From a virus (lineage: Duplodnaviria; Heunggongvirae; Uroviricota; Caudoviricetes), in IMG/VR virus record IMGVR_UViG_3300021400_002728, positions 37,154 through 101,153 of that record: a DNA stretch of 64,000 nt; one strand, written 5' to 3'. The position numbers were made by a program, and so were the translations under genes. Shown here one piece after another: positions 1 to 64,000 of the stretch. Each line of letters starts with the position of its first letter. Position 1 is the first letter of the stretch. The notes beneath the pieces were generated by a model that saw only the letters and a program-made list of their open reading frames with translations, was not told the DNA's origin and made no database searches.

Positions 1-184
1 AGTTAATGCACTTATCATCCATAGTATTCCAAATAAGCGTATTAAACTCATTTAATAACTTACGATCTTCACAGTAATAAGATTCTTCTGAATTACATAC
101 AATTACTTTATTACCTTCGATACATATTTTTGTAGCTTCAACCATACATGAGTTATCATTTTTATCTTTAATTAATACTCTCAT
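1..184 (-). CDS. Hypothetical small protein, truncated by the window edge (ATG at 184, no stop before position 1)
   Basis: Own translation of reverse strand: MRVLIKDKNDNSCMVEATKICIEGNKVIVCNSEESYYCEDRKLLNEFNTLIWNTMDDKCIN...; GGAG 6 nt upstream of ATG; absent from ORF track because unterminated. Confidence 0.35.
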   Translation of the reverse strand, partial: MRVLIKDKNDNSCMVEATKICIEGNKVIVCNSEESYYCEDRKLLNEFNTLIWNTMDDKCIN

Positions 185-194
185 GAAAATCTCC

Positions 195-383
195 TTATCT
201 TGTACTAGTCTCTTTACATATCATTAAATTTGGTGTATCTTCACACATTGTAAAATGCTTTTTCATTTTATCTCGTGTATAATCCTCATCACGATTAGTT
301 TCACCTACATCACCTAAGTATTCATCGTCAGAATACATATAATGTTCTATTTCTCTATCTGTAATATTTTTAGACCTTGACAT
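195..383 (-). CDS. Hypothetical small acidic protein (62 aa)
   Basis: ORF track; GGAGG Shine-Dalgarno 8 nt upstream of ATG (tataatGGAGGtaaaaatATG). Confidence 0.5.
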   Translation of the reverse strand: MSRSKNITDREIEHYMYSDDEYLGDVGETNRDEDYTRDKMKKHFTMCEDTPNLMICKETSTR

Positions 384-396
384 ATTTTTACCTCCA

Positions 397-939
397 TTAT
401 ATAAATACTCTCCATATTAAATAACTTTTTATAATATTGATATATTCCTCGTCAGAGTAAAGCTGTAATCGATTTGAGAAACTGTTAAGATTTTCAAATG
501 CGCAATTACTTGCAGCTGTTACTGATGAATAAAAATTTTGATAGGTTATAGTCGACTTATCAAACTTACGAGCAATTTCGAACTCAGCTCTTTCAATAGA
601 CTTATTTAATCTGTCGACTTGTGTCAGTGCCTGAGCAGCTAACTTACCCATATAAGCATCTTCTTCATGAGCTTTTAGTTTTTCTGATAAAGCTGTAACA
701 TCTATCTTAGTAGTAAGAAGCTTGATATGAGTTTTTTCCGGTAAAAAATACTGTGCAGTAGAAATACCAAATCCAGCAGTTAATGCTACACCTATAATAA
801 TTGACATACCTGCTTTAAATATTGAAGCATCAAATAAACTTAATGCAATCAAACCAGGCGAATATGCTACTACTGCAACTCCGGCAATTACACCGGTTTT
901 AATTAAATACTTAATTAGCTTTTTAGTGTTATCATTCAT
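397..939 (-). CDS. Hypothetical membrane protein with coiled-coil C-terminal half
   Basis: ORF track; N-terminal hydrophobic segments (GVIAGVAVVAYSPGLIALSL..IIIGVALTAGFGI); preceded by promoter at 1019-1054. Confidence 0.55.
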   Translation of the reverse strand: MNDNTKKLIKYLIKTGVIAGVAVVAYSPGLIALSLFDASIFKAGMSIIIGVALTAGFGISTAQYFLPEKTHIKLLTTKIDVTALSEKLKAHEEDAYMGKLAAQALTQVDRLNKSIERAEFEIARKFDKSTITYQNFYSSVTAASNCAFENLNSFSNRLQLYSDEEYINIIKSYLIWRVFI

Positions 940-1018
940 TACACATATTTACCTCAACTCAATAATAACAAATGTCATTCTTACAATGACATTATCTAAA
1001 ACATTTTATTCAATTATA

Positions 1019-1054
1019 ACTATATCATGTTTTTATGAACTCGTAAATAGTTTT
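1019..1054 (-). promoter_or_regulatory. Promoter P-a: AAAAAACTATTTACG -N17- TGaTATAGT
   Basis: Family member upstream of 397..939. Confidence 0.55.
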
Positions 1055-1110
1055 TTGAGAAATTTCACAAATTAGGGAAAACATATTTCTATGCTTTCCC
1101 TTTATTTTTC

Positions 1111-1674
1111 TTACCAATACTTTACTATCTCATCATGTAGATTCTGATTGTTAGTATTCTGTGTGTCACTAGGACCCTTATCACTACCTGGATCTCCAAT
1201 AAAATCGTCATTTGCAACGATCATATTTCCAGTTAAGTAGTAGAACTGAATGTAAGGTAAACCAATTGCTTCAGCTCTCTGACCTACAACCGTATTATCT
1301 GTTTCAGTAGTGTCCATAAGTACTTTAGACTTGATATACTCAAATGTACTCTCTGCATCTTCTACACTATTGAATGTGTAGAATGTAATTGTCGGCATAC
1401 TGTCAAACGTATACTTATTTGCAGTAATTTCACCAAATTTTTCAGTTGACGATTTTCCAGCACTAATAATCTTACCTTTTTTCTGAATAGACTCTAAGGT
1501 CATAGCATTAGGATCAATATTAGGTTCAGATTTAGCTTCAGTAGTAGGTGCTGCAGCGTTTTCACTTACAGTACCTGATTTAGACTCAACTACTGCTGTT
1601 TCTTTGGCCGTACAGCCGGCTGTCATGGCTAGTACTAATACTAAAGCAAGGACAGCAATGACTTTGTTCTTCAT
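1111..1674 (-). CDS. Secreted lipoprotein (signal peptide + lipobox MTAGC)
   Basis: MKNKVIAVLALVLVLAMTAGC... typical Gram-positive lipoprotein signal; rest hydrophilic. Confidence 0.6.
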   Translation of the reverse strand: MKNKVIAVLALVLVLAMTAGCTAKETAVVESKSGTVSENAAAPTTEAKSEPNIDPNAMTLESIQKKGKIISAGKSSTEKFGEITANKYTFDSMPTITFYTFNSVEDAESTFEYIKSKVLMDTTETDNTVVGQRAEAIGLPYIQFYYLTGNMIVANDDFIGDPGSDKGPSDTQNTNNQNLHDEIVKYW

Positions 1675-1903
1675 TAGTATAATTTCCTTTCTTCGGTAGT
1701 TTCTCAGAGGTCTCAGGATGACCTCTGGGACACTTGTTAATAAGACATATATGTTTAATAATAGTGAAATAAATATCGATTATGTCTTAATCCATGAAAG
1801 AAATGTCTTACTTTCTTATGGGTTTCATTTCGTTCAACTAAATTCCTTTTAGCAAACTTAATATGCACAAATTTATTCTCCCTCCGTAAAAAGGCATCCA
1901 ATA

Positions 1904-1925
1904 GGGTATCAAATAATTGATACCC
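1904..1925. terminator. Perfect hairpin GGGTATCAA-ATAA-TTGATACCC followed by TATTTTTT on the plus strand (plus-oriented or bidirectional terminator) just beyond the stop of 1940..2215
   Basis: Seen in sequence; on minus RNA the stem is preceded by A-tract rather than followed by U-tract. Confidence 0.4.
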
Positions 1926-1939
1926 TATTTTTTACCTAT

Positions 1940-2215
1940 TTAATTGTTTCTAATAGCTTCGAGTCTAGCTCTACACTCTGCTTTCTGCTCTTCAGTCAAT
2001 ATCTTTGGTGCACGGAATGAAAGTAACTTTTTCGGAAATTCATATGTCTTAGAAAGTTCATCTTCTTTCACAACCTTATATGTATCAGGATATTTTTCTA
2101 CTAGAGCATCAAGCTTGCGCATGTACACAGGATCTGCAGTATAAACTGAGGCGATTTTAGTATCAGCATCGGTTGTAACTATCGTTTCCTGCTCACATCT
2201 TAATAAATGTACCAT
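1940..2215 (-). CDS. Hypothetical protein (start moved to Met36 of the track ORF; AAGGAG 6 nt upstream, translationally coupled to upstream topoisomerase gene)
   Basis: Track ORF 1940..2320 overlaps the GyrA-like gene by ~95 nt; internal ATG at 2213-2215 has perfect SD AAGGAG and follows the GyrA-like stop (2226-2228). Confidence 0.5.
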   Translation of the reverse strand: MVHLLRCEQETIVTTDADTKIASVYTADPVYMRKLDALVEKYPDTYKVVKEDELSKTYEFPKKLLSFRAPKILTEEQKAECRARLEAIRNN

Positions 2216-2225
2216 ACGCAACTCC

Positions 2226-4319
2226 TTACACTGAATGTACTTCAGTAATCTCTTCGTCTTTCTTAAGGCCGATAATTCTCTTTCCACCGGCTCCTCTTCC
2301 CTGAGGCTTACCCGCTTCAACTAATTCTTTACGACCCTTGTTTGTAGTAATTTCGATTTGTTCTTTAACATCTTTAAGAAGTTTAATTGCGATAATCTCG
2401 TCTGTGTCAGACTTAAGACCACATACTACTGCACCGTTGTTCTTACTAATAAGAAGTGATGACTTAACTTCACCCATCTTACCATAACCTTCCTTAGTAA
2501 CGAAGTATACGTATGGAAGATCAAGATCTTCAGTGTAGATAGCAATAATCTGCTCATCGTCACGAATATTCTTATTGATGTCTCTAATAGGTGTACCTGA
2601 AGCAGTAGGTAAGCACTTATCAATCTGGTTAGGCCAAATCTTGTACATGTTACCTTTGTTAGATACAACCACAAATCTATTGTTGCCCTGAACTTTAATG
2701 TTCTTTGCATCTTCTTCAGTCTGACGGAACTTCATAACGTCAATCTTCTTGAGACAATTCTCAGAAGTAAGAACAATCATGAACTCTTTCTTAGGCTTAA
2801 GTGATTCAGGCTTAGCGATCTTAGCAGGTCTGTTTTCATCTGAAGAGTTATCAATAACTACATCAATAACTTCAGTCTTACGTTCCCATGCGTATTTCTC
2901 GATAAGAGCATTGAATCTGCCAAGGAAGTATTTTTCCTGAGACTTCTTATTTACCATAAGATCTTCATTAAGCTTCTTCTGCTTTTCAAGCTGCTTCTTT
3001 TCGTCATGAAGCTTAACCTGCTCAAGATTAGCTAATCTACCAAGAGGTGTATGAACAATGTAATCTGCCTGACGCTCAGTGAACTTATATTTCTTCATTT
3101 CCATGATAGCGTGTTTAGCATCTTCCATTGATTTTGACTTCTTAATAGTAGCAATAATCTCATCAATGATTTCGAGAGCATTAAGTAAACCATCAAGTAA
3201 TTCAAGTCTAGAGTTAATCTCATCGAGATTATACTTAGCTTCTTTAATTACAAGAGCAATGTTACCCTTGACGAATGTTTCCATATAGTGCTGGAATGTA
3301 ACAAGCACTGGCTTACCAGATTCATCAACGGCTTTATGTTCATCAGAGATATTGATCTGAAGACAAGTCTTCTTGAATAACTGATCAAGTGTATATTCAG
3401 CAGTGCCTTCTTCACACTCAACGTCAATCTTAAAGCCCTTCTTACCGCACAAATTACTTACATCAGTAATAGTGTTTGCATTATTGCTAATATATTTCTT
3501 AACATCATCAATAAACTGCTCAGGATAAACCTGATAAGGAAGTGAGAGAATATGAATTGTATTACCCTCAATTTCAGTCTTACCTCTAAGACGAATAGTA
3601 CCTTTACCCGTTTCGTAAAGAGCCTTCATATCAGACTTATTTACAATAACACCGCCTGTAGGAAAGTCAGGGAAGATATTAGAACAATCAGTTTTACCAG
3701 TCTTAAGGTAATTCTCTAACTGTTCCTTGAACTCAAATAAGTTACCAGAACTCCAAGAGTTTGAAACAGTATAACCCATACCAGAAGTATTAGTAATGAA
3801 AAGAAGCGGAAGTAATGCCTGCCAATTCTTAAGAATAGGCTCATCTTCCTCTTCAAGATAGTTGAGACCCATGTCAAGAAGTTTTGTATTATAGAACAAT
3901 ACGTCTTCTGCAAACTTGGAAAGTCTCATCTCAGTGTATCTTGCAGCACCAGGTGTAGGACCACCAATTGCTGAACCAAATGAACCGTGTCCGTCAATAT
4001 AAGGAATATGGTAAATATAATCTGCTGCCATACGAGCAAGAGAACCATAAGATCCACCGTGAGGTGAGAAGGACATTACTTCACCTTCTACCTTAGCAGA
4101 CTTAGTATATGGCTTATTAGATCTACGACCATTTACCCACATTGCCCAAAGAGCATGTCCAGCGATAGGCTTAAAACCTGGAGCTAAATACGCAAATGCA
4201 CGATGTAAGTTAACTTCATTTGCATAGACAACGAAGTCCTTACTCATTTCATCTTTAAGATTCATCTGTCGTAACTTAAATGCAACAGGTGTATCTTCAG
4301 TATGTTTTACTCTTGCCAT
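2226..4319 (-). CDS. Type II DNA topoisomerase, A (breakage-reunion, GyrA/ParC/T4 gp52-like) subunit
   Basis: Catalytic Tyr motif GAARYTEMRLSKFAE (cf. GyrA AAMRYTEIRL); SFSPHGGSYGSLARMAADYIYHIPYIDGHGSFGS (cf. GyrA YHPHGDSAVYDTIVRMAQ..LVDGQGNFGS); 697 aa. Confidence 0.9.
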   Translation of the reverse strand: MARVKHTEDTPVAFKLRQMNLKDEMSKDFVVYANEVNLHRAFAYLAPGFKPIAGHALWAMWVNGRRSNKPYTKSAKVEGEVMSFSPHGGSYGSLARMAADYIYHIPYIDGHGSFGSAIGGPTPGAARYTEMRLSKFAEDVLFYNTKLLDMGLNYLEEEDEPILKNWQALLPLLFITNTSGMGYTVSNSWSSGNLFEFKEQLENYLKTGKTDCSNIFPDFPTGGVIVNKSDMKALYETGKGTIRLRGKTEIEGNTIHILSLPYQVYPEQFIDDVKKYISNNANTITDVSNLCGKKGFKIDVECEEGTAEYTLDQLFKKTCLQINISDEHKAVDESGKPVLVTFQHYMETFVKGNIALVIKEAKYNLDEINSRLELLDGLLNALEIIDEIIATIKKSKSMEDAKHAIMEMKKYKFTERQADYIVHTPLGRLANLEQVKLHDEKKQLEKQKKLNEDLMVNKKSQEKYFLGRFNALIEKYAWERKTEVIDVVIDNSSDENRPAKIAKPESLKPKKEFMIVLTSENCLKKIDVMKFRQTEEDAKNIKVQGNNRFVVVSNKGNMYKIWPNQIDKCLPTASGTPIRDINKNIRDDEQIIAIYTEDLDLPYVYFVTKEGYGKMGEVKSSLLISKNNGAVVCGLKSDTDEIIAIKLLKDVKEQIEITTNKGRKELVEAGKPQGRGAGGKRIIGLKKDEEITEVHSV

Positions 4320-4340
4320 ATTTATTCTCCTTATACTACT

Positions 4341-4376
4341 ATTATATCATAGTGTAATTTACAATTAAATAGTTTT
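4341..4376 (-). promoter_or_regulatory. Promoter P-b (variant -35 TTTAAT): AAAACTATTTAAT -N17- TGaTATAAT upstream of GyrA-like gene
   Basis: Family member. Confidence 0.55.
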
Positions 4377-4384
4377 AGAAAATT

Positions 4385-4414
4385 CTCAGAGAGACTTTAA
4401 CATCTCTCTGAGAT
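4385..4414 (-). terminator. Perfect 11-bp inverted repeat (TCTCAGAGAGA/TCTCTCTGAGA, 8-nt loop) flanked by T-runs on both strands; putative bidirectional intrinsic terminator after the GyrB-like gene
   Basis: Seen in sequence 6 nt after stop of 4421..6334; minus-strand RNA gives stem followed by AAUUUUCUA. Confidence 0.6.
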
Positions 4415-4420
4415 TTTAAC

Positions 4421-6334
4421 TTATTCATCGTAATCTGTACAATGATCTTCAAGATACAAACGTCTAGGTTCAACGTCAGCACCCTTGAATATTTCGAGAT
4501 ACTCATTGAACTCTTCCATATTGTCAGTTACAAGCTGAACAAGATCACGAGTTTCAGGATTTACTAATTGCTCATATGCTTCATCCTGTGTAAGTTCACC
4601 AAGTCCCTTAGCACGAGATAACTTATAGGGTTTCTTGTTATTCTTCTTGAAGTTCTCTAACTCAGCATCAGTCTGGAATATCTCGTATGTATCATCATTA
4701 AAGGTAACCTTAAACAATGCACCATGTACACGATAAATATGTCCGTTTTCAATGAGTTCAGGACACAACCAGTTGAATACAGTAAGAAGAAGCAATGCGA
4801 TATCATATCCATCAGCATCCTCATCAGTAGCAATAATGATATACTGATAACGTAACTTCTTAGGATCATAAATCAACTTACCAGTAGATTTATCAATATC
4901 AAGACCTAACGCCTTAACAATATTTGCGATTTCAGCATTACCAAGAACTTTATCAGGTGCAGCTTTCTGACAACAAAGAATCTTACCTCTAATAGGGAAG
5001 CAAGCCTGGAACTCAGAATCTTTAACTGCATTGATTGAAGATCCAGCAGAATCACCTTCTACTATATATAACTCACAACGAGAACGATCTTTCTTATTCT
5101 TAGGATATGCATCTGAAAGCTTAGAAGGAAGATCAACGAAAATAGATTTCTTATTAACCTTACCTGCGTCACGAATCTTTTCCTTAGCTTTCTGAGCAGC
5201 TTCTCTTGCACGTCTTGCCTGAAGAGCTCTCTCAACGATGATCTTTGCATCACCTGGATTGTTAATCAACCATGTAGCAAAATCACCACCAACTACTGAG
5301 TTAATGATCTTAGCATCAATATCATCGATACGAGATTTGTTCTGAGCATCATACTTAGCCGTTGTTGTAGTCATGTTACATACTACATAAAGACCTTCAG
5401 CAATTTCTGCATTATTGAAGTTTCTATCATTCTTCTTAAGAAGACCTACATCAGTAGCATACTTGTTAACTGCCTTAACGAAAGCAGTATGGAATGCTTT
5501 GATATGCTCACCTGCATCAGTAAGACCAAGATTTACATAAGCATCAATGCTTTCTGCATAATCTGAAGTGTATGTGATACAGATATTAAGTCTATCTTTA
5601 CCAATTGCGCGATCCATAACGAATCTGTTTGAGAAGAGTTCTTTACCTTTAACCTTACGATCAACATAAGCGTTGATACCACCAGGCTCAGAGAACTTCA
5701 TCTCTGTTCCATCCAAAGTGAACTCAATAGTAAGTTCAGGACAGAGCGCTGCAATTACTTCGAAATGTGATTTAAGTAAAGCATCATCAGGAATATTTTC
5801 CCCAAAGAACTGAGGATCTGGATGCCAGGTTACGATTGTACCTGAATCATGTTTTGCCTTACCAACTTTTCTCTTCTTAAAGATACCATCAACGAAGTCC
5901 AGTTCCTCAAACTGACCATCACGATAAGTAATAACATTAAGACTAGAACTCAACCAGTTAGTAAGTTTTGCACCAATACCATTAAGACCAAGTGCTGTAC
6001 CTTCGTAAACACCATCTGCAGAAGTCTTACCTGAAGTATTGAGCTTGTCAAAAGATCTCTGAAGAATGGTTTCTCCATCTTCATCAATACCAGCATTTAC
6101 GATGAATCCCTGACCATTATCTTCAACAATATAAGTATTTGTCTTTGTGTCGATAGTAATCTTTATCTTATTACCATGACCAATAGCATGTTCATCGACT
6201 GCATTGGCAAAGATCTCTTTAACGAGGTTAGTATTCTTCTTACTAGAACCAAGATAAGTACTTGGTACTCTTCGAGTAAATTCTCTCGGAGTTTCAGTAA
6301 CAATACTGTCTTCGGTATATAGATTTTTACCCAT
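4421..6334 (-). CDS. Type II DNA topoisomerase, B (ATPase GHKL + TOPRIM, GyrB/T4 gp39-like) subunit
   Basis: GLNGIGAKLTN (GHKL G2 box), TOPRIM ELYIVEGDSAGSS...PIRGKILC, IIATDEDADGYDIALLLLTVF (cf. GyrB [20 protein letters not shown]). Confidence 0.9.
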   Translation of the reverse strand: MGKNLYTEDSIVTETPREFTRRVPSTYLGSSKKNTNLVKEIFANAVDEHAIGHGNKIKITIDTKTNTYIVEDNGQGFIVNAGIDEDGETILQRSFDKLNTSGKTSADGVYEGTALGLNGIGAKLTNWLSSSLNVITYRDGQFEELDFVDGIFKKRKVGKAKHDSGTIVTWHPDPQFFGENIPDDALLKSHFEVIAALCPELTIEFTLDGTEMKFSEPGGINAYVDRKVKGKELFSNRFVMDRAIGKDRLNICITYTSDYAESIDAYVNLGLTDAGEHIKAFHTAFVKAVNKYATDVGLLKKNDRNFNNAEIAEGLYVVCNMTTTTAKYDAQNKSRIDDIDAKIINSVVGGDFATWLINNPGDAKIIVERALQARRAREAAQKAKEKIRDAGKVNKKSIFVDLPSKLSDAYPKNKKDRSRCELYIVEGDSAGSSINAVKDSEFQACFPIRGKILCCQKAAPDKVLGNAEIANIVKALGLDIDKSTGKLIYDPKKLRYQYIIIATDEDADGYDIALLLLTVFNWLCPELIENGHIYRVHGALFKVTFNDDTYEIFQTDAELENFKKNNKKPYKLSRAKGLGELTQDEAYEQLVNPETRDLVQLVTDNMEEFNEYLEIFKGADVEPRRLYLEDHCTDYDE

Positions 6335-6368
6335 TACTAATTTCCTTTCTACAATAAATTACTATTTT

Positions 6369-6404
6369 ATTATATCATGTTGTATATACTTTGTAAATAG
6401 TTTT
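6369..6404 (-). promoter_or_regulatory. Promoter P-c: AAAACTATTTACA -N17- TGaTATAAT upstream of GyrB-like gene
   Basis: Family member; -35 region overlaps stop codon of gmk-like gene. Confidence 0.65.
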
Positions 6405-6927
6405 ATGAAAAAACTGTCTGAGGTTCAATTTCTTTCTTATAATTAAGGATCTCATTTACAATTGTAGGAATATCTTGAGTAGCGTCAATAATAAGATCGC
6501 ACATACTATTGAAGTTTCTGAACATGTACCAATCATTATCAAGTCTACCTAAAATATCAGGTCCTTTATCACCTCTGGCTAACATTCTAGAAGCACAATC
6601 ACAAGGTTCAAGATCAAGACCAATTACCTTAAACTTCGTATATCCATTTTCCTTAAGAGTTTCAATACCGGCAGGATCTACAATATAGAAGTCACATCCA
6701 TCAAGCATTTCTCCAGTTACGCAGTAATCATAACCGTTGAAATGAGTATAAGCAACCTTATTAACAAGTTTATCAAACTCATCTATTGTAATGTAGGTAT
6801 GACCACCTTCGCCTGGATAACGAGGAGGCCTAGTTGTGTAACTGTCAGGTGATTTATATCCAAGCTTATTAAGCTCAGATACTACTGTACTCTTACCACA
6901 ACCACTTGGTCCAATTATACAATATAA
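6403..6927 (-). CDS. gmk: Guanylate kinase-like P-loop nucleoside monophosphate kinase (start moved to MLYCIIGPSG; AAGGAG 8 nt upstream)
   Basis: P-loop IGPSGCGKST plus guanylate-kinase signature YTTRPPRYPGEGGHTYITIDEF (T-T-R-x-P-R-x-x-E-x-x-G-x-x-Y-x-F). Confidence 0.75.
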   Translation of the reverse strand, partial: LYCIIGPSGCGKSTVVSELNKLGYKSPDSYTTRPPRYPGEGGHTYITIDEFDKLVNKVAYTHFNGYDYCVTGEMLDGCDFYIVDPAGIETLKENGYTKFKVIGLDLEPCDCASRMLARGDKGPDILGRLDNDWYMFRNFNSMCDLIIDATQDIPTIVNEILNYKKEIEPQTVFS

Positions 6928-6965
6928 CATACACATTTCTCCTTTTATTCGTAAATAGTCCTTCA

Positions 6966-7429
6966 TTAGATATAATGAAAACCTTTTAATGTTCTTAAGT
7001 AACAAGTCATATTAGGATGCTTAACTGAACTATCAAAAATAGGCCAATCATCACCTTCCTTGACTCTCATAATTGCAGCAGCGACGCCAGCACTACGTGA
7101 GACTCCGCCGTCACAATGAACTATAATATCTTCTACTTTATCATACCATTGAGCAATAAAATTAGCTACTTTATCACCATCCTCGAATGACATACAAAAT
7201 TCTTTACCATCAATAACATCTTCTTTTTCTACATCATCGAAAGATAGCGATAAAATAGCTAGTACTTTGTTTTGATCAGAAATAAAGACCTGCGGCATTG
7301 TCTTATCCCAACTAGACCTAATTGAAATAATTAATGAAGTTCTATCATGTTTCTTTGTACAATATTCTTCGCATTTTTTACGACTAAATATTTTGTACTT
7401 ATTTTTAACTTCCTTTGACAAAAACATCT
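6966..7429 (-). CDS. Protein tyrosine/dual-specificity phosphatase (CX5R)
   Basis: Active-site signature VHCDGGVSRSAGVAAA (HCxxGxxRS); start moved to MFLSKEV (AAGGAG-8nt-ATG at 7427-7429) immediately after FtsH stop. Confidence 0.75.
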
Positions 7430-7431
7430 CT

Positions 7432-9279
7432 TTACTCCTTAAATAGCTCTTCGATCTCTTTACCACTTAAAGTTTCAACTTCAAGCAATTTTTTAGCAAG
7501 CTTTTCTACTTTATCATAATTTTCTTTAAGTAACTTTTTACATTCATTATATCTGTCTTTTGACATATTACTAAGTCGTTTAGTAAGATCTTTACCATCG
7601 ACTAAGTGAGTTTTACTTAATACTGAAATATCAAGTAAACCAAAATCATCATCAAATCCAAGATTTTCAATATATTGAGTCATACAATCAGTAGCTTGTG
7701 TAATATCATTTGAAGCACCAGTAGTAATAGATTCAAATTTAATTTCTTCAGAAGCTCTACCTGCATAACAAATCATTATTCTATGTTCAAAATCTTGTTT
7801 GGTGAGAAATACTGTTTCTTTATCAGCATTAATAACTGCACCACCAACACCAGATACTGTAGACTGAATACTCGCTCTTGCAATTGGTTCATTAAGTAAA
7901 TAGCTCATAACTGCGTGTCCAGCTTCATGGTATGCAATAATTTCTTTATCTTTAAGAAATTTCTCTTTCTTAGATCTATTACCTTTAAACTGTTTCTTAT
8001 CAATTGCCTCTTCAATACATGCACGATCAATAGCATCTTTATCAGTCATAACTGCAATAATAGACGCCTCATTGCATATAGCTTCAATATCTGCGCCAGT
8101 AAATCCAGAAATCTGTTTACTAATTTCTTCAAGATCATCTTTTAACTTATCATCGATTGTATATCTCTTTAAGTGATGTTCGAATAATTCTAATCGTTCT
8201 TGCCAATTTCTTGGTGGCATTACAATTATCTGTCTATCAAATCTACCTGCACGAACTAATGCTTTATCTAATGCATCAGGTCTATTAGTAGCCGCAATTA
8301 TAAAAATTCCTTCTCTACCAGTAAAACCATCCATTTCTTGAAGTAAAGCATCTATAGTTTGTTCATGCTCTGAGGTGCCTTTACCATTATCTCTATCAGT
8401 ACCAACTGCGTCTATTTCATCAATAAACACAATACAAGGTGCATTCTGTTTTGCGAGTTTGAATAGACCACGAACATTCTTTGCACCTACACCAACAAAT
8501 CTATCAATAAATTTAGAAGCATTCTGATATAAGAATGGCACATCAGCTTCACCAGCAATAGCTTTTGCTAGAAGTGTTTTACCACATCCAGGTGGTCCAC
8601 TAAATAAAATTCCTTTTGGTAGTTGTGCTCCTATTTTATCACCTATCTTAGGATTCTTCATAAGTTTAGTAATAAATTTTAAGTCATCTATAATTTCATC
8701 GTGTCCAATGACATCTTCAAATTTTTTAGTGCTCGTTTGAATAATATCCTCAGGTTTAACATCAGTAAAAACAGTTGACTTTAACATAACTACTAATACT
8801 ATTATCCATATAATTGGAAACGCCACAGACATAAAGGTTTCCATAATTTTAATAACAGTGGTATCTTCATTAGTTACGTTTAGAATAACACCATATTCTA
8901 GCAAATTCATTCTAAAATTATCACCACCAGGATATAATACCTGACGTTTATCAGCATTGGTATAGCCAGTATACTCATCTCGTTCTTGAATTGACATTTT
9001 TCTAGTTTCATCATTATATAAAGTAAATGTCATCCATTTATTATTCTTATTATAATCTACTGTATCTATATCACCTGCTTCTAGATAGTCTAGAAATTCA
9101 TCATATGATACTTTCTGAATATTAGTTTGTTTAGAAGCATCAATTCTAGTATATATAAAAGAAATAGTGAGCATTAACATTGCTACAGCTAATATCCAAT
9201 TTTTATACTTATGTATAAATTCTTTAGCTTTTTTCAATATAATAGTCTCCCTTCTAACAAAATAAAAGAGAGCTAGCAT
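7432..9279 (-). CDS. ftsH: FtsH-like membrane AAA+ ATPase / zinc metalloprotease
   Basis: N-terminal TM helices; Walker A GPPGCGKT; Walker B/SRH region; zinc site HEAGHAV; C-terminal ITTGASNDITQAT characteristic of FtsH protease domain; possible TTG start with AGAAGGGAG SD. Confidence 0.9.
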   Translation of the reverse strand: MLALFYFVRRETIILKKAKEFIHKYKNWILAVAMLMLTISFIYTRIDASKQTNIQKVSYDEFLDYLEAGDIDTVDYNKNNKWMTFTLYNDETRKMSIQERDEYTGYTNADKRQVLYPGGDNFRMNLLEYGVILNVTNEDTTVIKIMETFMSVAFPIIWIIVLVVMLKSTVFTDVKPEDIIQTSTKKFEDVIGHDEIIDDLKFITKLMKNPKIGDKIGAQLPKGILFSGPPGCGKTLLAKAIAGEADVPFLYQNASKFIDRFVGVGAKNVRGLFKLAKQNAPCIVFIDEIDAVGTDRDNGKGTSEHEQTIDALLQEMDGFTGREGIFIIAATNRPDALDKALVRAGRFDRQIIVMPPRNWQERLELFEHHLKRYTIDDKLKDDLEEISKQISGFTGADIEAICNEASIIAVMTDKDAIDRACIEEAIDKKQFKGNRSKKEKFLKDKEIIAYHEAGHAVMSYLLNEPIARASIQSTVSGVGGAVINADKETVFLTKQDFEHRIMICYAGRASEEIKFESITTGASNDITQATDCMTQYIENLGFDDDFGLLDISVLSKTHLVDGKDLTKRLSNMSKDRYNECKKLLKENYDKVEKLAKKLLEVETLSGKEIEELFKE

Positions 9280-9309
9280 TCAAAGAATACTAGTTCTCTT
9301 CTTATATTA

Positions 9310-9322
9310 TTAAATAGCTCTT
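9310..9322 (-). promoter_or_regulatory. Conserved element 2 (minus-strand reading AAGAGCTATTTAAT) directly after the serpin stop codon
   Basis: One of 4 intergenic copies (9310, 14944, 27340, 60657), all within 0-6 nt after a stop codon; no sigma70 -10 at proper spacing. Confidence 0.3.
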
Positions 9323-9323
9323 A

Positions 9324-10712
9324 TCACAGACTATTAATTTTGCCAATGAATAGACATTCATGTGCCTCTGTATCATAGATCATAAATACAAATGGACGAT
9401 CAAGAATAATCTCATGTACTTCTGTATCTCTAACAGGTGCAGCACTCTTCTCAAGAGTAATAGCTGTTACTGCTGCAGCTTCTGTGCCTTCAGGATTAAC
9501 ATCTACATAAGTCATCTGAATAACATCTGATACAGAAAGTGGTGTATCACTAAGATATTCCAAATAATCAGTATTGCCAGATCTAAATGCAGGTGCTAAA
9601 CCATTGTTATAAAGTGCATTGAAAAGATGATTCTCATCAGAAATCTTAAACTGAGGAATACCAATATTTACTTCATATCCATGAACTGGATTAGAAAGCA
9701 TATCATCTATATCAAGATCATTTACTGCAAAATTAGCGTTTTCCTTAGGAAGAATACCAATAAATACGAGATTTGAGTCTTCATAAGGCTTCATAAAACC
9801 TTCACACCAATTACTTTCATAATAAGTAGTATAACCATAATCGTACATCATAGTAACAGTAGAAGTAGATCCATCTGCATTAGTAAATACTGCTTCTCTA
9901 CAATTATGATCATCGAATGGATTTGCCCAAGTACCAGAGAAATAAAGTGCATTAATAAGTAAACCATCATTCAATCTCAATACTTCAGGTGATATAATAG
10001 AAGGAATACATCCATCTGTTGCTCCATCACACCAAGAATTGATAATTTCTGCACTTGTTGCATCACTAAAATCAAGTGACTGTACTCTTCCATTGTAATA
10101 TGCACTAAGTACATCTACATATGCTGGTGCAGGAGTAACTCCAGTATTAAACCATGCAGAATTTGCTATTGACATACGACTATTAAGATCATCAAACAGA
10201 TAACGTGAAATAAGTGCATTATTTCTTGATCTAATTCTAAGAAAATCATTAGGATAATTACATCCATTAAGATAATTGATTAATGCGTTATATGATTCTG
10301 TATTATCTCCAGCACCTTCAAGCAAAAGAGAAAGAGCCATATTCAAACTTGTTTCACTAAGAATAGTATTCTCATTAACATTATCAGATTCATGTTCTAC
10401 ATAATCAAGAACTGTAGTAATATTATTCAGTGAATAGTCACTGTCAAAATCATACTCAGTATTAACAATGAAGTCATCAGAATCCTCAATTAGTCTAAAT
10501 CTCTGATCTGAATCATCGTGCTTGCTAATTTTGGTATCATTTTCTGTTGAGTCAATTTTGCTTGGATTGTCATCAGTTACATCTACAATACTTACATTAT
10601 TAAGTGGATGATCTGTAGGTATGTCTGGAGTAACTCGAGTATCACCACATCCAGTGAATACTGTTATAACCATTGCTGCACAGAGTGCAATTGACAAAAT
10701 ACGCTTTTTCAT
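9324..10712 (-). CDS. Serpin (serine protease inhibitor), secreted lipoprotein
   Basis: Signal peptide + lipobox (VFTGC); serpin motifs NALYFSGTWANPF, reactive-centre-loop hinge NPEGTEAAAVTA, C-terminal DRPFVFMIYD. Confidence 0.85.
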   Translation of the reverse strand: MKKRILSIALCAAMVITVFTGCGDTRVTPDIPTDHPLNNVSIVDVTDDNPSKIDSTENDTKISKHDDSDQRFRLIEDSDDFIVNTEYDFDSDYSLNNITTVLDYVEHESDNVNENTILSETSLNMALSLLLEGAGDNTESYNALINYLNGCNYPNDFLRIRSRNNALISRYLFDDLNSRMSIANSAWFNTGVTPAPAYVDVLSAYYNGRVQSLDFSDATSAEIINSWCDGATDGCIPSIISPEVLRLNDGLLINALYFSGTWANPFDDHNCREAVFTNADGSTSTVTMMYDYGYTTYYESNWCEGFMKPYEDSNLVFIGILPKENANFAVNDLDIDDMLSNPVHGYEVNIGIPQFKISDENHLFNALYNNGLAPAFRSGNTDYLEYLSDTPLSVSDVIQMTYVDVNPEGTEAAAVTAITLEKSAAPVRDTEVHEIILDRPFVFMIYDTEAHECLFIGKINSL

Positions 10713-10735
10713 AAATATCTCCTTTGGTTAACTAG

Positions 10736-11446
10736 TTACAATAAATTTTTATAATCACACCAATTAGGTGGATTTAATGGAGGAATAACAAGAGGAAAAC
10801 CATTGATATCTGAAATTTCATCAATGATATCCATATCTTTATTTGGAACTTCTACACCACAGGCAAGCTTAGCAATACGATCAACATATTCATTACCTTT
10901 TATATCAGTATGCCCATATACGTGTCTAAAAGAAATACGATAATCTTGATTACGAAGTTTATCTACAAAATTAGCATAACATTGTGTATAAGTCTTTTTA
11001 GCTGACCATACTTTATCTGCCCAATTAGCAATACCTTCATAATCGTAATAAATTATGATATCCTTATATTGTTTAATTCTAAGATATTTAAGTGTTTCAT
11101 AAGCAGCTCGAACTTCTCCTTCTACATTTCGACCTCCTTCTGTCATCTTAAATCTACCACAAATAATCTTTTTCTTATCACCATGCATTAAAAAAGAAGC
11201 ATATCCACAGGTTTCTTCAGAAGGATTATAACTACCATCTACATATACTATAATAGCATCAGGATTGGTTATGTCTGGTTTAACATGAGTTCTATTCATA
11301 TATGCTTCTGCATCTGTTGCACTAGTAAAAGATTTATATTCAGCACAAGGAAAGTGTTTGATCTGAGCTTCACATTCAAACCAACTAGTATATATTCCTG
11401 GTACTTTTCCAACTCTTACTGCATAAAATTTAGCCATATTTACCAA
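10736..11446 (-). CDS. rnhA: Ribonuclease H1 with N-terminal hybrid-binding domain (HBD)
   Basis: N-terminal KFYAVRVGKVPGIYTSWFECEAQIKHFPCAEYKSFTSATDAEAY (RNase H1 HBD pattern) followed by RNase H catalytic core (VYVDGSY..., EGEVRAAYETL, YYDYEGIANW). Confidence 0.75.
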   Translation of the reverse strand: MVNMAKFYAVRVGKVPGIYTSWFECEAQIKHFPCAEYKSFTSATDAEAYMNRTHVKPDITNPDAIIVYVDGSYNPSEETCGYASFLMHGDKKKIICGRFKMTEGGRNVEGEVRAAYETLKYLRIKQYKDIIIYYDYEGIANWADKVWSAKKTYTQCYANFVDKLRNQDYRISFRHVYGHTDIKGNEYVDRIAKLACGVEVPNKDMDIIDEISDINGFPLVIPPLNPPNWCDYKNLL

Positions 11447-11904
11447 TATTCCTTATTATCTTTAGATGTAATGAGATAATACTTATCTTCATCGGCTTGA
11501 TCTGAAAGTACAGAATTGATTACAAGATCTCCAGCTTCAAATACTGTTATAGTATATAGATCTGAAACCTTCTTAAACTCAGTTGAAAGAATTGACTCAC
11601 ACTTACTCTTAATATCATGTATAGTATAATTGTCATCAATTTCTTTTATTGCTGAAATGATTGGAGTAACTGTCACAGACTTAAGTGTACAGTTTACGAA
11701 TGTTAAAGTAATATCAGCATAATCTATACCATAGAATTCGTCATTAATAGTAATTGTCGCTTCGCCTCTTTTATTAGGTGTAGAAAAAGCTATAGTTTTA
11801 TTTGCAAAAATAGAATATGCTTTATCATAAGGAGTAATATCAATTTCAAGTTCTTCTTCTTTTTTATTTACTTCAAAAATAATTTTATTATTATGAATTT
11901 TCAT
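11440..11904 (-). CDS. Hypothetical protein
   Basis: ORF track; operon context. Confidence 0.5.
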   Translation of the reverse strand: MKIHNNKIIFEVNKKEEELEIDITPYDKAYSIFANKTIAFSTPNKRGEATITINDEFYGIDYADITLTFVNCTLKSVTVTPIISAIKEIDDNYTIHDIKSKCESILSTEFKKVSDLYTITVFEAGDLVINSVLSDQADEDKYYLITSKDNKEYW

Positions 11905-11918
11905 TAGTTTAATCCCTC

Positions 11919-12530
11919 TTATTTACAGTCGTCTTCGAATATGTTAAGAACCTGCCATTCGTCAAGTCCAGAAATATATTTACGAGATGCAACATAATCT
12001 GCTAGATGAATAAGTTTCTCAAAGTCAGTTCTAGGCTTAGAAAGTGCTTTAGCATTTCCATACTTATCAGTACACCATTTACCCATATGAGTATAAATAG
12101 CATCACAGATCATTTCAGTAGTAAGATCATCAATCTTTTCTTCAACAAGATGATTTCTTACAAAATCAGCAGCAAATCTAGGGTGTTCAAATTCAGTATG
12201 ATTAGAATAAGATCCGTCTTCAGCTACAGGTCCATGTTTAATACCATCATGGAAAAGTGCTGCAACTCTTGCAATATCTCTATTTGCAGAATTATCTCTA
12301 ACAAACATCTCGCAAGTAACAAGATCCATTGCACAAGTACAAACCATAATAGAATGTCTTACAAGACCACCATCTCCAAGATCACAGGCAGGATGATATT
12401 TTCCAGAAGAACTTGCAGCTACATGCCAAAAATAGTCAGGTAGATCTTTAGCCATTTTCTTAGCTACTTTCTTCAACTTATCATTTTCGATCTTATCAAT
12501 CTCAGCCATAAACTGCTTTTTCATGTCCAT
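11919..12530 (-). CDS. HD-domain phosphohydrolase
   Basis: HD motif ...VAALFHDGIKHG..., His upstream (KYHPACDLGDGGLVRHS). Confidence 0.7.
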   Translation of the reverse strand: MDMKKQFMAEIDKIENDKLKKVAKKMAKDLPDYFWHVAASSSGKYHPACDLGDGGLVRHSIMVCTCAMDLVTCEMFVRDNSANRDIARVAALFHDGIKHGPVAEDGSYSNHTEFEHPRFAADFVRNHLVEEKIDDLTTEMICDAIYTHMGKWCTDKYGNAKALSKPRTDFEKLIHLADYVASRKYISGLDEWQVLNIFEDDCK

Positions 12531-12561
12531 TTATTTTTTTCTCCTTTAATATTAGTTGTAA

Positions 12562-13104
12562 TTATGCGATCTTCGCAAATCCAGATCTCAGCTCACTTAC
12601 AAGATCAGTAACATACATATCAGTATACTTGCAAGTCTGTCCGTCATATTCATCAACATAGAGCTTAAACTTGTAGTTATCTCTAACGTTTCTGTTAAAC
12701 TCTTCTACGATATGACATTTCTTCTCTATATGTCTATTTGGACTACAAGAAATAATTCCAAGTCCAAAAGGATCTCTTGAAACAACTTCATATACCGGAA
12801 TGATGAATCTTACATTCTCAATTCCTTCAGACATAATTGACTGGCAGAGTTCATCACTAGTGATCCATTCACCGCTTTCAAGCTTATCCTTAACATCCTG
12901 GATAGAAATTTTCTTGAAATTATCGAGATAGATTTTATGCTGATTCCAGGTGAAGAACTTACCGACTTCATCTTCTCGAATAGTACGATCAAAGTCTCTA
13001 TAATGACCATTATTATTAGTCTGTACAGTTACCTTAGTACTGAACTCGTTGTTAGATCTCCAAACACTAATAACTTCATTGCCACAATCATATAAATAAG
13101 TCAT
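12562..13104 (-). CDS. Hypothetical protein (start moved to MTYLYD; GGAGG-8nt-ATG)
   Basis: Track ORF start overlaps its own SD; 5' UTR contains palindrome TAGTTACTGATAACTA. Confidence 0.5.
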   Translation of the reverse strand: MTYLYDCGNEVISVWRSNNEFSTKVTVQTNNNGHYRDFDRTIREDEVGKFFTWNQHKIYLDNFKKISIQDVKDKLESGEWITSDELCQSIMSEGIENVRFIIPVYEVVSRDPFGLGIISCSPNRHIEKKCHIVEEFNRNVRDNYKFKLYVDEYDGQTCKYTDMYVTDLVSELRSGFAKIA

Positions 13105-13147
13105 GTTATCTACCTCCAATAGATTAGTTATCAGTAACTATAGAGAT

Positions 13148-13183
13148 ATTATAACATGACTCTTATTGTTTGTAAATAGTATT
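13148..13183 (-). promoter_or_regulatory. Promoter P-e: AAAATACTATTTACA -N17- TGtTATAAT (sigmaA-type)
   Basis: -35 TTTACA, exactly 17-bp spacer, TG-extended -10; member of 18-copy family. Confidence 0.65.
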
Positions 13184-13215
13184 TTTACAGATTTTCATTA
13201 TATTCACACTTGGTA

Positions 13216-13434
13216 TTATAAATTAGATTCTTCAACTTTCATAGTTTCCTGATCAACCCAAGCATTTGGATTAAGCCATAGCATAGTTCCAGTATCAAGA
13301 TCTACAGCATTTGACTTTTCTCCATAACATTCACAAAATGGAGGTAGTTTCATTACATGTTCATCCTTATATGTAAATTTAGTACCCTGTTTAAGTTCAT
13401 CTATTGTAATATATCTTTCATCTGGACTAAACAT
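13216..13434 (-). CDS. Hypothetical small protein (start moved to MFSPDERY; GGAGG-8nt-ATG)
   Basis: Track start MEVIDM overlaps the SD itself. Confidence 0.45.
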   Translation of the reverse strand: MFSPDERYITIDELKQGTKFTYKDEHVMKLPPFCECYGEKSNAVDLDTGTMLWLNPNAWVDQETMKVEESNL

Positions 13435-13459
13435 ATCTATTACCTCCAAATATATTTAT

Positions 13460-13495
13460 ATTATATCAAAGATAACTATTTTTGTAAATAGTTAA
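13460..13495 (-). promoter_or_regulatory. Promoter P-f: ACTATTTACA -N17- TATAAT
   Basis: -35 overlaps stop codon of GGDEF gene; 17-bp spacer. Confidence 0.6.
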
Positions 13496-14547
13496 ATGAT
13501 TTTTACACCATTTCGTCCATGCTGTTTTACATAGTATAGCTGTTCATCTGCTATTTTAATAATATTATTGTAATCAGTAACTTCATCATACATACATCCA
13601 CCAATAGAAACTGTTACTTGATATGTAATAAGTTCAGCTTGTATAGCATCTTTTATTCTCATCGCAGTATCATATAAAATTTCTTTATTTACATTATTAA
13701 GTACTACTACAAATTCCTCTCCACCAAATCGAATAAGATAATCCTCTGATCTAATTGTATTATTTACAGTATAAGCTAATTTTTGTAGTATAACATCACC
13801 TACATCGTGTCCATAAGTATCATTTATCTTTTTAAAAAAATCTATATCTAATAATAAAATACCGGCATTATCAATAGTAAAAATATTTGTACCATTATGA
13901 CAAATAGTCTTGAATATATTTCTATTATATGCACCAGTTAATGGATCATGTAATAATACATGATTTAATTTAATATTTGAAATAAATTTATCTTCAAATA
14001 CTTTTTCTAGATACTGAATTAAAATTTCTGATCCAATAATAAGAAATATATGTAAGGCAATAATAGTTAAGAAATCATCATAATGAATAAATATATTAGC
14101 AATTATAATATCAACTATCATAAGTGAATGAAATATTGCAGAATAACGTTTTGGAGACGCTAATCCTAAGAATATAAAAATACATTCTATAACCATTAAG
14201 CCTTCATTAGCATGCATACGATTTTCTAAATGAAAAACTGCCCAAGACGTACAAAAAATAATTATGTGCGTCATAACATATGATGCTGAAATACAAAGCT
14301 TATAGTTATTTGATTTTCGCATAATAATTATGTATATAGCTAAGAATATAAAAATAGAAGCTCTAGCAAGTAGAGTTTCTAAAGCTATTCTACCATATAA
14401 CATACAATCAGTAAACCAATAAAAGAACGATGTAATACTAGCAGTTAGAATAATATAAAATACCATCTTCTCATAGTATTCATATTTAGATTGATAAAAC
14501 TCATCTTTACGTTCTTTTATGATACTATTAGTTATGTTTGGATTCAT
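13492..14547 (-). CDS. Membrane-anchored diguanylate cyclase (multi-TM N-terminal domain + GGDEF)
   Basis: Six-seven hydrophobic helices then DPLTGAYNRNIF...GHDVGDVILQ...RFGGEEFVVVL (GGEEF active site). Confidence 0.85.
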   Translation of the reverse strand: MNPNITNSIIKERKDEFYQSKYEYYEKMVFYIILTASITSFFYWFTDCMLYGRIALETLLARASIFIFLAIYIIIMRKSNNYKLCISASYVMTHIIIFCTSWAVFHLENRMHANEGLMVIECIFIFLGLASPKRYSAIFHSLMIVDIIIANIFIHYDDFLTIIALHIFLIIGSEILIQYLEKVFEDKFISNIKLNHVLLHDPLTGAYNRNIFKTICHNGTNIFTIDNAGILLLDIDFFKKINDTYGHDVGDVILQKLAYTVNNTIRSEDYLIRFGGEEFVVVLNNVNKEILYDTAMRIKDAIQAELITYQVTVSIGGCMYDEVTDYNNIIKIADEQLYYVKQHGRNGVKII

Positions 14548-14568
14548 TATTTATCACCTATAAAAAAT

Positions 14569-14598
14569 AACGGATAGATATGTTGCAATCTACCCGTT
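14569..14598 (-). terminator. Hairpin (AACGGATAGAT/ATCTACCCGTT, one G-U) followed by UUUUUUAU on minus-strand RNA; intrinsic terminator after 14623..14874
   Basis: Seen in sequence. Confidence 0.55.
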
Positions 14599-14622
14599 AC
14601 TTTCTTAATACTTTGTTAATTT

Positions 14623-14874
14623 TTACCATAAGTTCTTACATACATTTACAATCCACTGTCCGATTGCTAAGAAACTTGGCATGGTAATTCCGAAAATACC
14701 AAGAAGTAATCCAATAAGCAAATATCCAATTACTATTCTAACGCAATCAATAACTTTCTTTTTGAGCGCAACCTTCATAATAAGACAAATAATTACAAGG
14801 ATTACCATATTAGTTGGCATTGATATTGCAAATGCTAAAAGATTGTTCAATAATGTACTTACTATACCTTCCAT
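14623..14874 (-). CDS. Small two-TM membrane protein
   Basis: ORF track; two hydrophobic helices; preceded ~70 nt upstream by conserved element 2. Confidence 0.5.
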   Translation of the reverse strand: MEGIVSTLLNNLLAFAISMPTNMVILVIICLIMKVALKKKVIDCVRIVIGYLLIGLLLGIFGITMPSFLAIGQWIVNVCKNLW

Positions 14875-14943
14875 CTTTATACTCTCCTTTATATTGTATA
14901 TTTATCAAAACTTAGTATTTTTCACATTCATACTATGTTATAA

Positions 14944-14956
14944 TTAAATAGCTCTT
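14944..14956 (-). promoter_or_regulatory. Conserved element 2 (AAGAGCTATTTAAT) overlapping the stop codon of the GT-C-like gene
   Basis: See element-2 family. Confidence 0.3.
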
Positions 14957-16359
14957 TAGTTATGTTGGTAAACTGTATACATATTATCATCAAAGATTAG
15001 TGTCCAGTCATCTGTATTTCTATTCATAGTTCTATTAACATAATGATTTTTCTTAGCTACTACATACTCATAGTCATCAACTAAGGCTAAAATCTCATCA
15101 TCTTCAACTAATGAATACCCACCATCTGATTCAGCCCAATATCCTTGTGATAACGCGAAATAGTCTTCTAGAATATGTGGTACACCACTAATCTCTTCAG
15201 AAAAGGCTTCACATCGACTATCTATTTTGATCTTTGTACATCCATTATACTCTAACCAACCACCTAAATCCATGGCTACATTATATATAGGAGCATCCTT
15301 GTCTTCAATAGAATTAGCAACCTTACCATAGTCATATTTAATATCTGTATGATGTACAAATAAAAAACATACTGCTATACATATTAACGAGATACATCCA
15401 TACATATAAGTATTATTGAGTTTATGAAATTCATCTACACAGCAGATTAAAAATACTACTGGAATAAACATAATACTAATATGTCTAAAATTTATTAAGG
15501 CTAATATTGCAATAATGAACACATAGTAATTAACAAAATAATTAGACTTATGTTTATAGATATAGTAAATAGTAAAACCAATTATTAAGGTTAACTTAAC
15601 ACCAGCGTAATCTTTTATTGATATTGGCAAAAGCTCATTTATACTAATTACATTAAATGCATTTGACATAAATGTTCGTACAATATATAATGATCCATCT
15701 ATACCATAAGGTGTTAATAAACTACATGTCATAAATAATGGTGTAAAACATATTAATGTCCAATCTATAAATGGTTTTTCTTTTTTATAAAAATATGGAA
15801 CCATTATTAGACCATGATATAAAAATACTGCCTGATGCATATTAGCTGATAAAATCAATATGGGAAAAATAGGAAGTAAATATTTAATAGACTTCTTTTC
15901 CTTATATAATTCTAGGAATATTAAATGAGCTAATAAACAAATAACAGTTATAATCTGTGGCCTAATATTGATCATATAATCACTACATATCAATATAGCT
16001 GCAATAGATCCAATAAATGCCTTCTTTTTATCATGTGTCTTTATCATGATAAACGCGACAGATACAAAATATAACACTATATTCTGAACTAATACAAATA
16101 GAATATGTCCAGTTGTTCCAAATCTATCTATAATGGCTAAACAAACTGCATATAGCCACTGTTGAACCGTTATTGGAAAGTTATTTAAGTGACTAGCAGT
16201 ATGAAAATTTCCATTAAGTATATCTCTACCACTCATAATCTCAAAAAACATATCATTATCTTGAGATTTACGTAATAAAATAATGTATAAAATGAGCATA
16301 AATAGACACATCAATACAATAGGAAAGTATTTATTTATTTTGTTACATACATTTTTCAT
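14956..16359 (-). CDS. Polytopic membrane protein (about 11-12 TM helices + C-terminal soluble domain), GT-C fold glycosyltransferase-like (GtrC/YfhO/PMT-like)
   Basis: Hydrophobicity pattern only; adjacency to GT2 GtrB-like gene; no specific motif verified. Confidence 0.45.
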   Translation of the reverse strand: MKNVCNKINKYFPIVLMCLFMLILYIILLRKSQDNDMFFEIMSGRDILNGNFHTASHLNNFPITVQQWLYAVCLAIIDRFGTTGHILFVLVQNIVLYFVSVAFIMIKTHDKKKAFIGSIAAILICSDYMINIRPQIITVICLLAHLIFLELYKEKKSIKYLLPIFPILILSANMHQAVFLYHGLIMVPYFYKKEKPFIDWTLICFTPLFMTCSLLTPYGIDGSLYIVRTFMSNAFNVISINELLPISIKDYAGVKLTLIIGFTIYYIYKHKSNYFVNYYVFIIAILALINFRHISIMFIPVVFLICCVDEFHKLNNTYMYGCISLICIAVCFLFVHHTDIKYDYGKVANSIEDKDAPIYNVAMDLGGWLEYNGCTKIKIDSRCEAFSEEISGVPHILEDYFALSQGYWAESDGGYSLVEDDEILALVDDYEYVVAKKNHYVNRTMNRNTDDWTLIFDDNMYTVYQHN

Positions 16360-16363
16360 TTAC

Positions 16364-17509
16364 TCAATCCTTTTTAACTTTAATTTCTAGAATGCCTAAG
16401 AAAAAGCTACTAAACATAAGTTGTATTCCACATACCAGTAATACAAGCATTGGAATAGTTAATCTTAGCATTTTTGAAGCATCTAAGTTACCAAAATTTG
16501 TATTTGACCATATTACCAATGCAACAATAGATCCAATTAACCCAACTACAAATAGAATTGCTCCTACTAAAATTCCTCTATTCATAGTTAGTTTAACTAG
16601 AAAATTATCAATCCTACACATTGGTATAAATTTAGATATTGCTGCATATCGTTTAGTTATTACATAGAATAGTATTAACTGAAAACCAATGATTGTTGAT
16701 ACTGCTCCATATACCAATGTATTGACGTCAAATTTAATATTACGAACAATAATAGGATCTAAAATAATCTTAGTACTTAGTATAATTCCAGCTATATGAA
16801 ATAACAATCCTGGATATAAGAATAACCAATTTGGGGCATGCATAAGCAAGAACGTCAAATGTCTCCAACCATCATACCAACTTCTTAGGTGTGGTGGACG
16901 GTCACGACCATCTTTTTTGAGAGTAGTAGGAACTTCACATATTTTAAGATTATGCAAAGTTGCTTGAACTACCATCTCACTGGCATATTCCATACCAGTA
17001 GTATGAAGATTAAGATCTAATATACTCTGTCTATTATATCCACGAAGACCACAATGAAAGTCTTTAATAGGACTTTTATATAGAATTCGACCAATAGTAG
17101 ATAATACTGGATTTCCTAAGTATCTGTGAAGTAGTGGCATGGCACCTTTTTCTATACCACCTTTGAATCGATTGCCCATAACCAATTCATATCCTTCACG
17201 AAGTTTTTCTACAAAAGGCATTAAGTTATTGAAATCATAAGAGTCATCAGAATCTCCCATAATGACATATTTACCTAATGCAGCATGACTGCCGCCAATT
17301 AAGGCAGCACCATAACCTTTTTCTTCAATGTTTACTACTCTTGCTCCTGCATTTCTAGCAATGTCTTGAGAACCATCTATACTGCCATTATCTGCAATAA
17401 GAACTTCACCATCAATTTGATTTTCTTTGAGAAATGTCTGTGCTTTACTGATACAAGTTTCTAATGTTCGTGACTCATTTAAGCAAGGCATTAGAATAGT
17501 TAATTCCAT
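16364..17509 (-). CDS. Family-2 glycosyltransferase with C-terminal TM helices (GtrB/CsbB/ArnC-like polyprenyl-phosphate sugar transferase)
   Basis: ILMPCLNES...LIADNGSIDGS...MGDSDDSYD (DxD) GT-A fold motifs; C-terminal hydrophobic helices. Confidence 0.8.
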   Translation of the reverse strand: MELTILMPCLNESRTLETCISKAQTFLKENQIDGEVLIADNGSIDGSQDIARNAGARVVNIEEKGYGAALIGGSHAALGKYVIMGDSDDSYDFNNLMPFVEKLREGYELVMGNRFKGGIEKGAMPLLHRYLGNPVLSTIGRILYKSPIKDFHCGLRGYNRQSILDLNLHTTGMEYASEMVVQATLHNLKICEVPTTLKKDGRDRPPHLRSWYDGWRHLTFLLMHAPNWLFLYPGLLFHIAGIILSTKIILDPIIVRNIKFDVNTLVYGAVSTIIGFQLILFYVITKRYAAISKFIPMCRIDNFLVKLTMNRGILVGAILFVVGLIGSIVALVIWSNTNFGNLDASKMLRLTIPMLVLLVCGIQLMFSSFFLGILEIKVKKD

Positions 17510-18127
17510 TTAATCAATTCCCTTCTTTTTTAATAGAGCTACAAAATGAAGATTTGAATCAAAGAAGATATGACATAAAAATGTGTATAAGTCTAACTTA
17601 TCTGCATAGTAAACAATTTCAAGATTATTATCCTCGAACATTTTATTCCATTGTTCTTCTGTAAGATAATTGTAAGGTAAGCTCACATTGTATTGTCTGT
17701 TACCTACATAATCCATCATTTTTAACTTTATTAATGACCACCATCCATGAAGAATGTGATCTTTTATTATAATGTATTCATCAGTTACTCTAACAACCTC
17801 AGAAAATAGCTTTTCTGGATCATCTGCATGATGTAATACATCTATCATCATAGTTGTGTTTACTTCATTTGTATGATATGGAATTGTACGACCGTCATAT
17901 TCAAGTACTGGAATAAATGTCTTATCTCTAACTAAAACATCTATTCCAGTAATTTGAATGTTATTCTTTTTAATTAGAATACTATCAATTTTGCCATCAC
18001 CTGCGCCAATATCAACTATATTGTTAATATTAAACATATCTATAATAGTAGTTATCCACATACTAAGCTGAGACATTCGACGATCATATATAAACCAATC
18101 ATGAAATTTGCTTAATAATGTTTTCAA
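17510..18127 (-). CDS. Class I SAM-dependent methyltransferase
   Basis: Motif I VDIGAGDGK; Rossmann-like alternation. Confidence 0.55.
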   Translation of the reverse strand: MKTLLSKFHDWFIYDRRMSQLSMWITTIIDMFNINNIVDIGAGDGKIDSILIKKNNIQITGIDVLVRDKTFIPVLEYDGRTIPYHTNEVNTTMMIDVLHHADDPEKLFSEVVRVTDEYIIIKDHILHGWWSLIKLKMMDYVGNRQYNVSLPYNYLTEEQWNKMFEDNNLEIVYYADKLDLYTFLCHIFFDSNLHFVALLKKKGID

Positions 18128-18515
18128 TTATTCCACTCCATTTGTTCATGTATAAATATATCATACATGCTAATTCAATAGAGACCATTAAACAGATATT
18201 ATCCTTCTTGCTGATTAAAAGTTGTATGAATATTGGAAGTATACACACAATACCTATAGAAGACCTCAGGATGACTAAGGAGATACCTAGAGCGACTATA
18301 TAAATAATGTCTATAGGCTGATTTTTATATTTCAACAAGAGTAATCCTAGAGTTCCAAAAAGTAGTACTGGATGTACTAACATACAAAAGCTAATATAGT
18401 TTACAAGAATTAATATGAATGGTATTTCATTCTTTTTATAGTCATAAATTATAACAGCGATTGCAGTTAGTACAAATATTATACTACAAACAAGATTCGT
18501 CATGTTCACCGACAT
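18099..18515 (-). CDS. Small 4-TM membrane protein, possibly GtrA-like flippase
   Basis: Size and 4 predicted TM helices; position at head of glycosylation cassette; start likely internal (MTNLV). Confidence 0.4.
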   Translation of the reverse strand: MSVNMTNLVCSIIFVLTAIAVIIYDYKKNEIPFILILVNYISFCMLVHPVLLFGTLGLLLLKYKNQPIDIIYIVALGISLVILRSSIGIVCILPIFIQLLISKKDNICLMVSIELACMIYLYMNKWSGIIENIIKQIS

Positions 18516-19554
18516 ATACCTTTAGAGGAATTTTGCTCATCCAAATAGTATTGTCATTCATAAGTGCTCTATACTTCTTAGCATCGTCTGAAGTGAAATA
18601 ACCTTCATCAGTGTATTCATATTCACGATTACGATTATCTCTCATAAAACTCTTATAAAAACGATCAATTTGTTCTGCGAGTTTTTCCTCGTTTTCTTTT
18701 GAATAATCAAGTTGCAAATACTTCTTAGAAGCCGAATTTCCAGGACAAATGAGATAACCTTTATTGATAGTAGTATTAAGCTCATTTTCCATAGCCCACT
18801 TATACAAAATCATTGATCCAAGGTAACCATCAAATGTTACAGCTTCTTCAGTAGGATGACCTGTCTTATAGTCAAGAATGATAACATCATCTCCTCTATA
18901 ATCTACACGGTCAGCAACATATGATACTGCACAAGGAACGGTATAACCAATAGATTTAGCATAAAGATTTTCAGCTCTTCCTCTATGCTCAGTTACACAC
19001 TTAAGAGTTTTCTCATCAAGTTCTGATCTTGGATGAAGATAATCCTTAATGTCATAATAACCAGTAATATATTCATCAAGTTTAGTTTTGTCCATATCAG
19101 GATTTGATTCTAATACAGTCTTTTCAAGTTCCCAGAGTTTATCTCTATTTCTCTCTTCACCGGGAAGAAGATAATAATCTTCAAGAACTTTATGAAATGC
19201 TGTACCAATTGCAGTAGCATCATTTGCGCCTTCTTCAAAGAAATTCTGCATAAGACTAAGTGCAGGATTGCTTCTATAACCTTTCATAAATGAAGGTGAA
19301 AAATAATCTCCACTATATCGATTCAACAAGGACTGCAGGTTAGACCCGTAGCCCTTGTAAATAGCGAGATTGCGTGTTTTATGTTTATTATTATATGCCT
19401 TGATTATTTTTGCAACGGCTTCCTCAACATCTGCAAAAAGTGCTTTAGCATCCATAGTGCTATTATCAATCTTGGCAATGTAAGTGACTAAATAGTCCTT
19501 ACCATTTTCAGTAATGATTTCCATGTCAATCTCCTTAATACCTATCGAAAGCAA
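18484..19554 (-). CDS. PD-(D/E)XK nuclease, Cas4/RecB-like exonuclease family
   Basis: VIILDYKTGHPTEE (D-Y-K-T-G motif typical of RecB-family nuclease core). Confidence 0.55.
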   Translation of the reverse strand: MLSIGIKEIDMEIITENGKDYLVTYIAKIDNSTMDAKALFADVEEAVAKIIKAYNNKHKTRNLAIYKGYGSNLQSLLNRYSGDYFSPSFMKGYRSNPALSLMQNFFEEGANDATAIGTAFHKVLEDYYLLPGEERNRDKLWELEKTVLESNPDMDKTKLDEYITGYYDIKDYLHPRSELDEKTLKCVTEHRGRAENLYAKSIGYTVPCAVSYVADRVDYRGDDVIILDYKTGHPTEEAVTFDGYLGSMILYKWAMENELNTTINKGYLICPGNSASKKYLQLDYSKENEEKLAEQIDRFYKSFMRDNRNREYEYTDEGYFTSDDAKKYRALMNDNTIWMSKIPLKVYVGEHDESCL

Positions 19555-20506
19555 TTCTAGTTTTCATACTATTTGCTTCGAATGAGTCTGCCAAAAGCAA
19601 CTTTGTGAATGTAGTAGTGCTAGGCTTATAGATAAATGCACCAAGTAAATCAGGCTGTCTAAGGAATGATGTCTGAAGTGCAGAGAACTGTCCATCTCTC
19701 CATCTAGAAAGAAGTGCAATTTCATAAAATCTAGATTCAACACCTACATTTCCAATATTATCAATAATTTCCTGTATTTTTTCCTTAGCTGTTAAAATAT
19801 CCTTAACATCAGGAATCTTCTGCTCAAGTGTAACATTAACCTTTTCTGCAGTACCCTTATTCATAGAGTCAAGTGATGCTTGAGTGGCGTGCTCAGTAAT
19901 CATAAGTGTTGAATAAATACCAATATTCTTAGGTGTAAATTCAGTATCGTATGATCTTCTGTACATACCCGCACACTTCTTACAGAAATGTCTAATACCA
20001 TGATTACATGAGAGGAATGTTCTTACGTGGATCTTTCCTCTCTTAGGAATATCCTTATAATCCTCAACGTATTTACCAAGTTCCATTACCCAGTGATTGC
20101 GAACCTTGTAATTGAAAGTATCTTCATCAATAGGTAACTTCATTTCAGTTCCTTCACTTCCACAATCATCAATCTCAATAGTCATATCATCACATGAACT
20201 AATGAGTTTCTTGTAGAAGTAACCTGATTCTGTAATATCAGTTATATTAGCTGCAATAACTGACTGCATGAATTTCTTTGATTCCTGTTCAGAATAGTTA
20301 TTGTTACGTCTTGCAACTGACTTCTTAATATCATCAGTATTCTTTGTAAAAGAAGTGATCTTTTCGATCTTATCCATTGCTTTCTGATCATTATCAATAA
20401 ACGCAGAAGCAAAGTCACTAACTGTAGGTACCACACAGTGTTCAAACATTGCTGAACCTAATTTGTGATACTTTTCAACGTACTCTTTTCTTGTTAATGT
20501 CTCCAT
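19535..20506 (-). CDS. Multisubunit RNA polymerase beta-prime, C-terminal fragment (bridge-helix region)
   Basis: STLMITEHATQASLDSMNKGTAEK aligns with beta-prime bridge helix [22 protein letters not shown]; immediately downstream of beta-prime N fragment. Confidence 0.6.
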   Translation of the reverse strand: METLTRKEYVEKYHKLGSAMFEHCVVPTVSDFASAFIDNDQKAMDKIEKITSFTKNTDDIKKSVARRNNNYSEQESKKFMQSVIAANITDITESGYFYKKLISSCDDMTIEIDDCGSEGTEMKLPIDEDTFNYKVRNHWVMELGKYVEDYKDIPKRGKIHVRTFLSCNHGIRHFCKKCAGMYRRSYDTEFTPKNIGIYSTLMITEHATQASLDSMNKGTAEKVNVTLEQKIPDVKDILTAKEKIQEIIDNIGNVGVESRFYEIALLSRWRDGQFSALQTSFLRQPDLLGAFIYKPSTTTFTKLLLADSFEANSMKTRIAFDRY

Positions 20507-20931
20507 TATTTCTTCTCCTCAAGAATAATATTTGTTCCATCGTCATACTGTAAAGTTAACGTTGTGTCTTCAATTAACATATTTACATGAGTTTCGGTCT
20601 TAACTCCAGTAGTAGTATCTTCATCAGTGAAGGTAGCACTAAAGTTATTCTCTATATCATCTTTAATTTCTTCATATGTTCCAGACTGAACAACTCGATC
20701 TTCACCAGCATCTACAGCAACATCAACTTTATTGTTACTGTAGATTTCAACTGCGACAGTAAACTGCCCATAGTCTTTGGTGTAGATTTTACTAGTTGGT
20801 TTGGTGAGAAGGATGATAGTGAGAACAATAAGACCTACAATCATAACACCAAAGAAAATTAATGAAGGTGTGTCAATACTACCATTCTTTTTCTTCTTAG
20901 GCTTTGGTTTAGTCTCTTTTTTCTCTTCCAT
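20506..20931 (-). CDS. Hypothetical single-pass membrane protein inside the RNAP operon
   Basis: Lys-rich N-terminus then TM helix LIFFGVMIVGLIVLTIILL; acidic C-terminal domain. Confidence 0.5.
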   Translation of the reverse strand: MEEKKETKPKPKKKKNGSIDTPSLIFFGVMIVGLIVLTIILLTKPTSKIYTKDYGQFTVAVEIYSNNKVDVAVDAGEDRVVQSGTYEEIKDDIENNFSATFTDEDTTTGVKTETHVNMLIEDTTLTLQYDDGTNIILEEKK

Positions 20932-20937
20932 TTTTTT

Positions 20938-22173
20938 TTACACCTCTTCACCAATCAATGTTGCAACATATTCGAATTCTTCGAGAATACCATTTCTGAT
21001 ACTAGAGTTAGAACCTTCGATGTAGTTATTACTTGCAAGAAGTTTCTTAGCTTCCTCACAGGCTTCTTTAGAGTAAAGAGCAATAACATTAAGTGAGTCA
21101 CCATCAACGTCGGCAGCAAGTCCATCATATACAATAGGGTTTGCCTGAATAACAAACTGCTCCTGTTCTAACTTAGAAAATACAGGTTTCATAGCGATAA
21201 TTGACTTAGCACCAATGGTAGGCTGACGGTTAAACAATACTAAGTAATCTTCATCAGCTAATTCCTGATTGATTCCATCAATATCAGTATACCCATTCTC
21301 ATCTGTATACTTAGCAAACAGACGAGGATAAAGTGTAGGAATGAAGTAATATCCAATCTTAAGAGTATCTTCGTCAAGACTAAAGTTATTAGTCATAACC
21401 GCACGGATCATTCCAGTTTCAGACTGACCCTTAAGTTCGGCATCAATAATATTACGCTTATTCTTTGCAAGGATCTGGAATAACTCATGATAGAGTTTAT
21501 CAAGCTCTCTACAAACAATGAAACGAAGATTGATCTCATTGAAGATAGTAAGCTTACTATTCTTCTGAAGAGATTCATATCTATTGTTCTGACGAAGCAT
21601 ATTGATGTAGATAGTATTCAGATTACCGATAAAATATTTATCACCCTGGAAAGTAATCTGTCTGAATGAAGTATGAGGAATACTGATATTTCTGTGTACA
21701 TTCTCATTGTACCAAGATTCAGAAACTCCGATACTCATCAATGCGTCCTTACCAATCAGAATCTTCTTCTCATCATACTTAGAGAAGTCTGCCTTAAGGT
21801 CGAATTCTACGTATTCACCTTCATAAAGGAAACCTCTACTATTGAGAAGATTATCGATCATGGTCTTATCATAAGCACCATAGTTGATAACTCTGTTAGG
21901 AAGGTCGAAGTTAAACTTTATATAGAAGTTTGGAATGTTTCTCTTGTTGAGAACTCTGCAGTTACACTTAGGACAAATTCCAGGTTTTGTCTGCTCACCG
22001 CAATAACATTTACCAAACTTACCAAAAATCTTTTCAGAGAAAATTCCATCTTCATGAAAGAGGTAACGATCACCATCCTTAATCTTTCTAGCCTGAAAAA
22101 GCTTTTCAGACGTTACCTGATTCATAGGATTCTCTGTAATATGTACTGGTCTAATCGTCGCTTTCATCGGCAT
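20938..22173 (-). CDS. Multisubunit RNA polymerase beta-prime, N-terminal fragment (zinc finger + catalytic NADFDGD-like loop)
   Basis: CYCGEQTKPGICPKCNCRV (cf. [23 protein letters not shown]); LFNRQPTIGAKSIIAMKP (cf. LNRAPTLHRLGIQAFEP); AADVDGDSLNV (cf. NADFDGDQMAV). Confidence 0.85.
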   Translation of the reverse strand: MPMKATIRPVHITENPMNQVTSEKLFQARKIKDGDRYLFHEDGIFSEKIFGKFGKCYCGEQTKPGICPKCNCRVLNKRNIPNFYIKFNFDLPNRVINYGAYDKTMIDNLLNSRGFLYEGEYVEFDLKADFSKYDEKKILIGKDALMSIGVSESWYNENVHRNISIPHTSFRQITFQGDKYFIGNLNTIYINMLRQNNRYESLQKNSKLTIFNEINLRFIVCRELDKLYHELFQILAKNKRNIIDAELKGQSETGMIRAVMTNNFSLDEDTLKIGYYFIPTLYPRLFAKYTDENGYTDIDGINQELADEDYLVLFNRQPTIGAKSIIAMKPVFSKLEQEQFVIQANPIVYDGLAADVDGDSLNVIALYSKEACEEAKKLLASNNYIEGSNSSIRNGILEEFEYVATLIGEEV

Positions 22174-24403
22174 TGTTGTTTTTCTCCTTTTTGATTATAC
22201 TATTGAAGTTTTCCTCATCAAACTGATCATATACTGCCTCATCGGTAGTATCAATATCATCGATCTCATCTTCAAGAGTGAGTACATATCCAATAGACTT
22301 AAGAATTTCAATGAACTGCATTGAAAGCTTAGGATTCTTAGGAAGAGTACGTGTCTCTTCAATATCAGATACAAGTTTGTGAGAACCTACATACTTGGTA
22401 ATGGATCTAATACCAAGTTCCTTAAGGATAGCAGGACAATCATTAGCTACAAGATTAAGTTTCTCCATCTCACCGAAACGAAGAGTTCTTGTATAACCAT
22501 GATCTGCAGATGAACAACTAATCTTAGTTGATGCGTGGTGATACAATCTCATAATATGATTGATACCAACAGGAATGACGTTCTTGATTCCCTTATACTC
22601 AACAATAGAGTTCTTAGAATAAGTAGCCATCTGTTTCTTATACTTCTCAATCATAATTGAGATGTAGTCTTTATCTTCAAAATCAATTCCTGACGCTCTT
22701 GCCCAAGCTTCGAAGATCTGACCCAATGAACCACGTCTCATAGTTGAGAAACCTGAAATGATAACTTCCAGAGGACCTGCTTCCATATTACCAACTTTCT
22801 TTGTAAGTCTAGGCATCTGATCATCAGGAAGAATAAGACCTACAGTACCTTTAGCACCATGAAGATTGGTAATCTTATCACCAAGTCTAAAAGGAATTTC
22901 CCAATTAATAAATACACGAACATTGTTTACGTCAACATCATCAATCTTAGAAATTCTGACGTTCTCATAACCAAGTAATATTGCGAAGTTCTTAGTAGGG
23001 AATACGATCTGAAGTGTATCAGTATCAATCTCATTAGTAGTATCATAGATTTCCTTAAGTGCGAGGAATGTCTTAGACTTCTTATTGAGATATAAGATAG
23101 TTGAATCGTATGTTCTAAGTCTCTTTGCAAAAGATTCAGAAATAACGATTGAGTCTGCAGAAGTATAACCTTCAAGATCAGTAAAACCAACTCTGGCCTC
23201 AATACGATGAGTAATATCGTCAATTTCATCTGCAAGAGGCACTGCCTGTGACGTCATTTTCGCGTTCATCATGATTCTCTTAGGCTTATCATTATTACAG
23301 AAAGGAGATTCAGACAAACATGAAAGACGTTTTGCCTGAGGCATATCAACGTACTCATACATGTTATGCATTTCACCTTTATCATCGATAACCCAAAGTA
23401 ATCCGTCCTTAACGACTACATTATCAAGCAACAGTCTCTGACGACCTGCAGCTTTAGATGTAACAGTCTTGAACGAATCAAAGAATCCGTTTGTATCTTT
23501 GTATGTGAATGCTGGCTGGAAAGATCCGCCGCTGTTATAGATGTTTGCGCAAGTTCTGAAGTTTTCGAGTGCGAAAATCTTACTTTCAGAACGAACAAGA
23601 CAGCCTTCAAGATGTTCGCCAAGATCATTGTATCTCTTACTCTTACTTACAATGATTGTGTTTACACCTAAGAGAATTCCCTTAGTAGGCTGTGCGTATT
23701 TTCCAGACTTAAGAACTGCATCTTCGAAGTATTCAAGTCTAGAAAACTTGTAATTAAAAATACTATCTGAGTCGAACATAGGAAGCTTACGAAGTGCCTT
23801 AACAAAGTTTTCCTGAGTTAAAGGCTCGCCTAAAGAGGTCTCAAGTAACATTCTTGATCTAGGCTTAAGATGATTCGTAAAGATTTCTTCGATGGTAGGT
23901 TCAAATTTGAACTCTTCTTTAGTAACTACACATTCGAATTTGTCTTTAGTAATATCATACTTCCAACCTTCACCTCTAACAGTTTCATAATCGACCTTAC
24001 CTACACAATTGTAATAGTCTTTAACTGCAGTAACACGAGTCACATAATGTGATCTGTTAATAATCCAGCAAAGATCAATGGAAGGCGTAGGCATTGCTCC
24101 GATAAGGAGTGTCTTACCGCTGTAATCTCCATAAATATCAATACACATATTATGGAAATTCAACTTCAGCTTATAACTATTAGGTGTCTGTTTGTCGGCT
24201 TCTGCATTAAGAAACCCTAAATTGAGATTTTGTGCCAGCTTACATGGCTCTTTGGTGTTCCAGAAGCGTTCGCAGTCTTTATCGATTCCAGCTTGAATCT
24301 TTGCGAAATCATCTTCCTCATTGATTGGACTCACACCAAGAAACTTTTGATTTGCCTGCGTCCAATATGCAAGCTCATTCTTGTACAATTCCTGGATAGT
24401 CAT
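22151..24403 (-). CDS. Multisubunit RNA polymerase beta subunit, compact (750 aa)
   Basis: WIINRSHYVTRV (cf. FVINGTERVIV); NNDKPKRIMMNAKMTSQAVPL (cf. HNDANRALMGANMQRQAVP); LHGAKGTV (GRHGNKGV); MRRGSLGQIFE (SRMNIGQILE); RFGEMEKLNLVA (RFGEMEVWALEA). Confidence 0.9.
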   Translation of the reverse strand: MTIQELYKNELAYWTQANQKFLGVSPINEEDDFAKIQAGIDKDCERFWNTKEPCKLAQNLNLGFLNAEADKQTPNSYKLKLNFHNMCIDIYGDYSGKTLLIGAMPTPSIDLCWIINRSHYVTRVTAVKDYYNCVGKVDYETVRGEGWKYDITKDKFECVVTKEEFKFEPTIEEIFTNHLKPRSRMLLETSLGEPLTQENFVKALRKLPMFDSDSIFNYKFSRLEYFEDAVLKSGKYAQPTKGILLGVNTIIVSKSKRYNDLGEHLEGCLVRSESKIFALENFRTCANIYNSGGSFQPAFTYKDTNGFFDSFKTVTSKAAGRQRLLLDNVVVKDGLLWVIDDKGEMHNMYEYVDMPQAKRLSCLSESPFCNNDKPKRIMMNAKMTSQAVPLADEIDDITHRIEARVGFTDLEGYTSADSIVISESFAKRLRTYDSTILYLNKKSKTFLALKEIYDTTNEIDTDTLQIVFPTKNFAILLGYENVRISKIDDVDVNNVRVFINWEIPFRLGDKITNLHGAKGTVGLILPDDQMPRLTKKVGNMEAGPLEVIISGFSTMRRGSLGQIFEAWARASGIDFEDKDYISIMIEKYKKQMATYSKNSIVEYKGIKNVIPVGINHIMRLYHHASTKISCSSADHGYTRTLRFGEMEKLNLVANDCPAILKELGIRSITKYVGSHKLVSDIEETRTLPKNPKLSMQFIEILKSIGYVLTLEDEIDDIDTTDEAVYDQFDEENFNSIIKKEKNNNADESDD

Positions 24404-24494
24404 TCGCTCTGTCCTTTCATATTTGATTTTGGAATGTATATTAAAATACGGATAGTGGTGTCTCTTATAATTATATCTTACGATTTAATTTGAA

Positions 24495-25046
24495 TTACTT
24501 CTGTTCTGTTGCAGCTGCACGATCAGCCTCGCACTGGCGAACAATCGCATTCACCATATGAGCGAGATATGCATTAACTGCATCATGAGTAAAGATCATA
24601 AGTGAGCGGAACTTATCGATCGTCATACTAACGCCGATCTTAAGATCAGGGGAACCATCAGGTGCAATAGCACCGGTTTCAGTAATCTTACCTTTTCCGC
24701 GAGACATATTGATGAAGATCTTGTCCCCAGATTTGCCCAATGACAGAATTCTAGATTCAGGCTTTCCGTCATAGTTTTTGGAATTTTTTGAGCCACCCAT
24801 AGAGACAGTCTTCTGGCCAGCATCCAACTCTTTAATAAGACGTCCACTAGCCGCGTCAGTTGCAAGCAGCGCAACTTCCTCAAAGTCGAGATAACAGTCA
24901 ATAGACGTCTTATCCGCATAATTTGCATTCTGGAATCTTACCTTTTCAATTCCGAATGCGTCATAATATACGTTTGTAACTACCTTGTTGGTACTAGCCT
25001 TGGTGATTTTAGATTTTTCAAAATTATCTTTTCTATTAATTGACAT
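24495..25046 (-). CDS. Hypothetical protein, noticeably GC-richer than surroundings (start moved to MSINRKDNF; AAGGAG-6nt-ATG)
   Basis: ORF track; local GC elevation; Lys/Gly-rich middle region. Confidence 0.5.
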   Translation of the reverse strand: MSINRKDNFEKSKITKASTNKVVTNVYYDAFGIEKVRFQNANYADKTSIDCYLDFEEVALLATDAASGRLIKELDAGQKTVSMGGSKNSKNYDGKPESRILSLGKSGDKIFINMSRGKGKITETGAIAPDGSPDLKIGVSMTIDKFRSLMIFTHDAVNAYLAHMVNAIVRQCEADRAAATEQK

Positions 25047-25085
25047 ATTTTTCTCCTTAATCACCACTATCCGCAATATAATATT

Positions 25086-25121
25086 ATTATATACTGTTAC
25101 TATAAATTTGTAAATAGTTTT
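25086..25121 (-). promoter_or_regulatory. Promoter P-g: AAAACTATTTACA -N17- TATAAT
   Basis: Family member; only recognisable promoter upstream of the RNAP operon. Confidence 0.6.
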
Positions 25122-25146
25122 ATCACTATTTTATAAGAAAAAGATA

Positions 25147-25184
25147 AAATTTGCTAGGGTTATAAAAATAACTCTAGCAAATTT
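25147..25184 (-). terminator. 11-bp perfect inverted repeat AAATTTGCTAG...CTAGCAAATTT (16-nt loop) with T-runs on both strands; terminator immediately after 25187..26218
   Basis: Seen in sequence; stop codon abuts stem. Confidence 0.55.
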
Positions 25185-25186
25185 TT

Positions 25187-26218
25187 TTATTCATTTACTA
25201 CTGTAAAGTTTGAATTAGGATGAGTATTTAAGTATTCTACAAATGACGATTTCTTATTAAGATGAAGTACTACATTATTACAATCTATAAATAATGTTTC
25301 ATAAGCATTAATTTCATCTTCAGACGTATTGTCAGATATTTCTGCTACTGTAGCTGTAAAGTCTTTATTAGCATAAAAATCAGTAAGTGCGGTACATTCT
25401 CTGCAAAGTTCTTGATTTACTGATTCTACATTATTGATATTGAGACTAATAAGATTAGTACATCTAAAGAATACAATTGAACCAAGTGTCTTACAAGTAT
25501 CAGGAAGTTTAACTTCAGTCATACCTGCTGCAAAAAAAGCAGCATCTCCAATAGTTTCTACCTTAGTCCACTTTAATGCTGTAAGATTTACACATCCTTG
25601 GAAAGCATAATCTTTAATTTCAGTTACATTATTAAAGTCAACTTCTTTAATTGACGTACACCCAGCAAATGCGCCGTTACCAATTGTAGTAACTGTATCA
25701 GGAATTGTAATAACGCCTTTAGTACTACCAAATGTAGTAAGATATGTACATCCATTAAACATATTATCAGAAATATCAGTAATAGTATTAGGCCAATTCT
25801 TAATCTCTTCTACTCTAGAATTTGCAAATGATACGTTCTCAAGTTCTACATCAAGATTCATAAAATATACTGTATGAAGTAATGAATCTGATGGAATAAA
25901 TATATTTGAGATCTTAGTTACGTGTTCAGGGAAGATAAGATCCATTGTCTTACGACCACTTTCAGATAATCCAATGATCTCTGTCTTATTTTCATTCTTA
26001 TAAATGAAATCACCATCTTCTACAGGAATATCTGATATTTCGCTTTGTTCAACTTCTGAATCTGTTTCTACAGTAGTAGTTTCAGTTGGAGTATCAATAA
26101 TTTGCTTAGTATTTTTATTATTAAATACTATTACTGCTACAACTACAATGATACAAATTACAGCAATACTAATTGCTACTAATACTTTCTTTTGTTTGAG
26201 TATTTCTGTCAGCTTCAT
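25187..26218 (-). CDS. Membrane-anchored leucine-rich-repeat protein (BspA/LRR_5-type repeats)
   Basis: N-terminal TM anchor; repeats like ITIPDTVTTIGNGAFAGCTSIKEVDF / VTEIKDYAFQGCVNLTAL / VETIGDAAFFAAGMTEV. Confidence 0.6.
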   Translation of the reverse strand: MKLTEILKQKKVLVAISIAVICIIVVVAVIVFNNKNTKQIIDTPTETTTVETDSEVEQSEISDIPVEDGDFIYKNENKTEIIGLSESGRKTMDLIFPEHVTKISNIFIPSDSLLHTVYFMNLDVELENVSFANSRVEEIKNWPNTITDISDNMFNGCTYLTTFGSTKGVITIPDTVTTIGNGAFAGCTSIKEVDFNNVTEIKDYAFQGCVNLTALKWTKVETIGDAAFFAAGMTEVKLPDTCKTLGSIVFFRCTNLISLNINNVESVNQELCRECTALTDFYANKDFTATVAEISDNTSEDEINAYETLFIDCNNVVLHLNKKSSFVEYLNTHPNSNFTVVNE

Positions 26219-26240
26219 TTTAATAATTTCCTTTCTTTAT

Positions 26241-27254
26241 TTAGACACCAAACTTACGTTTAATGCTATCTACATCAAATGAAATATTTCTCTCTTTCTT
26301 AATTTGAGCCTTAGCTATTTCTGTAAGCATCTTAAGTGAAAGAGTATTATCTTTTCCTTCTATCCATTTATATAAGATTTGTTTTAGATCACTTATATGA
26401 ATGAGTTTTGTATGACATGAATACCATTCATCATCTCTTATAATTTCTACTGGAATATCACCTACAATACATACATATCCATCAATAGATTCTAGTGGAA
26501 TACCTGCATTAGCCATTACTTTACTCCAAATATGAGTAGATGGATGAACTTCAATAATTTCTTTACCTTTATCTGCGTCCATTACTACTCCATTAGAAAT
26601 CATTAATGTTTGACCATTTTTAACTTTAAGATTTTTAGCATCTACTACTAGAAGATGATTACCATATACTAATAATGTATCAGTATCAGGAATATAATCT
26701 TTTTCAGGTTTTACTTGTGGTTCATCAACACTTAAAGCATATTCTCTAATGACTTCACTAGGAGACATAATCTCAATGGTTAATTCATTTCCAAAATAAT
26801 CATCTGGGTTAACGTGAATTTTCATTCCGTTTGTATAGTAAAGGATTACCTCGTCACCAACCTTTTCAGCTTTACTAAAGTTGGCATTTGCTAATGAATT
26901 AACAAAACTAGCTTGACTAGTATCTTCAAACTTATATGCAAGACTAGCGAAAGCCACTAAACCATTAAGTTTGTCGTCATGTTTAATTAGTCGAGCTAAA
27001 TATTCACAGAGTTTTTCTTCACCTTCAATTCCAGCTTTAGTTTTAGAAATTTGAGCTTCAAGTTCAGGATCTTTCATCTCCCAATCTGTTTTACCAAATT
27101 CTCTACTATCTCGCTGTTCTTCAAGCTGCGCCAATGTTTGTCTTAAGCCCTCACCAGGATCTCCAATTACTCTATTACCTGCAACTAAATAGTTACGTAC
27201 ATTAATAGCTAATTGTTTATCCTCTTGGCGTATGCCGTTCTGATCTAGCTTCAT
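26241..27254 (-). CDS. Hypothetical protein, possible NERD-like nuclease-related domain
   Basis: GEEKLCEYLARL...GNHLLVVDAKN resembles NERD/PD-(D/E)XK pattern; weak. Confidence 0.35.
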   Translation of the reverse strand: MKLDQNGIRQEDKQLAINVRNYLVAGNRVIGDPGEGLRQTLAQLEEQRDSREFGKTDWEMKDPELEAQISKTKAGIEGEEKLCEYLARLIKHDDKLNGLVAFASLAYKFEDTSQASFVNSLANANFSKAEKVGDEVILYYTNGMKIHVNPDDYFGNELTIEIMSPSEVIREYALSVDEPQVKPEKDYIPDTDTLLVYGNHLLVVDAKNLKVKNGQTLMISNGVVMDADKGKEIIEVHPSTHIWSKVMANAGIPLESIDGYVCIVGDIPVEIIRDDEWYSCHTKLIHISDLKQILYKWIEGKDNTLSLKMLTEIAKAQIKKERNISFDVDSIKRKFGV

Positions 27255-27339
27255 AGTACATCTCCTTATAACTTACAAATAAGAATGTAATTGATCTAAA
27301 CAATCAACTACATCCTTTTGCTTCTATAAACTTATAGAA

Positions 27340-27352
27340 TTAAATAGCTCTT
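27340..27352 (-). promoter_or_regulatory. Conserved element 2 (AAGAGCTATTTAAT) 6 nt after stop of 27359..28132
   Basis: See element-2 family. Confidence 0.3.
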
Positions 27353-27358
27353 CGCTAA

Positions 27359-28132
27359 TTATCTGGATGTAAGTTCATTGAGTTTAAGCTGAAGCTGACT
27401 AATCTGACTAAAGGCAGAATCCATAAGATTAAGCAAATTATTAAGCTGAGAATTAAGCTCATCAAATTCGTCTTTATCTACTAAAACCTTGATATGTGTA
27501 TGGCCTTCAGCGTCAGTCATAACTAATTGAGAATAATTACTACTCTGAGATCTTGCTACAACCGTATTAAGTGGTTTAGGCTCTTCAGAAACCTTAGTAG
27601 GTTTAACTGCCTTAGCTCTTTCAACCTTAGGTTTTGCAACTTTAGGTTTATCTGTAGTAGGTTTCTTTTCATACTCGTACTTAGCAAACTTAGACTTACC
27701 TATTCTAAGAACATCACACATCTTAGCATAAGCATCTTCATTCATTTTACCAGTTTTGACACAGGCACCCACATAATTATAAGTATATCCCATCTTTGTA
27801 CTAAGTGTCTCCATGGACATCCTGATCTCTTTCAGATATGCCCTAAATGGATTCACTCTAAACTTTACTGTAGTATTAGTATTAGCTACCTTTGTACCTG
27901 TATGATACATATTATGTTCATCATCTACAGTAAGAATGGTTTCATCTGTGCCTAACATATTACACATAGTCTTATATGCATCTGCAGCCATTTTACCATT
28001 CTGCATACTAGTAAATAAATAACTGTCTGAATATCCAAGCATTTTAGACATAGCACTCATACTATATCCATTAAGCTCTAGATATTCCTTGACCTTAGTA
28101 GTATCTATATTAACGTACGTATAGGTTTCCAC
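27359..28132 (-). CDS. Putative DNA-binding protein with two tandem HTH-like repeats and C-terminal coiled coil
   Basis: Internal duplication (..YLELNGYSMSAMSKMLGYSDSYL..GKMAADAYKTMCNMLG / ..ETLSTKMGYTYNYVGACVKTGKMNEDAYAKMCDVLR). Confidence 0.4.
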   Translation of the reverse strand: METYTYVNIDTTKVKEYLELNGYSMSAMSKMLGYSDSYLFTSMQNGKMAADAYKTMCNMLGTDETILTVDDEHNMYHTGTKVANTNTTVKFRVNPFRAYLKEIRMSMETLSTKMGYTYNYVGACVKTGKMNEDAYAKMCDVLRIGKSKFAKYEYEKKPTTDKPKVAKPKVERAKAVKPTKVSEEPKPLNTVVARSQSSNYSQLVMTDAEGHTHIKVLVDKDEFDELNSQLNNLLNLMDSAFSQISQLQLKLNELTSR

Positions 28133-28145
28133 TAAGTTTCCCTCC

Positions 28146-29162
28146 TTACTTTGTCACTCTGCTTACATACTCAAGAATATCAGTAGACATAGCTAAGCTA
28201 TCAATAAGTTTATTAAACTTCTCTTCATCTACAAGTATATAAGACTTATTGTTAATAGTTACTTTAACTAAATCTATTTTCTCAGGAACTACTTCCTGAA
28301 AAATTTCGTCGCTTTTTACCTGCTCAATAGTATTAAATGCTTTTTCAGTTCTTTCCTCAACTGTAGAATTATCCTGTGCAGCATTTGCAAGCTGTACAAT
28401 CATATTATATACATTATCATTTAATAGATGATTAGTAGCAAGCTGTGCAGAAATATAACTCTTACTCATATTACACATAACTGAAATTTCAGACTGTGAC
28501 TTACCAGTTTGCTTAATAAGATCTTTAATTTTTGCCTTATATGCTTCATCGGCCTTTTCAGAATGATATACTCTTTTAGCATTATTCATAAGCTTTTCCT
28601 CTATTTTTGCTATATCATTATTAAGTTCTTTTATAAGTTCATCATAGAAAATCTTGTCCATTCTACAAGTCTGCATACAAGTATAGATATAACCAGCAGA
28701 TTTATTATGATTAATACAAAATTTAACTCTATTAATATTTGAATTTTTAAGTAATGTCTTAAGTTCATCTTTATTAAACTCAACAATACTACCGTCATTA
28801 ACCTTTGATCTAGTCTTTCTAACAGTTGTTTTATTCATATTTTTTACCTCTATATTATCCATAGGAGATGTTACTTTAGCATTAGCTGATAACTGATGTT
28901 CAACTTTAGTAGCTCTATTATCATCTTTTGCAAATACATATTTATCATCAGATGAAAATGTAGGATAGCCTATATTAAAAAAATCACATAACAACATATA
29001 ATAAGTCTTAGGCATAGTCTTCTTATCAAAACATTCGTCTAAGAAATTCTTATCTCTAAATAATGCTTTTTCACTAACAAACTCATGTGACAATCCAGCA
29101 GCTGCAATAACATTCTTGATAATTATAACATCAAGATTAACTAGGTACTCATTCTCAATCAT
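28146..29162 (-). CDS. Putative DNA-binding protein, paralog-like of 27359..28132 (start moved to MIENEY; GAGGAAA SD)
   Basis: HTH-like segment KQTGKSQSEISVMCNMSKSYISAQL; same architecture. Confidence 0.4.
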   Translation of the reverse strand: MIENEYLVNLDVIIIKNVIAAAGLSHEFVSEKALFRDKNFLDECFDKKTMPKTYYMLLCDFFNIGYPTFSSDDKYVFAKDDNRATKVEHQLSANAKVTSPMDNIEVKNMNKTTVRKTRSKVNDGSIVEFNKDELKTLLKNSNINRVKFCINHNKSAGYIYTCMQTCRMDKIFYDELIKELNNDIAKIEEKLMNNAKRVYHSEKADEAYKAKIKDLIKQTGKSQSEISVMCNMSKSYISAQLATNHLLNDNVYNMIVQLANAAQDNSTVEERTEKAFNTIEQVKSDEIFQEVVPEKIDLVKVTINNKSYILVDEEKFNKLIDSLAMSTDILEYVSRVTK

Positions 29163-29215
29163 TATTGTTTCCTCATAAAAATAAACTACATTACAAATAG
29201 GCAAAGACCAAGCCC

Positions 29216-31417
29216 TTAGGACTTAGTCTCTGCATAGAACATATTTCTAAGAGATACGATATCTCTAGGAATTAAATCTCTCTGCTCCTGATCATATGAG
29301 TTGTAAAGCCTCTGGCAGAAAGCATAGAAGTTATTTGAAAGCTGATTGGTAAGGAATCCAGTTCTGTTAAGCTTACCATACTTAAGAGTTGCCTGAGCAA
29401 CATGTCTCATGCACTTCCAGAAGTTGTAGTAAGCAAGCTTAACCTTAACCATATAACCTGCAGCATCTTCAATTACGAAACCCTCAATGATTCTACCATC
29501 AAATTCATAACCTTCAGCAGTTACTTCATTGTACCAGTCAAAGAACTCTGAGTAAGAATTGATAGTGTATGCCTTAGTCTTAGTCTTAATACCAAGCTCT
29601 CTACCAATGTTAACTACCTGATCATATTCATACTGAGCAAACTTAATATCATTCTTAATGATAGCAAGTAAGAAGAGCTCTGATTCAGGATATTCAATGA
29701 TGTGAGGATCACGCTTCATATCTACATTCTCGAATACGAAAGTTACCTTATCATTCTTTGCAATTTCCTTCATCTTTGCAATAGCTTCAGGAGTCATCTT
29801 AGCATCGATTGCTTCTCTTAACCATACTGAGAATTCACCTTCAGGATTTGACTTAGTAGTTACAAAGAGATCATCAGTTTCTTCATCATATGATACCAGA
29901 CCAAGATAACCATTTTCCTTGACATAACAGGTAACAGGGAAAGTAAGAGTATACTGGAGCATCTCTAACTTAGTCTCAGGTCTCTCATTGATATTGAAGA
30001 ACTTATTAAATCCTCTAGCAACTACATTCATAGTTCTAGTGTTAACATAAAGTCCTCTAGCAACTACAGTCTGGTTATTCCAGATCTTATCAAGGAAAGC
30101 ATCCTTAGTAAAGTTGAAAGATGAGATGTTACCAAACTTCTTCTCCATAATGAATCTGTTCTTTCTCATTGCTTCTACAGTGTCAATAACTGAAAGATCA
30201 AGAGACTGAGATTTTGCTTCAACTGCTTCAGGTTCAGCAAATACTGTGTTCTCAATTTCAACAATGTTGAAACCATTCTTATCGAGTTCTACAACTCTAA
30301 GATTACCACCATATTCAACCTTACCTTCAAGATCAAATACTCTATCTCTTAACTGAGTAGGATCAGTTTTAGTATTTCTGTGACCAAAGATCTGGTACTG
30401 ATTCTCATCAGTAGTAGCCATCCAAGTATCAGCTACCTGCTCATAGTCATTGTACTTACCTACACCATTAATCATCTGACAAGTAGCCATGAAAGTAAGA
30501 TTCTCAGGCATAGTAGCTACACCACCATGAGTAACAAGAATTTCTTTGTCACCATAAGTGTACCAAGCACACTGACCCATCTTTCTGTAAAGCTGACGAA
30601 TCTTTGAAGGATCGATGGCTGCTGCAACAAGCTGGTCCTTAGTCTTAAGTTCAAACTCTTCATTTCTGCTAATACCACCATTTGCATAGATCCAGAAAGA
30701 CTTGTCGTGATTACCTTCAAGAATAAGTACGTTCTTCTTCTGGCAGATATCAATCATGAAGTTCATAACTTCTGCATTTTCGATACCACGATCAAGAAGG
30801 TCTCCTAAGAAGATGTACATATAGTTGTCATTGAGTCCGTCCTTAAGATAAGTCTTAAGAGCAGTGTAACAACCATGAATATCACCAATGTGAATGATCT
30901 TCTCATAGTTAGACATATCGAATCTCTTGATGAACATCTCTTCAAAATGCTCAGGATCGATAACCTTGATACCAGAAGGAATCTTCTGATTCTCAAATCT
31001 TGCATACATCTTATCAATTACTTCTTCAGGAACTCTCTTATATTCATCACGAGAAGCATTGCGTCTCTTACACTCCTCGATAGGAAGCTTAGTAAAGTCA
31101 ATGATGAACATTCTGTAACGATACTGATCACACATCTCCTTATATTTGTTCATCTCTTCAGTCTTAGAATTAGTTGCATCGATTACAGTGAATTCACCAT
31201 GAGACATACGAATGTCAAGCAGCTTGAAGAGCATCTGCCATACATTCTTCTCGTTATTCTGTGAAATTTCAGTAGTACCATAAATATTCTGCTGTGCTGA
31301 CTGACACTGAAGTCTAATCTCATCAGCAGACAAAGCAAAAGGTCTAAGTCCATGCTTATCAATGAACGTAGACTTTCCACAACCAGGTGCTCCTCTGAAA
31401 AGTAAAAGTGATCTCAT
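29216..31417 (-). CDS. Polynucleotide kinase-phosphatase with C-terminal ligase-like domain (bacterial Pnkp-type RNA repair enzyme)
   Basis: P-loop LLFRGAPGCGKST (5' kinase); calcineurin-like phosphoesterase motifs IHIGDIHGCY, LGDLLDRG, GNHD; C-terminal nucleotidyltransferase-like CYVKENGYLG (K-x-N-G motif I). Confidence 0.75.
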   Translation of the reverse strand: MRSLLLFRGAPGCGKSTFIDKHGLRPFALSADEIRLQCQSAQQNIYGTTEISQNNEKNVWQMLFKLLDIRMSHGEFTVIDATNSKTEEMNKYKEMCDQYRYRMFIIDFTKLPIEECKRRNASRDEYKRVPEEVIDKMYARFENQKIPSGIKVIDPEHFEEMFIKRFDMSNYEKIIHIGDIHGCYTALKTYLKDGLNDNYMYIFLGDLLDRGIENAEVMNFMIDICQKKNVLILEGNHDKSFWIYANGGISRNEEFELKTKDQLVAAAIDPSKIRQLYRKMGQCAWYTYGDKEILVTHGGVATMPENLTFMATCQMINGVGKYNDYEQVADTWMATTDENQYQIFGHRNTKTDPTQLRDRVFDLEGKVEYGGNLRVVELDKNGFNIVEIENTVFAEPEAVEAKSQSLDLSVIDTVEAMRKNRFIMEKKFGNISSFNFTKDAFLDKIWNNQTVVARGLYVNTRTMNVVARGFNKFFNINERPETKLEMLQYTLTFPVTCYVKENGYLGLVSYDEETDDLFVTTKSNPEGEFSVWLREAIDAKMTPEAIAKMKEIAKNDKVTFVFENVDMKRDPHIIEYPESELFLLAIIKNDIKFAQYEYDQVVNIGRELGIKTKTKAYTINSYSEFFDWYNEVTAEGYEFDGRIIEGFVIEDAAGYMVKVKLAYYNFWKCMRHVAQATLKYGKLNRTGFLTNQLSNNFYAFCQRLYNSYDQEQRDLIPRDIVSLRNMFYAETKS

Positions 31418-31449
31418 TTAGTGACCTCCATAATATTTATTATGAGATA

Positions 31450-31485
31450 ATTATAACATGAATATAGAAGTTTGTAAATAGATAA
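31450..31485 (-). promoter_or_regulatory. Promoter P-h: ATTTATCTATTTACA -N17- TGtTATAAT
   Basis: Family member upstream of Pnkp. Confidence 0.6.
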
Positions 31486-31503
31486 ATATAAAAAATCTCA
31501 AAA

Positions 31504-31534
31504 GTAAAGCCGTCATATTTCAAACGGCTCTACT
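31504..31534 (-). terminator. Hairpin (AGCCGT/ACGGCT core, extendable to 10 bp) followed by U-rich tract on minus RNA; terminator after HflC-like gene
   Basis: Seen in sequence. Confidence 0.5.
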
Positions 31535-31558
31535 AATAAGAAACTTATATGTTAAAAA

Positions 31559-32434
31559 TTAGTTGTTGCCATAAAGCAGCTGAGCATATTCTGAATCTTT
31601 GTCAAGAATGATTGTAGAATCGCCATGTGCTAATGCTTCAAGTGAATCAAGACCTCTTACAAAGTTATAAAAATCTGCTTTTTCAGGATCATTATAAGCA
31701 TCAGACAAAATTCTCATGTACTCAGCTTCACCTTCTGCAGTAATCTTTGCTGCTTCAGCTTCAGCATCTGCGATTGTAATGGCTACCTGACGGTCAGTCT
31801 CATTTCTAATCTTACGAGCGTCTGCTTCACCAGTTGCAGTATATCCTGCAGCAATATTATTACGTTCAGAGATCATTCTCTCATAAACTGCATTTTTATT
31901 ATCATCAGGAAGATCAAGTGCTTTAATCTCAGCAAGATCGATTACAATACCATACTGAGAAATATCAGTATTTGCAGCAGTAGTAATCATATTAGTAAGT
32001 GTATTACCTCTTGCAGCAATAATCTCATCCTGAGTCATAGCCGAAATTGTATTCTTAGTTGCGTTATATACCGCAGCTTCAATTCTCTCTTCAGCTCTTG
32101 CCTGTGTAGCACCAACTGTCTGGTAGTACTTAACAGGATCTACTACTGACCAAATAACATAGTCATCAGCGATCATTGATTTCTTATCAGCAGTAATTAC
32201 ATCAGATGCAGGAATATCAAAGAGCATATCACCTGTGTAAACCTTTACAGTACTCTCAATGAATGGAGTATGTAAGTGAAAACCAGTATTTGAAACTACT
32301 TCTTTTGCTCTACCAAGTCGAACAATAATTGCTGTCTCATTGGTACGAACAGTGTACGCGGATGAAAATAACAAGATCAGACCAACGATGAAAAGTAAAA
32401 CTCCGCTAATGGTACCGATAATAAACTTCTTCAT
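31559..32434 (-). CDS. SPFH/band-7 protein, HflC-like
   Basis: N-terminal TM anchor then VRTNETAIIVRLGRAKEVVSNTGFHLHTPFIESTVKVYTGDMLFD...ITADKKSMIADDYVIW (HflC/prohibitin pattern). Confidence 0.75.
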   Translation of the reverse strand: MKKFIIGTISGVLLFIVGLILLFSSAYTVRTNETAIIVRLGRAKEVVSNTGFHLHTPFIESTVKVYTGDMLFDIPASDVITADKKSMIADDYVIWSVVDPVKYYQTVGATQARAEERIEAAVYNATKNTISAMTQDEIIAARGNTLTNMITTAANTDISQYGIVIDLAEIKALDLPDDNKNAVYERMISERNNIAAGYTATGEADARKIRNETDRQVAITIADAEAEAAKITAEGEAEYMRILSDAYNDPEKADFYNFVRGLDSLEALAHGDSTIILDKDSEYAQLLYGNN

Positions 32435-33423
32435 TAGTTTTCACCTCCATTAGTATAGGTATTTGTAGTAGTATTAGCAAATGAATCGAGAGGGTACATA
32501 GTAGATGTAGATCCATCAGTAATAATGATCTTACAATTAGGAAGTACCTCTTCCATCTTCTCATAGAACATTCTCTGTTTAGTTACGAGAGGATAAAGCT
32601 TATACTGCTCATACATCTGATTAAATCTTTCAACCTGACCATTTGCTTCAGCAATTCTTGCAGCTTTTTCAGCTTCAGCTGCCTGAATAACTGCATCGGC
32701 AGAAGCATCTGCAGCAGGAATCTCACTATTCTGATACTGTAATGCATTATTCTTTGCAGTATCTGCACCCTGCTTAGCAGTTTCAACAGATTTGAATGCT
32801 GCAATAATTTCAGCAGTTGGTGGTTCAGAGTCCTGAACTGTAATATTAACTACAGTAAGACCAATATTTCTTCTATCAAGTTCGTTAATCATTGCTTCCT
32901 TGATATCAGCCTGAATCTGACCTTTTCCAGTAGTCATTGCTTCATCAACAGTATAGTTAGAAACTACTGTACGAATATTTGCAAGAGCAATATTTGAAAG
33001 TGTTGTTTCAGGATTAGCTGAATTATAGACATAAGCAACTGGATCAGATACACGATATTCAAGATAGAAATCGATATTCAAAAGGTTGAAATCTGATGTA
33101 ATCATGATACCGTTATCTGTATCTGTGATATTCTGACCATCTTCTGAAACAATATAACCAATTCCAGTACCATGTGTCGTCATATCAACTTTCTTGACAG
33201 ACTGCCAAGGTGCTTTGAAGTAGAATCCAGCAGTATCAACTCTTACGATCGTACCAAACTGTGTAACGATGGCATTATGCTGCTCATCTACTGAGTAGAA
33301 ACATTTAAACAAACATATAATAAGGAAAAGTCCACCAATACATGCGAGTACAATGTTTCTTACTTTCTTTGAGGCATCAAGAACCTCTTTTTCATAAGAA
33401 CTCATTTCATTATTCTTACTCAT
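32434..33423 (-). CDS. SPFH/band-7 protein, HflK-like (start moved to MSKNNEM; AAGGAG-7nt-ATG)
   Basis: TM anchor, SPFH core (DEQHNAIVTQFGTIVRV...), Ala/Gln-rich coiled coil (AAEAEKAARIAEANGQ). Confidence 0.75.
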   Translation of the reverse strand: MSKNNEMSSYEKEVLDASKKVRNIVLACIGGLFLIICLFKCFYSVDEQHNAIVTQFGTIVRVDTAGFYFKAPWQSVKKVDMTTHGTGIGYIVSEDGQNITDTDNGIMITSDFNLLNIDFYLEYRVSDPVAYVYNSANPETTLSNIALANIRTVVSNYTVDEAMTTGKGQIQADIKEAMINELDRRNIGLTVVNITVQDSEPPTAEIIAAFKSVETAKQGADTAKNNALQYQNSEIPAADASADAVIQAAEAEKAARIAEANGQVERFNQMYEQYKLYPLVTKQRMFYEKMEEVLPNCKIIITDGSTSTMYPLDSFANTTTNTYTNGGEN

Positions 33424-33472
33424 CACTGTCTCCTTTACATATAAATACACTCATAATTGAGCATCTATCTAT

Positions 33473-33508
33473 ATCATATAATATATCAAAGAAATTGTAA
33501 ATAGTTTT
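33473..33508 (-). promoter_or_regulatory. Promoter P-i: AAAAACTATTTACA -N17- TATGAT
   Basis: Family member. Confidence 0.55.
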
Positions 33509-33523
33509 TTGATATGTTAATGC

Positions 33524-34249
33524 TTAGATACGTTCATATTTAGGCATAGGACTTACTTTGTGGAGATTAATTCTATGTCTACGTTCGATATTCTCTTTCT
33601 TATCATTATCATCAATCTCACCAGTTGCAATATAATGATCGAGTTCTGCATAAGTGAAACCGAGATTATCTTCATCAGTCTTGCCACAAAGACCATCAGA
33701 AGGTGTCTTATGTACAAGTTCTGCAGGAAGACCAAGTGCATCACCGATCTGAAGCATTTCAGTTACAGTGAATTCGCAACAAGGACTGAAATCACCAGCA
33801 GAATCACCAAACTTAGTAGAATAACCAACATAATCTTCAGAACAGTTACATGTATTGCACACTCTACCACCTTCAGGAAGAGACTGTGCAATAGCATAAA
33901 GAGTAGTCATACGAAGTCTAGGCGGAATATTTTCTTTGGTTGCTTGAGAAGGATTATCAAGCTGTCCTAAAAGACCCTTGTATGCGTCTGCAATGTTGAT
34001 TGTATAACTTCTAATACCTAACAGATCAATTACTTTCTGGCTATCAGAAATATCTTTCTGTTCTCCATTTGGCATCATAACACCAACAACACGATCTTTA
34101 CCAAGAGCATCTACAAGCAGTTTAGCGATGATTGTTGAGTCCTTACCACCAGAAATACCGATTACTGCACTAGCAGTAGGACCATTCTTTGTGAACCAGC
34201 TTCTTATCCAGCTCTTAATTTCACTAATTTCAAAATTTACATCAAACAT
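33524..34249 (-). CDS. nadE: NH3-dependent NAD+ synthetase
   Basis: PP-loop IGISGGKDSTIIAKL; size 241 aa. Confidence 0.8.
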   Translation of the reverse strand: MFDVNFEISEIKSWIRSWFTKNGPTASAVIGISGGKDSTIIAKLLVDALGKDRVVGVMMPNGEQKDISDSQKVIDLLGIRSYTINIADAYKGLLGQLDNPSQATKENIPPRLRMTTLYAIAQSLPEGGRVCNTCNCSEDYVGYSTKFGDSAGDFSPCCEFTVTEMLQIGDALGLPAELVHKTPSDGLCGKTDEDNLGFTYAELDHYIATGEIDDNDKKENIERRHRINLHKVSPMPKYERI

Positions 34250-34253
34250 ATTA

Positions 34254-35174
34254 TTATGCCTCCTTAAAATGAAGTTTGAGAATGTTTACCACATCTTCTG
34301 ATAATTTATACCATTTATGGTCTTTACCATATCGTTGTGCTATTTCTTTTAATCTATCATCTAATGTAGTGTCTTCTCCAGTTGGACTTACAGTCATATC
34401 GGCATAATTCAGAATAAGCCACTCATTAGTAACGGTAGGAGGAATAGTTCCATGATTTTCAATAAATTCACTATACTTCCAACCATTTAGAATTTCAGCT
34501 CCGACTTTCTCATGATGTTCAGGATCAAATTCATATCCCATATCATGATTCCATCCTAAAGCAAACATTGATCTTGCAAACTGCTCATCATAATCAAGAT
34601 CTTTTGCAGTTTTATATGCTTTACGTGCAACACCTATAATATGATGAAGTCGATCTTCAGTAATCATACTTCTAATGATACCTTTTTCTTCACAGTATTT
34701 ATAAAATGACAGTGCTAACAGATGACGATATTTTAATGGATTCTTACGAATCATGGTACCAGAAATGGGAATATCATTTCTATCTGCTACATAAAACTTA
34801 TGATTAGGATAGAGCTGTTTAATCTTTTCTTCATAAGAAGGTTCACCCATATACCATTTGCATTCAGAATTAGGATCAATACCTGCCTGATCAAATAGTT
34901 CATTACACCATACTCTCCAATTTTCAAGAGTAAATGTACCATCAAGGAAAAGTTTGCTATCATCAATAAGAACAATCTTAACTCGGTCAAACCCTCCAAA
35001 TTCCTGTTTAACTAGCTCATATCTAGTTCTAAAAGGAATGAAGTCTTTTCCTCGATCATTATCAAAGCCACAAACTCCAATGACTACTTCATCATTTTCA
35101 GCCAAGGCTTTGTATATCAATGAAGTATGACCTGTATGCATAGGTATATAACAACCAAAAGTTATTCCTACCAT
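34254..35174 (-). CDS. Nicotinate/nicotinamide mononucleotide adenylyltransferase (NadM/NadR-type) fused to a C-terminal HD-like domain
   Basis: (H/T)xGH motif CYIPMHTGHTSLI; ISGTMIR (SxTxxR) motif; C-terminal HHIIGVA...HDMGY. Confidence 0.7.
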   Translation of the reverse strand: MVGITFGCYIPMHTGHTSLIYKALAENDEVVIGVCGFDNDRGKDFIPFRTRYELVKQEFGGFDRVKIVLIDDSKLFLDGTFTLENWRVWCNELFDQAGIDPNSECKWYMGEPSYEEKIKQLYPNHKFYVADRNDIPISGTMIRKNPLKYRHLLALSFYKYCEEKGIIRSMITEDRLHHIIGVARKAYKTAKDLDYDEQFARSMFALGWNHDMGYEFDPEHHEKVGAEILNGWKYSEFIENHGTIPPTVTNEWLILNYADMTVSPTGEDTTLDDRLKEIAQRYGKDHKWYKLSEDVVNILKLHFKEA

Positions 35175-35183
35175 TTGATCTCC

Positions 35184-35690
35184 TTAGATTACATCTACCT
35201 GGAAAGTTTTCATTGCATCGATTGCAGTCTTGTGAGTATCAGGAGTTACACAAGCACAAAGTCTCTCGATTACCTTAACAGTAGTCTCAGGACAGAATGC
35301 TTTAGCAAGTGCTACATTGCTGATTACACAGATTCCAGTACATACACCACAGAACTCAACATAGTCGAAACCATTGTTCTTGATGTAGTTAGCGAGATCT
35401 ACACTACCGAAAGTAGGTTTATTGAAGATATTTGCATTTGCAGGAACATCGATTCCATCAACGATCTGCCATCCTTCAGTACCTTCAATACAGTGAACAA
35501 CTGGAAGCTTGCTACCTTCCTGAGTCTCCATATAGTTAGGCTGGTGAGTATCTCTTGTAAAAACTACTTCTCCGTCAAAATTCTTTACGTAGTCATTGAT
35601 ATCACCAACGATCTTCTGTGCTTCTGTATTTGCAAGAGCTCCAGTAACGAAGTCATTCTGCATATCTACAACAACTAAAAGTTTCTTCAT
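35184..35690 (-). CDS. pncA: Nicotinamidase (isochorismatase family)
   Basis: LLVVVDMQNDF N-terminus; catalytic Cys context FCGVCTGICVISN; Lys in middle. Confidence 0.75.
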   Translation of the reverse strand: MKKLLVVVDMQNDFVTGALANTEAQKIVGDINDYVKNFDGEVVFTRDTHQPNYMETQEGSKLPVVHCIEGTEGWQIVDGIDVPANANIFNKPTFGSVDLANYIKNNGFDYVEFCGVCTGICVISNVALAKAFCPETTVKVIERLCACVTPDTHKTAIDAMKTFQVDVI

Positions 35691-35722
35691 ATAAGTTTCT
35701 CCTTTATAATTGATTTTATATT

Positions 35723-35758
35723 ATTATAACATGCTACAATACACTTGTAAATAGTTTT
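35723..35758 (-). promoter_or_regulatory. Promoter P-j: AAAAACTATTTACA -N17- TATAAT
   Basis: Family member heading the helicase / NAD operon. Confidence 0.6.
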
Positions 35759-36063
35759 TAGTATCTAGATGCAATACCTGTTACTAACTCATCTAATTCT
35801 CTGAAGAACCTGTCTTGAGAATCTTCCCATTTATTTTCAAGCTGTTCTGAATATGTAGCAACTTCACCGCCACAATCATATTCTACATATATAAATACTT
35901 CACCAGTTTCTATACTAACTGCTACCCAACCATAATAAATACTTGGGAACTTAACACATTTTTCATATACTCGTTCTAACTCACCAGTAACACTACGATG
36001 CTCGTATTTGAAACCATGTTTAGTGAGTATATTATCTCTATTTTCTACACTTAATATACCCAT
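35758..36063 (-). CDS. Hypothetical protein
   Basis: ORF track; ATG overlaps stop of upstream zinc-ribbon ORF (TAATG). Confidence 0.45.
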   Translation of the reverse strand: MGILSVENRDNILTKHGFKYEHRSVTGELERVYEKCVKFPSIYYGWVAVSIETGEVFIYVEYDCGGEVATYSEQLENKWEDSQDRFFRELDELVTGIASRY

Positions 36064-36239
36064 TATTCTTCTTTCTCCTTTTTCATAATTTTACCACAAA
36101 CTGGACACTTATCTGGCCTAATTTCAGTTCCATGAGAATTTATAGGTGCGTCTGTTTTACATGAGGCACATCTATATCTATAAAAATCATTATCTCCAAA
36201 ATTTTTACAGTACTCTTCCCAATAACTAGTATTTTCCAT
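36063..36239 (-). CDS. Small zinc-ribbon protein (58 aa), below ORF-track size cutoff
   Basis: Own translation MENTSYWEEYCKNFGDNDFYRYRCASCKTDAPINSHGTEIRPDKCPVCGKIMKKEKEE; CxxC...CxxC; GGAG SD; TAATG coupling to next gene. Confidence 0.5.
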   Translation of the reverse strand: MENTSYWEEYCKNFGDNDFYRYRCASCKTDAPINSHGTEIRPDKCPVCGKIMKKEKEE

Positions 36240-36247
36240 AATATCTC

Positions 36248-37612
36248 CTATTTATGTTTAGCATAAAATTCCTTAAATCGTTCAAATGTACTATCCATAC
36301 ACATTAAGAACTTAACTATATCTGGATCTGTCTTAACATGTATGGCTCTAAGTTTTTGACCATTAACTGGTTGAATATAAATCTTTTCTAGAGTCTTACA
36401 TCTAGATAAAGCTACATACAATTGTCCAGGACTCCAAATTTCTGGAATAAGATTCATCTGATCATAAGTCTGTCCTTGACTTTTATGAATAGTAATTGCA
36501 TACGCTATCTTAAATGGAAACTGAGTAATAGAACCAATCTGCTTTTCAATAACTCTACCTTCAATTACTTCATACTCATAGAATTTCTGAGTAAAAGGTT
36601 CTACAGTAATAAGATTACCATTATCTAACTGTATTTCTACTTTTTGTTTTCTAGTATAGACTTTAGTAATAGTACCAAGTGATCCGTTGATATATGCATG
36701 ACTTTCATTATCATTTATGAGCATAACTACTCGTGCATTAACTGCATAGTTTAACTCATCTACAAATGTAGTTTGGCTCATATCAACTTTACCATATCTT
36801 TCGGCATAGTTAGTATGACTTCTTGCTAAACCTTTCATACATTCAAGATTCTTTTCTTCTGCAGTCGCATTAGTACCACATAACCAAATTCCATTAGGAA
36901 TAATTTCCTGAGCAGAATTAGAATTAAGATATGGAAGATCTTCTTTTTTACCAATTTTAATATTATCAAGTGCGTCGCAGAACTTAGAATCAGACTGTCT
37001 CATCTGCTGTCTAAGTACTAATGGAATAAACTTATATTCAGGCCAATAATGTGAATGGAAACAATATCCATTTCCCATATCTTTACCAGTAATCTTTTTA
37101 TATGTTGCTGCATCATCAGGTCTAACTACAGGTGGCAACTGACTAAAATCTCCAGCAAGAATAACCATAATAGGTTTCTTACCATAAGATTCTCTATATT
37201 CGTTAGCTCTCTCAATATTTGACATTACATTATCAAAGACATCTATTCTTGCCATAGATATTTCTTCAATAAGACACACATCTACATATTGTATCATATC
37301 AATACAATTGTCTTCTTGTTTATCGTCAAGATCTTCAGAAACGACATGAGTAGGAACTTTAAATAATCTATGAATAGTCATTCCACCAACATTAATTGCA
37401 GCCACGCCAGTAGGTGCAACTTTAACTAAGTTGATATTATTAAGTCTACAAAAATCAGACCAGGTTCTAATAAGATAACTTTTTCCTACACCAGCATCAC
37501 CAGTAATGAAGAAATGTCTACCATTATTATAACCCCAAAGCATCATATCAAAGATTAACGACTGATCATCATTTAATGTGTTGTATGTATCTGGGTACTT
37601 ATAACTTCGCAT
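36248..37612 (-). CDS. SF1B DNA helicase, Pif1/RecD/Dda-like
   Basis: Walker A FFITGDAGVGKSY; C-terminal ITIHKSQGQTYDQ motif typical of RecD/Pif1 family. Confidence 0.8.
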   Translation of the reverse strand: MRSYKYPDTYNTLNDDQSLIFDMMLWGYNNGRHFFITGDAGVGKSYLIRTWSDFCRLNNINLVKVAPTGVAAINVGGMTIHRLFKVPTHVVSEDLDDKQEDNCIDMIQYVDVCLIEEISMARIDVFDNVMSNIERANEYRESYGKKPIMVILAGDFSQLPPVVRPDDAATYKKITGKDMGNGYCFHSHYWPEYKFIPLVLRQQMRQSDSKFCDALDNIKIGKKEDLPYLNSNSAQEIIPNGIWLCGTNATAEEKNLECMKGLARSHTNYAERYGKVDMSQTTFVDELNYAVNARVVMLINDNESHAYINGSLGTITKVYTRKQKVEIQLDNGNLITVEPFTQKFYEYEVIEGRVIEKQIGSITQFPFKIAYAITIHKSQGQTYDQMNLIPEIWSPGQLYVALSRCKTLEKIYIQPVNGQKLRAIHVKTDPDIVKFLMCMDSTFERFKEFYAKHK

Positions 37613-37623
37613 TTATTCAACCT

Positions 37624-37905
37624 CTATTTCTGATCTCTACCTATATGATAACCAGTACAGTAAGCACATTTATATACACTAAATGGTGTACCAAATTTTC
37701 TTTCTAAGGCTTCTGCTGCTTTATAGGCAGTTTCTTTGGTATTATAGACTTGCTTATCTTTACCTACATTCTTATGCATATTAGTATGTGAGTTTATGCT
37801 AAAAATTCCAAGTGCATTGTGTGTGATAAATATATTTCGAAAAGCACCCTTAAGTCTAATTTGAAACCAAATAGCTTTAAACATTTCTTTTATTTTTATT
37901 TTCAT
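37624..37905 (-). CDS. Hypothetical protein with C-terminal Cys cluster
   Basis: ORF track; YKCAYCTGYH. Confidence 0.4.
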   Translation of the reverse strand: MKIKIKEMFKAIWFQIRLKGAFRNIFITHNALGIFSINSHTNMHKNVGKDKQVYNTKETAYKAAEALERKFGTPFSVYKCAYCTGYHIGRDQK

Positions 37906-37917
37906 TGTACATCTCCC

Positions 37918-38595
37918 TTAATAACCAAATACCTTGTTACAAATATCTTCGACTTTGTCAAGATCAAACCAGTTATCAGTTCTTACACCAGATTCCATAT
38001 CTAACCAGTAATCCTTTTCCCAAAGAATATCGATCTCTTCTTTCTTTTCAAGAATATTTTCTGGAGTAAGACCACCAGCAAAACCTTGATAGTCAACTCC
38101 TTCAAAATAGTCAAATTCTACCTGAAGTCCTTTACCACCAGAATTATCTGATAAAAAGACTATATTATCAAGATTAGCTTCTCTAAACTTCTCATATGTC
38201 TGTTTAGATTTAGGCTCACTTAAATTTGTCTGAATAATAATTTGTTTGCCACACGTATCAGTAATAAGATCTTTAAATCGTGATCCAACTACATTGAGTT
38301 GAATACGATCAAACATATCAAAATACTGATCAACAAACTTCTTAACTTCATCAAAATTACCTGATTGACATACAGATCTAGCTAAGCCACCACAAATATG
38401 TAATGACAAATTGATATTTTTATTTTTTAACTTCTGAAGTAAGATAAGAGACGGATATCGATTATTCTGATTTGTACCTGTTATAGAACTTGAACAAAGA
38501 AAACCAAATTCTGCTTCAGGATATTTCTCAGCAATCTTTAAAAGTCGATCAATATCTGTTTTCTTATCAATACCAATAAATGAAACTCGGATCAT
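37918..38595 (-). CDS. TrpF-like (phosphoribosylanthranilate isomerase fold) TIM-barrel protein
   Basis: MIRVSFIGID (cf. MVRVKICGIT), GGKGLQVEFDYF (cf. GGSGKTFDW), FAGGLTPENI (cf. LSGGLNPENV), LDMESGVRTD...KV (cf. VDVSSGVE...KD). Confidence 0.55.
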   Translation of the reverse strand: MIRVSFIGIDKKTDIDRLLKIAEKYPEAEFGFLCSSSITGTNQNNRYPSLILLQKLKNKNINLSLHICGGLARSVCQSGNFDEVKKFVDQYFDMFDRIQLNVVGSRFKDLITDTCGKQIIIQTNLSEPKSKQTYEKFREANLDNIVFLSDNSGGKGLQVEFDYFEGVDYQGFAGGLTPENILEKKEEIDILWEKDYWLDMESGVRTDNWFDLDKVEDICNKVFGY

Positions 38596-38604
38596 AAAAA
38601 CTCC

Positions 38605-39120
38605 TTAAATCTTAATTAACTTCGTTACATCACCTTTAAGTGCAAAGATAATGTAGTTCTCACCATCCCAGAAATTAGTAATCTGAGTAATAGTTTTCCA
38701 TCCATACTCACTTGCATTAGGGAATTCCATTCTATTCCACTGAGCCTCAAGTTTGTCTTCAGGAACATGTCTTCTACGAAGCCTATTACCTTCAAAACAC
38801 TTTTCCTTGGGTGCAGTTACCCATATACAATGATGGTCAAATCCATTGAACCATTCAATAAACTGACGTCTTTGACTAACAGTTAGTGCGTTAGTGGTAA
38901 GAATAACATCCTTATCTTCTAACATACTCTGATGTATATCTTGATATAATTTAATCCATACATCAAAATAATTAGAACGGTCACATTCATCACCATTAAT
39001 TAACTCATAATATTTATCAACATCATATATAACAAGATGTGGATTCTTTTTGACTATACGCTCAGTAAGTACAGTTTTACCTCCACCACTGATTCCACAT
39101 ACTAAATAAAAATTTGCCAT
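38605..39120 (-). CDS. P-loop kinase resembling nicotinamide riboside kinase (Nrk/NadR-RNK-like)
   Basis: FYLVCGISGGGKTVLTERIVKKNPHLVIYDVDKYY parallels Nrk1 FIIGISGVTNSGKTTLAKNLQKHLPNCSVISQDDFF; later EKCFEGNRLRRRH (cf. EECKRRRSTR). Confidence 0.5.
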   Translation of the reverse strand: MANFYLVCGISGGGKTVLTERIVKKNPHLVIYDVDKYYELINGDECDRSNYFDVWIKLYQDIHQSMLEDKDVILTTNALTVSQRRQFIEWFNGFDHHCIWVTAPKEKCFEGNRLRRRHVPEDKLEAQWNRMEFPNASEYGWKTITQITNFWDGENYIIFALKGDVTKLIKI

Positions 39121-39138
39121 ATCATAGTCTCTCTTTCA

Positions 39139-40005
39139 TTAATCAAATGCTTTATCATAAAAAGACAGATGATCTATTTTTGATAGCGCATATATAAATG
39201 ATAAAGAAAATTCGTAATCTCTGTTATCAAATCGGGATTCCCATTCTTTTCTCCATTCTTCTTTTGTCTTATTATTCTTTCTTATTATATCAGCTTTTTC
39301 TTGATATATACTTTCTGCATATTCATCAATGTCAGCAAATCCTTCTGCCTGGTATTCTTTTATAGCATTTCCATTTTCATCTAGTATCTTACATGAAAAG
39401 TTAACTGATTCTGTTGACCATGCTGTGGTATTGAGCTGCAATATCATATCTTTTGCATTTGCTCTTTTTAAGATGTCTCTAAATTCTTCCTTAAAGATGT
39501 TTAAATCAACATCTCTATAAATTAGTATATCACCAATTTGAATTTGTTTTCCATCTACCGCAAATCCAAAATCAGTAACAGGAGAATAACAGAATTGTTC
39601 TGTAATTTCTTTTAAGGAAGCTGTATTTTCTAACTCATATACAAATCCTTCTCTTATAATCAACTCTTTGAACCTATTATAAAATGCAGTGTAATCATAG
39701 AAATTATTATCTGGAATACGATCCTGGATATTCAAATCTTGATCCAAATACAAAAAATTAAAATAAAATCGTGCATTCTTCTGTGGAATACAACAGAGCA
39801 TAATATATTTTACGGTAGCTAAGTTCTTTTCTTTTATATGCCGCCATGTCATGTTTGCGTAAAATCCACCACATGATAGACAATCTTCGTATGTTCCAGA
39901 TCCTATATCAAACATAAAATACTGAGCATTAGTAAATATTTTGTCATTATCGTCATATTCAAGATATGTTCGTTGTTCATCATATTTCTTTTCTGTAATT
40001 TTCAT
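39139..40005 (-). CDS. Hypothetical protein
   Basis: ORF track. Confidence 0.5.
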   Translation of the reverse strand: MKITEKKYDEQRTYLEYDDNDKIFTNAQYFMFDIGSGTYEDCLSCGGFYANMTWRHIKEKNLATVKYIMLCCIPQKNARFYFNFLYLDQDLNIQDRIPDNNFYDYTAFYNRFKELIIREGFVYELENTASLKEITEQFCYSPVTDFGFAVDGKQIQIGDILIYRDVDLNIFKEEFRDILKRANAKDMILQLNTTAWSTESVNFSCKILDENGNAIKEYQAEGFADIDEYAESIYQEKADIIRKNNKTKEEWRKEWESRFDNRDYEFSLSFIYALSKIDHLSFYDKAFD

Positions 40006-40017
40006 ATTTGCTCCTTT

Positions 40018-40407
40018 TTATATCTTGAAATACTCAAAGAACTTGTCTTTATCTAATACATAAATATGAGATGACCAGTCATCATCTGTTGCATACTTTT
40101 GAACTGCTATAGGACATTCACATACAGCGTCAAAATTTTCTTTAAGCCAATCAAATACATACTGGTTGGCACCATTCCATATATACTTGACATATTCAGG
40201 CATAGGAAATTTAGTTGCTAAAACTTTTAGACATTCAAGAAGTGTAAGTTTTCCATAACCATGATGCTGATGATTCTTTTCAGTATACCAAGAAGAAATT
40301 GTCCATGTATCAAGATCTCTAGATATAGTACACTTACAAACTTCCTCATCATAGATATGAGCAGTTGTTGTAAATGAATTGTTGTTTTGATTATTAGAAA
40401 ACCACAT
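40018..40407 (-). CDS. Hypothetical protein, possibly GNAT-like acetyltransferase
   Basis: HQHHGYGKLTLLECL resembles GNAT motif A; weak. Confidence 0.3.
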   Translation of the reverse strand: MWFSNNQNNNSFTTTAHIYDEEVCKCTISRDLDTWTISSWYTEKNHQHHGYGKLTLLECLKVLATKFPMPEYVKYIWNGANQYVFDWLKENFDAVCECPIAVQKYATDDDWSSHIYVLDKDKFFEYFKI

Positions 40408-40438
40408 GCTATAATAACCTCCATTATTTTATAAGATT

Positions 40439-40474
40439 ATTATAACATGTGTTTTGATCTATGTAAATAGTTTA
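40439..40474 (-). promoter_or_regulatory. Promoter P-k: AAACTATTTACA -N17- TGtTATAAT
   Basis: Family member. Confidence 0.6.
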
Positions 40475-40482
40475 TAAGAAAA

Positions 40483-40498
40483 GGAGCTCTATAGCTCC
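40483..40498 (-). terminator. GGAGCT-CTAT-AGCTCC perfect hairpin followed by UUUUCUU on minus RNA; terminator after 40508..40783, abutting promoter P-k
   Basis: Seen in sequence. Confidence 0.55.
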
Positions 40499-40507
40499 AA
40501 TTCTTTG

Positions 40508-40783
40508 TTACTGATCTTCTGAATATATTGTTATATTACCATCTGTGTCATATACTGGACATAGGGTATGATTATACATCGAATCAAGATAATAATACAT
40601 CACCTTTGTGTCTTTGTCATATACTATATATAATGTTCCATATTCTGGATTATTTCTAGTTTCAATTACTACAAATTTATCATAAAATACATTATGATTA
40701 TCTGTATCTATAGTTGTTTTGCATCCAGTTAAAAAACAAAACAAGAAGCAAGTAATAATGATTGCAAACAGAGTCTTTTTCAT
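40508..40783 (-). CDS. Small secreted lipoprotein
   Basis: MKKTLFAIIITCFLFCFLTGC lipobox. Confidence 0.55.
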   Translation of the reverse strand: MKKTLFAIIITCFLFCFLTGCKTTIDTDNHNVFYDKFVVIETRNNPEYGTLYIVYDKDTKVMYYYLDSMYNHTLCPVYDTDGNITIYSEDQ

Positions 40784-40794
40784 ATATTTACCTC

Positions 40795-42030
40795 TTAATA
40801 AATAACTACGACTGTTCCAACTTCAACTGCATCGTATAATTCATAAGAAAAATCAAGTGGAAGGTTAATACATCCATGAGAACCATTTGTAAGATAAGTC
40901 TCAGGATTTTCAAAATCTGATGCAGGTCTCCAAGTAGCGTCATGAAGTCCATGTCCGCGCTCAGTAAATCGCATCCAGTTCTTTCCAGAAAGACCACCAT
41001 CAAATGCAATTCCATGAAACATACTAGAAATCTGATATACACCTATAGGTGTATCAGTTATATCAAGTTTTCCAGTAACTACTTTAGATTTAAGCTTAAG
41101 CTCTCCATCTACATAATACCAAAGATATTGATCTTTAATAGATATCTCAATAAATGTATTAGGAATTTCAAACATATATGGATGTGCGAGTTTATACTCT
41201 TTGAATTCCTCTCTATTTACAAATTCAGATTCATTATCTACAAGAAGAATAGGTACTCTATTTGTTTCAGACTTGAGTGAGCAAATCTTATCTTTGATAT
41301 AGAGATATTCTTTCTGAAAATCTACTCTATTTCCATAAGTACTTATACAATAGCAATCTTCAGCTGATTTTATATATACAAGACCATTAACTGGTGAGTT
41401 GAACTCCCATGTATTGTAGTATGTATTATAACTATCAGTCTTCTCTTTTACGATCTCTGCAACTTTTGCATTAAACTCATCTGAGGTAAAATCAGTTGTG
41501 ATGGTATTATCACTAACTGTGATGAAATCTTTTAGATCATAAATATTGATACACTGATTAGATGAATACTGAATGCTAAAATTAACATAAGGACTAATAA
41601 TTTCTACTAGTCTTTCATATTCAGATGAAGGACCATTATCAATTGACTTATAGTCTATTACGTCAATAGTAGACTTAGGTGTAGCAGCCTTAATAGCATT
41701 GTAAAGAGCGTCAATATCAATTTCATTACCATCCTGATAGTTAGTAACTCTTAATCCCGCATCATCAAAAACAATAGTAGGATAAATACTTTTACTTCTA
41801 CCAAGGTTGACCTTCTTAAGTTCTTCCTTAGTTACGGTATTCTTATCTATCTCAAATACATTATTGCCACTAACTACATTAACGGTTGTGCAGATAGGCT
41901 CAGCAATAACTTCTGATGCAGTATTTGGATTAGCACTAACATCTGTAGCACATGCAGCAATTGATAGAATGCCAGTAATGAATAAAATAATCATTATAAA
42001 AGGAAAAGCAAGTTTATTTATGTGTCTCAT
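40795..42030 (-). CDS. Lipoprotein with C-terminal L,D-transpeptidase (YkuD) catalytic domain
   Basis: Signal/lipobox (SIAAC); catalytic signature HG...NGSHGCINLP near C-terminus. Confidence 0.7.
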   Translation of the reverse strand: MRHINKLAFPFIMIILFITGILSIAACATDVSANPNTASEVIAEPICTTVNVVSGNNVFEIDKNTVTKEELKKVNLGRSKSIYPTIVFDDAGLRVTNYQDGNEIDIDALYNAIKAATPKSTIDVIDYKSIDNGPSSEYERLVEIISPYVNFSIQYSSNQCINIYDLKDFITVSDNTITTDFTSDEFNAKVAEIVKEKTDSYNTYYNTWEFNSPVNGLVYIKSAEDCYCISTYGNRVDFQKEYLYIKDKICSLKSETNRVPILLVDNESEFVNREEFKEYKLAHPYMFEIPNTFIEISIKDQYLWYYVDGELKLKSKVVTGKLDITDTPIGVYQISSMFHGIAFDGGLSGKNWMRFTERGHGLHDATWRPASDFENPETYLTNGSHGCINLPLDFSYELYDAVEVGTVVVIY

Positions 42031-42059
42031 CTTATCTCCTTAAAAATTATTATGGATTT

Positions 42060-42095
42060 ATTATAAACTAAATTTTTAATAATGTAAATAGTTTT
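42060..42095 (-). promoter_or_regulatory. Promoter P-l: AAAAACTATTTACA -N17- TATAAT
   Basis: Family member. Confidence 0.6.
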
Positions 42096-42319
42096 TACAA
42101 CCGATTATTCCAAAGTCTTAAAGCTTCCTTATTCAAATATTCTCTAATAATTTGATGCTCTTCTACCGATATACTAAATCCATCAATTCGTTTAGAAACA
42201 AGTGGACCTCGTGTATGGCACCTATTACATCTACCACTTGCCTTCATCTGATTATAAGATTCATTAAATTGAATTTTTACTTTATTGCTTCCACAGAATG
42301 GACAACTTAACTGATCCAT
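42095..42319 (-). CDS. Lar-family restriction alleviation-like zinc-finger protein (start moved to MDQLSCPFCG; AAGGAG-7nt-ATG)
   Basis: N-terminal CPFCGSNKV plus second CxxC (CNRCH), about 75 aa. Confidence 0.5.
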   Translation of the reverse strand: MDQLSCPFCGSNKVKIQFNESYNQMKASGRCNRCHTRGPLVSKRIDGFSISVEEHQIIREYLNKEALRLWNNRL

Positions 42320-42320
42320 A

Positions 42321-43040
42321 CTATATCTCCTTTTCATAATAAGGTGTCTCACCTGCCCAAAAATGTTCATCTATTGCAGATAAATCTATGGCTCCATTTG
42401 AAATTATCCAAGATTCTCTGTCAAAATCATATCTAAAACTGTATATTTCCATTTGATCTATAATTTGACCATCTTTAATCTTACATAGTAATACAGCCTT
42501 TCGTTCTAGTTCATCAATATATCTTTCTTTTGTAGCGACTGGATGAGTTATTATATATGATACATTTTCATCGTTAATAAATTTCTTAAGATTATCTATA
42601 TCAATAATACAACCACAATTAATAAAATTATATTCGTCGTCATCAAATATATCAGATATCATATATTCATGTAATCTATCACTAATAGTATCGTTATAAG
42701 TTTCTATTACTTTATCATATATGTGTAACTTCCAAAATCTATAAAATAACGTTATCATAGACATTATTGCATAACCAATAAAAATAATAGCAAATATTTT
42801 TCCTATAATACTAGGTATAGCTAATAAGAACATTCCGATGAATATTGATACCGTCGCATATATTGGATTATACCAACATAAATCATCATATGTATAATCA
42901 TATATTTTATCTCGTTTATTCTTTATATCTAACACTTCTTGATATGTTGGTTCTTTACGTATTTCTTCAATTCGATTTTTAGCAAGTTCTCTTAATACAT
43001 CAGGATCAGTTTTAGGCATTATTATTTTAGTAATTTTCAT
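42321..43040 (-). CDS. Hypothetical two-TM membrane protein (start moved to MKITKII; AGGAGAA SD)
   Basis: Track start lies inside terminator hairpin; internal ATG has SD. Confidence 0.5.
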   Translation of the reverse strand: MKITKIIMPKTDPDVLRELAKNRIEEIRKEPTYQEVLDIKNKRDKIYDYTYDDLCWYNPIYATVSIFIGMFLLAIPSIIGKIFAIIFIGYAIMSMITLFYRFWKLHIYDKVIETYNDTISDRLHEYMISDIFDDDEYNFINCGCIIDIDNLKKFINDENVSYIITHPVATKERYIDELERKAVLLCKIKDGQIIDQMEIYSFRYDFDRESWIISNGAIDLSAIDEHFWAGETPYYEKEI

Positions 43041-43059
43041 ATTGTATTCTCCTAGAAAA

Positions 43060-43091
43060 AGAGGCACCGCTTAAATGTAAACGGCACCTCT
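43060..43091 (-). terminator. 10-bp RNA hairpin (two G-U pairs) followed by UUUUUCU on minus RNA; terminator after pncB-like gene
   Basis: Seen in sequence (AGAGGUGCCG...CGGUGCCUCU). Confidence 0.55.
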
Positions 43092-43117
43092 ATAGTAAAT
43101 AGTAGATTGATAATTAC

Positions 43118-44335
43118 TTACTTCTCATTAGTAAGTCTCCAGTTGATACATCTCTTAAGATACTCAACATATTCAGGATTCTTGCACATTCCCTTGCCTT
43201 CAACATCAGAGATTTTAGCAACATCCATACCGTTACAAGCAGTAGTCTTCATTACGATATTGAGAGGTTCTACATCTGTATCGTTAGCGATGTAAGTACC
43301 AATACCGAATGCAACCTTTGCCTTTCCATTAAAGTGTCTTACAATCTTATCTGCCTTTTCGAAGTTAAGGCTATCAGAGAAGAGAAGTGTCTTGGTCTTA
43401 GGATCAATACCAAGTTTCTGATAGTGAGCGATCATCTTCTCACCCCATTCGATAGGATCACCAGAGTCATGACGAACACCACTAAAGAGAGTAGAGAATG
43501 TAAGATCAAAATCTCTAAGGAAACAATCAGTAGTGATTGCATCAGTAAGAGCAGTTCCGTTAAGTACTCCGTATTCCTTAACCCATGCGCTAAGCGCGTA
43601 GTAGTTAGAGTATGCCGGATTATGCTTATGATCTCCCTGACCTACACACATGATCCACTCGTGGGCCATGGTACCGACAGGCTTTACACCGAACTTCTTA
43701 GCAAGATATACATTAGAAGTTCCAACGAAGTGGCTTGCACTGTGCATTGTATCATTGAGGTGACTGAACTTCTGAATTGCAAGTTCCTGTGCCTCAGCAG
43801 AAAGTCTACGTCTAAGACCGAATTCAGAGAATACTCCAAGGTACCACTTACCGTGTTTTACATTCTCGAATTTCTCATCAAGACGTCTCTTAAAACTCTC
43901 AATGAGCTGATCATAATCGTAATTCATTCTGAAGTAAACTTCATTTACGATTGCGAGAGTAGGGATCTCATACATAGAAGTATTCAACCAAGTTCCCTTA
44001 GTTTCGATTGCAAGTCCACAATCAGCATCAGTAGTGATCTCGAAATCTTCAAATCTAGGCTTCCAGATTCTAAGGAAATCGATGTAGCTGCCCTTGAACC
44101 AAGGAATATTATCAAGATATTCAAGCTCATCTTCTTCAAATCGAAGATTACAATAAGCTTTGATCTGGTCCTTGATCTCCTGAACCATTTCCGGAGTGAA
44201 CTTTACGTCTTTATTTCTACATTTGAATGTCCAAGTAGTCTTATAGGATGGGAACTGATGGTAGATGGCCTGGCCCATAGAAAACTTGTAAAGATCAGTT
44301 TCGAGTAGACTTACGATAATTGGATTGAGTTTCAT
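43118..44335 (-). CDS. pncB: Nicotinate phosphoribosyltransferase
   Basis: N-terminus MKLNPIIVSLLETDLYKFSMGQAIYHQFP matches NAPRTase family start (TDxYKxTM); 405 aa. Confidence 0.8.
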   Translation of the reverse strand: MKLNPIIVSLLETDLYKFSMGQAIYHQFPSYKTTWTFKCRNKDVKFTPEMVQEIKDQIKAYCNLRFEEDELEYLDNIPWFKGSYIDFLRIWKPRFEDFEITTDADCGLAIETKGTWLNTSMYEIPTLAIVNEVYFRMNYDYDQLIESFKRRLDEKFENVKHGKWYLGVFSEFGLRRRLSAEAQELAIQKFSHLNDTMHSASHFVGTSNVYLAKKFGVKPVGTMAHEWIMCVGQGDHKHNPAYSNYYALSAWVKEYGVLNGTALTDAITTDCFLRDFDLTFSTLFSGVRHDSGDPIEWGEKMIAHYQKLGIDPKTKTLLFSDSLNFEKADKIVRHFNGKAKVAFGIGTYIANDTDVEPLNIVMKTTACNGMDVAKISDVEGKGMCKNPEYVEYLKRCINWRLTNEK

Positions 44336-44484
44336 TAAGCGTTCTCCTTTTCATTCTGCTTATTCATAAAAGTTTCAGCTTCTTTCTTATTGCTGAACTG
44401 CTTTTCACTAGGTCCTAACAAACTATCAGGATCACCATAAACCACATAGTAACTATTTCCTTCTGCATACATATAAGCTTTCAT
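44335..44484 (-). CDS. Small hypothetical protein (49 aa), below ORF-track cutoff, TAATG-coupled to pncB
   Basis: Own translation MKAYMYAEGNSYYVVYGDPDSLLGPSEKQFSNKKEAETFMNKQNEKENA; GGAGG-9nt-ATG; directly downstream of promoter P-m. Confidence 0.45.
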   Translation of the reverse strand: MKAYMYAEGNSYYVVYGDPDSLLGPSEKQFSNKKEAETFMNKQNEKENA

Positions 44485-44518
44485 TTAATAAATACCTCCA
44501 TCTGTATTTGATATATTT

Positions 44519-44554
44519 ATTATAACAAGAAATGTTTGCTTTGTAAATAGTTTT
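44519..44554 (-). promoter_or_regulatory. Promoter P-m: AAAAACTATTTACA -N17- TGtTATAAT
   Basis: Family member. Confidence 0.6.
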
Positions 44555-44586
44555 TATGTAGTCATTATAATTAGTACTATTACTAA

Positions 44587-45180
44587 TTAAATTACTTCTA
44601 TATGTTCAGATATTTCCTTTTTCATGGCCTCAATGTTTATAACTTCTTCAGTAGGATCAAGACCGTATTTTGCACAGTATTCTCCAGCAGGATCATCTTC
44701 AGTAACGTCATATATCTTTCCTTTTATTTCGTATTCACCTTCATTAAAAAGTGCACATTTATATTTAGCATTGATTGAATTTCCATAAGTAGGGAAATAA
44801 AGTCTTATCTTCTTACCATCATAGTAAAGAATACCAAACGTATCCATGTCACCGTCTGCTCCACCATTGAAACCATAATAAGTAAGACCATTATCAAGAG
44901 TATGAAAACCGGAGAATGTATCACAAAATGCACTATCTTCTCCAAAGAAATTCTCAAAATAGATGTGGTATTTCTGATCTGCCTCAACGGTAGGATCTTC
45001 ATGTATAATGACAAAAGCATACTCATCATAAGTTACACCTTCGTCGTCATCACGATAAGCACCACCATTATGTTTCATTGCAGTCTTCTTTATTTGAGCC
45101 TTAAGCTCATCAATGGTAATTCTAGGTGCTTTTCTACCATTAATCTTATATTTATAGTCATCGTTAATTATTCTTGCCAT
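44587..45180 (-). CDS. Hypothetical protein
   Basis: ORF track. Confidence 0.5.
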   Translation of the reverse strand: MARIINDDYKYKINGRKAPRITIDELKAQIKKTAMKHNGGAYRDDDEGVTYDEYAFVIIHEDPTVEADQKYHIYFENFFGEDSAFCDTFSGFHTLDNGLTYYGFNGGADGDMDTFGILYYDGKKIRLYFPTYGNSINAKYKCALFNEGEYEIKGKIYDVTEDDPAGEYCAKYGLDPTEEVINIEAMKKEISEHIEVI

Positions 45181-45209
45181 GATGTCGCTCCTTTGTTGTA
45201 TGTATAGAT

Positions 45210-45245
45210 ATTATAATAAGAAATAATTAAGATGTAAATAGTTTT
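45210..45245 (-). promoter_or_regulatory. Promoter P-n: AAAAACTATTTACA -N17- TATAAT
   Basis: Family member. Confidence 0.6.
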
Positions 45246-45247
45246 TA

Positions 45248-45691
45248 CTACATACTTTTCTCAAGTTCCTTAATAGAGTCTGAAAGTGTTTTCCAAGTAA
45301 TACTAAGATTTCTATTACCAGCACGCTTAAAGAATTTATATAATGTAGGAAGATTAACTTTTTCCTCATTACCTAACTCAGTCTTTTCTATTGCCTTAGC
45401 AATAATATCACAGTATTTACCTTCAAGTGTATAAGTTTTAGTTGATGTTAAGAACTCGACCATTGTAAGATCATAATCAAAAGCTTCAAGATTATCGTTA
45501 ACTGTGTCCATAAGTTTATTCATAATACCAATCATAGATACCGCATTGAAATTATCTAGTTTATTCATATATTCGACATAAGTATCATAAAAATCCTCAC
45601 CATAAGAAGCAGCAACTAATAATCGTAATTCATTAAACTTTTCAAATGTCATATTATGAGAGTTTCCATTTGAACAAGTAATTGTTATCAT
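45248..45691 (-). CDS. Hypothetical protein
   Basis: ORF track. Confidence 0.5.
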   Translation of the reverse strand: MITITCSNGNSHNMTFEKFNELRLLVAASYGEDFYDTYVEYMNKLDNFNAVSMIGIMNKLMDTVNDNLEAFDYDLTMVEFLTSTKTYTLEGKYCDIIAKAIEKTELGNEEKVNLPTLYKFFKRAGNRNLSITWKTLSDSIKELEKSM

Positions 45692-45700
45692 ATTGACCTC

Positions 45701-45946
45701 CTATAAAAGTCTATCTCGTATATCGTTTGTAGTTATTTTACACCTTCTAAGTGCATTTTTAATGGTAGTATTTTTATATTCAATACTAGCTTTTCTATCA
45801 CGTAAAATACTTACAATAGAAAATAACTGTATAAATCGTTCATCTTTATTATCAAATATTTCAAATTTACTTGGATCATCAGATAATAGATTGGTTTCAA
45901 TAGTTCCTTTATGAACAACTATTGAGAATTTATCATTAATTTGCAT
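45701..45946 (-). CDS. Hypothetical protein (start moved to MQINDKF; AGAAGGA SD)
   Basis: Track ORF overlaps upstream gene by 119 nt; internal start with SD reduces overlap to 11 nt. Confidence 0.4.
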   Translation of the reverse strand: MQINDKFSIVVHKGTIETNLLSDDPSKFEIFDNKDERFIQLFSIVSILRDRKASIEYKNTTIKNALRRCKITTNDIRDRLL

Positions 45947-46430
45947 CTTCCATCCTTCTATAATGCTGCCAACCAGTTTTTTCGCATTCAGCACAAAAAC
46001 TATATGAACTACTTGATACATGTACACATCGTCCACAATCAGGTTCTTCATCATCAGCAGTATAAATCTTCTGCTTTATTACATGTACATCTAGGTTATT
46101 GTCTCTAGCTAAGTTAATCATATGATTGGTACCTTTAGATGTACCATCCCAAAATGCAAATAATACATCCGCATACTTAGCCATTTGTTCGTTACGTAGA
46201 TATCCGGCTCTTTTTCCGTACTGATTCCAATCTGCAGGAAACTTAGCAAGCTTTAAACCATACTTCTCTGCAAACTGAATACCGAGTGTATCTGCGCCTT
46301 TAGCACAACCACTAACTATTTCTACATCTGCTCTATGAAGTCCATTGGCCTTAAAATACATCATTAGTTCATATTCAACTTTTTCAAAGTTAGTATAGTC
46401 TCTTGAACCTGCTACAATAACTTTTATCAT
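45936..46430 (-). CDS. SLOG-family (YspA/DUF2493-like Rossmann) protein with C-terminal zinc ribbon
   Basis: VIVAGSRDYTNFE...VEIVSGCAKGADTLGIQFAEKYG...FPADWNQYGKRAGYLRNEQM pattern of YspA/DprA-like SLOG domains; CGRCV...CAEC at C-terminus. Confidence 0.5.
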   Translation of the reverse strand: MIKVIVAGSRDYTNFEKVEYELMMYFKANGLHRADVEIVSGCAKGADTLGIQFAEKYGLKLAKFPADWNQYGKRAGYLRNEQMAKYADVLFAFWDGTSKGTNHMINLARDNNLDVHVIKQKIYTADDEEPDCGRCVHVSSSSYSFCAECEKTGWQHYRRMEDAN

Positions 46431-46460
46431 TTCATGAACTTCTCCTTTGAAACAACTGTT

Positions 46461-46658
46461 TTAACTAGGATTACAAACGCATTTTGCTCCTTCAATTTCT
46501 TTCAAACGCTCTGGAGAACCAGCAAATTTGTAATGATTACATGGCTCATTATCTACGCTAACATCAGCTCCATAGTGTTCGCCAAGACATCTTCCAAGCC
46601 ATTCTGACTGACATAACTGACAGTTGTGCATGTTCATTTCATGTGTAATGTGTGCCAT
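46461..46658 (-). CDS. Small Cys-rich protein
   Basis: ORF track; CQLCQ...C..C..C.C. Confidence 0.45.
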   Translation of the reverse strand: MAHITHEMNMHNCQLCQSEWLGRCLGEHYGADVSVDNEPCNHYKFAGSPERLKEIEGAKCVCNPS

Positions 46659-46731
46659 ATTTCATCTCCTATTAAAAATACTACAATAACTACAAACCAA
46701 GATACTCAATTATAAGTTAACGGCTATTTTA

Positions 46732-46767
46732 ATTATAATATAGAATAATTACTGTGTAAATAGTTTT
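46732..46767 (-). promoter_or_regulatory. Promoter P-o: AAAAAACTATTTACA -N17- TATAAT
   Basis: Family member. Confidence 0.6.
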
Positions 46768-46777
46768 TTAAACACAA

Positions 46778-46808
46778 AAGGAGACTGGTTCATAAACCAA
46801 TCTCCTTA
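46778..46808 (-). terminator. 13-bp hairpin (AAGGAGACTGGTT/AACCAATCTCCTT, 1 mismatch) then UUUUGUGUU on minus RNA; terminator after 46816..47595
   Basis: Seen in sequence. Confidence 0.55.
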
Positions 46809-46815
46809 GAGTACT

Positions 46816-47595
46816 TTACCAACCTACGTAAACATCAATTGTTCCGTAAGCACAACCACAGTCATATATCTTACCAGGTCTACCAAAAGGTGTATCAACT
46901 ATTGTACCTCTTGAAATATATTCAATATCTGCTGCAAGACATATATAACCGTCTTCGTCACATACAAAACCATCTTCATCGAGATGACGACCAGGAATAT
47001 CAAGTCCACCACCAGGAAGAACTTTTTCAGAATACCATGTCCATTTAGAACCATTCCATCTAAATGTACCATGATATCTTAACTCTTCTGGAGTATAAGC
47101 AGCTTCAGTAGTATCAACCTCACTTATAGCTGAAGTTTCTATAAACTGATCTTCTTCTGAATTGTGAAGAATTCCAGTATTTACTTCTTCAACTCTTTCA
47201 CTATAACGAGTTTCTTCTTCGACTTCGACTATTTCAGATTTCTCTTCTAATCCATTAGCCATTGCTTCATATACTGAATAAGGTGCGCCAGGAATAATTT
47301 CGAACTCATAACCATTTACAGCAACTATATTAGTATTGTCTGGACCATAAAGTTCACGATAATATGCTGCCTTATCTTCATAATCATTAGAAATAGGTTT
47401 AACTTCTAATTCCTGTGCGGCACTAGCTGCAGTACTAAATGCAATTTTCTTAGTAGTTTCTGTCATCTCTTGTGCTTCAGCATCTGCCTTAACTATACAT
47501 ACCATTATTATATAGGCAACGATTGTAAGTATAGTTAAATATACACGTTTTTGCTGATAAATTGATTTTATAATGTTTTGTAAATAATTTTTCAT
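46816..47595 (-). CDS. Membrane-anchored 3D-domain protein (MltA/YuiC/Rpf-like peptidoglycan lytic domain)
   Basis: N-terminal TM; C-terminal ...DEDGYICLAADIEYISRGTIVDTPFGRPGKIYDCGCAYGTIDVYVGW with conserved Asp triad pattern. Confidence 0.6.
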   Translation of the reverse strand: MKNYLQNIIKSIYQQKRVYLTILTIVAYIIMVCIVKADAEAQEMTETTKKIAFSTAASAAQELEVKPISNDYEDKAAYYRELYGPDNTNIVAVNGYEFEIIPGAPYSVYEAMANGLEEKSEIVEVEEETRYSERVEEVNTGILHNSEEDQFIETSAISEVDTTEAAYTPEELRYHGTFRWNGSKWTWYSEKVLPGGGLDIPGRHLDEDGFVCDEDGYICLAADIEYISRGTIVDTPFGRPGKIYDCGCAYGTIDVYVGW

Positions 47596-47674
47596 CTTTC
47601 TCTGTCCTTTTATACAGTTAAGAACACTCCTTCGAACGTAAGCTGTATTCTCTAGAGTGTTCTTTAACTCTTAT

Positions 47675-48607
47675 TTAGGCCATTAAAATCATGGTGTAAG
47701 CCTGATCAACAAGTGCACTGCCGTGAGCAATATACATGTAGCGGTTGATGTTACTATTCTTAGTATTTCTTCCTTCAACATGATCTGCGTAATCGGCAAC
47801 TGCAGAAATGAACTTGTATCCGGTAGATCCAAATTCGAACAAATCTTCTTTCTCAAGAAATACTGAAAGAAGCTGTCCTCTTCTGCATTCCTGATTTTCT
47901 TTCTGCTTATCAGTCATATCGTCATTGATAGGAAACAGACGATTGATGAACTGCATTACCTGAACATCAGAAATTTTGATAGACTGGAGAACTTCACATT
48001 CTCTGTTAAGAGCCTTCATGTAAGAAGAACCTGCAAGAAGAATTTCTCTTGCTTCATCGATCTTCTTCATAGGATCACCAGAGTGTACACATCTCCAATG
48101 TCTAGACTGATCTCTTAAAGGGATATTAAGTGCATTTGAGCACGCAATTCTCTCAGGGACGATCATACATTTGACTGATCCTGTGCCATCGTGCGAGTTC
48201 ATAAAGATCAGATAACAATCAACTTCATCACCGAGGATAGAATACTGACCAGAAATCTTAGCTTCAAGCCACGTAGAAGATCCACCACGATAAGATCCAC
48301 CACGGATGAACTCAATCTCCTTTGAATTATAGATCGATTCAGTAAACGCGAATGCATCTACATTATTTACGATCTTATACTTATCAGAGACTATACCGAG
48401 AGGTTTTTCATCAGCTTCCCTAACAATAATGTTAGAACCGGGAACCTCGATCTGCTTACCATTAACTTCAGTATATACAGGATGTGCAGAAACAGTCCAA
48501 TTAAGACCAGCCTGTGCAAGAACATCATCATAAGACTTTGCATCGACGATTTTCTCACCGAAACCTGTATGCAACTTTTCTTTCTGTAAAAAACTAAGAT
48601 CTGCCAT
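47675..48607 (-). CDS. DUF932/DUF945-family phage/plasmid protein
   Basis: Size and motif LIFMNSHDGTGS (NSHDGS-like). Confidence 0.5.
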   Translation of the reverse strand: MADLSFLQKEKLHTGFGEKIVDAKSYDDVLAQAGLNWTVSAHPVYTEVNGKQIEVPGSNIIVREADEKPLGIVSDKYKIVNNVDAFAFTESIYNSKEIEFIRGGSYRGGSSTWLEAKISGQYSILGDEVDCYLIFMNSHDGTGSVKCMIVPERIACSNALNIPLRDQSRHWRCVHSGDPMKKIDEAREILLAGSSYMKALNRECEVLQSIKISDVQVMQFINRLFPINDDMTDKQKENQECRRGQLLSVFLEKEDLFEFGSTGYKFISAVADYADHVEGRNTKNSNINRYMYIAHGSALVDQAYTMILMA

Positions 48608-48661
48608 ATCAATACCTCCTTAAATAAATCTGCGTTTATTGTTTCTTTATTTTATGGTATT

Positions 48662-48697
48662 ATTATAACACGATCTTAGATAAATGTAAACAGTTTT
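48662..48697 (-). promoter_or_regulatory. Promoter P-p (variant): AAAACTGTTTACA -N17- TGtTATAAT
   Basis: Family member with C to G change in upstream element. Confidence 0.55.
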
Positions 48698-48718
48698 ATT
48701 AAATTTTTTGAAAACTAT

Positions 48719-49657
48719 TTAAACGATCTTAGCAGAAAGAAATTGCTCCTTTGTCATATCATTGATGTCTTTACAGTCACCATAGCATGAATAATCAATT
48801 TCTTTAATAATTTTATTGGTGACGTTTTTACGAAACTTTTCTCTAGCTTTCTTACCAGCATCATCATTATCTGTTGCAAGTATTAAATATCTTAAGTCTG
48901 ATTTCTTAATAAGATCATATTGATGACTAGATCCAGTTCCATTCAACGCAATAGCATATTTACCATGAGACCAAATAGCAAGTGCATCTAACATAGACTC
49001 ACATACATAAACCTCATTTATTTCTACGCCTTTACGTCTTTCACGATAGATTTCATATAATCCATAAACTGGCTTATCCACACCTTCGGGATAATGAAAG
49101 TATTTATTCTTAACATTACGTGTAGCAATAAAAAGAATATTACCGAATTCGTCTTTATTTGGAAATGTGATACAGTCATGCTCCTTATCATATCCAATAT
49201 CGAACTTACGAATAGTATCTAAATTAAGTTTTCTTTCGAACATATATGGATGTGTAAATCTATACGTCTTGAGTATCTCTTTGTCTACAAATTCTACCGT
49301 CTTCTTTTCTCTCGATGGCAGATTAAATTTGACTTTGCGCTCTTCAATAGCACTTCCGTCAAAGTTCTCTAATAACCATGATCGCCCGTTTACTTGTAGA
49401 CAATAAGTTACCACATCTGCAAGGCTATGTGTTTCCTTACAGCCGAAACAATAGAATAACCCGTCAGTTAGTCTAAACTGTGCTGACGGATGATTCTCTT
49501 GTCCGAATTTATGATATGGACATTGAACGGACAAATATCCGTTTAGTGTCTTATATCCTTTTAAAAAATACTTATTACCACTCTGACGACAATCTAATAT
49601 CAACTTATCGATTATCTGTTGAGTAGTGGTATTGAGATTAAGATCTCCAACTTTCAT
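48719..49657 (-). CDS. DNA primase (zinc-binding CHC2 + TOPRIM, DnaG-like)
   Basis: CPYHKFGQENHPSAQFRLTDGLFYCFGCKETH; TOPRIM VYVCESMLDALAIW, ILATDNDDAGKKA. Confidence 0.85.
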   Translation of the reverse strand: MKVGDLNLNTTTQQIIDKLILDCRQSGNKYFLKGYKTLNGYLSVQCPYHKFGQENHPSAQFRLTDGLFYCFGCKETHSLADVVTYCLQVNGRSWLLENFDGSAIEERKVKFNLPSREKKTVEFVDKEILKTYRFTHPYMFERKLNLDTIRKFDIGYDKEHDCITFPNKDEFGNILFIATRNVKNKYFHYPEGVDKPVYGLYEIYRERRKGVEINEVYVCESMLDALAIWSHGKYAIALNGTGSSHQYDLIKKSDLRYLILATDNDDAGKKAREKFRKNVTNKIIKEIDYSCYGDCKDINDMTKEQFLSAKIV

Positions 49658-50982
49658 TAGATTGCCTCTCCAACGTCATTGCTGAAATTATCATCAGCAT
49701 TTGTATCAATAGCAATACCATCTTTAGGATTAGCTGTATAAGTAAATGTACCAGTATTAATGTCATACTGATAGAACAGATGCTGTCCTTTCTCACCATA
49801 TCTATTTTTGCTAAGATACAATTTGACAATATCTTTTGCTTTATATACAGAGATTGCTCTTGATGCATTATGAGAAATACCATCAGAACCACGAATTGTA
49901 TCAAGCTCAGGTGATTCAGTACTTACTTCACCATCTGAATCTCTTGCACCGGTTCTGTTTGCCTGCATAACTGCTACAATAGGAATTTTCTTTTCCATAC
50001 TAAGAAGCATTAAATCTTCTGCAATATCAGTAAGGTTTTCAGTTGTATTCTTACCTCTATGACCTCTCTCATTTGTGAGATATGTAAGACCATCAATAAC
50101 AATCATCTTAAGATCGAGTGCTTCAATCCAACGTCTTAATTCAGTAACTGTAACTCTCTTATCAGGAAAGTCAAGCGGTGTTACTACATTGAAAAGAGGT
50201 CTGTCTTTATTTGCAAGAGTATTTACATACTGCTTATATTTAGTAGAGTCATAAGTTCCATCTGCTCCAGTAATTCCATGATTATCGAAATTCTTGAACA
50301 GAGTATCGAATCTATAACCAATTTGTTCTGCACTCATCTCAGGTGAGAAGAATCCAACATTTGCACCCTTACCTGTAGGTTTACCATTTTTATCCTTTGG
50401 ACCAGCCCAAACTTCAACTGCTAATTTCTCAGCAATCCAAGTTTTTGCATTATTTGTACGAGCATAGATAACAACTAACTCTTCACCTCTTCTTAATCCA
50501 CCATTAAGGATCATATCAAGCTCAGTAAGGTTAGTGCTGAAGATATACTCTTCTCTATCAGTTAACTTATCAATCAAACTATCATATCTTGTAGGAGCAG
50601 TTTTAATAATATCTACACCATAAGATCTATTAGGTTCCTGAATAGACTGAAGTTTTTGAATAATCATATCCTTCGTCTTAACTGCATCCTTTGCCCATTC
50701 AGTCTCACTATTGTTGATTGTTTCTACACAGTCATTATAGACATACTCTTCATATAATCTACGTTCGAGATATGTAGGTGATTCTGATACATCAAGTGCA
50801 GTAAAATCAGGAAATGCGTCGAGGACTGAAGCAACATCAGGAATATTTTTATATGTTCTGAAGTGTTTCAAAATAAAATTGTACTGATCTTTATAGTTAA
50901 AGTAGTACTTATCATCAAACTTTGTAAGGAAGTCGACGTCTTTCTTACTGATGATATAATTCAATGCCTGCAACTGTATCAT
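49657..50982 (-). CDS. Replicative DNA helicase, DnaB family
   Basis: RecA-like C-terminal domain: LVVIYARTNNAKTWIA (Walker A variant), MIVIDGLTYL (Walker B), IVAVMQANR. Confidence 0.8.
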   Translation of the reverse strand: MIQLQALNYIISKKDVDFLTKFDDKYYFNYKDQYNFILKHFRTYKNIPDVASVLDAFPDFTALDVSESPTYLERRLYEEYVYNDCVETINNSETEWAKDAVKTKDMIIQKLQSIQEPNRSYGVDIIKTAPTRYDSLIDKLTDREEYIFSTNLTELDMILNGGLRRGEELVVIYARTNNAKTWIAEKLAVEVWAGPKDKNGKPTGKGANVGFFSPEMSAEQIGYRFDTLFKNFDNHGITGADGTYDSTKYKQYVNTLANKDRPLFNVVTPLDFPDKRVTVTELRRWIEALDLKMIVIDGLTYLTNERGHRGKNTTENLTDIAEDLMLLSMEKKIPIVAVMQANRTGARDSDGEVSTESPELDTIRGSDGISHNASRAISVYKAKDIVKLYLSKNRYGEKGQHLFYQYDINTGTFTYTANPKDGIAIDTNADDNFSNDVGEAI

Positions 50983-51644
50983 AATTTTCCTCCAGCTCTA
51001 AAGTCATCAGACTTAAACTCAATGACTTTTGAACCATTAAAGATTCTACTTGCAAGTCGTCCACCTATTTGATTTTTCAGAGTTTCATAGTCTGTAATGT
51101 TGCTTGTATAGATATTACTCTTATCATTAGCAATTCTGAAATCGATAAACTGAAGTAACTGTTCATGTTCATAATCAGTTAATCTACCAAATGCTAAGTC
51201 ATCCCATATAACAAGATCTGCTTCTTTAATTCTGTTAATATATTCAGGAATTGCATCAAACTTCTTAATATCTAACAAGAAGGTTGGTACATTTACAAAT
51301 ACCCCTCTTGGAAAATCATAACTACCTTTCCAAGTCTGATCTAAATAACGAAGCATTATCTTTGCTGCCCAGGTAGTTTTAGCATTACCACATGTTGTAG
51401 AACATATATAGAGGCTCTTTCCTGACCTCACGAAGTTAACTACTTCTTCGCCTTTATATTTATTTAACTCATCATATTGAGCCTCATCTGCGTCAACATG
51501 GTAAATCTGGAATGGTTTCTTGTACATACTTGGAAGGTTACTCAACTCCAACTGATTGTTGAAAAATCTGTAACGTTCACAAGATGCTGAGCACGGAGAT
51601 GCTTTACATACCTTACTATGAAAACAATCTTTCATCTTAGCCAT
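50979..51644 (-). CDS. DnaC/DnaI-like helicase loader (AAA+)
   Basis: Walker A CSTTCGNAKTTWAA, Walker B ADLVIWDDLAF; N-terminal Cys cluster. Confidence 0.65.
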   Translation of the reverse strand: MAKMKDCFHSKVCKASPCSASCERYRFFNNQLELSNLPSMYKKPFQIYHVDADEAQYDELNKYKGEEVVNFVRSGKSLYICSTTCGNAKTTWAAKIMLRYLDQTWKGSYDFPRGVFVNVPTFLLDIKKFDAIPEYINRIKEADLVIWDDLAFGRLTDYEHEQLLQFIDFRIANDKSNIYTSNITDYETLKNQIGGRLASRIFNGSKVIEFKSDDFRAGGKL

Positions 51645-51647
51645 ATT

Positions 51648-52424
51648 TTAATAAGTTCCTTTCTTACCTTCTGCGTCTAATGCTTCAGCACGTTCTTTAA
51701 TCTTCTGAATATCTTCTTCTGTATAAGAACCACTAGAAATCATAGTCTTATCAAAAGTTGCATGAGACGAAGTATTTACTTTCTGTTTAGGTTCTACCTT
51801 AGGCTGATTTCCGACTCTCTGGTCTACAAACTTGAACCATTCTCTGTCAATTGAGTTCTGAATACATGTTATCATATCATCATCACTCATCTTAAAACTT
51901 ACTAAATCATTAATCTTAGCTCGAACTACATATCCATGAAGCGCATCAGCGTCAGCAAATCTTCCACGTCTATTCATCCAAGTTTCAAAATACTGAATTA
52001 GTAAGTTGGTGATCTTCTCATTGAAATTATAACTATTGATAAGACCAACCATTTTCTCATAAGCGTTAAGAACCTTAGGCTGTTCCTGAACTGTGTTCTT
52101 AAACTCTTCAACCTGTGCTTCATCGATCTTTTTAGCGACAGTCTTTTCATTCTGAGTCTTAATAGCAAATTCAGCTTCACCTTTTTTATTGATTACAATG
52201 TAACCAATTTTAATAAGTTCGTCGAAAAAGGTATCTAACTCTTCTTTCGTCGATGTAGATACCTCTGTAAGCTCTTCTAATGAAGAGATACTGGAAGAAC
52301 TGTAATATAACTGAGCGTACAATCCTTTTGCTCCGATGGATAAACGCTCGTCTTCAAAGATTAGTGCTGGAAGTACCATAAAGTCTCTATTCTTTGGTTT
52401 CTTAACAAAATCTTTTCTCGCCAT
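51648..52424 (-). CDS. Replication initiation/replisome organizer protein, DnaD-like
   Basis: N-terminal LPALIFEDERLSIGAKGLYAQLYY (replisome-organizer N domain pattern) and C-terminal DnaD-like segment. Confidence 0.6.
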   Translation of the reverse strand: MARKDFVKKPKNRDFMVLPALIFEDERLSIGAKGLYAQLYYSSSSISSLEELTEVSTSTKEELDTFFDELIKIGYIVINKKGEAEFAIKTQNEKTVAKKIDEAQVEEFKNTVQEQPKVLNAYEKMVGLINSYNFNEKITNLLIQYFETWMNRRGRFADADALHGYVVRAKINDLVSFKMSDDDMITCIQNSIDREWFKFVDQRVGNQPKVEPKQKVNTSSHATFDKTMISSGSYTEEDIQKIKERAEALDAEGKKGTY

Positions 52425-52427
52425 ATC

Positions 52428-52805
52428 TTAGTTACTCCAATTCTTTAATTCTTGTGTGAGCTTAGACTTTTCACAGTCTGTAGGTGAAATATTCTCGTTT
52501 CTCAGATTTCGTATTATAGCACGATTAGTACTAACATAGTAAGTTTTATTATTATAGCTAGCTACATACTTCAAATGATCCATATAATACTTTATGAAGT
52601 TATTGTTCATTTCATAATCAAAATTATCTACACAATCACAAAATATTGCATATCGATCATTGATATCCTCGAAAATTTTATATCCGCACTTGAAGACCCT
52701 ATGCCACACATACATATGATCTCCAATTGATAAGGCTTCGATGATATCAGCCTGATCATTGGTATCTTTCTTCATGCTACTCTCCTTACTATTCGAAATA
52801 AACAA
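52428..52805 (-). CDS. Hypothetical protein
   Basis: ORF track. Confidence 0.45.
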   Translation of the reverse strand: MFISNSKESSMKKDTNDQADIIEALSIGDHMYVWHRVFKCGYKIFEDINDRYAIFCDCVDNFDYEMNNNFIKYYMDHLKYVASYNNKTYYVSTNRAIIRNLRNENISPTDCEKSKLTQELKNWSN

Positions 52806-52840
52806 TACAATCTAGAACGAATTCTAGACTGTATTGTGTT
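52801..52840 (-). terminator. Long AT-rich hairpin (about 16 bp incl. UCUAGAA-UUCG-UUCUAGA core) after 52852..53841; U-rich on both strands
   Basis: Seen in sequence; stronger T-run on plus strand. Confidence 0.4.
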
Positions 52841-52851
52841 ATTTTTGGTTT

Positions 52852-53841
52852 TTATCCCTGATTCAAGATATGAATACCACTTCCGTGCTGAGACACAAGG
52901 TAGAATTTTGGTGACTTAAGGAACCAAGCATTTCCACGAGTCTCAACCCATTCGAAACCAGTTTTATTGATCTCAGGGGGTTCTGACGTATTCTTTAATG
53001 TTAATGAGCCGTCATTCTCATCACACTCATATTCATAGGCATTGATAAAGCTAAATGCACTCTTGAAGTCATTGATTGCAAGTATCTCATCAATGTAGTT
53101 AGGATCTGGACTAATTAACTTAGACAGATGCTTTGCTTCTAACTTAGAGAACTTAGTAGTAATTCTTCTGCCCATAGCTTCAGAAATCATATCCAACCAA
53201 AGATATGAAGGAATTGAAAGTGAAGTCTTTTCAGAATCACCAACAATATATCCATATCCAGCAATATGCTCAGTAGCAAATCTGAATAATCCTAAAGGCA
53301 TAGAAATAATAGGAAGATTGATCTCGAACTTGTTACCAAATTCCTTAGGTGAAATCACAATAGGAATATAATCTCCCTTAAACTTACCTTCTGCTCCACC
53401 CTGTACAATATATTCTTTATAATCAAGTCCATTACCAGAATTAGATGCACTTTCCTTGGCAAATCCTAATGCTGAATATGAACGAATTCTATTTGTACCT
53501 TTTCCATGACTTGCATTCCAGTTAACTAAAAGAGCAAAGAATAAGTCATTACCAGTAATACCACCATCTAAGGTATTTCCAGTAATACTACAAATTGCAT
53601 CTAAGAATGTAAGTGCAGTGGTAAGTCTACGTAACTGATCATCATTGATATCTTTAGTAAAAATACACTCAGTAATAACTGAAAGTATATTCTTATCAGC
53701 TAAAAGCTTATCTAAAGCAGCTTTCTTCTGTTCCTCATTACTAGAGAAGAATGAATAATAGATACCATTATCCTGATCTCCAGAACTTACATGAGTTAAT
53801 TCAACTTCATTAATATCGTAATTATATCGTTTTCTAGGCAT
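52852..53841 (-). CDS. Hypothetical protein
   Basis: ORF track. Confidence 0.5.
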   Translation of the reverse strand: MPRKRYNYDINEVELTHVSSGDQDNGIYYSFFSSNEEQKKAALDKLLADKNILSVITECIFTKDINDDQLRRLTTALTFLDAICSITGNTLDGGITGNDLFFALLVNWNASHGKGTNRIRSYSALGFAKESASNSGNGLDYKEYIVQGGAEGKFKGDYIPIVISPKEFGNKFEINLPIISMPLGLFRFATEHIAGYGYIVGDSEKTSLSIPSYLWLDMISEAMGRRITTKFSKLEAKHLSKLISPDPNYIDEILAINDFKSAFSFINAYEYECDENDGSLTLKNTSEPPEINKTGFEWVETRGNAWFLKSPKFYLVSQHGSGIHILNQG

Positions 53842-53881
53842 AACTATAGCCTCCTTTCAAATTTGAATGGAGCACTACGTA

Positions 53882-54049
53882 TTAGAATCCGAGAAAATCA
53901 AGAACCTCTTTGCGATCTTCCTTCTCCTCTTCAGTAAGAGCTCCGGTCTCCACGCGATGAATGTATTCCTGCAAATTTTTATCTGCCTGGAAAGCTGCTA
54001 CTTCATCACTTACTTCATTGTTCTTAATTTCCTTGCTAGTGTCTGCCAT
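53882..54049 (-). CDS. Small acidic hypothetical protein (55 aa), below track cutoff
   Basis: Own translation MADTSKEIKNNEVSDEVAAFQADKNLQEYIHRVETGALTEEEKEDRKEVLDFLGF; AAGGAG-7nt-ATG; locally GC-richer. Confidence 0.4.
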   Translation of the reverse strand: MADTSKEIKNNEVSDEVAAFQADKNLQEYIHRVETGALTEEEKEDRKEVLDFLGF

Positions 54050-54068
54050 AATAAATCTCCTTTTCTGT

Positions 54069-54635
54069 TCACTTTTTCTTAATAAATCCTGGTTCTATGG
54101 TATCATAGATTTGATCCAGAATTTTATAAGCATTTGTGTTTTTCTCACTAACTGTTGCTTCATAATCTACATCATAGATCGTATCTGCACGAATACCATA
54201 TGTCCATGTGGACTTTCCAGTAAACATACTACAATTTAGTGCATTCACTCTATTAAATATAAATAGCTCTTCATTATGCATGTAGATTATTCGGTCATAA
54301 AAATTGTTAGGCAAAAATAATTTCTCATTAACTGTAGTTTTAATCACTCCAGTTAGTTCTCGTAGACCTATAACCATATGATCAGCATGATAACCTTCTA
54401 TGTTGATGATATGGTACTTTTTACCTTTTTCTTTATCACCGACAATATAAACATGGATTTGTTTGGATACGATCACGATAAACTTTGGATCAAAGAAATA
54501 TTTCAAGAATGGATATTCAGGATGTCCTTTAGGTCCATATTTACGTTCATCTGATATTATATGAGCAGCTCTAAATAACTTTTCAGCCTTTGGATTGATA
54601 CTAAGAACCGCCTCTGTCACATCTTGAGCTGTCAT
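54069..54635 (-). CDS. Hypothetical protein
   Basis: ORF track. Confidence 0.5.
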   Translation of the reverse strand: MTAQDVTEAVLSINPKAEKLFRAAHIISDERKYGPKGHPEYPFLKYFFDPKFIVIVSKQIHVYIVGDKEKGKKYHIINIEGYHADHMVIGLRELTGVIKTTVNEKLFLPNNFYDRIIYMHNEELFIFNRVNALNCSMFTGKSTWTYGIRADTIYDVDYEATVSEKNTNAYKILDQIYDTIEPGFIKKK

Positions 54636-54659
54636 GTCGCAAATCTCCTTATTTAATTT

Positions 54660-54695
54660 ATTATATCATAGATCAAACAAATAGTAAATAGTTTA
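54660..54695 (-). promoter_or_regulatory. Promoter P-q (variant): AAACTATTTACT -N17- TGaTATAAT
   Basis: Family member. Confidence 0.55.
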
Positions 54696-55160
54696 TTTAG
54701 CTTTCAAGTACAATAATTTAATAGGTTTCATCTTTTCTGCAAAGAATGTCTCTTCTCTAAGGTAGTTACAAAAATAATCTACTACAATACATACTTGCTC
54801 TGCCCAAGGTTCATTATATGTCTTAATATTATATTTAGTCACTAAATTACCATATACAATATTCTGAATAGTAATAGATGATCTAAAGTTCCAAGTACCT
54901 ATACACTTGAGCATTTCATCATATATGTCAGATAAGTACTCTACTAAAAAATCTACAGTTACGTCCGAGTTAGATGTCAAGAAGTTAAAATCAACATTAT
55001 TGACTAACTCTGCGATAAAGAAACCATTTGGATTATGTGTACACGTATCATGTTTAAGTAGTGCTACGTCTCTTCCTTTATATGTATACTTAGGTTCTTC
55101 TTTTGATACAACTATACGATTACAATATGGGCATTTAGTAAATTTACAATTTGCAAGCAT
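54693..55160 (-). CDS. Hypothetical protein with N-terminal Cys pair
   Basis: ORF track; CKFTKCPYC. Confidence 0.5.
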   Translation of the reverse strand: MLANCKFTKCPYCNRIVVSKEEPKYTYKGRDVALLKHDTCTHNPNGFFIAELVNNVDFNFLTSNSDVTVDFLVEYLSDIYDEMLKCIGTWNFRSSITIQNIVYGNLVTKYNIKTYNEPWAEQVCIVVDYFCNYLREETFFAEKMKPIKLLYLKAK

Positions 55161-55177
55161 TTTTATTTCCTCGTTAT

Positions 55178-55636
55178 CTATACTTCATCTTCATCACCAT
55201 AACGATCCAATAATTCTTTCATTCTCTGAAATGTAGGTTCATCTACTATATAATAGTTTTTACTACTAGGACCAAAACTAAATACTACTGCAGTATGATC
55301 TTTTTTCATATAGATAGATTCTTCAAGGTTCTTAGTAAACCAACTTTTCTTAACTGAAAAGCTTTCTTGATCTTTAACACATGTTTTACATTCAATAAGC
55401 CAATTCTGGTCAGTTACATCGCCTTTATTATAAGGGGTAGCACCACTATTTGCAACCACCTTTGCACCTACTGCAGCTGCTACAGCTGTTTCCTGTTTCT
55501 TAGAAAAATATCTAGTAGGTTTCTTTTCTCCAGTATCTTTATGTTGTCTTAAAGAACTATTACTAGTTGTAGTAGTGTCTTTATGTTGTCTAGATTGACT
55601 GTCAGTAGAATTATCTTTACGCTGTCTAAACTGCAT
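55178..55636 (-). CDS. Putative PD-(D/E)XK-type nuclease (possible Holliday-junction resolvase-like), with N-terminal RQHKDT tandem repeats
   Basis: GDVTDQNWLIECK resembles D...E-x-K nuclease core; placement next to RecA-like gene; weak. Confidence 0.3.
   Translation of the reverse strand: MQFRQRKDNSTDSQSRQHKDTTTTSNSSLRQHKDTGEKKPTRYFSKKQETAVAAAVGAKVVANSGATPYNKGDVTDQNWLIECKTCVKDQESFSVKKSWFTKNLEESIYMKKDHTAVVFSFGPSSKNYYIVDEPTFQRMKELLDRYGDEDEV
55536..55633. repeat. Three imperfect direct repeats of TCTTTAYGYTGTCT (spacing 42 and 36 nt) inside 55178..55636
   Basis: Seen in sequence; encode RQHKD(T) peptide repeats. Confidence 0.5.
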
Positions 55637-55639
55637 ATA

Positions 55640-56104
55640 TTACTCCTCTATCTTAAATGCATCAGGTGATTTAATAAGAGTTACATTGTAATCTCTATAC
55701 ATTCCTAACCACTTATATCTACGAACTTCAAGATGAGGTTCTTCATGAGTAATTGTGATAAGAGTATCTTCCGTTACCTCTACATCACCCTTAAGATAAG
55801 TTACTGTCTGATTTTCAGTATCACACTTAATAATATCAGAAGTACTAATTACCTCAAACTTTGATTTCTCATTGCTAGGTGACATTGCTTTATATGGAAT
55901 AGTAAGCATAATTATACAAATACATCCAATAACCACAAATGTACCTATAAATGTAAGTATTCTCTTTTTATCAGACAAGCCCATAATTTTATCTTTGAAA
56001 TTGAAGAATAATGCTGCTGTTCCAGCTATCAATACAATCACAATAAAAATTGGAAAGTAAATACTGATGCTTGACTGCATGTTTGCATAAGAATATGGAA
56101 TCAT
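55640..56104 (-). CDS. Hypothetical two-TM membrane protein
   Basis: ORF track; hydrophobic helices. Confidence 0.5.
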   Translation of the reverse strand: MIPYSYANMQSSISIYFPIFIVIVLIAGTAALFFNFKDKIMGLSDKKRILTFIGTFVVIGCICIIMLTIPYKAMSPSNEKSKFEVISTSDIIKCDTENQTVTYLKGDVEVTEDTLITITHEEPHLEVRRYKWLGMYRDYNVTLIKSPDAFKIEE

Positions 56105-56143
56105 TTTATAAAATCTCCTTTAGTACATTTTTAGAAATAGTAG

Positions 56144-56162
56144 GAGGGGAATCGCACCCCTC
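56144..56162 (-). terminator. GC-rich hairpin GAGGGG-AATCGCA-CCCCTC downstream of RecA-like gene
   Basis: Seen in sequence; weak U-tract (CUACUAUUUCU). Confidence 0.4.
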
Positions 56163-56214
56163 AAGTTGTTATCAACTTCAATGGCTAAACTTCATTGCTA
56201 CCAAAAAATTCTAT

Positions 56215-57549
56215 TTAGAAGTCATCATTAGAGTCTTCATCTGACTTAGCAACAGGTGCGTAAGCAGTATAGCTTACATCATTTCCGTCACCAAAATCAG
56301 CATCTTCTTTTTCAGGCTTAGGCTCATCTGTAGTCTCTTCTTTTGTTTCGTCCTTCTTTTCATTAGGAACATCATCTTCATTCTCAGGCTTGAGTTTGTT
56401 GATAGAATCTTCAACACCTTTTTCTGCTTCGAGAATTGACTTAAGATCTTCTTCATCGATAAGAGAAATATCCTTACCAGTCTTATTGATGTATGCAGAA
56501 ACGGCTTTCTCATATTCAGCTCTGAATGCAGGATGTGTCTTGATATAATCAACCATCTTACCCTTACCTGCGAACTGAAGTTCTTTACCATCTTCATCTT
56601 TATACATCTCGTCAGTACCAGGCTTTACAAGTGCCCATGTAACTGTCGAAAGTCTCTTAGCGATTTCATACTTAGTAATGATTTCGATAAGGTCAGTAAG
56701 TGTATCAAGTCCAGTTTCAAATCTGAAAATGATCTTTGCACCATTACGGTTAAGAGCACCAAGTCTGTTCTTTGTAACGGAAAATGTTGCTACAATACCA
56801 TCAGTCTCAGCATCAGTCTGTGAAGCTGAAAGATCGAGGTTATCTCCCTTTGTGAACTTACGATTTGCGAATCTTACCTTGATACAAGGATAGAAATTAA
56901 GTGCATATCCACAAGGCTCAGTATAGATCTTAGCACCAGTAAATGTAGTACCAGCTACACGAGTGTGGTTAATGATAAGAAGAGTGTTTCCAGCCTTTGC
57001 GATAGCAGGAACCATAAACTTGAGGAACTTACCCATTGATTTAGCAATGGAAGCTCTCTGACCATTGTCCTTAGTGATGTCATTATCAATATCAGCCTGT
57101 GAAAGTAACATAGGAGCTGAGTCAATAATAATCATACCAATGTTATCTGCTTCCTGAATTTTGATGATATCTGAGAAGATTTCCTCTGCAGATTTACCAG
57201 AGCAATCATATCTCATAAACTTGTTAGGATCAAGATCCAAACCAGTCATCTTACAGAACCATTCCACCTGACCAACAAGGGTCTCCTCTGCATCTACATA
57301 TACACAAGTTCTGTCAGGATGCTTTTTCTGATACTGTGCCATTGCTAAGCATGCAAGTAATGACTTACAAGATCCAGATTCTCCGGCATATACTACCAGT
57401 TTTCCTTCAGGAAGTCCACCATACAATGCATAGTCTGCTGACATTGTACCCATTGAAAATCTTGCACATTCAGGAATTACATCTCCTGGTGTAAGAACTT
57501 CAGATTTCCACGCTTTGTTAATTTGTTTTGCGATTTCTAAAACATTCAT
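56215..57549 (-). CDS. RecA/UvsX/RadA-family recombinase
   Basis: Walker A VVYAGESGSCKS, Walker B MIIIDSAPML; acidic C-terminal tail ...DEDSNDDF. Confidence 0.8.
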   Translation of the reverse strand: MNVLEIAKQINKAWKSEVLTPGDVIPECARFSMGTMSADYALYGGLPEGKLVVYAGESGSCKSLLACLAMAQYQKKHPDRTCVYVDAEETLVGQVEWFCKMTGLDLDPNKFMRYDCSGKSAEEIFSDIIKIQEADNIGMIIIDSAPMLLSQADIDNDITKDNGQRASIAKSMGKFLKFMVPAIAKAGNTLLIINHTRVAGTTFTGAKIYTEPCGYALNFYPCIKVRFANRKFTKGDNLDLSASQTDAETDGIVATFSVTKNRLGALNRNGAKIIFRFETGLDTLTDLIEIITKYEIAKRLSTVTWALVKPGTDEMYKDEDGKELQFAGKGKMVDYIKTHPAFRAEYEKAVSAYINKTGKDISLIDEEDLKSILEAEKGVEDSINKLKPENEDDVPNEKKDETKEETTDEPKPEKEDADFGDGNDVSYTAYAPVAKSDEDSNDDF

Positions 57550-57592
57550 TTTTCTTTTACTCCTTTAATTTTATATCTTACAATTTATATTG

Positions 57593-57916
57593 TTACCCGA
57601 TTCCAAAGTTACTAGCGTGCGTTAACTCAGGCGGGGTATCAATCTTTTCATAACCGCACTTTTGTTCATTCCACTTATAAACAACTCTAGCTAAGTCTAC
57701 GGTTAAAATACCCGGTTCCATTTCCTCGATAATGGCATAATCATAAATACCATCTCTCATGTCGCTGAAGTTGTTCTCTACTGCGCAGTTAGCTTCATCA
57801 AAACAGTCAAACCAGCCCACACATCTACGTTCACCAAAATCGTAGATATGCTGACTGGCTAGAGAAGTGTTATGACTGATTTTCTGAAACACCGTCACGG
57901 TATAGATTCTCTCCAT
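57593..57916 (-). CDS. Hypothetical protein, GC-richer; overlaps end of upstream gene by 47 nt with its SD (AAAGGAG) inside that gene
   Basis: ORF track plus SD check. Confidence 0.4.
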   Translation of the reverse strand: MERIYTVTVFQKISHNTSLASQHIYDFGERRCVGWFDCFDEANCAVENNFSDMRDGIYDYAIIEEMEPGILTVDLARVVYKWNEQKCGYEKIDTPPELTHASNFGIG

Positions 57917-58403
57917 CCTCTCTAACTCCTTTCAGTTTATTTTCAGCGTTTTTACTAATAAGGACGTTAGAAAGAATATTCACAATTCGGTGAGCTTCAT
58001 CCAACTTTGATTTCATGTTATTGGCTACTGCACTCTGAATCATTGCTACAACTTGCTTATCCATTGACTCAATTACTGCCTGATTGCTTCGAACTGCCTG
58101 GGTTCCTGCTGTGCCGTTAAATATATCGGCCTGTGCACCTTTCGATAATGCTATTGCACATTCTTGCATAAGCAGTGACATGTCCTTGCGTTCAGCAAAG
58201 TAATATAACTCAACAGAGAGCTGCAGCATATAATCCTGCAACTCCTTATTAGTCAAAGTAGTTAAATTTTTCTTGATCTTGTCAATAATAGAGTCGATCT
58301 CTTTTGTATTTCTGTCAACAGTTTCCTTTACAATTGGCTTAAGCGCGTTGTAGACTTCTGATACTTCCTTTTTCGCAGCATTTACCTTGTTAATATCTAC
58401 CAT
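57870..58403 (-). CDS. Hypothetical coiled-coil protein
   Basis: ORF track. Confidence 0.5.
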   Translation of the reverse strand: MVDINKVNAAKKEVSEVYNALKPIVKETVDRNTKEIDSIIDKIKKNLTTLTNKELQDYMLQLSVELYYFAERKDMSLLMQECAIALSKGAQADIFNGTAGTQAVRSNQAVIESMDKQVVAMIQSAVANNMKSKLDEAHRIVNILSNVLISKNAENKLKGVREDGENLYRDGVSENQS

Positions 58404-58900
58404 TACATACTCCTTACATTTTCCTCTTTCGAGGGCTTATTATATCTTACATTTTGAAATTCAGAAAACTGAATAACATTCTGATCATTATGAGACCTAA
58501 ATGAATTAGAAATTTCCATCATTCTTTTAAAGTTCTCGTCTCTACGCTGTTGTTTTTTAGCAAGTTCTTTCATTTCTCTTTTGTACTCAGCATACGTAGC
58601 AGCATTCTTAAGTCCATACCAATTAAAATCCCAGATACACCAAATATGCTCATGTGCTTTTACTAGATACTTAACTGTAAACATTTCACTAAGCATTGAT
58701 GATACTAATAAACCTAAGCAAACTATACAGCCGATAAATGAATTATTTCCATAAGGTTCTGGTGCATCAACTCCAGAAGCACAGAAAACAAATCCAATAA
58801 GGCCTATTGCCAAGCTTACAATCTTAAAAAATGAAAGTACAACAACTGTGTTACTTCTAACTTTTGTTAAAAATTCCTTTGTAAAAACCTGTTCCAACAT
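58403..58900 (-). CDS. Hypothetical two-TM membrane protein
   Basis: ORF track. Confidence 0.5.
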   Translation of the reverse strand: MLEQVFTKEFLTKVRSNTVVVLSFFKIVSLAIGLIGFVFCASGVDAPEPYGNNSFIGCIVCLGLLVSSMLSEMFTVKYLVKAHEHIWCIWDFNWYGLKNAATYAEYKREMKELAKKQQRRDENFKRMMEISNSFRSHNDQNVIQFSEFQNVRYNKPSKEENVRSM

Positions 58901-58930
58901 GATAAATACCTCCTTAATATTTATAGTTAT

Positions 58931-58966
58931 ATTATATCAAGGAGGTATTAAATTGTAAATAGTTTT
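58931..58966 (-). promoter_or_regulatory. Promoter P-r: AAAACTATTTACA -N17- TGaTATAAT; spacer contains AATACCTCCTT complementary to downstream SD AAGGAGGTATT
   Basis: Family member. Confidence 0.6.
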
Positions 58967-58988
58967 ATATTAAAAACTAACAAAATTA

Positions 58989-59915
58989 TTAACGTCCAGG
59001 ACGCTTATTTGTATTAGTTATTGTATTATCTGACTTATCCTTGACATCATCTTCAATAGTCTCTTCTTCAACTACTGGTACATCAGTATCTCCAGTATCT
59101 TCAACCTCATCAGTATATAATGCATCATCTTCTGTATTATACATTGAGGTAAATACATTCATGATATAATCTTCATAGTTACCTGCTTCAGCCTCTTTTA
59201 CATCATCAGGAATTACTACAGGATTTGTATCAAGAGTCATGAATAAATAACCAGCCTTACCAAATTCAGTTGCATCATCTATCTTTGAACCTGCAGCAAT
59301 AAAGTTAAGATCTTTATCAAAGTAATAGGTTACAGTAGTCTGCTCATACTCATCACCATCTTCATATGTAGCTGCAATATATTCAGTACCATTAAGTGTC
59401 TTAAGCTCGATTACTGTATTTTCAGGGAAAGTCTGATCCTTAATAGAATCTACATCATCAGTAACTTCAAGGCTTCCATCATCAGTAGTATATTCATCAA
59501 CAAACCACTGTTCCTTTACTGTATCATAATAATAAATTGTATCATCAACTAAGTATGCTTCAATAAAATTAGCTACATACGTATAAGATACAGTATCACC
59601 TTTAGCCATTACCATATAAATGTCATCATCAGTATAAGCGTCAGCTTTAGCAGATATATACATCTTCATAGAAAAATTCTGGCTATCCTCAAACTGAGTC
59701 TGTATAGCGGCCGAAAGATCTGCAATGTTTGGAAGATCATTACTTTCAGCAGGAGTAGGCTCTTCAGTAGGTTCTACATCCTCTGCTACGACTTCCTGTT
59801 TAGTAAGCTGATCTGCTGCCTGCTTACCATCCTTGTCAGTCTCAGTTTTTCCACAGGCGGCAAGCATTGATACGCATGAAAGAACTAAAAGTGCACCAAT
59901 AAGTTTCTTTTTCAT
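58989..59915 (-). CDS. Secreted acidic lipoprotein
   Basis: MKKKLIGALLVLSCVSMLAAC lipobox; Asp/Glu/Thr-rich. Confidence 0.6.
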   Translation of the reverse strand: MKKKLIGALLVLSCVSMLAACGKTETDKDGKQAADQLTKQEVVAEDVEPTEEPTPAESNDLPNIADLSAAIQTQFEDSQNFSMKMYISAKADAYTDDDIYMVMAKGDTVSYTYVANFIEAYLVDDTIYYYDTVKEQWFVDEYTTDDGSLEVTDDVDSIKDQTFPENTVIELKTLNGTEYIAATYEDGDEYEQTTVTYYFDKDLNFIAAGSKIDDATEFGKAGYLFMTLDTNPVVIPDDVKEAEAGNYEDYIMNVFTSMYNTEDDALYTDEVEDTGDTDVPVVEEETIEDDVKDKSDNTITNTNKRPGR

Positions 59916-59991
59916 AATTTCTCCTTTATGTAACGAATGTTTTGCAATTTATATTCAAACGGACTTATTTCCGTAGAATATTCAATAAAAA

Positions 59992-60022
59992 TTGGAGCTA
60001 TATAATGACTATATAACTCCAA
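59992..60022 (-). terminator. Hairpin TTGGAG-cTATATA...TATATAa-CTCCAA followed by UUUUUAUU on minus RNA; terminator 6 nt after stop of 60029..60616
   Basis: Seen in sequence. Confidence 0.55.
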
Positions 60023-60028
60023 CTTAAA

Positions 60029-60616
60029 TTACTTAGATGATTTCTTGCTAGAAGACTTCTTAGTTGTAGATGACTTCTTAGATGTAGACTTGCTAGCAGT
60101 AGATTTACTTGCAGACTTAGAAGTAGACTTGCTAGAAGACTTCTTTGCAGGTGCCTTTTTAGGTGTTGCTGCGGTCTCTGTAGCAGGATTAACTGTCTTT
60201 TTCTTGACAGTAGACTTAGTACGAGGGAAAACTTCCATAATCAACTTCATATCTTCCTGATATACTTTATTGCCAAACACATACTTAAGAGCTGCGATAG
60301 CAAGACCTTTCTCATAATCAAATACATCATCTGGACCGCATTTAGCAGTAGTCTTTGTTCCATCTTTCCAGAAGATAACAACTGCGGAATCCTGACAAAT
60401 TACATTGTCAATGAAATCTGTAAGCTTAGGCTCATAATGTTTAGATTTGCAACATGCAGAACATTCCTTAGCAGTCTCAGCCACTTTCTTAGCAGTCTTC
60501 TCAGCGGTTTTGCCTACAGTCTTTCCTACCTGAACTACTCGTACAGGAACACCAGAAAGCATACTCACCAGACTGCCAATTGCTTCATTGAACATTTCTT
60601 CTTCTCTTTTAGACAT
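60029..60616 (-). CDS. Hypothetical protein with Lys/Ser-rich low-complexity C-terminal tail (start moved to MSKREEEMF)
   Basis: Track start overlaps upstream lipoprotein gene; tail ...KKAPAKKSSSKSTSKSASKSTASKSTSKKSSTTKKSSSKKSSK. Confidence 0.5.
   Translation of the reverse strand: MSKREEEMFNEAIGSLVSMLSGVPVRVVQVGKTVGKTAEKTAKKVAETAKECSACCKSKHYEPKLTDFIDNVICQDSAVVIFWKDGTKTTAKCGPDDVFDYEKGLAIAALKYVFGNKVYQEDMKLIMEVFPRTKSTVKKKTVNPATETAATPKKAPAKKSSSKSTSKSASKSTASKSTSKKSSTTKKSSSKKSSK
60045..60170. repeat. Low-complexity tandem repeats (AGACTTGCTAGAAGACTTCTT-like units) encoding the K/S-rich tail of 60029..60616
   Basis: Seen in sequence. Confidence 0.5.
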
Positions 60617-60656
60617 TTTCGTACCTCTTTTCTTAAAGATTTGAACATCTGTATAA

Positions 60657-60669
60657 TTAAATAGCTCTT
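60657..60669 (-). promoter_or_regulatory. Conserved element 2 (AAGAGCTATTTAAT) 2 nt after stop of 60672..60944, about 45 nt upstream of ATG at 60616
   Basis: See element-2 family. Confidence 0.3.
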
Positions 60670-60671
60670 CA

Positions 60672-60944
60672 TTAACGATCTTCAGGATGTGAATCAACCA
60701 TAATGGTTCCGTCTGAATTATATCTTACAGTAATACCACAACCTTCATATCCATCATATAGCAAATAATGAACACCAGTCTCAGGATCTACATAATCTGA
60801 AATTTCATCATTTGCATAATATGTGAGCTTACTATAATAATCTGCGTCATTCCAAGTCTTTTCTTCAGATACACCACATCCAGTTAAAACACCTGCTACA
60901 ACTGCGATACTAGCCGCTGCAATAAGAACTTTAGATTTATTCAT
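60672..60944 (-). CDS. Small secreted lipoprotein
   Basis: MNKSKVLIAAASIAVVAGVLTGC lipobox. Confidence 0.55.
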   Translation of the reverse strand: MNKSKVLIAAASIAVVAGVLTGCGVSEEKTWNDADYYSKLTYYANDEISDYVDPETGVHYLLYDGYEGCGITVRYNSDGTIMVDSHPEDR

Positions 60945-60968
60945 ACTTTCTCCTTATCATAGCCTAAA

Positions 60969-60998
60969 CTGATATAGAGATTTATTTCTCTATATCAG
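60969..60998 (-). promoter_or_regulatory. Perfect 12-bp inverted repeat CTGATATAGAGA-N6-TCTCTATATCAG in the 5' UTR of the lipoprotein gene (between P-s -10 and SD)
   Basis: Seen in sequence. Confidence 0.45.
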
Positions 60999-61016
60999 CT
61001 TATGCATTATTATGTT

Positions 61017-61052
61017 ATTTTAACACAATATATTTATTTTGTAAATAGTTTT
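61017..61052 (-). promoter_or_regulatory. Promoter P-s: AAAAAACTATTTACA -N17- TGtTAAAAT
   Basis: Family member. Confidence 0.55.
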
Positions 61053-64000
61053 TTAGAAATCGTCTATAGTATATGATAATGTAGTAGATTGAACTGCCCC
61101 ACTTACTGGATTAGTATATGTAATAGTACAAGTATAAGTTCCATTAGATGTAACTTCAATACTTTGTGAAGTTGAACCAGTATTCCAACTATATGTACTA
61201 TTTGATACAGATGAATTTATTGATAATGTAGCTTTGTTAACACCAGTAGTTACTCTACTCATAGATACATTAACTTCTACATCATTTTCAGAATAACCAC
61301 AACCAATTCTTGGAACCATTTCAGTATAAGACTCTACGTGTGAAATAGTTCTACTTGAGAAATTACTTGGGTTATTCATATCTTGATCAAATGTACTAGG
61401 TGAAGAATATGTAGCAACAGTAGTCATTCTATTTTCTAATCTACCATCAGGTGAAAGTCCACCAGTAGACGGATCTATCGACCAACTACCGCTCATAATA
61501 ATTGGATTTTCGATTCTATCTGGTGCTCCATTAACAAAAATAGATACATTAGTATGCTCATTGAAGATACCATTCTCATGCATCTGACAATGACTTGAAG
61601 ATCCTTTAGCTTGAATAAATACTACCCAGTCTTCATTCCAGTTACGTAATATACCGTCAGTTTTATGATATGGTGTATAAGGTAAACACTGATGTATACA
61701 TACTTCATCAATTATTTCTGGTACTAACACATAACAAGAATCAGTATGTACATGCTTTACTTCATACATTGGTATAGCATTTACTACATGATGTACAGAT
61801 TCAAGAATATTATTACATCTATCACACTTAGTAACTACATCATAAGACCCTCTTGAACTTGGACTAGGTGAAATATTATTCTGAATTGAAATTACATTAT
61901 GGTGTCCTAATGCATTAGTATAACTATCTACATATGAATCACCACATCTTGAACAAGTATGTGTTGTATAACCTTGTTTTACACAAGTAGGATTAGTAAC
62001 TACATTATTATAATCATGTCCAAGTGCAGCAATATCTTCTATCTTAGTTCTTCCACAATACTCACAAGTATAAGCAGTCGATCCACTTTCAAGACAAGTA
62101 GCAGTTTTAATAACTCTACCAGTTGACCATTTATGCTCTACAGCAGGAACTTCATTAATAATTGATCTATCTCCACATCTAGAACATACATGTTCAGTAT
62201 ATCCAGCATGTTCACAAGTGGCTTTAATTATAGTATCATGATAATCGTGTCCTAAAGCAGGCACTTCAATTTTCTCATCGTTAGATACAGTTTTACAATA
62301 AGTACAATAAGTAATCTTATGGTAATAACCAGGTGTGTCACAAGTAGGCGCCTCTTCTGCTTTTTCTATTGTATACTCAGTAAACTTACAGCCACCTTGC
62401 TCATCATAGAAAATAGCCTTATCTAAAGCTTTTAATGTATCTACTAATTCAATAAATGACATATCACTAGTAACCGTGAGTCCTGCTCTTGAAAGAGCTT
62501 CACTCTGTGTCGCTATAGCGGTTACTAGCTTTTGTTTACCTATAGCTACACATTGAAAATTTTCATCTAACTGCTGATGATAAATATTTAGTTCAGTTTG
62601 ATATTGAGTAAGTAGTGCTAAGATTTCTTGATCATTATCATAATTATTCTGAGCCAATAACTCATACTGCTGTTCAAGTGTTAAGTTTATATTATTAAAC
62701 TTAGTATCAAAATTTGTACCATTTGTAGTTAACTGACCATTTAATCCTTCAAATTGACTAGCAATAATATTATTTTGATTAGCAATATTAGTATCTACGT
62801 TAGATGTAAGTGTCTGACTCATAGTGTCCATCTTATTAGAAAGTCGCTCATTACACTGTTCTACTTGATTACCTAAATTAGTAAATGATAAAGAAATATT
62901 ATTAGATAAATTACCAATAAGTTCAGCATAATCATTCTGCATAGCAGTTAAGCTATTTACTAAACTTGCTTTATTTGTAGAATTTACATTAATTAAGTTA
63001 TCCTGGACACTAGTAAGCTTAGTAATTGTTGCATTATACTCTTCAGCATTCTGAAGAGATAAATTAACAATTAGTGTATTAATGTCATTTAAAGTCGTAT
63101 CAAAATGAATAGTAATATTTGTAAGAGTAGTCTGTAAGTTATCAAATCTATCTTGAATATCAGCTAATTCATTCTCATTTAATGTATTAAGAAGATCTGT
63201 AATCTCAGTTTTAGCACTAGATACATCAGATGAAATATCATCTAAGCTACCTAAAATCTCAGTTTTAGATCCTTCTATTGCTTGATTTATTGCTTCAAAA
63301 TTAGTTGTTAATGTATTATTAAGGTTAGTATCAAATTCATTAATATGATTAGTTAATGCAACCTGAAACTCAGTCAGCTGATTCTGTGTAGCAATACTTT
63401 GTTCAGTCATAGCTGTTTCTAAAGCATCAAAATTAGTTTCAAGTGTAGTTAAACTTTCATTAAGATTATCATATCCTGCCTGAAAATCTTCTAACTGACC
63501 TTCATGTGTTTGTTCTACAAAATCGATAATATCCTGTGTAGAATTTAAAAGTTGTGTAGATAAATCATTAATATCAGTAGTAATTGATGATGTAGAATCA
63601 TCTACATTTGTGTTTAATGTATCAAAACACTCTTCTATATAAGCTCTTTCAGTTTCATCTGTTTCTTTAAGATACTCATCGAGTTTATCAGAAAATGTTT
63701 TAATATTTTTAGTAACGTCTTCATATTGTTTTTTACTATCTTCTTGAAGAGTATTTACTTCTGAATTTACATTATTCAATTTTTCAATAATTGCAGTGTA
63801 CTTATTAAGTGAATCAGCATTCTGAGTCTCATTTATAACTTCCATAGTTAATGCTAATGCTGCTTTAGTCTCAGTAATCTGTTTCGAAAGTTCACTTGTA
63901 TCTACAGTAATATTATTTACTGTAGTATTTATATTTTGGTGTAAGTCGTTAAAACTAGTTGAAATTGAATCATCTTGTTTAGTGATATTTGTATCAACAT
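61053..64000 (-). CDS. Giant (>980 aa, N-terminus beyond window) coiled-coil protein with tandem Cys-rich modules (C-x-x-x-G-Y-T-x-H-x-C-x-x-C-G) and C-terminal beta-rich Ser/Thr domain; putative virion fibre/surface protein
   Basis: Track ORF 61053..63845 has no in-frame stop upstream to position 64000 (own translation continues ...VDTNITKQDDSISTSFNDLHQNINTTV...TMEVINETQ); at least 5 Cys modules; N/T/S-rich. Confidence 0.65.
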   Translation of the reverse strand, partial: VDTNITKQDDSISTSFNDLHQNINTTVNNITVDTSELSKQITETKAALALTMEVINETQNADSLNKYTAIIEKLNNVNSEVNTLQEDSKKQYEDVTKNIKTFSDKLDEYLKETDETERAYIEECFDTLNTNVDDSTSSITTDINDLSTQLLNSTQDIIDFVEQTHEGQLEDFQAGYDNLNESLTTLETNFDALETAMTEQSIATQNQLTEFQVALTNHINEFDTNLNNTLTTNFEAINQAIEGSKTEILGSLDDISSDVSSAKTEITDLLNTLNENELADIQDRFDNLQTTLTNITIHFDTTLNDINTLIVNLSLQNAEEYNATITKLTSVQDNLINVNSTNKASLVNSLTAMQNDYAELIGNLSNNISLSFTNLGNQVEQCNERLSNKMDTMSQTLTSNVDTNIANQNNIIASQFEGLNGQLTTNGTNFDTKFNNINLTLEQQYELLAQNNYDNDQEILALLTQYQTELNIYHQQLDENFQCVAIGKQKLVTAIATQSEALSRAGLTVTSDMSFIELVDTLKALDKAIFYDEQGGCKFTEYTIEKAEEAPTCDTPGYYHKITYCTYCKTVSNDEKIEVPALGHDYHDTIIKATCEHAGYTEHVCSRCGDRSIINEVPAVEHKWSTGRVIKTATCLESGSTAYTCEYCGRTKIEDIAALGHDYNNVVTNPTCVKQGYTTHTCSRCGDSYVDSYTNALGHHNVISIQNNISPSPSSRGSYDVVTKCDRCNNILESVHHVVNAIPMYEVKHVHTDSCYVLVPEIIDEVCIHQCLPYTPYHKTDGILRNWNEDWVVFIQAKGSSSHCQMHENGIFNEHTNVSIFVNGAPDRIENPIIMSGSWSIDPSTGGLSPDGRLENRMTTVATYSSPSTFDQDMNNPSNFSSRTISHVESYTEMVPRIGCGYSENDVEVNVSMSRVTTGVNKATLSINSSVSNSTYSWNTGSTSQSIEVTSNGTYTCTITYTNPVSGAVQSTTLSYTIDDF

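Follow-up and report, generated by a model that had tools for sequence, protein, structure and literature searches.

A predicted membrane-anchored diguanylate cyclase carried by an uncultured lineage of jumbo phages

Introduction

Cyclic di-GMP (c-di-GMP) is the main switch between the motile and sessile states of bacteria; its control extends in Clostridia to pili, adhesins, toxins and sporulation. The only interference of phages with this messenger known to us is indirect, via YIP peptides that activate a cyclase of the host. In PB1-like Pseudomonas phages, these peptides act on the host cyclase YfiN, and as a result c-di-GMP and biofilm formation increase and motility decreases (PMC8085984). 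In the literature searched, no phage-encoded cyclase has been characterised, YIP, an activator of a host enzyme, being the only related case.

Genes for GGDEF proteins have been annotated in Bacillus phage SP-15, Bacillus phage G (gp350), Bordetella phage CN1, Escherichia phage vB_EcoS-683R6 and an uncultured member of the Caudovirales (‘AdrA’). No functional study of any of these genes was found in the literature search, and GGDEF is not discussed in a comparative review of jumbo phages. The BFVD viral structure library includes about eight GGDEF proteins, all of them known by annotation only. A preliminary description of the DNA studied here had stated that virus-encoded c-di-GMP synthases are rarely described, and these searches bear it out.

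Two kinds of cellular enzyme resemble in their build the protein examined in this work. ImcA from Pseudomonas aeruginosa (PDB 8wcn) includes six transmembrane (TM) helices followed by a GGDEF domain, and both its activity and its regulation by a partner protein depend on the membrane domain (PMC10904736). The MASE8-GGDEF cyclases of Lachnospiraceae and other Clostridia, such as MBQ4068421.1 and MBE5926835.1, are of about 350-370 aa and consist of a membrane module and a GGDEF domain. Some of these exceed the Pfam threshold for MASE8, and none has been characterised. Here, a gene of this kind was analysed in a 64-kb stretch of viral DNA, which is referred to in its whole length as the window.

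Results

The catalytic domain

The cyclase gene is located on the minus strand at positions 13492..14547, and is an ATG-to-stop open reading frame (ORF) of 351 aa plus the stop codon. Residues 196-351 (13495..13962, minus strand) were assigned to a GGDEF catalytic domain by Pfam, NCBIfam and alignments to solved cyclases. The Pfam profile PF00990 matched residues 199-346 over profile positions 2-160 of 161 (E = 1.3e-37; 129.5 bits, cut-off 23.8), and NCBIfam TIGR00254 gave E = 3e-43 (147.4 bits, cut-off 37.4). As judged by these sequence scores, the assignment is far beyond chance. The motifs DPLTGAYNRN, GHDVGD and RFGGEEF occupy residues 201-210, 246-251 and 273-279, respectively.

The last of these, R273-F-G-G-E-E-F279 (13711..13731, minus strand), is the A-site motif and is invariant in 67 of 67 family members. 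Further residues invariant in all 67 are D201, N208, R209, D234, D236, K239, N242, D251 and K341, and R345 is conserved in at least 90% of them. The catalytic residues line up with the matching motifs of the solved cyclase DosC. Residues for the A-site and for metal, guanine and phosphate binding presumably correspond to D327, N335, D344, K332, R366, K442 and R446 of PleD; the roles of these residues are established by published work on PleD and WspR. Five residues upstream of the GG pair lies the I-site R266-S-E-D269 (RxxD; 13741..13752, minus strand), which is aligned to RSSD of DosC and is followed by YLIRF and then GGEEF. The RxxD motif is the site of allosteric inhibition by the product. 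It is fixed in every member of the phage clade, whereas it varies among the cellular homologues. The GGDEF domain is thus intact, as had been proposed, in its motifs, in its profile matches, in catalytic residues that are invariant across the family and in an I-site that is fixed in the phage clade.

Foldseek matches of the GGDEF domain included ImcA, SiaD, PleD, DgcZ, WspR and DosC. The ratio dN/dS was 0.06-0.17 for the whole cyclase, 0.06-0.26 for the GGDEF domain and 0.04-0.10 for the membrane module, which shows strong purifying selection on each of the two domains. From the sequence and the structure model, the product is predicted to be a catalytically competent, membrane-anchored diguanylate cyclase.

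GGDEF domains are frequently degenerate and serve as receptors, and the protein could instead be a c-di-GMP receptor or scaffold, an enzyme with another product (3'3'-cGAMP or c-di-AMP, as in the Hypr type), or an ATPase like GdpP. The I-site is intact and would permit c-di-GMP binding, and homologues gave weak secondary Pfam matches to GGDEF_GdpP and GGDEF_2. We nevertheless regard a role of this kind as quite unlikely, given that the A-site, metal-binding and guanine-binding residues are all invariant. In the Hypr rule (GacA-type, cGAMP-producing enzymes), Ser replaces the guanine-specifying Asp at the position of PleD D344. Here, that position is the invariant Asp251, as in canonical cyclases, and by sequence this is a mark of the canonical GTP-specific type. 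Moreover, of the homologues examined only P0015 exceeded the GGDEF_GdpP cut-off, with 32.8 bits against 30, and the GGDEF_GdpP match always overlaps a far stronger match to GGDEF.

The membrane module

Residues 1-195 (13963..14547, minus strand) form an N-terminal membrane module, which is modelled by AlphaFold2 with six TM helices at residues 14-51, 56-78, 82-105, 113-130, 133-154 and 159-199 (mean pLDDT of the whole protein, 91.1). In the model, the sixth helix runs on as a long signalling helix into the GGDEF domain. A sensor-like membrane domain of six to seven helices had been described previously; the model agrees with six but not with seven.

The N-terminal region of the cyclase itself had no Pfam match, even at E <= 1. 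However, MASE8 (PF20968) was matched by 17 of 67 full-length homologues, with a best E-value of 1.8e-8 and, in homologue P0042, a score of 30 bits against a cut-off of 26.2. The module is therefore taken to be a divergent MASE8-type sensor. Polar residues D47, C48, E57, R62, H94 and H140 are conserved in it. In view of these residues, and of a constraint on the module that equals or exceeds that on the catalytic domain, the enzyme is probably gated rather than constitutive.

The best full-length match of the model in the PDB was ImcA, a 6TM-GGDEF homodimer, with a TM-score of 0.68 over 362 columns. The likeness is in the overall fold, and a shared TM-domain family is not established by it. ImcA shares only about 19-20% identity with the phage protein and belongs to a Gram-negative host, and there is no counterpart here of IsmP, the iron-sensing CHASE4-PAS protein that regulates it.

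The annotated phage GGDEF proteins listed above are likewise carried by phage genomes, including those of jumbo phages of Firmicutes. However, they belong to unrelated phage lineages, most are of 146-254 aa, and they are 29-38% identical to the cyclase in the GGDEF domain only, with no match extending into the membrane module.

Cellular relatives and the phage carrier

The nearest cellular relatives of the cyclase are chromosomal genes of Firmicutes with the same architecture and about 35-43% identity. The chromosomes in question carry PolC, NusA, IF2 and SASP genes, and two are named Lachnospiraceae. The cellular proteins align with the phage cyclase from end to end and share with it the invariant polar residues of the membrane module as well as the catalytic residues; they differ in chromosomal setting, in sequence identity and in the variable RxxD motif. 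A scan of a genome collection with the family alignment, intended to name host genera, was dominated by generic GGDEF domains of every phylum and was not informative on this point. The phage copies group in a single clade in a rough NJ tree.

The cyclase gene is flanked on both sides by phage-type genes, and the genes around it include those for a split multisubunit RNA polymerase (RNAP), topoisomerase II, UvsX, Dda, DnaB/primase and a Pnkp-Rnl RNA ligase. This gene order recurs in at least four independent metagenome assemblies, in contigs of 331-401 kb, and one of the syntenic relatives, of 331,944 bp, is filed as viral in IMG/VR. The syntenic contigs read in this range include full-length orthologues of the cyclase with 62-82% identity, the family as a whole ranging from 55 to 99%, and contigs that carry the cyclase reach 441 kb. 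Separately branching members of the cyclase family are found in the large viral contigs L001 and L003/L004.

None of the window ORFs scanned was recognised as a capsid, terminase or tail gene; hence, the designation as a phage rests on the replication and transcription hallmarks and on the IMG/VR classification. A megablast search with 10 kb around the cyclase gave no match to GenBank phages, and the RNAP subunit had only marginal protein matches to cultured phages. The lineage is thus one with no cultured relative.

These null results would also fit a bacterial gene placed in the window by chimeric assembly, or one carried by a giant plasmid or other element, and in databases many GGDEF genes filed under ‘phage’ in fact belong to bacterial contigs. 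Such an origin is highly unlikely here. The same order with phage-type genes on both sides is found in the independent assemblies, the hallmarks (split multisubunit RNAP, UvsX, Dda, topoisomerase II and Pnkp-Rnl) are those of jumbo phages, and one relative is an IMG/VR entry. In addition, all genes of the window are on one strand and share 13 copies of one promoter, and the phage copies of the cyclase are set apart from the cellular ones by their low identity and their own clade. The claim that the gene is phage-encoded is accordingly upheld. The cyclase is an enzyme of a known kind with an unusual carrier.

In slightly more distant relatives, the flanking genes are kept and the cyclase is absent. 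L019 includes genes for a family 2 glycosyltransferase (GT2) and a GT-C-fold glycosyltransferase without the cyclase, and L016, L017 and L018 include the GT-C gene alone, also without the cyclase. The cyclase is therefore a clade-specific accessory insertion and not a core gene. Its site is a variable hotspot that directly follows a conserved terminator-like hairpin.

Expression of the cyclase gene

A ribosome-binding site, AGGTGA (14554..14559, minus strand), was read from the sequence 7 nt upstream of the ATG, and the start codon is aligned in relatives. A terminator-like hairpin with a T-run (14562..14604, minus strand) lies between the cyclase gene and the gene for an 83-aa membrane protein (14623..14874, minus strand). 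The hairpin has a dG of -21.5 kcal/mol (z = -5.15), and none of 200 shuffled sequences folds as well. It is conserved in relatives, with compensatory changes in 4 of 11 pairs, and lies 15 nt upstream of the start codon of the cyclase, with no promoter after it. This hairpin was not mentioned in the preliminary description.

Perfect TTTACA-N17-TATAAT sites occur 13 times on the coding strand, 0.1 being expected by chance. None is present between 25114 and the cyclase gene, consistent with the earlier view that the cyclase has no recognisable promoter of its own. A sigma-A-type promoter, TTTACA-N17-(TG)TATAAT (13460..13488, minus strand), starts 4 nt past the stop codon of the cyclase and drives the next gene (13216-13449). 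The gene for the 83-aa protein is preceded, as noted before, by the promoter-like ‘element 2’ (GAGCTATTTAAT...ATAGTAT; 14930..14954, minus strand). The 12-mer GAGCTATTTAAT occurs on the coding strand four times without mismatch, including the copy at 14943-14954 ahead of the 83-aa gene, and eight times when one mismatch is allowed, against 1.1 expected. Element 2 is kept in relatives as GACTATTTAAT and is also present in L016.

Transcription of the cyclase gene would most likely proceed by read-through of the conserved hairpin, from element 2 or from further upstream, and this would keep the level of the cyclase modest. L016, which lacks the cyclase, has a comparable hairpin after the same 83-aa gene, followed by an FtsH-like gene with no promoter, and read-through therefore appears normal in the lineage. 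Because of the strong hairpin upstream and the lack of a promoter after it, the cyclase could be poorly expressed.

Neighbouring genes

Upstream of the 83-aa gene lies the gene for a 467-aa polytopic GT-C-fold glycosyltransferase (14956..16359, minus strand), a member of a small family in which Pfam assignments are almost lacking. It is followed upstream by a GT2 polyprenyl-phosphate sugar synthase gene (16364..17509, minus strand). The GT2 protein is GtrB/AglJ/PpgS-like and has a C-terminal TM domain. It matched Pfam Glycos_transf_2 (E = 1.3e-21), the PHROG ‘GtrB-like O-antigen conversion’ and the NCBIfam families AglJ, Dol-P hexose transferase and PpgS, and GT2_TM_C was matched in orthologues. 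At the head of the glycosylation block is the gene for a SAM-dependent methyltransferase (17510..18127, minus strand; Pfam Methyltransf_11 and Methyltransf_23), which is missing in relative L011.

The GT2 and GT-C genes upstream of the cyclase make up a surface glycosylation module. As in the Gtr-type phage systems and the CsbB/GtcA/YfhO systems of Gram-positive bacteria, a GT2 synthase gene adjoins that for a GT-C-fold transferase on the phage. However, no flippase of the GtrA/GtcA type was recognised here, and the carrier is apparently a lytic jumbo phage, not a temperate one.

This arrangement raises the question of whether the cyclase is a dedicated local activator of the phage GT2 and GT-C proteins, comparable to BcsA-PilZ, Pel (PelD), Listeria Pss (PssE) and Escherichia coli DgcJ-NfrB. 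The cyclase is near the GT2 and GT-C genes in every relative that bears it, and cellular homologues have genes for envelope modification, MBOAT and Dlt-like in kind, in their vicinity. For phage N4 and NfrB, GT2 glycan synthesis that depends on c-di-GMP is also known to influence phage adsorption (PMC8669472). Dedicated activation is unlikely, however, as neither the GT2, GT-C and 83-aa proteins nor the methyltransferase showed a PilZ, MshEN or degenerate GGDEF receptor domain, and the conserved hairpin separates the cyclase from the glycosylation block. Furthermore, the GT2 belongs to the polyprenyl-phosphate sugar synthase type, for which we know of no regulation by c-di-GMP. As L019 retains both glycosyltransferase genes and L016, L017 and L018 the GT-C gene without the cyclase, the latter is dispensable for the phage and is not tied to glycosylation, the GT-C protein being a neighbour and not a dedicated partner. 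Coupling of the cyclase to glycosylation was rejected as the main reading on the same grounds.

Two small genes were considered as partners of the cyclase and rejected. The 83-aa protein, considered also as a GtrA-like flippase, is encoded by an ancestral core gene of the phage group and is kept with 69% identity in L016 and L019, both without the cyclase. It had no significant Pfam, PHROG or PADLOC match and, in particular, no match to GtrA (PF04138). A 77-aa gene downstream of the cyclase is likewise present in L016.

A Pfam scan of 51 other ORFs of the window matched 28 families, and the 25 of these that were listed included no PilZ, MshEN, EAL or HD-GYP domain. The downstream HD protein (11919-12530) matched the plain Pfam HD family only, with no HD-GYP signature seen by eye.

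PADLOC gave no match for the cyclase or for eight neighbouring proteins. This weighs against a role in counter-defence or nucleotide warfare, in which a flood of c-di-GMP would jam cyclic-nucleotide immunity or decoy-sensing, or would drain GTP. The literature on Panoptes and CBASS provides precedents for conflict between phage and host via cyclic nucleotides, and the window includes other genes resembling counter-measures, for NAD salvage and for the Pnkp-RNA ligase. To our knowledge, no defence system of Firmicutes is triggered or blocked by c-di-GMP, and a membrane sensor with I-site feedback fits regulated signalling and not bulk nucleotide production. Such a role is therefore considered very unlikely.

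Discussion

The core of the preliminary description, a GGDEF cyclase behind a sensor-like membrane domain, is well founded in the conserved residues, a confident structure model, purifying selection and synteny. The best overall explanation, which on the sequence and the model we consider probable, is that a captured and signal-gated phage cyclase raises c-di-GMP and so reprogrammes the infected host. An uncultured lineage of jumbo phages would have taken the cyclase from a Firmicute host, probably one of the Lachnospiraceae or related Clostridia, and retained it.

By analogy with the family and with ImcA, two chains would dimerise via the membrane module, and each GGDEF domain would bind one GTP-Mg, the pair then condensing these to c-di-GMP. 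Binding of the product at the conserved RxxD I-site would cap the output. The input for gating may be a membrane or envelope signal or a partner protein. The c-di-GMP thus raised would act on the effectors of the host itself. In Clostridia, these are mainly flagellar, pilus, adhesin and sporulation genes under riboswitch control; the regulon of the host of this phage is assumed here from Clostridia in general. The infected cell would then tend to lose motility and to change its surface, which the products of the adjacent phage GT2 and GT-C genes would remodel as well, such that superinfection may be limited or the infected cell kept productive. Superinfection exclusion, a switch in motility or biofilm formation, and an action on c-di-GMP-sensing defence, the purposes proposed in the preliminary description, are speculative.

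Several observations count against this explanation. Rfam scans of the 64-kb window, at gathering thresholds and at E <= 1, gave neither a c-di-GMP riboswitch nor any other credible RNA family, and no effector was found among the Pfam families listed; these searches thus provided no downstream target, about 80% of the genome, roughly 270-380 kb, being outside the window. The gene is without a promoter and lies behind a strong terminator-like hairpin. Finally, the cyclase is absent from the relatives L019 and L016.

A broader reading, put forward only tentatively as it is less likely to be true than false, is that the membrane sensor retained by the phage, which is conserved with the host family and more constrained than the catalytic domain, reads an envelope or environmental cue and turns it into a second-messenger output that decides the behaviour of the infected cell. 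Examples would be the blocking of motility, sporulation or division, and the timing of surface remodelling. If this holds, the separately branching family members in L001 and L003/L004 would make sensor-driven signalling a strategy that recurs among the large phages that infect gut Firmicutes.

The explanation favoured here, a captured cyclase that raises c-di-GMP in the infected host, has a parallel in YIP, which is also a function of lytic phages that raises c-di-GMP in the host. The difference is that YIP is a small peptide acting on the YfiN of the host, whereas in the present case the phage brings a cyclase of its own. The region around the gene, with GT2, GT-C, serpin and FtsH-like protease genes, is flagged as an envelope-aimed host-takeover region in abundant uncultured giant phages. 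As the cyclase is kept under purifying selection across the phage clade, it provides a concrete protein with which to test whether, and why, phages raise c-di-GMP. Second-messenger signalling by a virus would have a direct example in a phage that carries a cyclase coupled to a sensor.

The cyclase gene and its catalytic domain

The diguanylate cyclase ORF (window positions 13492-14547, minus strand) encodes 351 aa from ATG to stop, with an AGGTGA ribosome-binding site 7 nt 5' of the ATG and a start codon that is aligned across relatives. Residues 199-346 matched nearly the whole GGDEF profile in Pfam (PF00990, E = 1.3e-37), and the protein matched TIGR00254 in NCBIfam (E = 3e-43). The motifs on which the preliminary description had based an intact GGDEF domain are all present (DPLTGAYNRN at 201-210, GHDVGD at 246-251 and RFGGEEF at 273-279), and with scores so far above chance that assignment was confirmed.

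Conservation was assessed in alignments of 19, then 67, full-length homologues. D201, L203, T204, N208, R209, D234, D236, F238, K239, N242, D243, H247, G250, D251, R273, G-G-E-E-F at 275-279, K341 and G344 were invariant, and R345 and N346 were kept in at least 90% of the homologues. A HMMER alignment placed the cyclase residues on the matching motifs of the solved cyclase DosC (DIDFFKKINDTYGHDVGD / DVDKFKEINDTWGHNTGD; RSEDYLIRFGGEEF / RSSDYVFRYGGDEF). From work on PleD and WspR, the roles are those of Mg-binding Asp, guanine-binding Asn and Asp, and phosphate-binding Lys and Arg. Asp251 is the canonical GTP-specifying residue, for which the cGAMP-making Hypr GGDEFs have Ser instead. An RxxD inhibitory site (R266-S-E-D269) lies exactly five residues ahead of GG, and is present in every member of the phage clade but variable among cellular homologues.

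Pairwise dN/dS for four phage copies was 0.06-0.17 overall, 0.04-0.10 for the membrane module and 0.06-0.26 for the GGDEF domain, figures that are approximate because dS is near saturation. Given this low dN/dS and the conservation of catalytic and I-site residues, the alternative that the domain is a degenerate receptor is unlikely. The data support the prediction of an intact, I-site-regulated, sensor-coupled diguanylate cyclase.

The membrane module

An AlphaFold2 model built on the 67-sequence alignment (mean pLDDT 91.1) places transmembrane (TM) helices at residues 14-51, 56-78, 82-105, 113-130, 133-154 and 159-199, the sixth extending, as a signalling helix, to a GGDEF domain of standard fold. 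Of the six to seven helices proposed earlier for a sensor-like domain, six were therefore retained and a seventh was not. The N-terminal region itself had no Pfam match. MASE8 (PF20968) was matched by 17 of the 67 homologues (best E = 1.8e-8; one above the gathering score), and the region appears to be a divergent MASE8-type module. Phage and cellular members share its conserved polar residues. Among the 67 homologues, D47 never varies and C48, R62 and H94 are each found in at least 90%; in the alignment of 19, H140 never varies and E57 reaches at least 90%. A HANEG loop is present throughout the phage clade. The top full-length PDB match was Pseudomonas aeruginosa ImcA (cryo-EM structure 8wcn, TM-score 0.68 over 362 columns), which shares six TM helices and a GGDEF domain with the phage cyclase. 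ImcA is a 6TM-GGDEF homodimer, and its activity and control by a partner protein depend on the membrane domain (PMC10904736).

The phage carrier

Every gene called in the window (GC ~33%) is on the minus strand. PHROG and Pfam matches include both topoisomerase II subunits, two split RNA-polymerase (RNAP) beta/beta'-like subunits, a full-length Pnkp-RNA ligase (703 bits), Dda and DnaB helicases, primase, UvsX recombinase and NAD-salvage enzymes. No capsid, terminase or tail genes were recognised among the window ORFs scanned. Full-length cyclase orthologues (55-99% identity) were found on contigs as long as 441 kb, and the gene order is identical on three independent contigs (331, 378 and 401 kb) and a 332-kb IMG/VR viral contig. 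It runs from RNAP beta and beta' through three more genes, a methyltransferase, a GT2 glycosyltransferase, a polytopic protein and an 80-aa protein to the GGDEF gene, followed by small genes, HD, RNase H, serpin, FtsH-like protease and topoisomerase II. The cyclase is thus phage-encoded, as had been proposed, on the evidence of phage-type flanking genes and a gene order recurring on 331-401 kb contigs. GenBank phages gave no DNA match, and at the protein level the RNAP subunit matched cultured phages only marginally. The carrier is a deep, uncultured jumbo-phage lineage.

Other cargo was also found. A 462-aa serpin (9324-10712, minus strand, Pfam E = 9.6e-66) and a full-length FtsH-like AAA+/M41 protease (7432-9279, minus strand, TIGR01241 E = 9e-139) are both kept in related giant contigs, and the pairing of a protease inhibitor with a membrane protease is uncommon in phages. 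A batch scan, in which matches are known by family and not per ORF, gave an NAD salvage/synthesis set of NAPRTase, NAD synthase, isochorismatase/nicotinamidase and an NMN adenylyltransferase-like protein (~34254-35174, 43118-44335 and other ORFs in 25000-56000), with two SPFH/Band-7 proteins, a BspA-type leucine-rich-repeat protein, a YkuD L,D-transpeptidase, DUF932, a YspA SLOG protein and a dual-specificity phosphatase in the same ORF group. In L019, a relative without the cyclase, the topoisomerase II (GyrB-like) gene (12629-15413) is split by an intein that carries an HNH endonuclease (Pfam Intein_splicing and HNH_3), whereas the window's copy is uninterrupted.

Origin and spread of the cyclase

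The next most similar homologues, at 35-43% identity, align over their full length and have the same architecture; chromosomal genes of Firmicutes are among them. One, named as Lachnospiraceae bacterium, lies between PolC and NusA/IF2 and adjoins CheX/CheC; a second is next to genes for a SASP spore protein, an MBOAT protein and another GGDEF protein; a third adjoins Dlt-like genes. The host of the cyclase-bearing phages is probably a member of the Lachnospiraceae or other Clostridia. At two loci carrying cellular MASE8-GGDEF members (L020 8001-14117 and L021 1597-10655), the neighbours are envelope-modifying genes (MBOAT, Dlt-like AMP-binding and carrier-protein genes), with a second paralogous GGDEF gene in L020, which hints that the family may sense or control cell-envelope state.

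The phage copies group as one clade in a rough NJ tree, which fits a single capture and subsequent vertical inheritance. Members of the family from other large viral contigs branch apart from this clade, one on a 143-kb contig (L001, 9974-11062) and two paralogues on one 268-kb IMG/VR contig (L003 9971-10906 and L004 9995-11056). The 143-kb contig also carries an SbcC-like protein, a PARP-like (PARP-WGR) protein and NrdD (1017 aa), the last matched by Pfam in two separate stretches.

The cyclase has diverged faster than core genes: between relatives its identity is 62-82%, against 80-95% for RNAP and 86-97% for the topoisomerase II large subunit. Relatives that are slightly more distant lack it. 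These are L019, in which the methyltransferase, GT2 and a GT-C-fold glycosyltransferase are followed directly by HD and FtsH, and L016, in which GT-C and an 81-aa protein precede FtsH. The GT-C-to-FtsH stretch is therefore a variable accessory hotspot, and the cyclase is a clade-specific insertion in it.

Neighbouring genes

The 381-aa GT2 protein carries a TM domain at its C terminus. It matches AglJ, dolichyl-phosphate hexose transferase, PpgS and the PHROG 'GtrB-like O-antigen conversion' family, and is predicted to be a polyprenyl-phosphate sugar synthase. The 467-aa polytopic GT-C protein had no Pfam match and only 74 homologues, many on 270-395 kb contigs. Together they would form a lipid-carrier-dependent surface glycosylation module, though no GtrA-type flippase was recognised. 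Cyclase and glycosylation genes both point at the cell envelope. However, domain searches of the module's proteins found no PilZ, MshEN or degenerate GGDEF receptor, and relatives keep the glycosylation genes without the cyclase, so a dedicated system in which the cyclase activates the synthase was rejected as the main reading.

Ahead of the cyclase lies a two-helix membrane protein of 83 aa (14623-14874, minus strand; L016 8490-8735; L019 4922-5161), which is 69% identical in distant relatives, compared with 42-45% for the GT-C beside it. It has no family assignment, and its place relative to the glycosylation genes shifts between relatives. A 203-aa HD-domain protein 3' of the cyclase (11919-12530, minus strand) is conserved in all relatives, including those lacking the cyclase. 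Its sole Pfam match is the plain HD family, and inspection by eye showed no HD-GYP signature, which makes a role as c-di-GMP phosphodiesterase improbable.

Promoters and expression

Thirteen perfect TTTACA-N17-TATAAT sites (element 1) were found on the coding strand, against 0.1 expected, at 6369-6397, 13148-13176, 13460-13488, 25086-25114, 31450-31478, 35723-35751, 40439-40467, 42060-42088, 44519-44547, 45210-45238, 46732-46760, 48662-48690 and 58931-58959 (minus strand). They usually have AAACTA ahead and often a TG-extended -10; they are promoters of the sigma-A type and look dependent on the sigma-A of the host. The phage also encodes its own RNA polymerase. Several sites lie directly 3' of a hairpin and T-run, forming terminator-promoter units. 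One starts 4 nt past the cyclase stop, and the nearest upstream is at 25114, with none between it and the gene, in agreement with the earlier view that the cyclase has no recognisable promoter of its own and follows a small gene preceded by element 2. The latter element, GAGCTATTTAAT, has exact minus-strand copies at 9309-9320, 14943-14954, 27339-27350 and 60656-60667, each just 5' of a gene on the coding strand. Its recurrence is significant, and the copy ahead of the 83-aa gene (14943-14954) is conserved in relatives and in L016. A further upstream element, GTAAGATATAA, recurs at 24471-24481, 57571-57581, 58440-58450 and 60718-60728, ahead of the RNAP beta and UvsX genes, in a number that is not significant. 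Both may represent promoter classes of the phage polymerase or of a phage sigma factor.

A hairpin with a T-run separates the 83-aa gene from the cyclase (14562-14604, minus strand; dG -21.5 kcal/mol, z = -5.15). It is conserved, with compensatory changes in 4 of 11 pairs across five sequences only. The 83-aa gene, element 2 and hairpin also occur together in relatives without the cyclase and probably constitute an ancestral unit. In L016 the FtsH-like gene is 3' of the equivalent hairpin with no promoter between, hence read-through seems usual in the lineage. We infer that transcripts reach the cyclase by reading through the hairpin, probably at a modest level.

Targets and precedents

No c-di-GMP riboswitch was found with Rfam, even at E ≤ 1, in the window, which covers roughly a fifth of the phage genome. 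PADLOC gave no match for the cyclase or eight neighbouring proteins, and PilZ, EAL, HD-GYP and MshEN were absent from the 25 listed of 28 Pfam families matched by 51 other window ORFs. Effectors of the host are the most likely targets of the cyclase product.

A few phages have annotated GGDEF genes (Bacillus phages SP-15 and G, Bordetella phage CN1, an Escherichia coli siphovirus and some uncultured viruses), and these proteins resemble the cyclase in the GGDEF domain only (29-38% identity). BFVD holds only ~8 GGDEF proteins, and many GenBank 'phage' GGDEF matches are actually bacterial contigs. The literature search found no published characterisation of a phage-encoded cyclase, and GGDEF is not discussed in a comparative review of jumbo phages (PMC7824862), so the preliminary description was right that virus-encoded c-di-GMP synthases are rarely described. 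The nearest functional precedent is the YIP peptide of PB1-like phages, which activates the host cyclase YfiN, raising c-di-GMP and biofilm and lowering motility; superinfection exclusion and metabolic arrest are hypotheses of the YIP authors themselves (PMC8085984). For phage N4, a glycan whose synthesis depends on c-di-GMP is known as the receptor (PMC8669472).

The evidence is annotation-level, the gene class has already been seen in phage genomes, and the biological purpose of the cyclase is one that we infer. The finding is a known kind of enzyme in a rare carrier and not a new kind of system, noteworthy to specialists and testable through heterologous expression.

Follow-up and report, generated by a model that had tools for sequence, protein, structure and literature searches.

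Cell-type RNA polymerases (RNAPs) are already known from phages of the phiKZ group, the AR9 group and the mReC metagenomic clade; does the locus analyzed here encode another such enzyme, and could that enzyme be functional? The stretch of DNA under study (the window, 64 kb) appears to come from an uncultured phage of the gut or rumen that is very large (genome, 394 kb or more). Its phage identity is taken from the IMG/VR classification and PHROG matches, and its probable host is a low-GC Bacillota bacterium living in the rumen or gut. The window contains a replication and early-gene module, with genes for topo II, DnaB, DnaC-like and DnaD-like loaders, UvsX, Dda, RNA ligase and a separate DnaG-type primase; no structural or late genes were found within its 64 kb. 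The ORF listing gives five intact, tightly packed minus-strand ORFs at 18484–24403, where β and β′N overlap by 23 nt, TM141 and β′C overlap by 1 nt, and the others overlap or abut. The features of the region are as follows.

25146–25185, no strand assigned: hairpin with an 18-bp stem, 3′ of the upstream LRR gene (terminator scan)
25086–25120, minus strand: promoter of the σ70/σA type, the best-scoring site of the scan
24495–25046, minus strand: up183, 183 aa, Whirly/PC4-like by predicted fold, first gene of the operon
22151–24403, minus strand: β, 750 aa, unsplit (Pfam Rpb2_6 and PDB profile)
20938–22173, minus strand: β′N, 411 aa (Pfam Rpb1_2, PDB profile, hhalign)
20506–20931, minus strand: TM141, membrane protein of 141 aa, with no Pfam or PHROG family match above threshold
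19535–20506, minus strand: β′C, 323 aa (PDB profile, hhalign, Jackhmmer)
18484–19554, minus strand: PD-(D/E)XK nuclease, 356 aa from TTG or 346 aa from the ATG at 19524 (Pfam, PHROG)
14956–18515, minus strand: envelope-glycosylation-like cassette (Pfam, ORF spacing)

The first-pass annotation had proposed a compact multisubunit RNAP with an unsplit 750-aa β and a β′ split into pieces of 411 and 323 aa, separated by a 141-aa membrane protein gene. The intact ORFs bear out this layout, and all the β and β′ motifs quoted in that annotation were found in the translations. For β these are RIMMNAKMTSQAVPL, NLHGAKG, RRGSLGQIFE and RFGEME, and fork/NMQRQAVP-like, GYxxED-like and GEME motifs were also present. 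Pfam Rpb2_6 matched β at 35.5 bits (cut-off, 23.4), and a β family profile searched against the PDB matched bacterial β at E = 3e-16, AR9 at 1e-12 and phiKZ at 1e-5. Alignment by hhalign placed β on E. coli RpoB; the segment GDK510...HGAK518G aligned to E. coli positions 1063–1074, with K510 and K518 equivalent to K1065 and K1073 in the double-psi β-barrel (DPBB), and both lysines were invariant in 39 sequences. AF2 gave a confident fold. The overall second-largest-subunit fold is present, N-terminal lobes included, with the flap and N-terminal lobes shortened. Throughout the family β is a single ORF, and its full-length homologs span 679–832 aa.

The β′N translation contains CYCGEQTKPGICPKC, FNRQPTIG and AADVDGD. 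It matched Pfam Rpb1_2 at 38.8 bits (cut-off, 25.3) and β′ entries in the PDB at E = 2e-14, and was aligned by hhalign to E. coli RpoC 53–496 with a probability of 98.6%. Its Zn ribbon is formed by C56/C58/C67/C70, and R316, which is invariant, corresponds to the NRAPTLH arginine R425 of E. coli, the residue that reads the ribose 2′-OH. The catalytic Asp triad had been described as deviating. This was not the case: D355/D357/D359 correspond to the Mg-binding D460/D462/D464 of E. coli and are invariant, and AADVDGD differs from the canonical motif only in the flanking N and F.

The β′C half, which carries the motif SGYFYKKLISSCDD, matched β′ 787–979 in the PDB profile search (E = 2.8e-6), and its residues 90–271 were aligned by hhalign to E. 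coli RpoC 789–988. Jackhmmer tied it to C-terminal portions of β′ proteins from other phages (1e-25 to 1e-38); the Pfam Rpb1_5 match stayed under the cut-off (E = 5e-4; 19.9 vs 28.5 bits). We located the bridge helix (SGYFYKKLISS) and a second Zn site, C115/C167/C175/C178, equivalent to E. coli C814/C888/C895/C898; both Cys4 zinc sites of β′ are invariant in the family. The trigger loop, STLMITEHATQASLDSMNKG, is 100% conserved over 20 residues at overall identities of 43–92%. The last 52 residues (272–323) did not align to E. coli β′ by hhalign or HMMER and resemble region H by eye only; the C-terminal-most conserved region of β′ may be missing or encoded elsewhere. Pfam cut-offs (for β and β′N), PDB profiles and hhalign agree in placing the proteins in the RpoB/RpoC superfamilies, and together with the invariant catalytic residues they uphold the proposal of a compact multisubunit RNAP.

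Three residues of the active site depart from the standard enzyme. All 30 family sequences scanned have A, S, G or Q in place of β′ N458, and canonical NADFDGD is absent; among the remaining phage RNAP lineages covered by that scan, 29 of 37 motif occurrences retain it. Family-wide, the trigger loop carries D in place of R933 and N in place of H936. In cellular RNAPs, N458, R933 and H936 contact the incoming NTP and are normally invariant. Because all three are replaced throughout the family, substrate choice or catalysis could differ from those of a standard transcriptase.

The family comprises approximately 140 clusters at 90% identity, all full length (about 700–830 aa) and at identities of 39–92%, which speaks for purifying selection; it has no previous annotation. 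Its contigs reach 532 kb and come from rumen, gut and human samples. In the score distribution, 47 representatives at E ≤ 1e-30 are followed by a steep gap to other RNAPs. The family is a separate lineage, hitherto labelled “hypothetical protein”, that is widespread in huge phages associated with the rumen, the gut and humans. On a single IMG/VR contig, β′N and β′C may be adjacent, 2–6 kb apart or, in one clade, 34–50 kb apart, and P0212 is a natural β–β′N fusion. Because the halves are kept in all these arrangements, we conclude that the β′ split is real, old and functional.

The split lies directly after the DPBB: β′N ends about 50 aa past D359, and about 90 aa of β′C precede the bridge helix. 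The same site is used in phiKZ/AR9-type and cyanobacterial enzymes (PMC7598289). Like the phiKZ and AR9 non-virion RNAPs (PDB 7OGP, 7S00), the present enzyme consists of phage β/β′ homologs smaller than the cellular subunits, with no recognizable α, ω or σ. However, β is in two pieces in those enzymes and a single chain here, and phiKZ is independent of the host RNAP, whereas the present operon has a host σA-type promoter. The phiKZ/AR9 enzymes also include a fifth subunit for promoter specificity, gp68/gp226; neither PHROG searches of the window ORFs nor the up183 profile against the PDB revealed a specificity factor resembling σ, gp68 or gp226. The resemblance to phiKZ/AR9 drawn in the first-pass annotation therefore holds for the split site and, as the stated exception, the single-chain β, but does not extend to sequence, which places the family no nearer to phiKZ/AR9 than to bacterial RNAP; tblastn matches to jumbo phages span only 10–28% of β. 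The closest sequence matches were to Firmicutes and Thermus enzymes, for example 6WVJ and 8I23 (β, 3e-16; β′N, 2e-14), and the conserved catalytic elements map residue by residue onto E. coli. Compared with bacterial RNAP, the present enzyme has a split β′, lacks most of the clamp and jaw regions, has a reduced flap and N-terminal lobes and carries the replaced N458, R933 and H936; it amounts to approximately 62% of B. subtilis β plus β′ (1,484 vs 2,392 aa). The cyanobacterial and plastid enzymes likewise divide β′ (rpoC1/γ and rpoC2), but the cyanobacterial halves are much larger, adjacent and work with α, ω and σ.

The mReC enzymes (Weinheimer & Aylward 2020, PMC7481178) also come from metagenome-mined, uncultured tailed phages with β and β′ genes. 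They were chosen for alignability to COG0085/COG0086 and kept NADFDG (PMC7481178); comparable IMG/VR loci have a β of approximately 1,290–1,360 aa and an unsplit β′ of 780–1,000 aa with NADFDGD, and the present family forms a separate score cluster. The single-chain phage polymerases YonO and crAss-like phi14:2 gp66 are likewise minimalist, with two DPBB domains at their core.

TM141 has a Lys-rich N-terminus, a single TM helix (bitopic) and a β-rich ectodomain. Its occurrence was confined to the closer subclade (L001, L003, L008, L010, L011, L013, L014 and L024), at identities of 31–81% where those of β′C are 64–92%. This restricted distribution and fast evolution suggest that TM141 is probably not an RNAP subunit but a clade-specific insert between the β′ halves. 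The RecB-family nuclease matched Pfam PDDEXK_1 (PF12705; 43.7 bits, cut-off 22) and the phrog_69 exonuclease, with D205, D218-Y-K220 and Y241 invariant. In most relatives it lies 0–9 kb downstream of β, at a variable distance, and its link to the RNAP is loose. The genes at 14956–18515 encode a 138-aa multi-TM protein, a SAM methyltransferase (205 aa), a GT2 glycosyltransferase (381 aa) with a TM C-terminus and a 467-aa polytopic membrane protein, and look like a cell-envelope glycosylation cassette. No recognizable minus-strand terminator was found in this downstream string except a weak site at 18264–18280, inside the 138-aa gene. An operon running on into a Cas4/RecB-like nuclease and then a glycosylation cassette is thus supported as regards the PD-(D/E)XK motif, the cassette and the missing terminator, but not as regards Cas4: the Cas4/AddB-type four-cysteine Fe-S cluster was not found in the nuclease, in which C176 is the sole cysteine shared by all 9 orthologs.

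Upstream of β, we observed two features absent from the first-pass annotation, up183 and a host-type promoter. The promoter reads AAAACTATTTACA-N17-TATAAT (11 of 12 consensus matches; −35/−10 form upstream of up183, TTTACA-17-TATAAT) and has the RBS AAGGAG after it. Chance would give 1.4 copies of the motif CTATTTACA in the window, which has 16. Promoters of this type also precede up183 orthologs, including those of the distant relatives L012 and L028 (TTGACA-17-TATAAT with a TG-extended −10). At 25146–25185, the terminator-like hairpin signals that a new transcription unit begins. A consensus σA-type promoter points to expression by the host RNAP, which would produce the phage enzyme at an early stage of infection. 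The catalytic core would then be a complex of β (750 aa), β′N (411 aa) and β′C (323 aa), 1,484 aa in three chains, to which middle and late phage transcription most likely passes, with specificity for late genes. Such a program would be T7-like, but with a cell-type enzyme, and analogous to that of the phiKZ/AR9 non-virion RNAPs. Taking these results together, we consider it likely, with a probability of roughly 0.7, that the product of the locus is a strongly reduced but functional multisubunit two-double-psi-β-barrel DNA-dependent RNAP of a huge phage, made early by the host and then serving middle and late transcription.

What up183 contributes is less certain. Its predicted fold is Whirly/PC4-like, with two β4-α repeats in one domain, and up183 is accordingly predicted to bind single-stranded nucleic acid, making it a candidate RNAP accessory factor or phage SSB. 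Plant Whirly proteins (p24/PBF-2) are transcription regulators, and Whirly proteins are found on plastid transcriptionally active chromosomes. Type I Whirly/PC4-like proteins (plant p24/PBF-2, StWhy2, trypanosome MRP1/2) have no detectable sequence similarity to up183, which, unlike them, is phage-encoded and lies in an RNAP operon. The up183 profile matched no PDB sequence at E ≤ 10 in a library that included phiKZ 7OGP and AR9 7S00-type entries. There is slightly less than an even chance that up183 is a replicative or recombination SSB, whose adjacency to β is historical and has no functional meaning. The Whirly/PC4 fold is an ssDNA binder (PMC7549692), up183 lies inside the replication module, no canonical SSB was recognized among approximately 65 window ORFs scanned, and the most divergent clade, L004, has no up183. 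Against this, up183 heads the RNAP operon, downstream of the common promoter, and it stays directly upstream of β in nearly all relatives (about 20 distinct loci, with gaps of 9–174 nt or overlapping) while DnaB, primase, β′C and everything upstream of up183 are rearranged. A bolder proposal, which we regard as rather unlikely, is that up183 is the initiation or specificity factor of a self-sufficient minimal RNAP, replacing σ/gp68/gp226, for example by recognizing or stabilizing the melted template strand, and that the altered N458/R933/H936 are the mark of an unusual mechanism of nucleotide selection or catalysis.

The promoters also bear on whether the enzyme might instead be packaged in the virion, as is the phiKZ vRNAP, and injected with the DNA for host-independent early transcription. 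Phages of the phiKZ/AR9 type do carry such an enzyme (PMC7598289) as a second RNAP set. This seems improbable here: canonical σA-type promoters throughout the early/replication region, the RNAP operon included, point to early transcription by the host RNAP, and the genes sit in the replication module rather than among structural genes. Furthermore, there is no second polymerase set within the 64-kb window of this genome, and each IMG/VR contig has one β and one β′C locus by family-specific patterns, which are blind to a divergent paralog.

We give still less credence to a polymerase linked to replication or recombination, acting on ssDNA in primer synthesis or with relaxed sugar selectivity, together with the Whirly protein and the nuclease, rather than as a general transcriptase. 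Such a role would fit the family-wide loss of N458, R933 and H936, the presence of an ssDNA-binding-fold protein and a RecB-family nuclease in one gene string, the DnaG-type primase gene right after β′N in the L006 clade, and the existence of two-barrel DNA polymerases such as archaeal PolD (PMC7824862). However, the RNAP-specific bridge helix, trigger loop, Zn ribbon, fork and invariant R425 equivalent (R316) are all kept, the window already encodes its own DnaG-type primase, DnaB and helicase loaders, and the nuclease is only loosely associated. Finally, small size, a split β′ and weak Pfam coverage, with matches confined to 80-aa stretches, might suggest functionless, decaying relics of captured bacterial rpoBC, but this reading is refuted by the conservation data, with ORFs intact and consistent in length in more than 100 divergent homologs, catalytic residues and the trigger loop invariant, a confident AF2 fold and halves retained even 34–50 kb apart.

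The likely phage transcriptase described here packs the universal β/β′ elements into approximately 1,480 residues in three chains. It therefore recommends itself as a minimal system in which to ask what a multisubunit RNAP cannot do without, and also as a compact structural target. Its split, dispersed and fused arrangements represent subunit fission and fusion inside a single family, and the loss of NTP-contact residues, along with a Whirly-fold partner, bears on substrate selection and σ-independent initiation.

All substantial ORFs of the window (30–37% GC) lie on the minus strand. The five that the first-pass annotation had named around the putative RNA polymerase (RNAP) were recovered at exactly the positions it gave, and every motif that it quoted could be read in the translations. 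Adjacent genes of the RNAP string abut or overlap. One further gene, up183, situated directly upstream of β, had been missed.

Features of the polymerase locus
25146–25185, hairpin with an 18-bp stem, behind the upstream LRR gene
25114–25086, minus strand, promoter TTTACA-17 nt-TATAAT (11/12 matches), behind the hairpin
24495–25046, minus strand, up183, 183 aa
22151–24403, minus strand, β, 750 aa
20938–22173, minus strand, β′N, 411 aa
20506–20931, minus strand, TM141 membrane protein, 141 aa
19535–20506, minus strand, β′C, 323 aa
18484–19554, minus strand, PD-(D/E)XK protein, 356 aa if started at TTG, 346 aa if at the ATG of the public gene calls

Judged by homology, β, β′N and β′C are RNAP subunits, and the remote-homology placement in the RpoB/RpoC superfamilies on which the earlier reading hinged was borne out. 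β passed the curated Pfam cut-off for Rpb2_6 (35.5 bits vs. 23.4) and β′N that for Rpb1_2 (38.8 bits vs. 25.3), both matched "RNA polymerase beta subunit" families in PHROGs, and β′C reached no better than E = 5e-4 for Rpb1_5. When the PDB was searched with family profiles made from homologs (alignments A1, A2 and A3), all three chains found matches: β to bacterial β (3e-16), AR9 nvRNAP β-C (1e-12) and phiKZ (1e-5), β′N to bacterial β′ and cyanobacterial γ (about 2e-14), and β′C to β′ residues 787–979 (2.8e-6). Iterated searches of IMG/VR loci tied β′C to C-terminal portions of the β′ proteins of other phages at 1e-25 to 1e-38.

Together the three chains amount to 1,484 aa, compared with 2,392 aa for B. 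subtilis β (1,193 aa) plus β′ (1,199 aa) and 2,749 aa for the E. coli pair. The N-terminal third of β had no sequence-level match, either in the PDB profile search or by hhalign to E. coli. However, β aligned over ~230 more residues with full-length subunits than with the split phage C-pieces, indicating that this third corresponds to the N-terminal lobes. β is thus a complete, unsplit but shrunken subunit.

Comparison of β with known subunits (partner, score, residues aligned)
Plastid PEP β, 20.0, 442
AR9 nvRNAP β-C, 19.8, 296
Pol I A135, 19.4, 508
Vaccinia Rpo132, 18.9, 521
Pol IV/V subunit 2, 18.6, 540
Xanthomonas β, 18.5, 520
phiKZ β-C, 18.0, 281

Residues were mapped to E. coli numbering by hhalign. 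β K510 and K518, both invariant, correspond to K1065 and K1073; β′N C56/C58/C67/C70 to the Zn ribbon C70/C72/C85/C88, and R316 to R425; and β′C C115/C167/C175/C178 to the second Zn site C814/C888/C895/C898. Both the bridge helix and the trigger loop were found in β′C, where the trigger-loop stretch STLMITEHATQASLDSMNKG was the same in 10/10 sequences with overall identity down to 43%; the last 52 residues of β′C did not align to E. coli β′ by hhalign, and β′ region H may be lacking. The C-terminus of β (22151–22280) is a ~40-residue, highly acidic, low-confidence tail, EDEIDDIDTTDEAVYDQFDEE...ADESDD. The previous description of the catalytic Asp triad as deviating was imprecise, since the triad is intact: β′N D355, D357 and D359 correspond to D460, D462 and D464, and all three are invariant. 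What differs is the position of N458, occupied by A in the window and by A, S, G or Q in 30/30 family members, and two trigger-loop positions, R933 (D213) and H936 (N216). In bacterial RNAP, N458, R933 and H936 contact the incoming NTP. Their joint replacement is family-wide; in the same scans, NADFDGD was kept in 29 of 37 motif occurrences among other phage RNAP lineages. Three relative loci of a ~200-kb human-associated clade (L006, L016 and L019) have lost the N-terminal Zn ribbon CxC...CxxC of β′N by deletion (alignment A2, columns 76–97), and therefore this ribbon is dispensable within the family.

Gene contexts were compiled from public gene calls, our own ORF calling and phmmer/jackhmmer searches. 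The order β then β′N was universal among relatives, and the position of β′C varied. The close subclade, L004 and L015 have it adjacent or with the small membrane-protein gene in between; it lay 2–6 kb downstream in L022, L025 and L028; and in the human-associated clade it fell beyond the ±10 kb flanks, a second scan placing it 34–36 kb off on the same contigs (e.g. IMGVR_UViG_3300006564_000173) and, in one case, ~50 kb off, assuming a circular contig. A natural β-β′N fusion also occurs (representative protein P0212, 1,091 aa), with both Pfam domains and the motif SGDHDGD. The β′ split is real, and its site, just after the β′ DPBB, is that described for phiKZ/AR9 and cyanobacteria (PMC7598289).

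Other arrangements were met in the same survey. The next-nearest family (P0256, 1,215 aa) likewise carries Rpb2_6 and Rpb1_2 in a single chain. Among the other phage RNAP lineages in IMG/VR (loci L046-L067 and L040-L042), most of which retain NADFDGD, one has β and β′ fused in single ORFs of about 2,060–2,300 aa, and another has an unsplit β′ of just ~780 aa beside a β of ~1,363 aa. In the human-associated clade, a DnaG-type primase gene stands directly behind β′N, and a TnpB/IS605-family ORF (L006, 8125–9273) is inserted directly upstream of the up183-β-β′N block.

TM141, which separates the β′ halves, has a Lys-rich N-terminus, a single TM helix and a β-rich ectodomain. It is confined to the closer subclade, where it is 31–81% identical among members whose β′C is 64–92% identical; this clade restriction and fast evolution speak against an RNAP subunit, and TM141 most probably represents an accessory gene that was inserted here. 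The next product had been called a Cas4/RecB-like nuclease. Its RecB-family PD-(D/E)XK assignment held (PF12705 above cut-off; D205, D218-x-K220 and Y241 invariant), whereas a Cas4-type Fe-S protein was ruled out, because it has one invariant Cys rather than a Cys cluster. It lies 0–9 kb downstream of β in most relatives, and because it stays in place when β′C has moved away, it is better assigned to the replication/recombination module than to the polymerase. Behind it follow genes for a small multi-TM protein, a SAM methyltransferase, a GT2 glycosyltransferase with a TM C-terminus and a 467-aa polytopic protein, in agreement with the glycosylation cassette described earlier.

Neither Pfam, PHROGs nor the PDB sequences gave a match to the product of up183, and its matches in BFVD were uncharacterised phage proteins only. 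Its homologs form 91 clusters. In ~20 distinct loci up183 lies 9–174 nt upstream of β or overlaps it, with the genes further up- and downstream varying locus by locus; in L022 and L025 it lies 1.7 kb upstream. No homolog was found at E < 0.2 in L004, the most divergent clade, or near the other phage RNAP lineages. The AF2 model (pLDDT 92.9) consists of two β4-α repeats, an arrangement that represents the Whirly/PC4-like type I fold, typical of proteins binding single-stranded nucleic acid (PMC7549692). up183 may encode an accessory or initiation factor of the RNAP, as supported by its operon position and persistent adjacency to β, or it may be the phage SSB, as suggested by the lack of a recognised canonical SSB among the ~65 window ORFs scanned.

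The promoter upstream of up183 is followed by an AAGGAG ribosome-binding site and the start codon. It belongs to an extended sigma-A-type motif, AAAACTATTTACA-N17-(TG)nTATAAT, of which ~17 copies lie in minus-strand intergenic gaps throughout the window (940–61050; e.g. 61048, 58962, 46763, 45241, 42091, 40470, 35754, 31481, 25117, 13491, 13179 and 6400); its core CTATTTACA occurs 16 times in the window vs. 1.4 expected. Bases ahead of the −35 box are conserved as well and could be the mark of an UP-like element or of an activator specific to the phage. The same motif precedes up183 in L001, L003, L008, L010 and L011, and in more distant relatives this position is taken by other sigma-A-like promoters, among them a perfect TTGACA-17-TATAAT whose −10 box is TG-extended (L012 and L028). 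From these promoter sequences we infer that the phage RNAP operon would be transcribed by the host RNAP as an early gene. The sole terminator-like site on the minus strand between the promoter and position 14956 is weak (18264–18280, inside a 138-aa gene); therefore, the transcription unit probably extends over TM141, the nuclease and the glycosylation-type genes.

A second motif, AAGAGCTATTTAAT(W)nTAtAA, has four copies on the minus strand (60654–60667, 27337–27350, 14941–14954 and 9307–9320), each right behind a stop codon, and has the CTATTTA core in common with the promoters. It could represent a second promoter class, and hence a candidate phage-RNAP promoter, or a processing site. It was not found in most relatives, and chance matches dominated among the matches listed in an IMG/VR scan. 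Rfam and tRNA scans of the window returned no RNA element or tRNA.

Several other genes of the window drew attention. Two proteins of repeated weak HTH-like segments, encoded shortly ahead of the LRR gene and RNAP operon (27359–28132 and 28146–29204), may be phage transcription regulators. A 733-aa kinase, metallophosphatase and T4-type RNA ligase fusion (29216–31417; phrog_8238, E = 7e-211) resembles RNA-repair enzymes of the Pnkp/Rnl type. Nicotinate phosphoribosyltransferase, NAD synthase and an NMN-adenylyltransferase-like protein (43118–44335, 33524–34249 and 34254–35174) form an NAD salvage/synthesis set that may rebuild NAD during infection. Unusual phage cargo at 9324–10712, 40795–42030, 13492–14547 and 31559–33450 comprises a serpin (Pfam E = 1e-65), a YkuD L,D-transpeptidase domain protein, a GGDEF diguanylate cyclase and two Band_7/stomatin-like proteins.

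The locus thus has a complete set of catalytic modules under strong purifying selection, three co-inherited genes and a host-type promoter. In the mechanism that we propose, the host RNAP would make the phage enzyme early, the three chains would assemble into a core enzyme without α or ω, and this enzyme would then transcribe middle and late phage genes from its own putative promoters. Iterated β, β′N and β′C profiles, searched over every six-frame ORF in the window, matched known genes only, revealing no second RNAP set. A virion enzyme and a replication-linked polymerase are both disfavoured. Pseudogenised relics, which the first-pass annotation had considered, are refuted, because the split arrangement and the genes are conserved across the family.

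In a collection of 5.8 billion proteins, β had 140 homolog clusters at E ≤ 1e-3, with identities from 92% to 39% and nearly all of 700–830 aa; the few with a source name were labelled "hypothetical protein". An HMM scan of 1.84 billion representatives gave 47 at E ≤ 1e-30, ~25 of them full length (679–802 aa), beyond which scores fell sharply to E = 4e-28 and to large RNAPs matching in the DPBB region only; the RNAP family is therefore discrete. Family contigs reach 532, 504, 426 and 395 kb, the viral contigs carrying members in IMG/VR span 190–467 kb, and an identical copy of up183 lies on a 394-kb contig. The 50,697 deposited phage genomes include no close relative. Searching INPHARED phages at the DNA level gave no match, and tblastn gave at most short, weak matches to jumbo-phage β, indicating that the family has no cultured relative. 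The host is probably a low-GC member of the Bacillota of rumen or gut, given the sigma-A-type promoters and strong Shine-Dalgarno sites, the binning of a homolog in a "Bacilli bacterium" MAG by one source, and sample names pointing to rumen or gut data.

The resemblance to phiKZ/AR9 nvRNAPs noted earlier holds for the β′ split site, common to both groups, and the β of the window is indeed unsplit; by contrast, the closest sequence kinship lies elsewhere, the split β of that group is not shared, and no gp68/gp226-type subunit was found in the window. The enzyme would work like the nvRNAPs of phiKZ and AR9. Unlike the window family, the mReC clade keeps canonical motifs and full-size subunits (PMC7481178). 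The reviews examined (2020, 2021 and 2026) describe phiKZ/AR9-type and YonO-type enzymes only, and in the part covered of the literature on jumbo-phage RNAPs, huge/Lak/Jug phages and the rumen we found no description of the compact family. To a specialist, an RNAP in a huge phage is no surprise; what is new is how extremely the enzyme is compacted, its unsplit 750-aa β and altered NTP-contact residues, its Whirly-fold partner, and the series of fissions and fusions, all of which are testable.

Follow-up and report, generated by a model that had tools for sequence, protein, structure and literature searches.

Why would a very large phage carry genes for making NAD+, and which route do they encode? 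We addressed these questions by a computational analysis of a 64-kb stretch of viral DNA (IMG/VR record IMGVR_UViG_3300021400_002728; denoted the window). The source is a jumbo phage of ~394 kb that carries a modular NAD+ salvage island, and its environment was likely animal gut or rumen, similar to that of the phages of Li et al. 2024 (Microbiome, PMC11662467). The original prediction placed six NAD+ salvage ORFs here; all six are present on the minus strand, exactly where it put them (Table 1).

Table 1. Features of the NAD+ island (window positions).
Feature	Position	Strand	Basis or context
NadE, single-domain NH3-dependent NAD+ synthetase, 241 aa	33524..34249	-	PF02540 3e-49; TIGR00552
Adenylyltransferase-HD fusion, 306 aa	34254..35174	-	two domains in one ORF
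HD-domain phosphohydrolase, residues about 170-306	34257..34667	-	H...HD motif visible
NadR-type nucleotide adenylyltransferase domain, residues 1-160	34695..35174	-	motifs HTGH, ISGTMIR
PncA nicotinamidase, 168 aa	35184..35690	-	PF00857 7e-27
Promoter-like site	35723..35751	-	AAAAACTATTTACA-N17-TATAAT; 5' of PncA-NMNAT/HD-NadE
TrpF-fold TIM-barrel protein, NAD-module membership uncertain	37918..38595	-	TrpF fold
PNK/PSTK-like P-loop kinase, 171 aa, candidate nicotinamide-riboside kinase	38605..39120	-	generic AAA_33; context
orf129	40018..40407	-	leads kinase transcription unit; recurring neighbour
Promoter-like site, AAAAACTATTTACA-N17-TATAAT family	40439..40467	-	5' of orf129-orf288-kinase-PRAI-like-orf93-Pif1
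Terminator-like hairpin, 14-bp stem	43060..43091	-	directly 3' of PncB
PncB nicotinate phosphoribosyltransferase, 405 aa	43118..44335	-	NF003704, TIGR01514, PF04095 + PF17767
Promoter-like site, AAAAACTATTTACA-N17-TATAAT family	44519..44547	-	5' of PncB

Profile HMMs agree with the identities proposed for PncA, PncB, NadE and the adenylyltransferase. NadE scored 160.6 bits against TIGR00552 (cutoff 63.65) and has an intact PP-loop (SGGKDS); PncB, in which both NAPRTase domains were found, scored 486.6 bits against NF003704 (cutoff 379) and 421 bits against TIGR01514. When aligned to the P. horikoshii enzyme (1ILW/1IM5), PncA retains the triad D9/K91/C121 and the metal ligands D47/H49/H66. The adenylyltransferase domain matched CTP_transf_like (2e-7), phrog_3462 (2e-27) and, over residues 2-151, the NadR NMNAT domain model TIGR01526 (8e-22), with L. 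lactis NadR (6GYE) as the best PDB match (4e-22). The predicted fusion to an HD-like domain stands somewhat less firmly for its second half, which alone matched HD and HDIG below the cutoffs; this half is 67% and 57% identical to separate HD genes in two relatives (L001 and L192; relatives are given as L numbers), and the stand-alone gene in L192 clears the Pfam HD cutoff (PF01966).

Conservation was assessed at 80 viral loci fetched through PncB. Within 10 kb of PncB, NadE was found at 78 loci and PncA at 65, and the clustering of the NAD genes exceeds chance. PncA-PncB-NadD-NadE sets are common among IMG/VR contigs; in L010, the one typical contig (~150 kb) inspected, a NadD-type gene occupies the adenylyltransferase slot. 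Orthologues of the NadR-type enzyme (51-52%) fill the slot between PncA and PncB-NadE in L169, L173 and L186, and in L073 the orthologue is fused to NadE. NMNAT, PnuC and kinase are consecutive in L169, L173, L186 and others, and the kinase/PRAI-like block is missing from the closest relative, L001. The island is real, conserved and modular.

On paper, the gene set provides the complete Preiss-Handler route that had been predicted, provided that the adenylyltransferase takes NaMN or that NadE is an NMN synthetase. PncA would deamidate nicotinamide to nicotinate, PncB would join nicotinate to PRPP to give NaMN, the NadR-type enzyme would convert NaMN to NaAD, and NadE would amidate NaAD to NAD+. 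NadR-family adenylyltransferases prefer NMN, and the NaMN step is therefore an assumption. In a parallel branch the kinase, standing in for the NadR kinase domain, probably phosphorylates the 5'-OH of nicotinamide riboside; the resulting NMN would reach NAD+ via the same adenylyltransferase, to which the HD phosphohydrolase would be accessory. If the adenylyltransferase, NadE and the kinase have these predicted specificities, the island would maintain or restore NAD+ levels during infection. We consider it reasonably probable that this Preiss-Handler and kinase island rebuilds NAD+ chiefly against NAD+-depleting defence; resistance to such defence would be the likeliest selective reason for carrying it, an anti-NADase role that we infer. 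The adjoining Pnkp-Rnl RNA-repair fusion suggests that the region is rich in counter-defence.

The same enzymes might instead give general metabolic support, supplying NAD+ for large-phage replication or NAD+-consuming enzymes, or complementing a host that lacks salvage; we regard this as possible, although distinctly less probable. Li et al. 2024 stress NAD+-consuming phage enzymes and the complementarity of phage and host pathways, and in L073 an NAD+-consuming Tpt1/KptA adjoins the cluster. The promoters bear on both readings. The island comprises three transcription units with one promoter type common to all, of which 13 exact core matches were found (0.1 expected), every one on the coding strand; that the three units share it speaks for the island as proposed. 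Many unrelated neighbours use it too, which argues against specific co-regulation of the NAD genes and favours general support, and unrelated genes, such as those for a Pif1 helicase and a YkuD transpeptidase, lie between them. However, no NAD+-consuming enzyme was found among the ~45 window ORFs scanned, and the analogous NARP2 and NARP3 have been demonstrated to act in counter-defence. Moreover, related NAD modules include an NrtR-like Nudix/winged-helix regulator whose family is annotated as responsive to ADPR, the product of NADases.

The chief point of interest in the island is the phage-specific kinase. Unlike the four NAD enzymes, it did not return the expected family in the profile searches: its only match was the generic AAA_33, and it fits no known nicotinamide-riboside kinase family. 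The N-terminal resemblance to such kinases on which its assignment had been based is confined to the P-loop (residues 7-51 against NRK1, E 0.03). By sequence and fold the protein is polynucleotide-kinase/PSTK-like, with Pnkp, PSTK and T4 PNK as its nearest homologues; it keeps the P-loop Lys, the Arg motif and an Asp aligned to the one that follows strand 2 in the kinase domain of Pnkp, which we take to be catalytic, and it has invariant NGDE and VW motifs of its own. It is 57-70% conserved, and among ~185,000 species genomes of bacteria and archaea it is almost entirely missing. In 11 distinct contexts the kinase adjoins NAD genes; in five it directly follows PnuC, at a distance of 3-16 bp in L169, L172, L173 and L174; an 80-aa ORF separates the two in L167, and the gap is ~520 bp in L186. 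Because relatives keep it beside the nicotinamide-riboside importer PnuC in NAD clusters, a role as the nicotinamide riboside entry point into the pathway, as originally predicted, is plausible.

It is doubtful, but deserves consideration, that the kinase and the TrpF-fold protein act outside NAD metabolism and owe their position to the shared ancestry of the phage clade. Candidate processes would be 5'-end phosphorylation of RNA or DNA, or a sugar-phosphate pathway with an Aldolase_II-like partner. Consistent with such roles are the nearest homologues of the kinase, its fusion in L192 to an Aldolase_II-like domain, a hint of sugar-phosphate chemistry, its proximity to Aldolase_II-like genes in L167 and L170, and the ECF-type transporter component that precedes it in L170 in place of PnuC. 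The kinase nevertheless keeps its NAD neighbours where gene order has been rearranged several times and where identity has fallen to 42%, and its tight spacing to PnuC likewise argues for an NAD function. The TrpF-fold protein is a different case. It lacks the catalytic Cys, and to our knowledge no NAD salvage route uses a TrpF-like enzyme. Its wider family spans ~200 phage contigs; at 78 of the 80 loci whose neighbourhoods were read, NAD genes are missing and no partner is conserved, and other members adjoin HMUDK, DNMK, MazG and methylase genes. A close subfamily (56-64% identity), by contrast, lies next to an NAD gene in all five genomes, with differing gene orders. Since the wider family has no NAD link, the original listing of the protein among the salvage enzymes is not supported.

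The last two steps of the preferred route could in principle be exchanged as in Francisella: NadE, as an NMN synthetase, would first turn NaMN into NMN, and adenylylation of NMN by the NadR-type enzyme would follow. We judge this order unlikely. The second-best PDB match of NadE, 3FIU, is presumably the Francisella enzyme, and the adenylyltransferase is of the NadR type; NadE is an NMN synthetase where NadD has been replaced (De Ingeniis et al. 2012). The best match, 2E18, is however archaeal-type, and the archaeal NadE that has been tested amidates NaAD exclusively. Furthermore, L010 combines its NadE orthologue (50-56%) with a NadD-type enzyme, and such a pairing implies that this NadE is a conventional NAD synthetase. 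In the Francisella-like order the nicotinamide and riboside routes would meet at NMN; the NMNAT::NadE fusion in L073 is compatible with either order.

It is highly improbable that the region comes from a bacterium or a plasmid, or from a host fragment binned in error: the PncB, PncA and NadE families are typically bacterial and a close GenBank phage match was not found, but all window genes lie on one strand together with phage-type genes (topoisomerase II, UvsX, DnaB, primase, split RNAP beta/beta', the Pnkp-Rnl fusion), the exact proteins occur on a 394-kb contig, and the relatives with conserved synteny, 332 and 467 kb long, are viral contigs in IMG/VR.

The island was thought to be possibly undescribed, but its kind has already been reported in gut jumbo phages. 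Li et al. 2024 described 174 'NAD-jumbo phages' from the gut in which a salvage or Preiss-Handler pathway is complete, pncB-nadD-nadE clusters among them; they also mentioned pncA in phages and proposed that the phages thereby counter NAD+ depletion by Sir2-type defence. Their clusters and ours both group pncB, an adenylyltransferase gene and nadE, and both are known from genes alone; their text example is NadD, whereas the island has a NadR-type enzyme fused to an HD domain, extends over three transcription units and adds the phage-specific kinase and the TrpF-fold protein.

NARP1-3 establish that phages can rebuild NAD+ as a counter-defence. NARP3 (PMC13464706) consists of PnuC and a bifunctional NadR-like NMNAT/RNK. 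The island likewise has a NadR-type adenylyltransferase and, we infer, the branch from nicotinamide riboside through NMN to NAD+, but its kinase is a separate, PNK/PSTK-like protein rather than a NadR RNK domain, and the branch is joined to the deamidated nicotinamide route; PnuC, Nudix and second adenylyltransferase genes were not found within the 64-kb window. Like NARP2 (Nampt and Nmnat; Osterman et al.), the island would make NAD+ from nicotinamide and PRPP whatever the fate of ADP-ribose, with PncA, PncB and NadE in place of the single Nampt, at the cost of two additional enzymes and extra ATP. Neither the Osterman preprint on NARP1/2 nor the NARP3 paper mentions PncA or NadE, the abstract of the aRES preprint describes extended NARP1 only, and none of the pathways in these sources, to that extent, uses the deamidated route.

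Bacterial pncA-pncB, nadD-nadE and pnuC-nadR regulons under NrtR (Rodionov et al. 2008, PMC2330246) contain the same enzyme families, and their regulator has the counterpart in related phage modules noted above; the island differs in being phage-borne and condensed, and in two non-orthologous parts: its kinase is PNK-like, and a NadR-type enzyme takes the place of NadD. Compared with C. thermocellum Pnkp, T4 Pnk and archaeal PSTK, with which it shares the P-loop Lys, aligned Asp and Arg motif, the island kinase stands alone without a phosphatase or ligase partner domain, and is set apart by its NGDE and VW motifs and its NAD-cluster setting beside PnuC. Profile HMM searches gave no match for orf129; its homologues (40-47% identity) adjoin the kinase or PncB in L167, L170, L171, L176 and L177.

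All six ORFs proposed to form a NAD+ salvage island were found on the minus strand with exact coordinates, and the island itself is real and conserved. The window has a G+C content of 33% and carries almost all of its long ORFs on a single strand. Its phage-type genes (topoisomerase II subunits, UvsX-like recombinase, DnaB helicase and primase), the occurrence of identical proteins on a 394,232-bp metagenomic contig, and the syntenic IMG/VR viral contigs L001 (332 kb) and L073 (467 kb) indicate that it derives from a jumbo phage. Split RNA-polymerase beta/beta' pieces and a kinase-phosphoesterase-Rnl1 RNA-repair fusion are also encoded. GenBank phages yielded neither a megablast match to the island nor a close relative, and a PADLOC scan of the island's proteins of no assigned family gave nothing relevant.

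Features of the window and of related viral contigs (L numbers)
Feature	Position	Strand	Remark
NadE	33524-34249	minus	241 aa
Adenylyltransferase/HD	34254-35174	minus	
PncA	35184-35690	minus	
TrpF-like protein	37918-38595	minus	
Kinase	38605-39120	minus	171 aa
orf129	40018-40407	minus	no HMM match
YkuD-type L,D-transpeptidase	40795-42030	minus	hydrophobic N-terminal segment
PncB	43118-44335	minus	
Serpin	9324-10712	minus	
GGDEF diguanylate cyclase	13492-14547	minus	
BspA-type leucine-rich-repeat protein	25187-26218	minus	
RNA-repair fusion	29216-31417	minus	733 aa
SPFH/Band-7 genes (two)	31559-33450	minus	69-73% in L073
YAcAr	45936-46430	minus	SLOG superfamily/related
Promoter-like element, -35 hexamer starts	6397, 13176, 13488, 25114, 31478, 33501, 35751, 40467, 42088, 44547, 45238, 46760, 48690, 58959	minus	
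Promoter-like family, additional extended-motif match	61040-61051		
Pif1 remnant	L001 13013-13114		34 residues
Tpt1/KptA	L073 8527-9081		1e-53
YpsA	L073 13390-13854		immediately after TrpF-like gene
Adenylyltransferase-NadE fusion	L073 15676-16917		413 aa
Aldolase_II-like, stand-alone	L167 4509-5609; L170 6291-6932		
Kinase-Aldolase_II-like fusion	L192 3223-4860		
Nucleoside-deoxyribosyltransferase-like gene	L192 4887-5351		adjoins PncA
Nudix/radical-SAM/DUF5662 genes	L169 5413-6702; L171 4854-5399, 8862-9566; L173; L186; L010 8811-9999		

The profile-HMM searches suggested in the original prediction placed PncA, PncB and NadE in the expected families. PncA has the isochorismatase fold (PF00857, 7e-27, 95 bits against a cutoff of 27), and alignment to P. 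horikoshii PncA showed that D9, K91 and C121, the Asp-Lys-Cys triad, as well as D47, H49 and H66, the Asp-His-His metal site marking nicotinamidases, are all kept. PncB contains both NAPRTase domains, the N-terminal PF17767 and the catalytic PF04095, and scored 486.6 bits against NF003704 (cutoff 379) and 421.2 bits against TIGR01514 (cutoff 269.55). NadE (PF02540, 3e-49; TIGR00552, 160.6 bits against a cutoff of 63.65) is of the single-domain, NH3-dependent type, with the PP-loop SGGKDS and without a glutaminase domain.

In 80 viral loci fetched through PncB, NadE lies within 10 kb of PncB in 78 and PncA in 65. One typical ~150-kb contig that was inspected, L010, carries PncA, a small radical-SAM gene, DUF5662, PncB, a NadD-like gene and NadE, and so holds a canonical four-enzyme Preiss-Handler complement. 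The richest modules (contigs L169, L173, L174 and L186) run from an NrtR-like Nudix gene through a small radical-SAM gene, a first NadR-type adenylyltransferase, PnuC, the kinase, PncA, a second NadR-type adenylyltransferase and PncB to NadE, where the contig reaches that far; L186 stops inside PncB. The NrtR-like Nudix/winged-helix gene, whose family carries the annotation of an ADPR-responsive repressor, and the small radical-SAM protein (175-214 aa) recur in related phage NAD clusters, and the DUF5662 protein in those of ~150-kb phages; the window lacks all three. An NAD+-consuming RNA 2'-phosphotransferase, Tpt1/KptA, lies immediately upstream of the NAD cluster of L073, and no NAD+-consuming enzyme was found among the window ORFs scanned.

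The predicted adenylyltransferase was borne out by its motifs HTGH and ISGTMIR and by a match to TIGR01526 (8e-22 over residues 2-151), which, for want of the RNK domain, does not reach the cutoff set for the full-length model. The closest structure is L. lactis NadR (6GYE, 4e-22). NadD models, which would mark the canonical Preiss-Handler enzyme, matched weakly or not at all, the top matches being NadR models. The protein is orthologous (51-52%) to the second adenylyltransferase of the rich modules, that is, to the occupant of the NadD position. In the 467-kb phage L073 its orthologue is joined in frame to NadE, so that the final two pathway steps are linked in Rosetta-stone fashion; position and fusion together support the view that the adenylyltransferase works with PncB and NadE. 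As regards the HD domain to which it was said to be fused, the C-terminal half alone gave only a weak HD match. In L001 and in contig L192 the adenylyltransferase is followed by a separate HD gene with 57-67% identity to this half, the L192 copy passing Pfam HD; the fusion therefore brought together, recently, two genes that are conserved as neighbours. The HD domain alone found no match in the PDB. The phosphatases of aRES, an NAD+-depleting defence, are Macro-domain proteins and hence uninformative as a guide to it.

The last two steps could proceed in either order. The PDB neighbours of NadE include both archaeal-type NadE and 3FIU, the Francisella NMN synthetase. In a Francisella-like order NadE would act as NMN synthetase and the NadR-type enzyme would then act on NMN; NadE can indeed serve in this way where NadD has been displaced (De Ingeniis et al. 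2012), whereas the archaeal-type NadE that was tested is a strict NaAD amidase. Because the NadE orthologue of L010 is paired with a NadD-like enzyme, we favour the conventional order, in which NaMN would be adenylylated and NadE would act on NaAD.

The kinase gave a single HMM match above cutoff, to AAA_33, and its top PHROG is 'polynucleotide kinase'; the family profile, over its own full length, matched PSTK (4e-8), Pnkp and T4 PNK. Its invariant residues line up with catalytic residues of 5'-OH kinases: K15 with the P-loop Lys, D35 with the Asp that comes after strand 2 in the Pnkp kinase domain, and R115/R117 with lid Arg residues. Profile, closest fold and conserved residues thus agree in placing the protein among PNK/PSTK-like P-loop kinases. 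The NRK-like N-terminus that had been noticed is real as a resemblance to NRK1, but is confined to the P-loop (residues 7-51, E 0.03). Full-length homology and closest fold did not lead to Nrk1/NMRK, nor was homology to the C-terminal kinase domain of NadR (RNK, AAA_28) found, so neither known NR-kinase family fits. Nor is the protein a paralogue of the kinase domain in the window's own Pnkp-Rnl fusion, as similarity between the two was not significant.

The kinase family comprises 130 members (40-100% identity) and is nearly missing from ~185,000 bacterial and archaeal species genomes. Its members adjoin NAD genes in 11 distinct contexts, at identities down to 42%, and in five contigs that are not identical come straight after PnuC, the importer of NR (gaps of 3-16 bp in L169, L172, L173 and L174); in L170 an ECF-type transporter component precedes the kinase. 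The 64-kb window contains no PnuC by tblastn. The proposed NR entry point has strong context in the relatives, but lacks a match to the known NR-kinase families. Since the row of adenylyltransferase, PnuC and kinase looks like NARP3 with its RNK replaced, NR (or NaR) kinase would, by this analogy, be the most likely function, with the missing PnuC of the window, the ECF-type component in L170 and the gene fusion in L192 as caveats. That fusion, in one jumbo phage, joins a kinase orthologue of 70% identity to an Aldolase_II-like protein of ~370 aa, and stand-alone copies of the latter, none of them in the window, lie close to the kinase in two further lineages, which hints at sugar-phosphate chemistry tied to the kinase. 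The neighbouring orf288 shows no similarity to this partner. Five other loci have homologues of orf129 (40-47%) next to the kinase or to PncB, and its 'HQHHGYGK' stretch is reminiscent of an acetyltransferase motif.

The TrpF-like protein has the (beta/alpha)8 TrpF fold, including the C-terminal phosphate-binding motifs. The catalytic pair of TrpF is a strand-1 general-base Cys and a general-acid Asp: D150 aligns with T. maritima D126, but strand 1 of the family reads SFIGID or TFTGID, with Cys in none of 20 members. No trp genes lie near the family in more than 85 loci examined. Nor can the protein be counted as a salvage enzyme, as had been proposed: the family (239 proteins, ~200 IMG/VR contigs) has no nearby NAD gene, kinase or conserved partner in 78 of 80 loci, and some members adjoin HMUDK, DNMK, MazG or methylase genes. 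De novo neighbour clustering likewise revealed no conserved partner, the best being an unannotated 207-aa ORF cluster (12 of 78 loci), and a BFVD fold search with the model gave only noise. Only the close subfamily of 56-64% identity (the window, L073, L087, L167/L193 and L192) always adjoins an NAD gene despite differing gene orders. An exact-word scan of the viral contigs found no close relatives of the protein, and an alignment-based scan was required.

A promoter-like element, AAAAACTATTTACA-N17-TATAAT, has 13 exact core matches in the window against 0.1 expected, all on the coding strand in intergenic gaps, and probably defines the transcription units of the region. It precedes PncB, behind which lies a 14-bp hairpin; orf129-orf288-kinase-TrpF-like-orf93-Pif1; and PncA-adenylyltransferase/HD-NadE, so that the NAD genes form three units under a single class of promoter shared with unrelated neighbours. 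The block from orf129 to the TrpF-like gene behaves as an insertion/deletion cassette, as it is wholly missing at that position in the closest relative, L001, where only a remnant is left, the sole match to Pif1.

The original suggestion that such a set may be undescribed is wrong, because complete salvage or Preiss-Handler pathways were reported for 174 jumbo phages of the gut by Li et al. 2024 (PMC11662467). That paper describes pncB, nadD and nadE as clustered, also mentions pncA in phages, and puts forward a role in countering Sir2-type depletion. The experimentally proven phage pathways, NARP1, NARP2 and NARP3 (PMC13464706 for NARP3), use none of PncA, PncB and NadE, and our literature search found neither an experimental 'NARP4' or phage PncA nor a paper testing such a route. 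The island differs from NARP1 in that no PRPP-synthetase-like Adps or Nampt-like Namat occurs among its ORFs scanned (Pfam, PHROGs, NCBIfam) and PncB scores as a true NAPRTase. It shares an adenylyltransferase with NARP2, but its only phosphoribosyltransferase is PncB, a NAPRTase equivalog, rather than Nampt. Unlike NARP3 (PnuC plus a bifunctional NadR-like NMNAT-RNK), the window lacks PnuC and its NMNAT lacks RNK; the relatives resemble NARP3 in their NMNAT-PnuC-kinase row, the RNK domain being seemingly replaced. Few deposited phage genomes have PncB (13 of 50,697 records); in the cultured jumbo phage Atu_ph07 it lies near an ADPR pyrophosphatase, and no clear full set is evident, because the PncA-like match ~4 kb away is weak and partial. 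New here are the NadR-type adenylyltransferase in the NadD slot, fused to HD (or to NadE in a relative), the clade-specific TrpF-fold partner, and the phage-specific PNK-like kinase, which to judge from its neighbours is probably an NR kinase.

NAD+ depletion is among the commonest bacterial abortive-infection strategies, and by analogy with the proven pathways a counter-defence purpose of the island is plausible. The main rival is general metabolic support, under which the island would be one more example of the reported 'NAD-jumbo phage' metabolism. Possible, though on balance we doubt it, is a joint reading in which the kinase represents a new phage-restricted NR/NaR kinase family displacing the NadR kinase domain, and the island a fourth solution to NAD+ reconstitution. 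It would have two branches, one for riboside, resembling a split NARP3, and one for nicotinamide by the deamidated route, and, needing only nicotinamide or riboside, PRPP and ATP, would be indifferent to the fate of the ADP-ribose half (e.g. aRES-type ADPR-1''-phosphate). As a further step, a phosphoribosyl by-product would be processed by the HD hydrolase and the TrpF-fold barrel together with the Aldolase_II-like and SLOG/deoxyribosyltransferase-like proteins that are occasional neighbours. With its many relatives, the island offers a clonable gene set for asking whether a deamidated Preiss-Handler route also defeats NADase immunity, and whether it escapes ADP-ribose-modifying defences. The phage-only kinase family is a candidate non-orthologous NR kinase, and a widespread phage TrpF-fold family has come to light.

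SLOG-superfamily or related proteins recur close to NAD genes, among them YAcAr in the window, YpsA in L073 and the deoxyribosyltransferase-like protein of L192; for domains of this kind, the prediction is that they bind, or act upon, ligands derived from nucleotides. The YkuD-type transpeptidase (79% in L001) lies mid-island, between PncB and the kinase block. The RNA-repair fusion that adjoins the island unites a PNK-like kinase, a calcineurin-type phosphoesterase and a T4 Rnl1-type RNA ligase in a single protein, a complete repair enzyme of the kind used by phages against tRNA-cleaving defences. The two neighbouring SPFH/Band-7 membrane-scaffold genes are flanked by the RNA-repair gene on one side and NadE on the other. 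The serpin, GGDEF and BspA-type genes are of the host-manipulation type and typical of gut jumbo phages.
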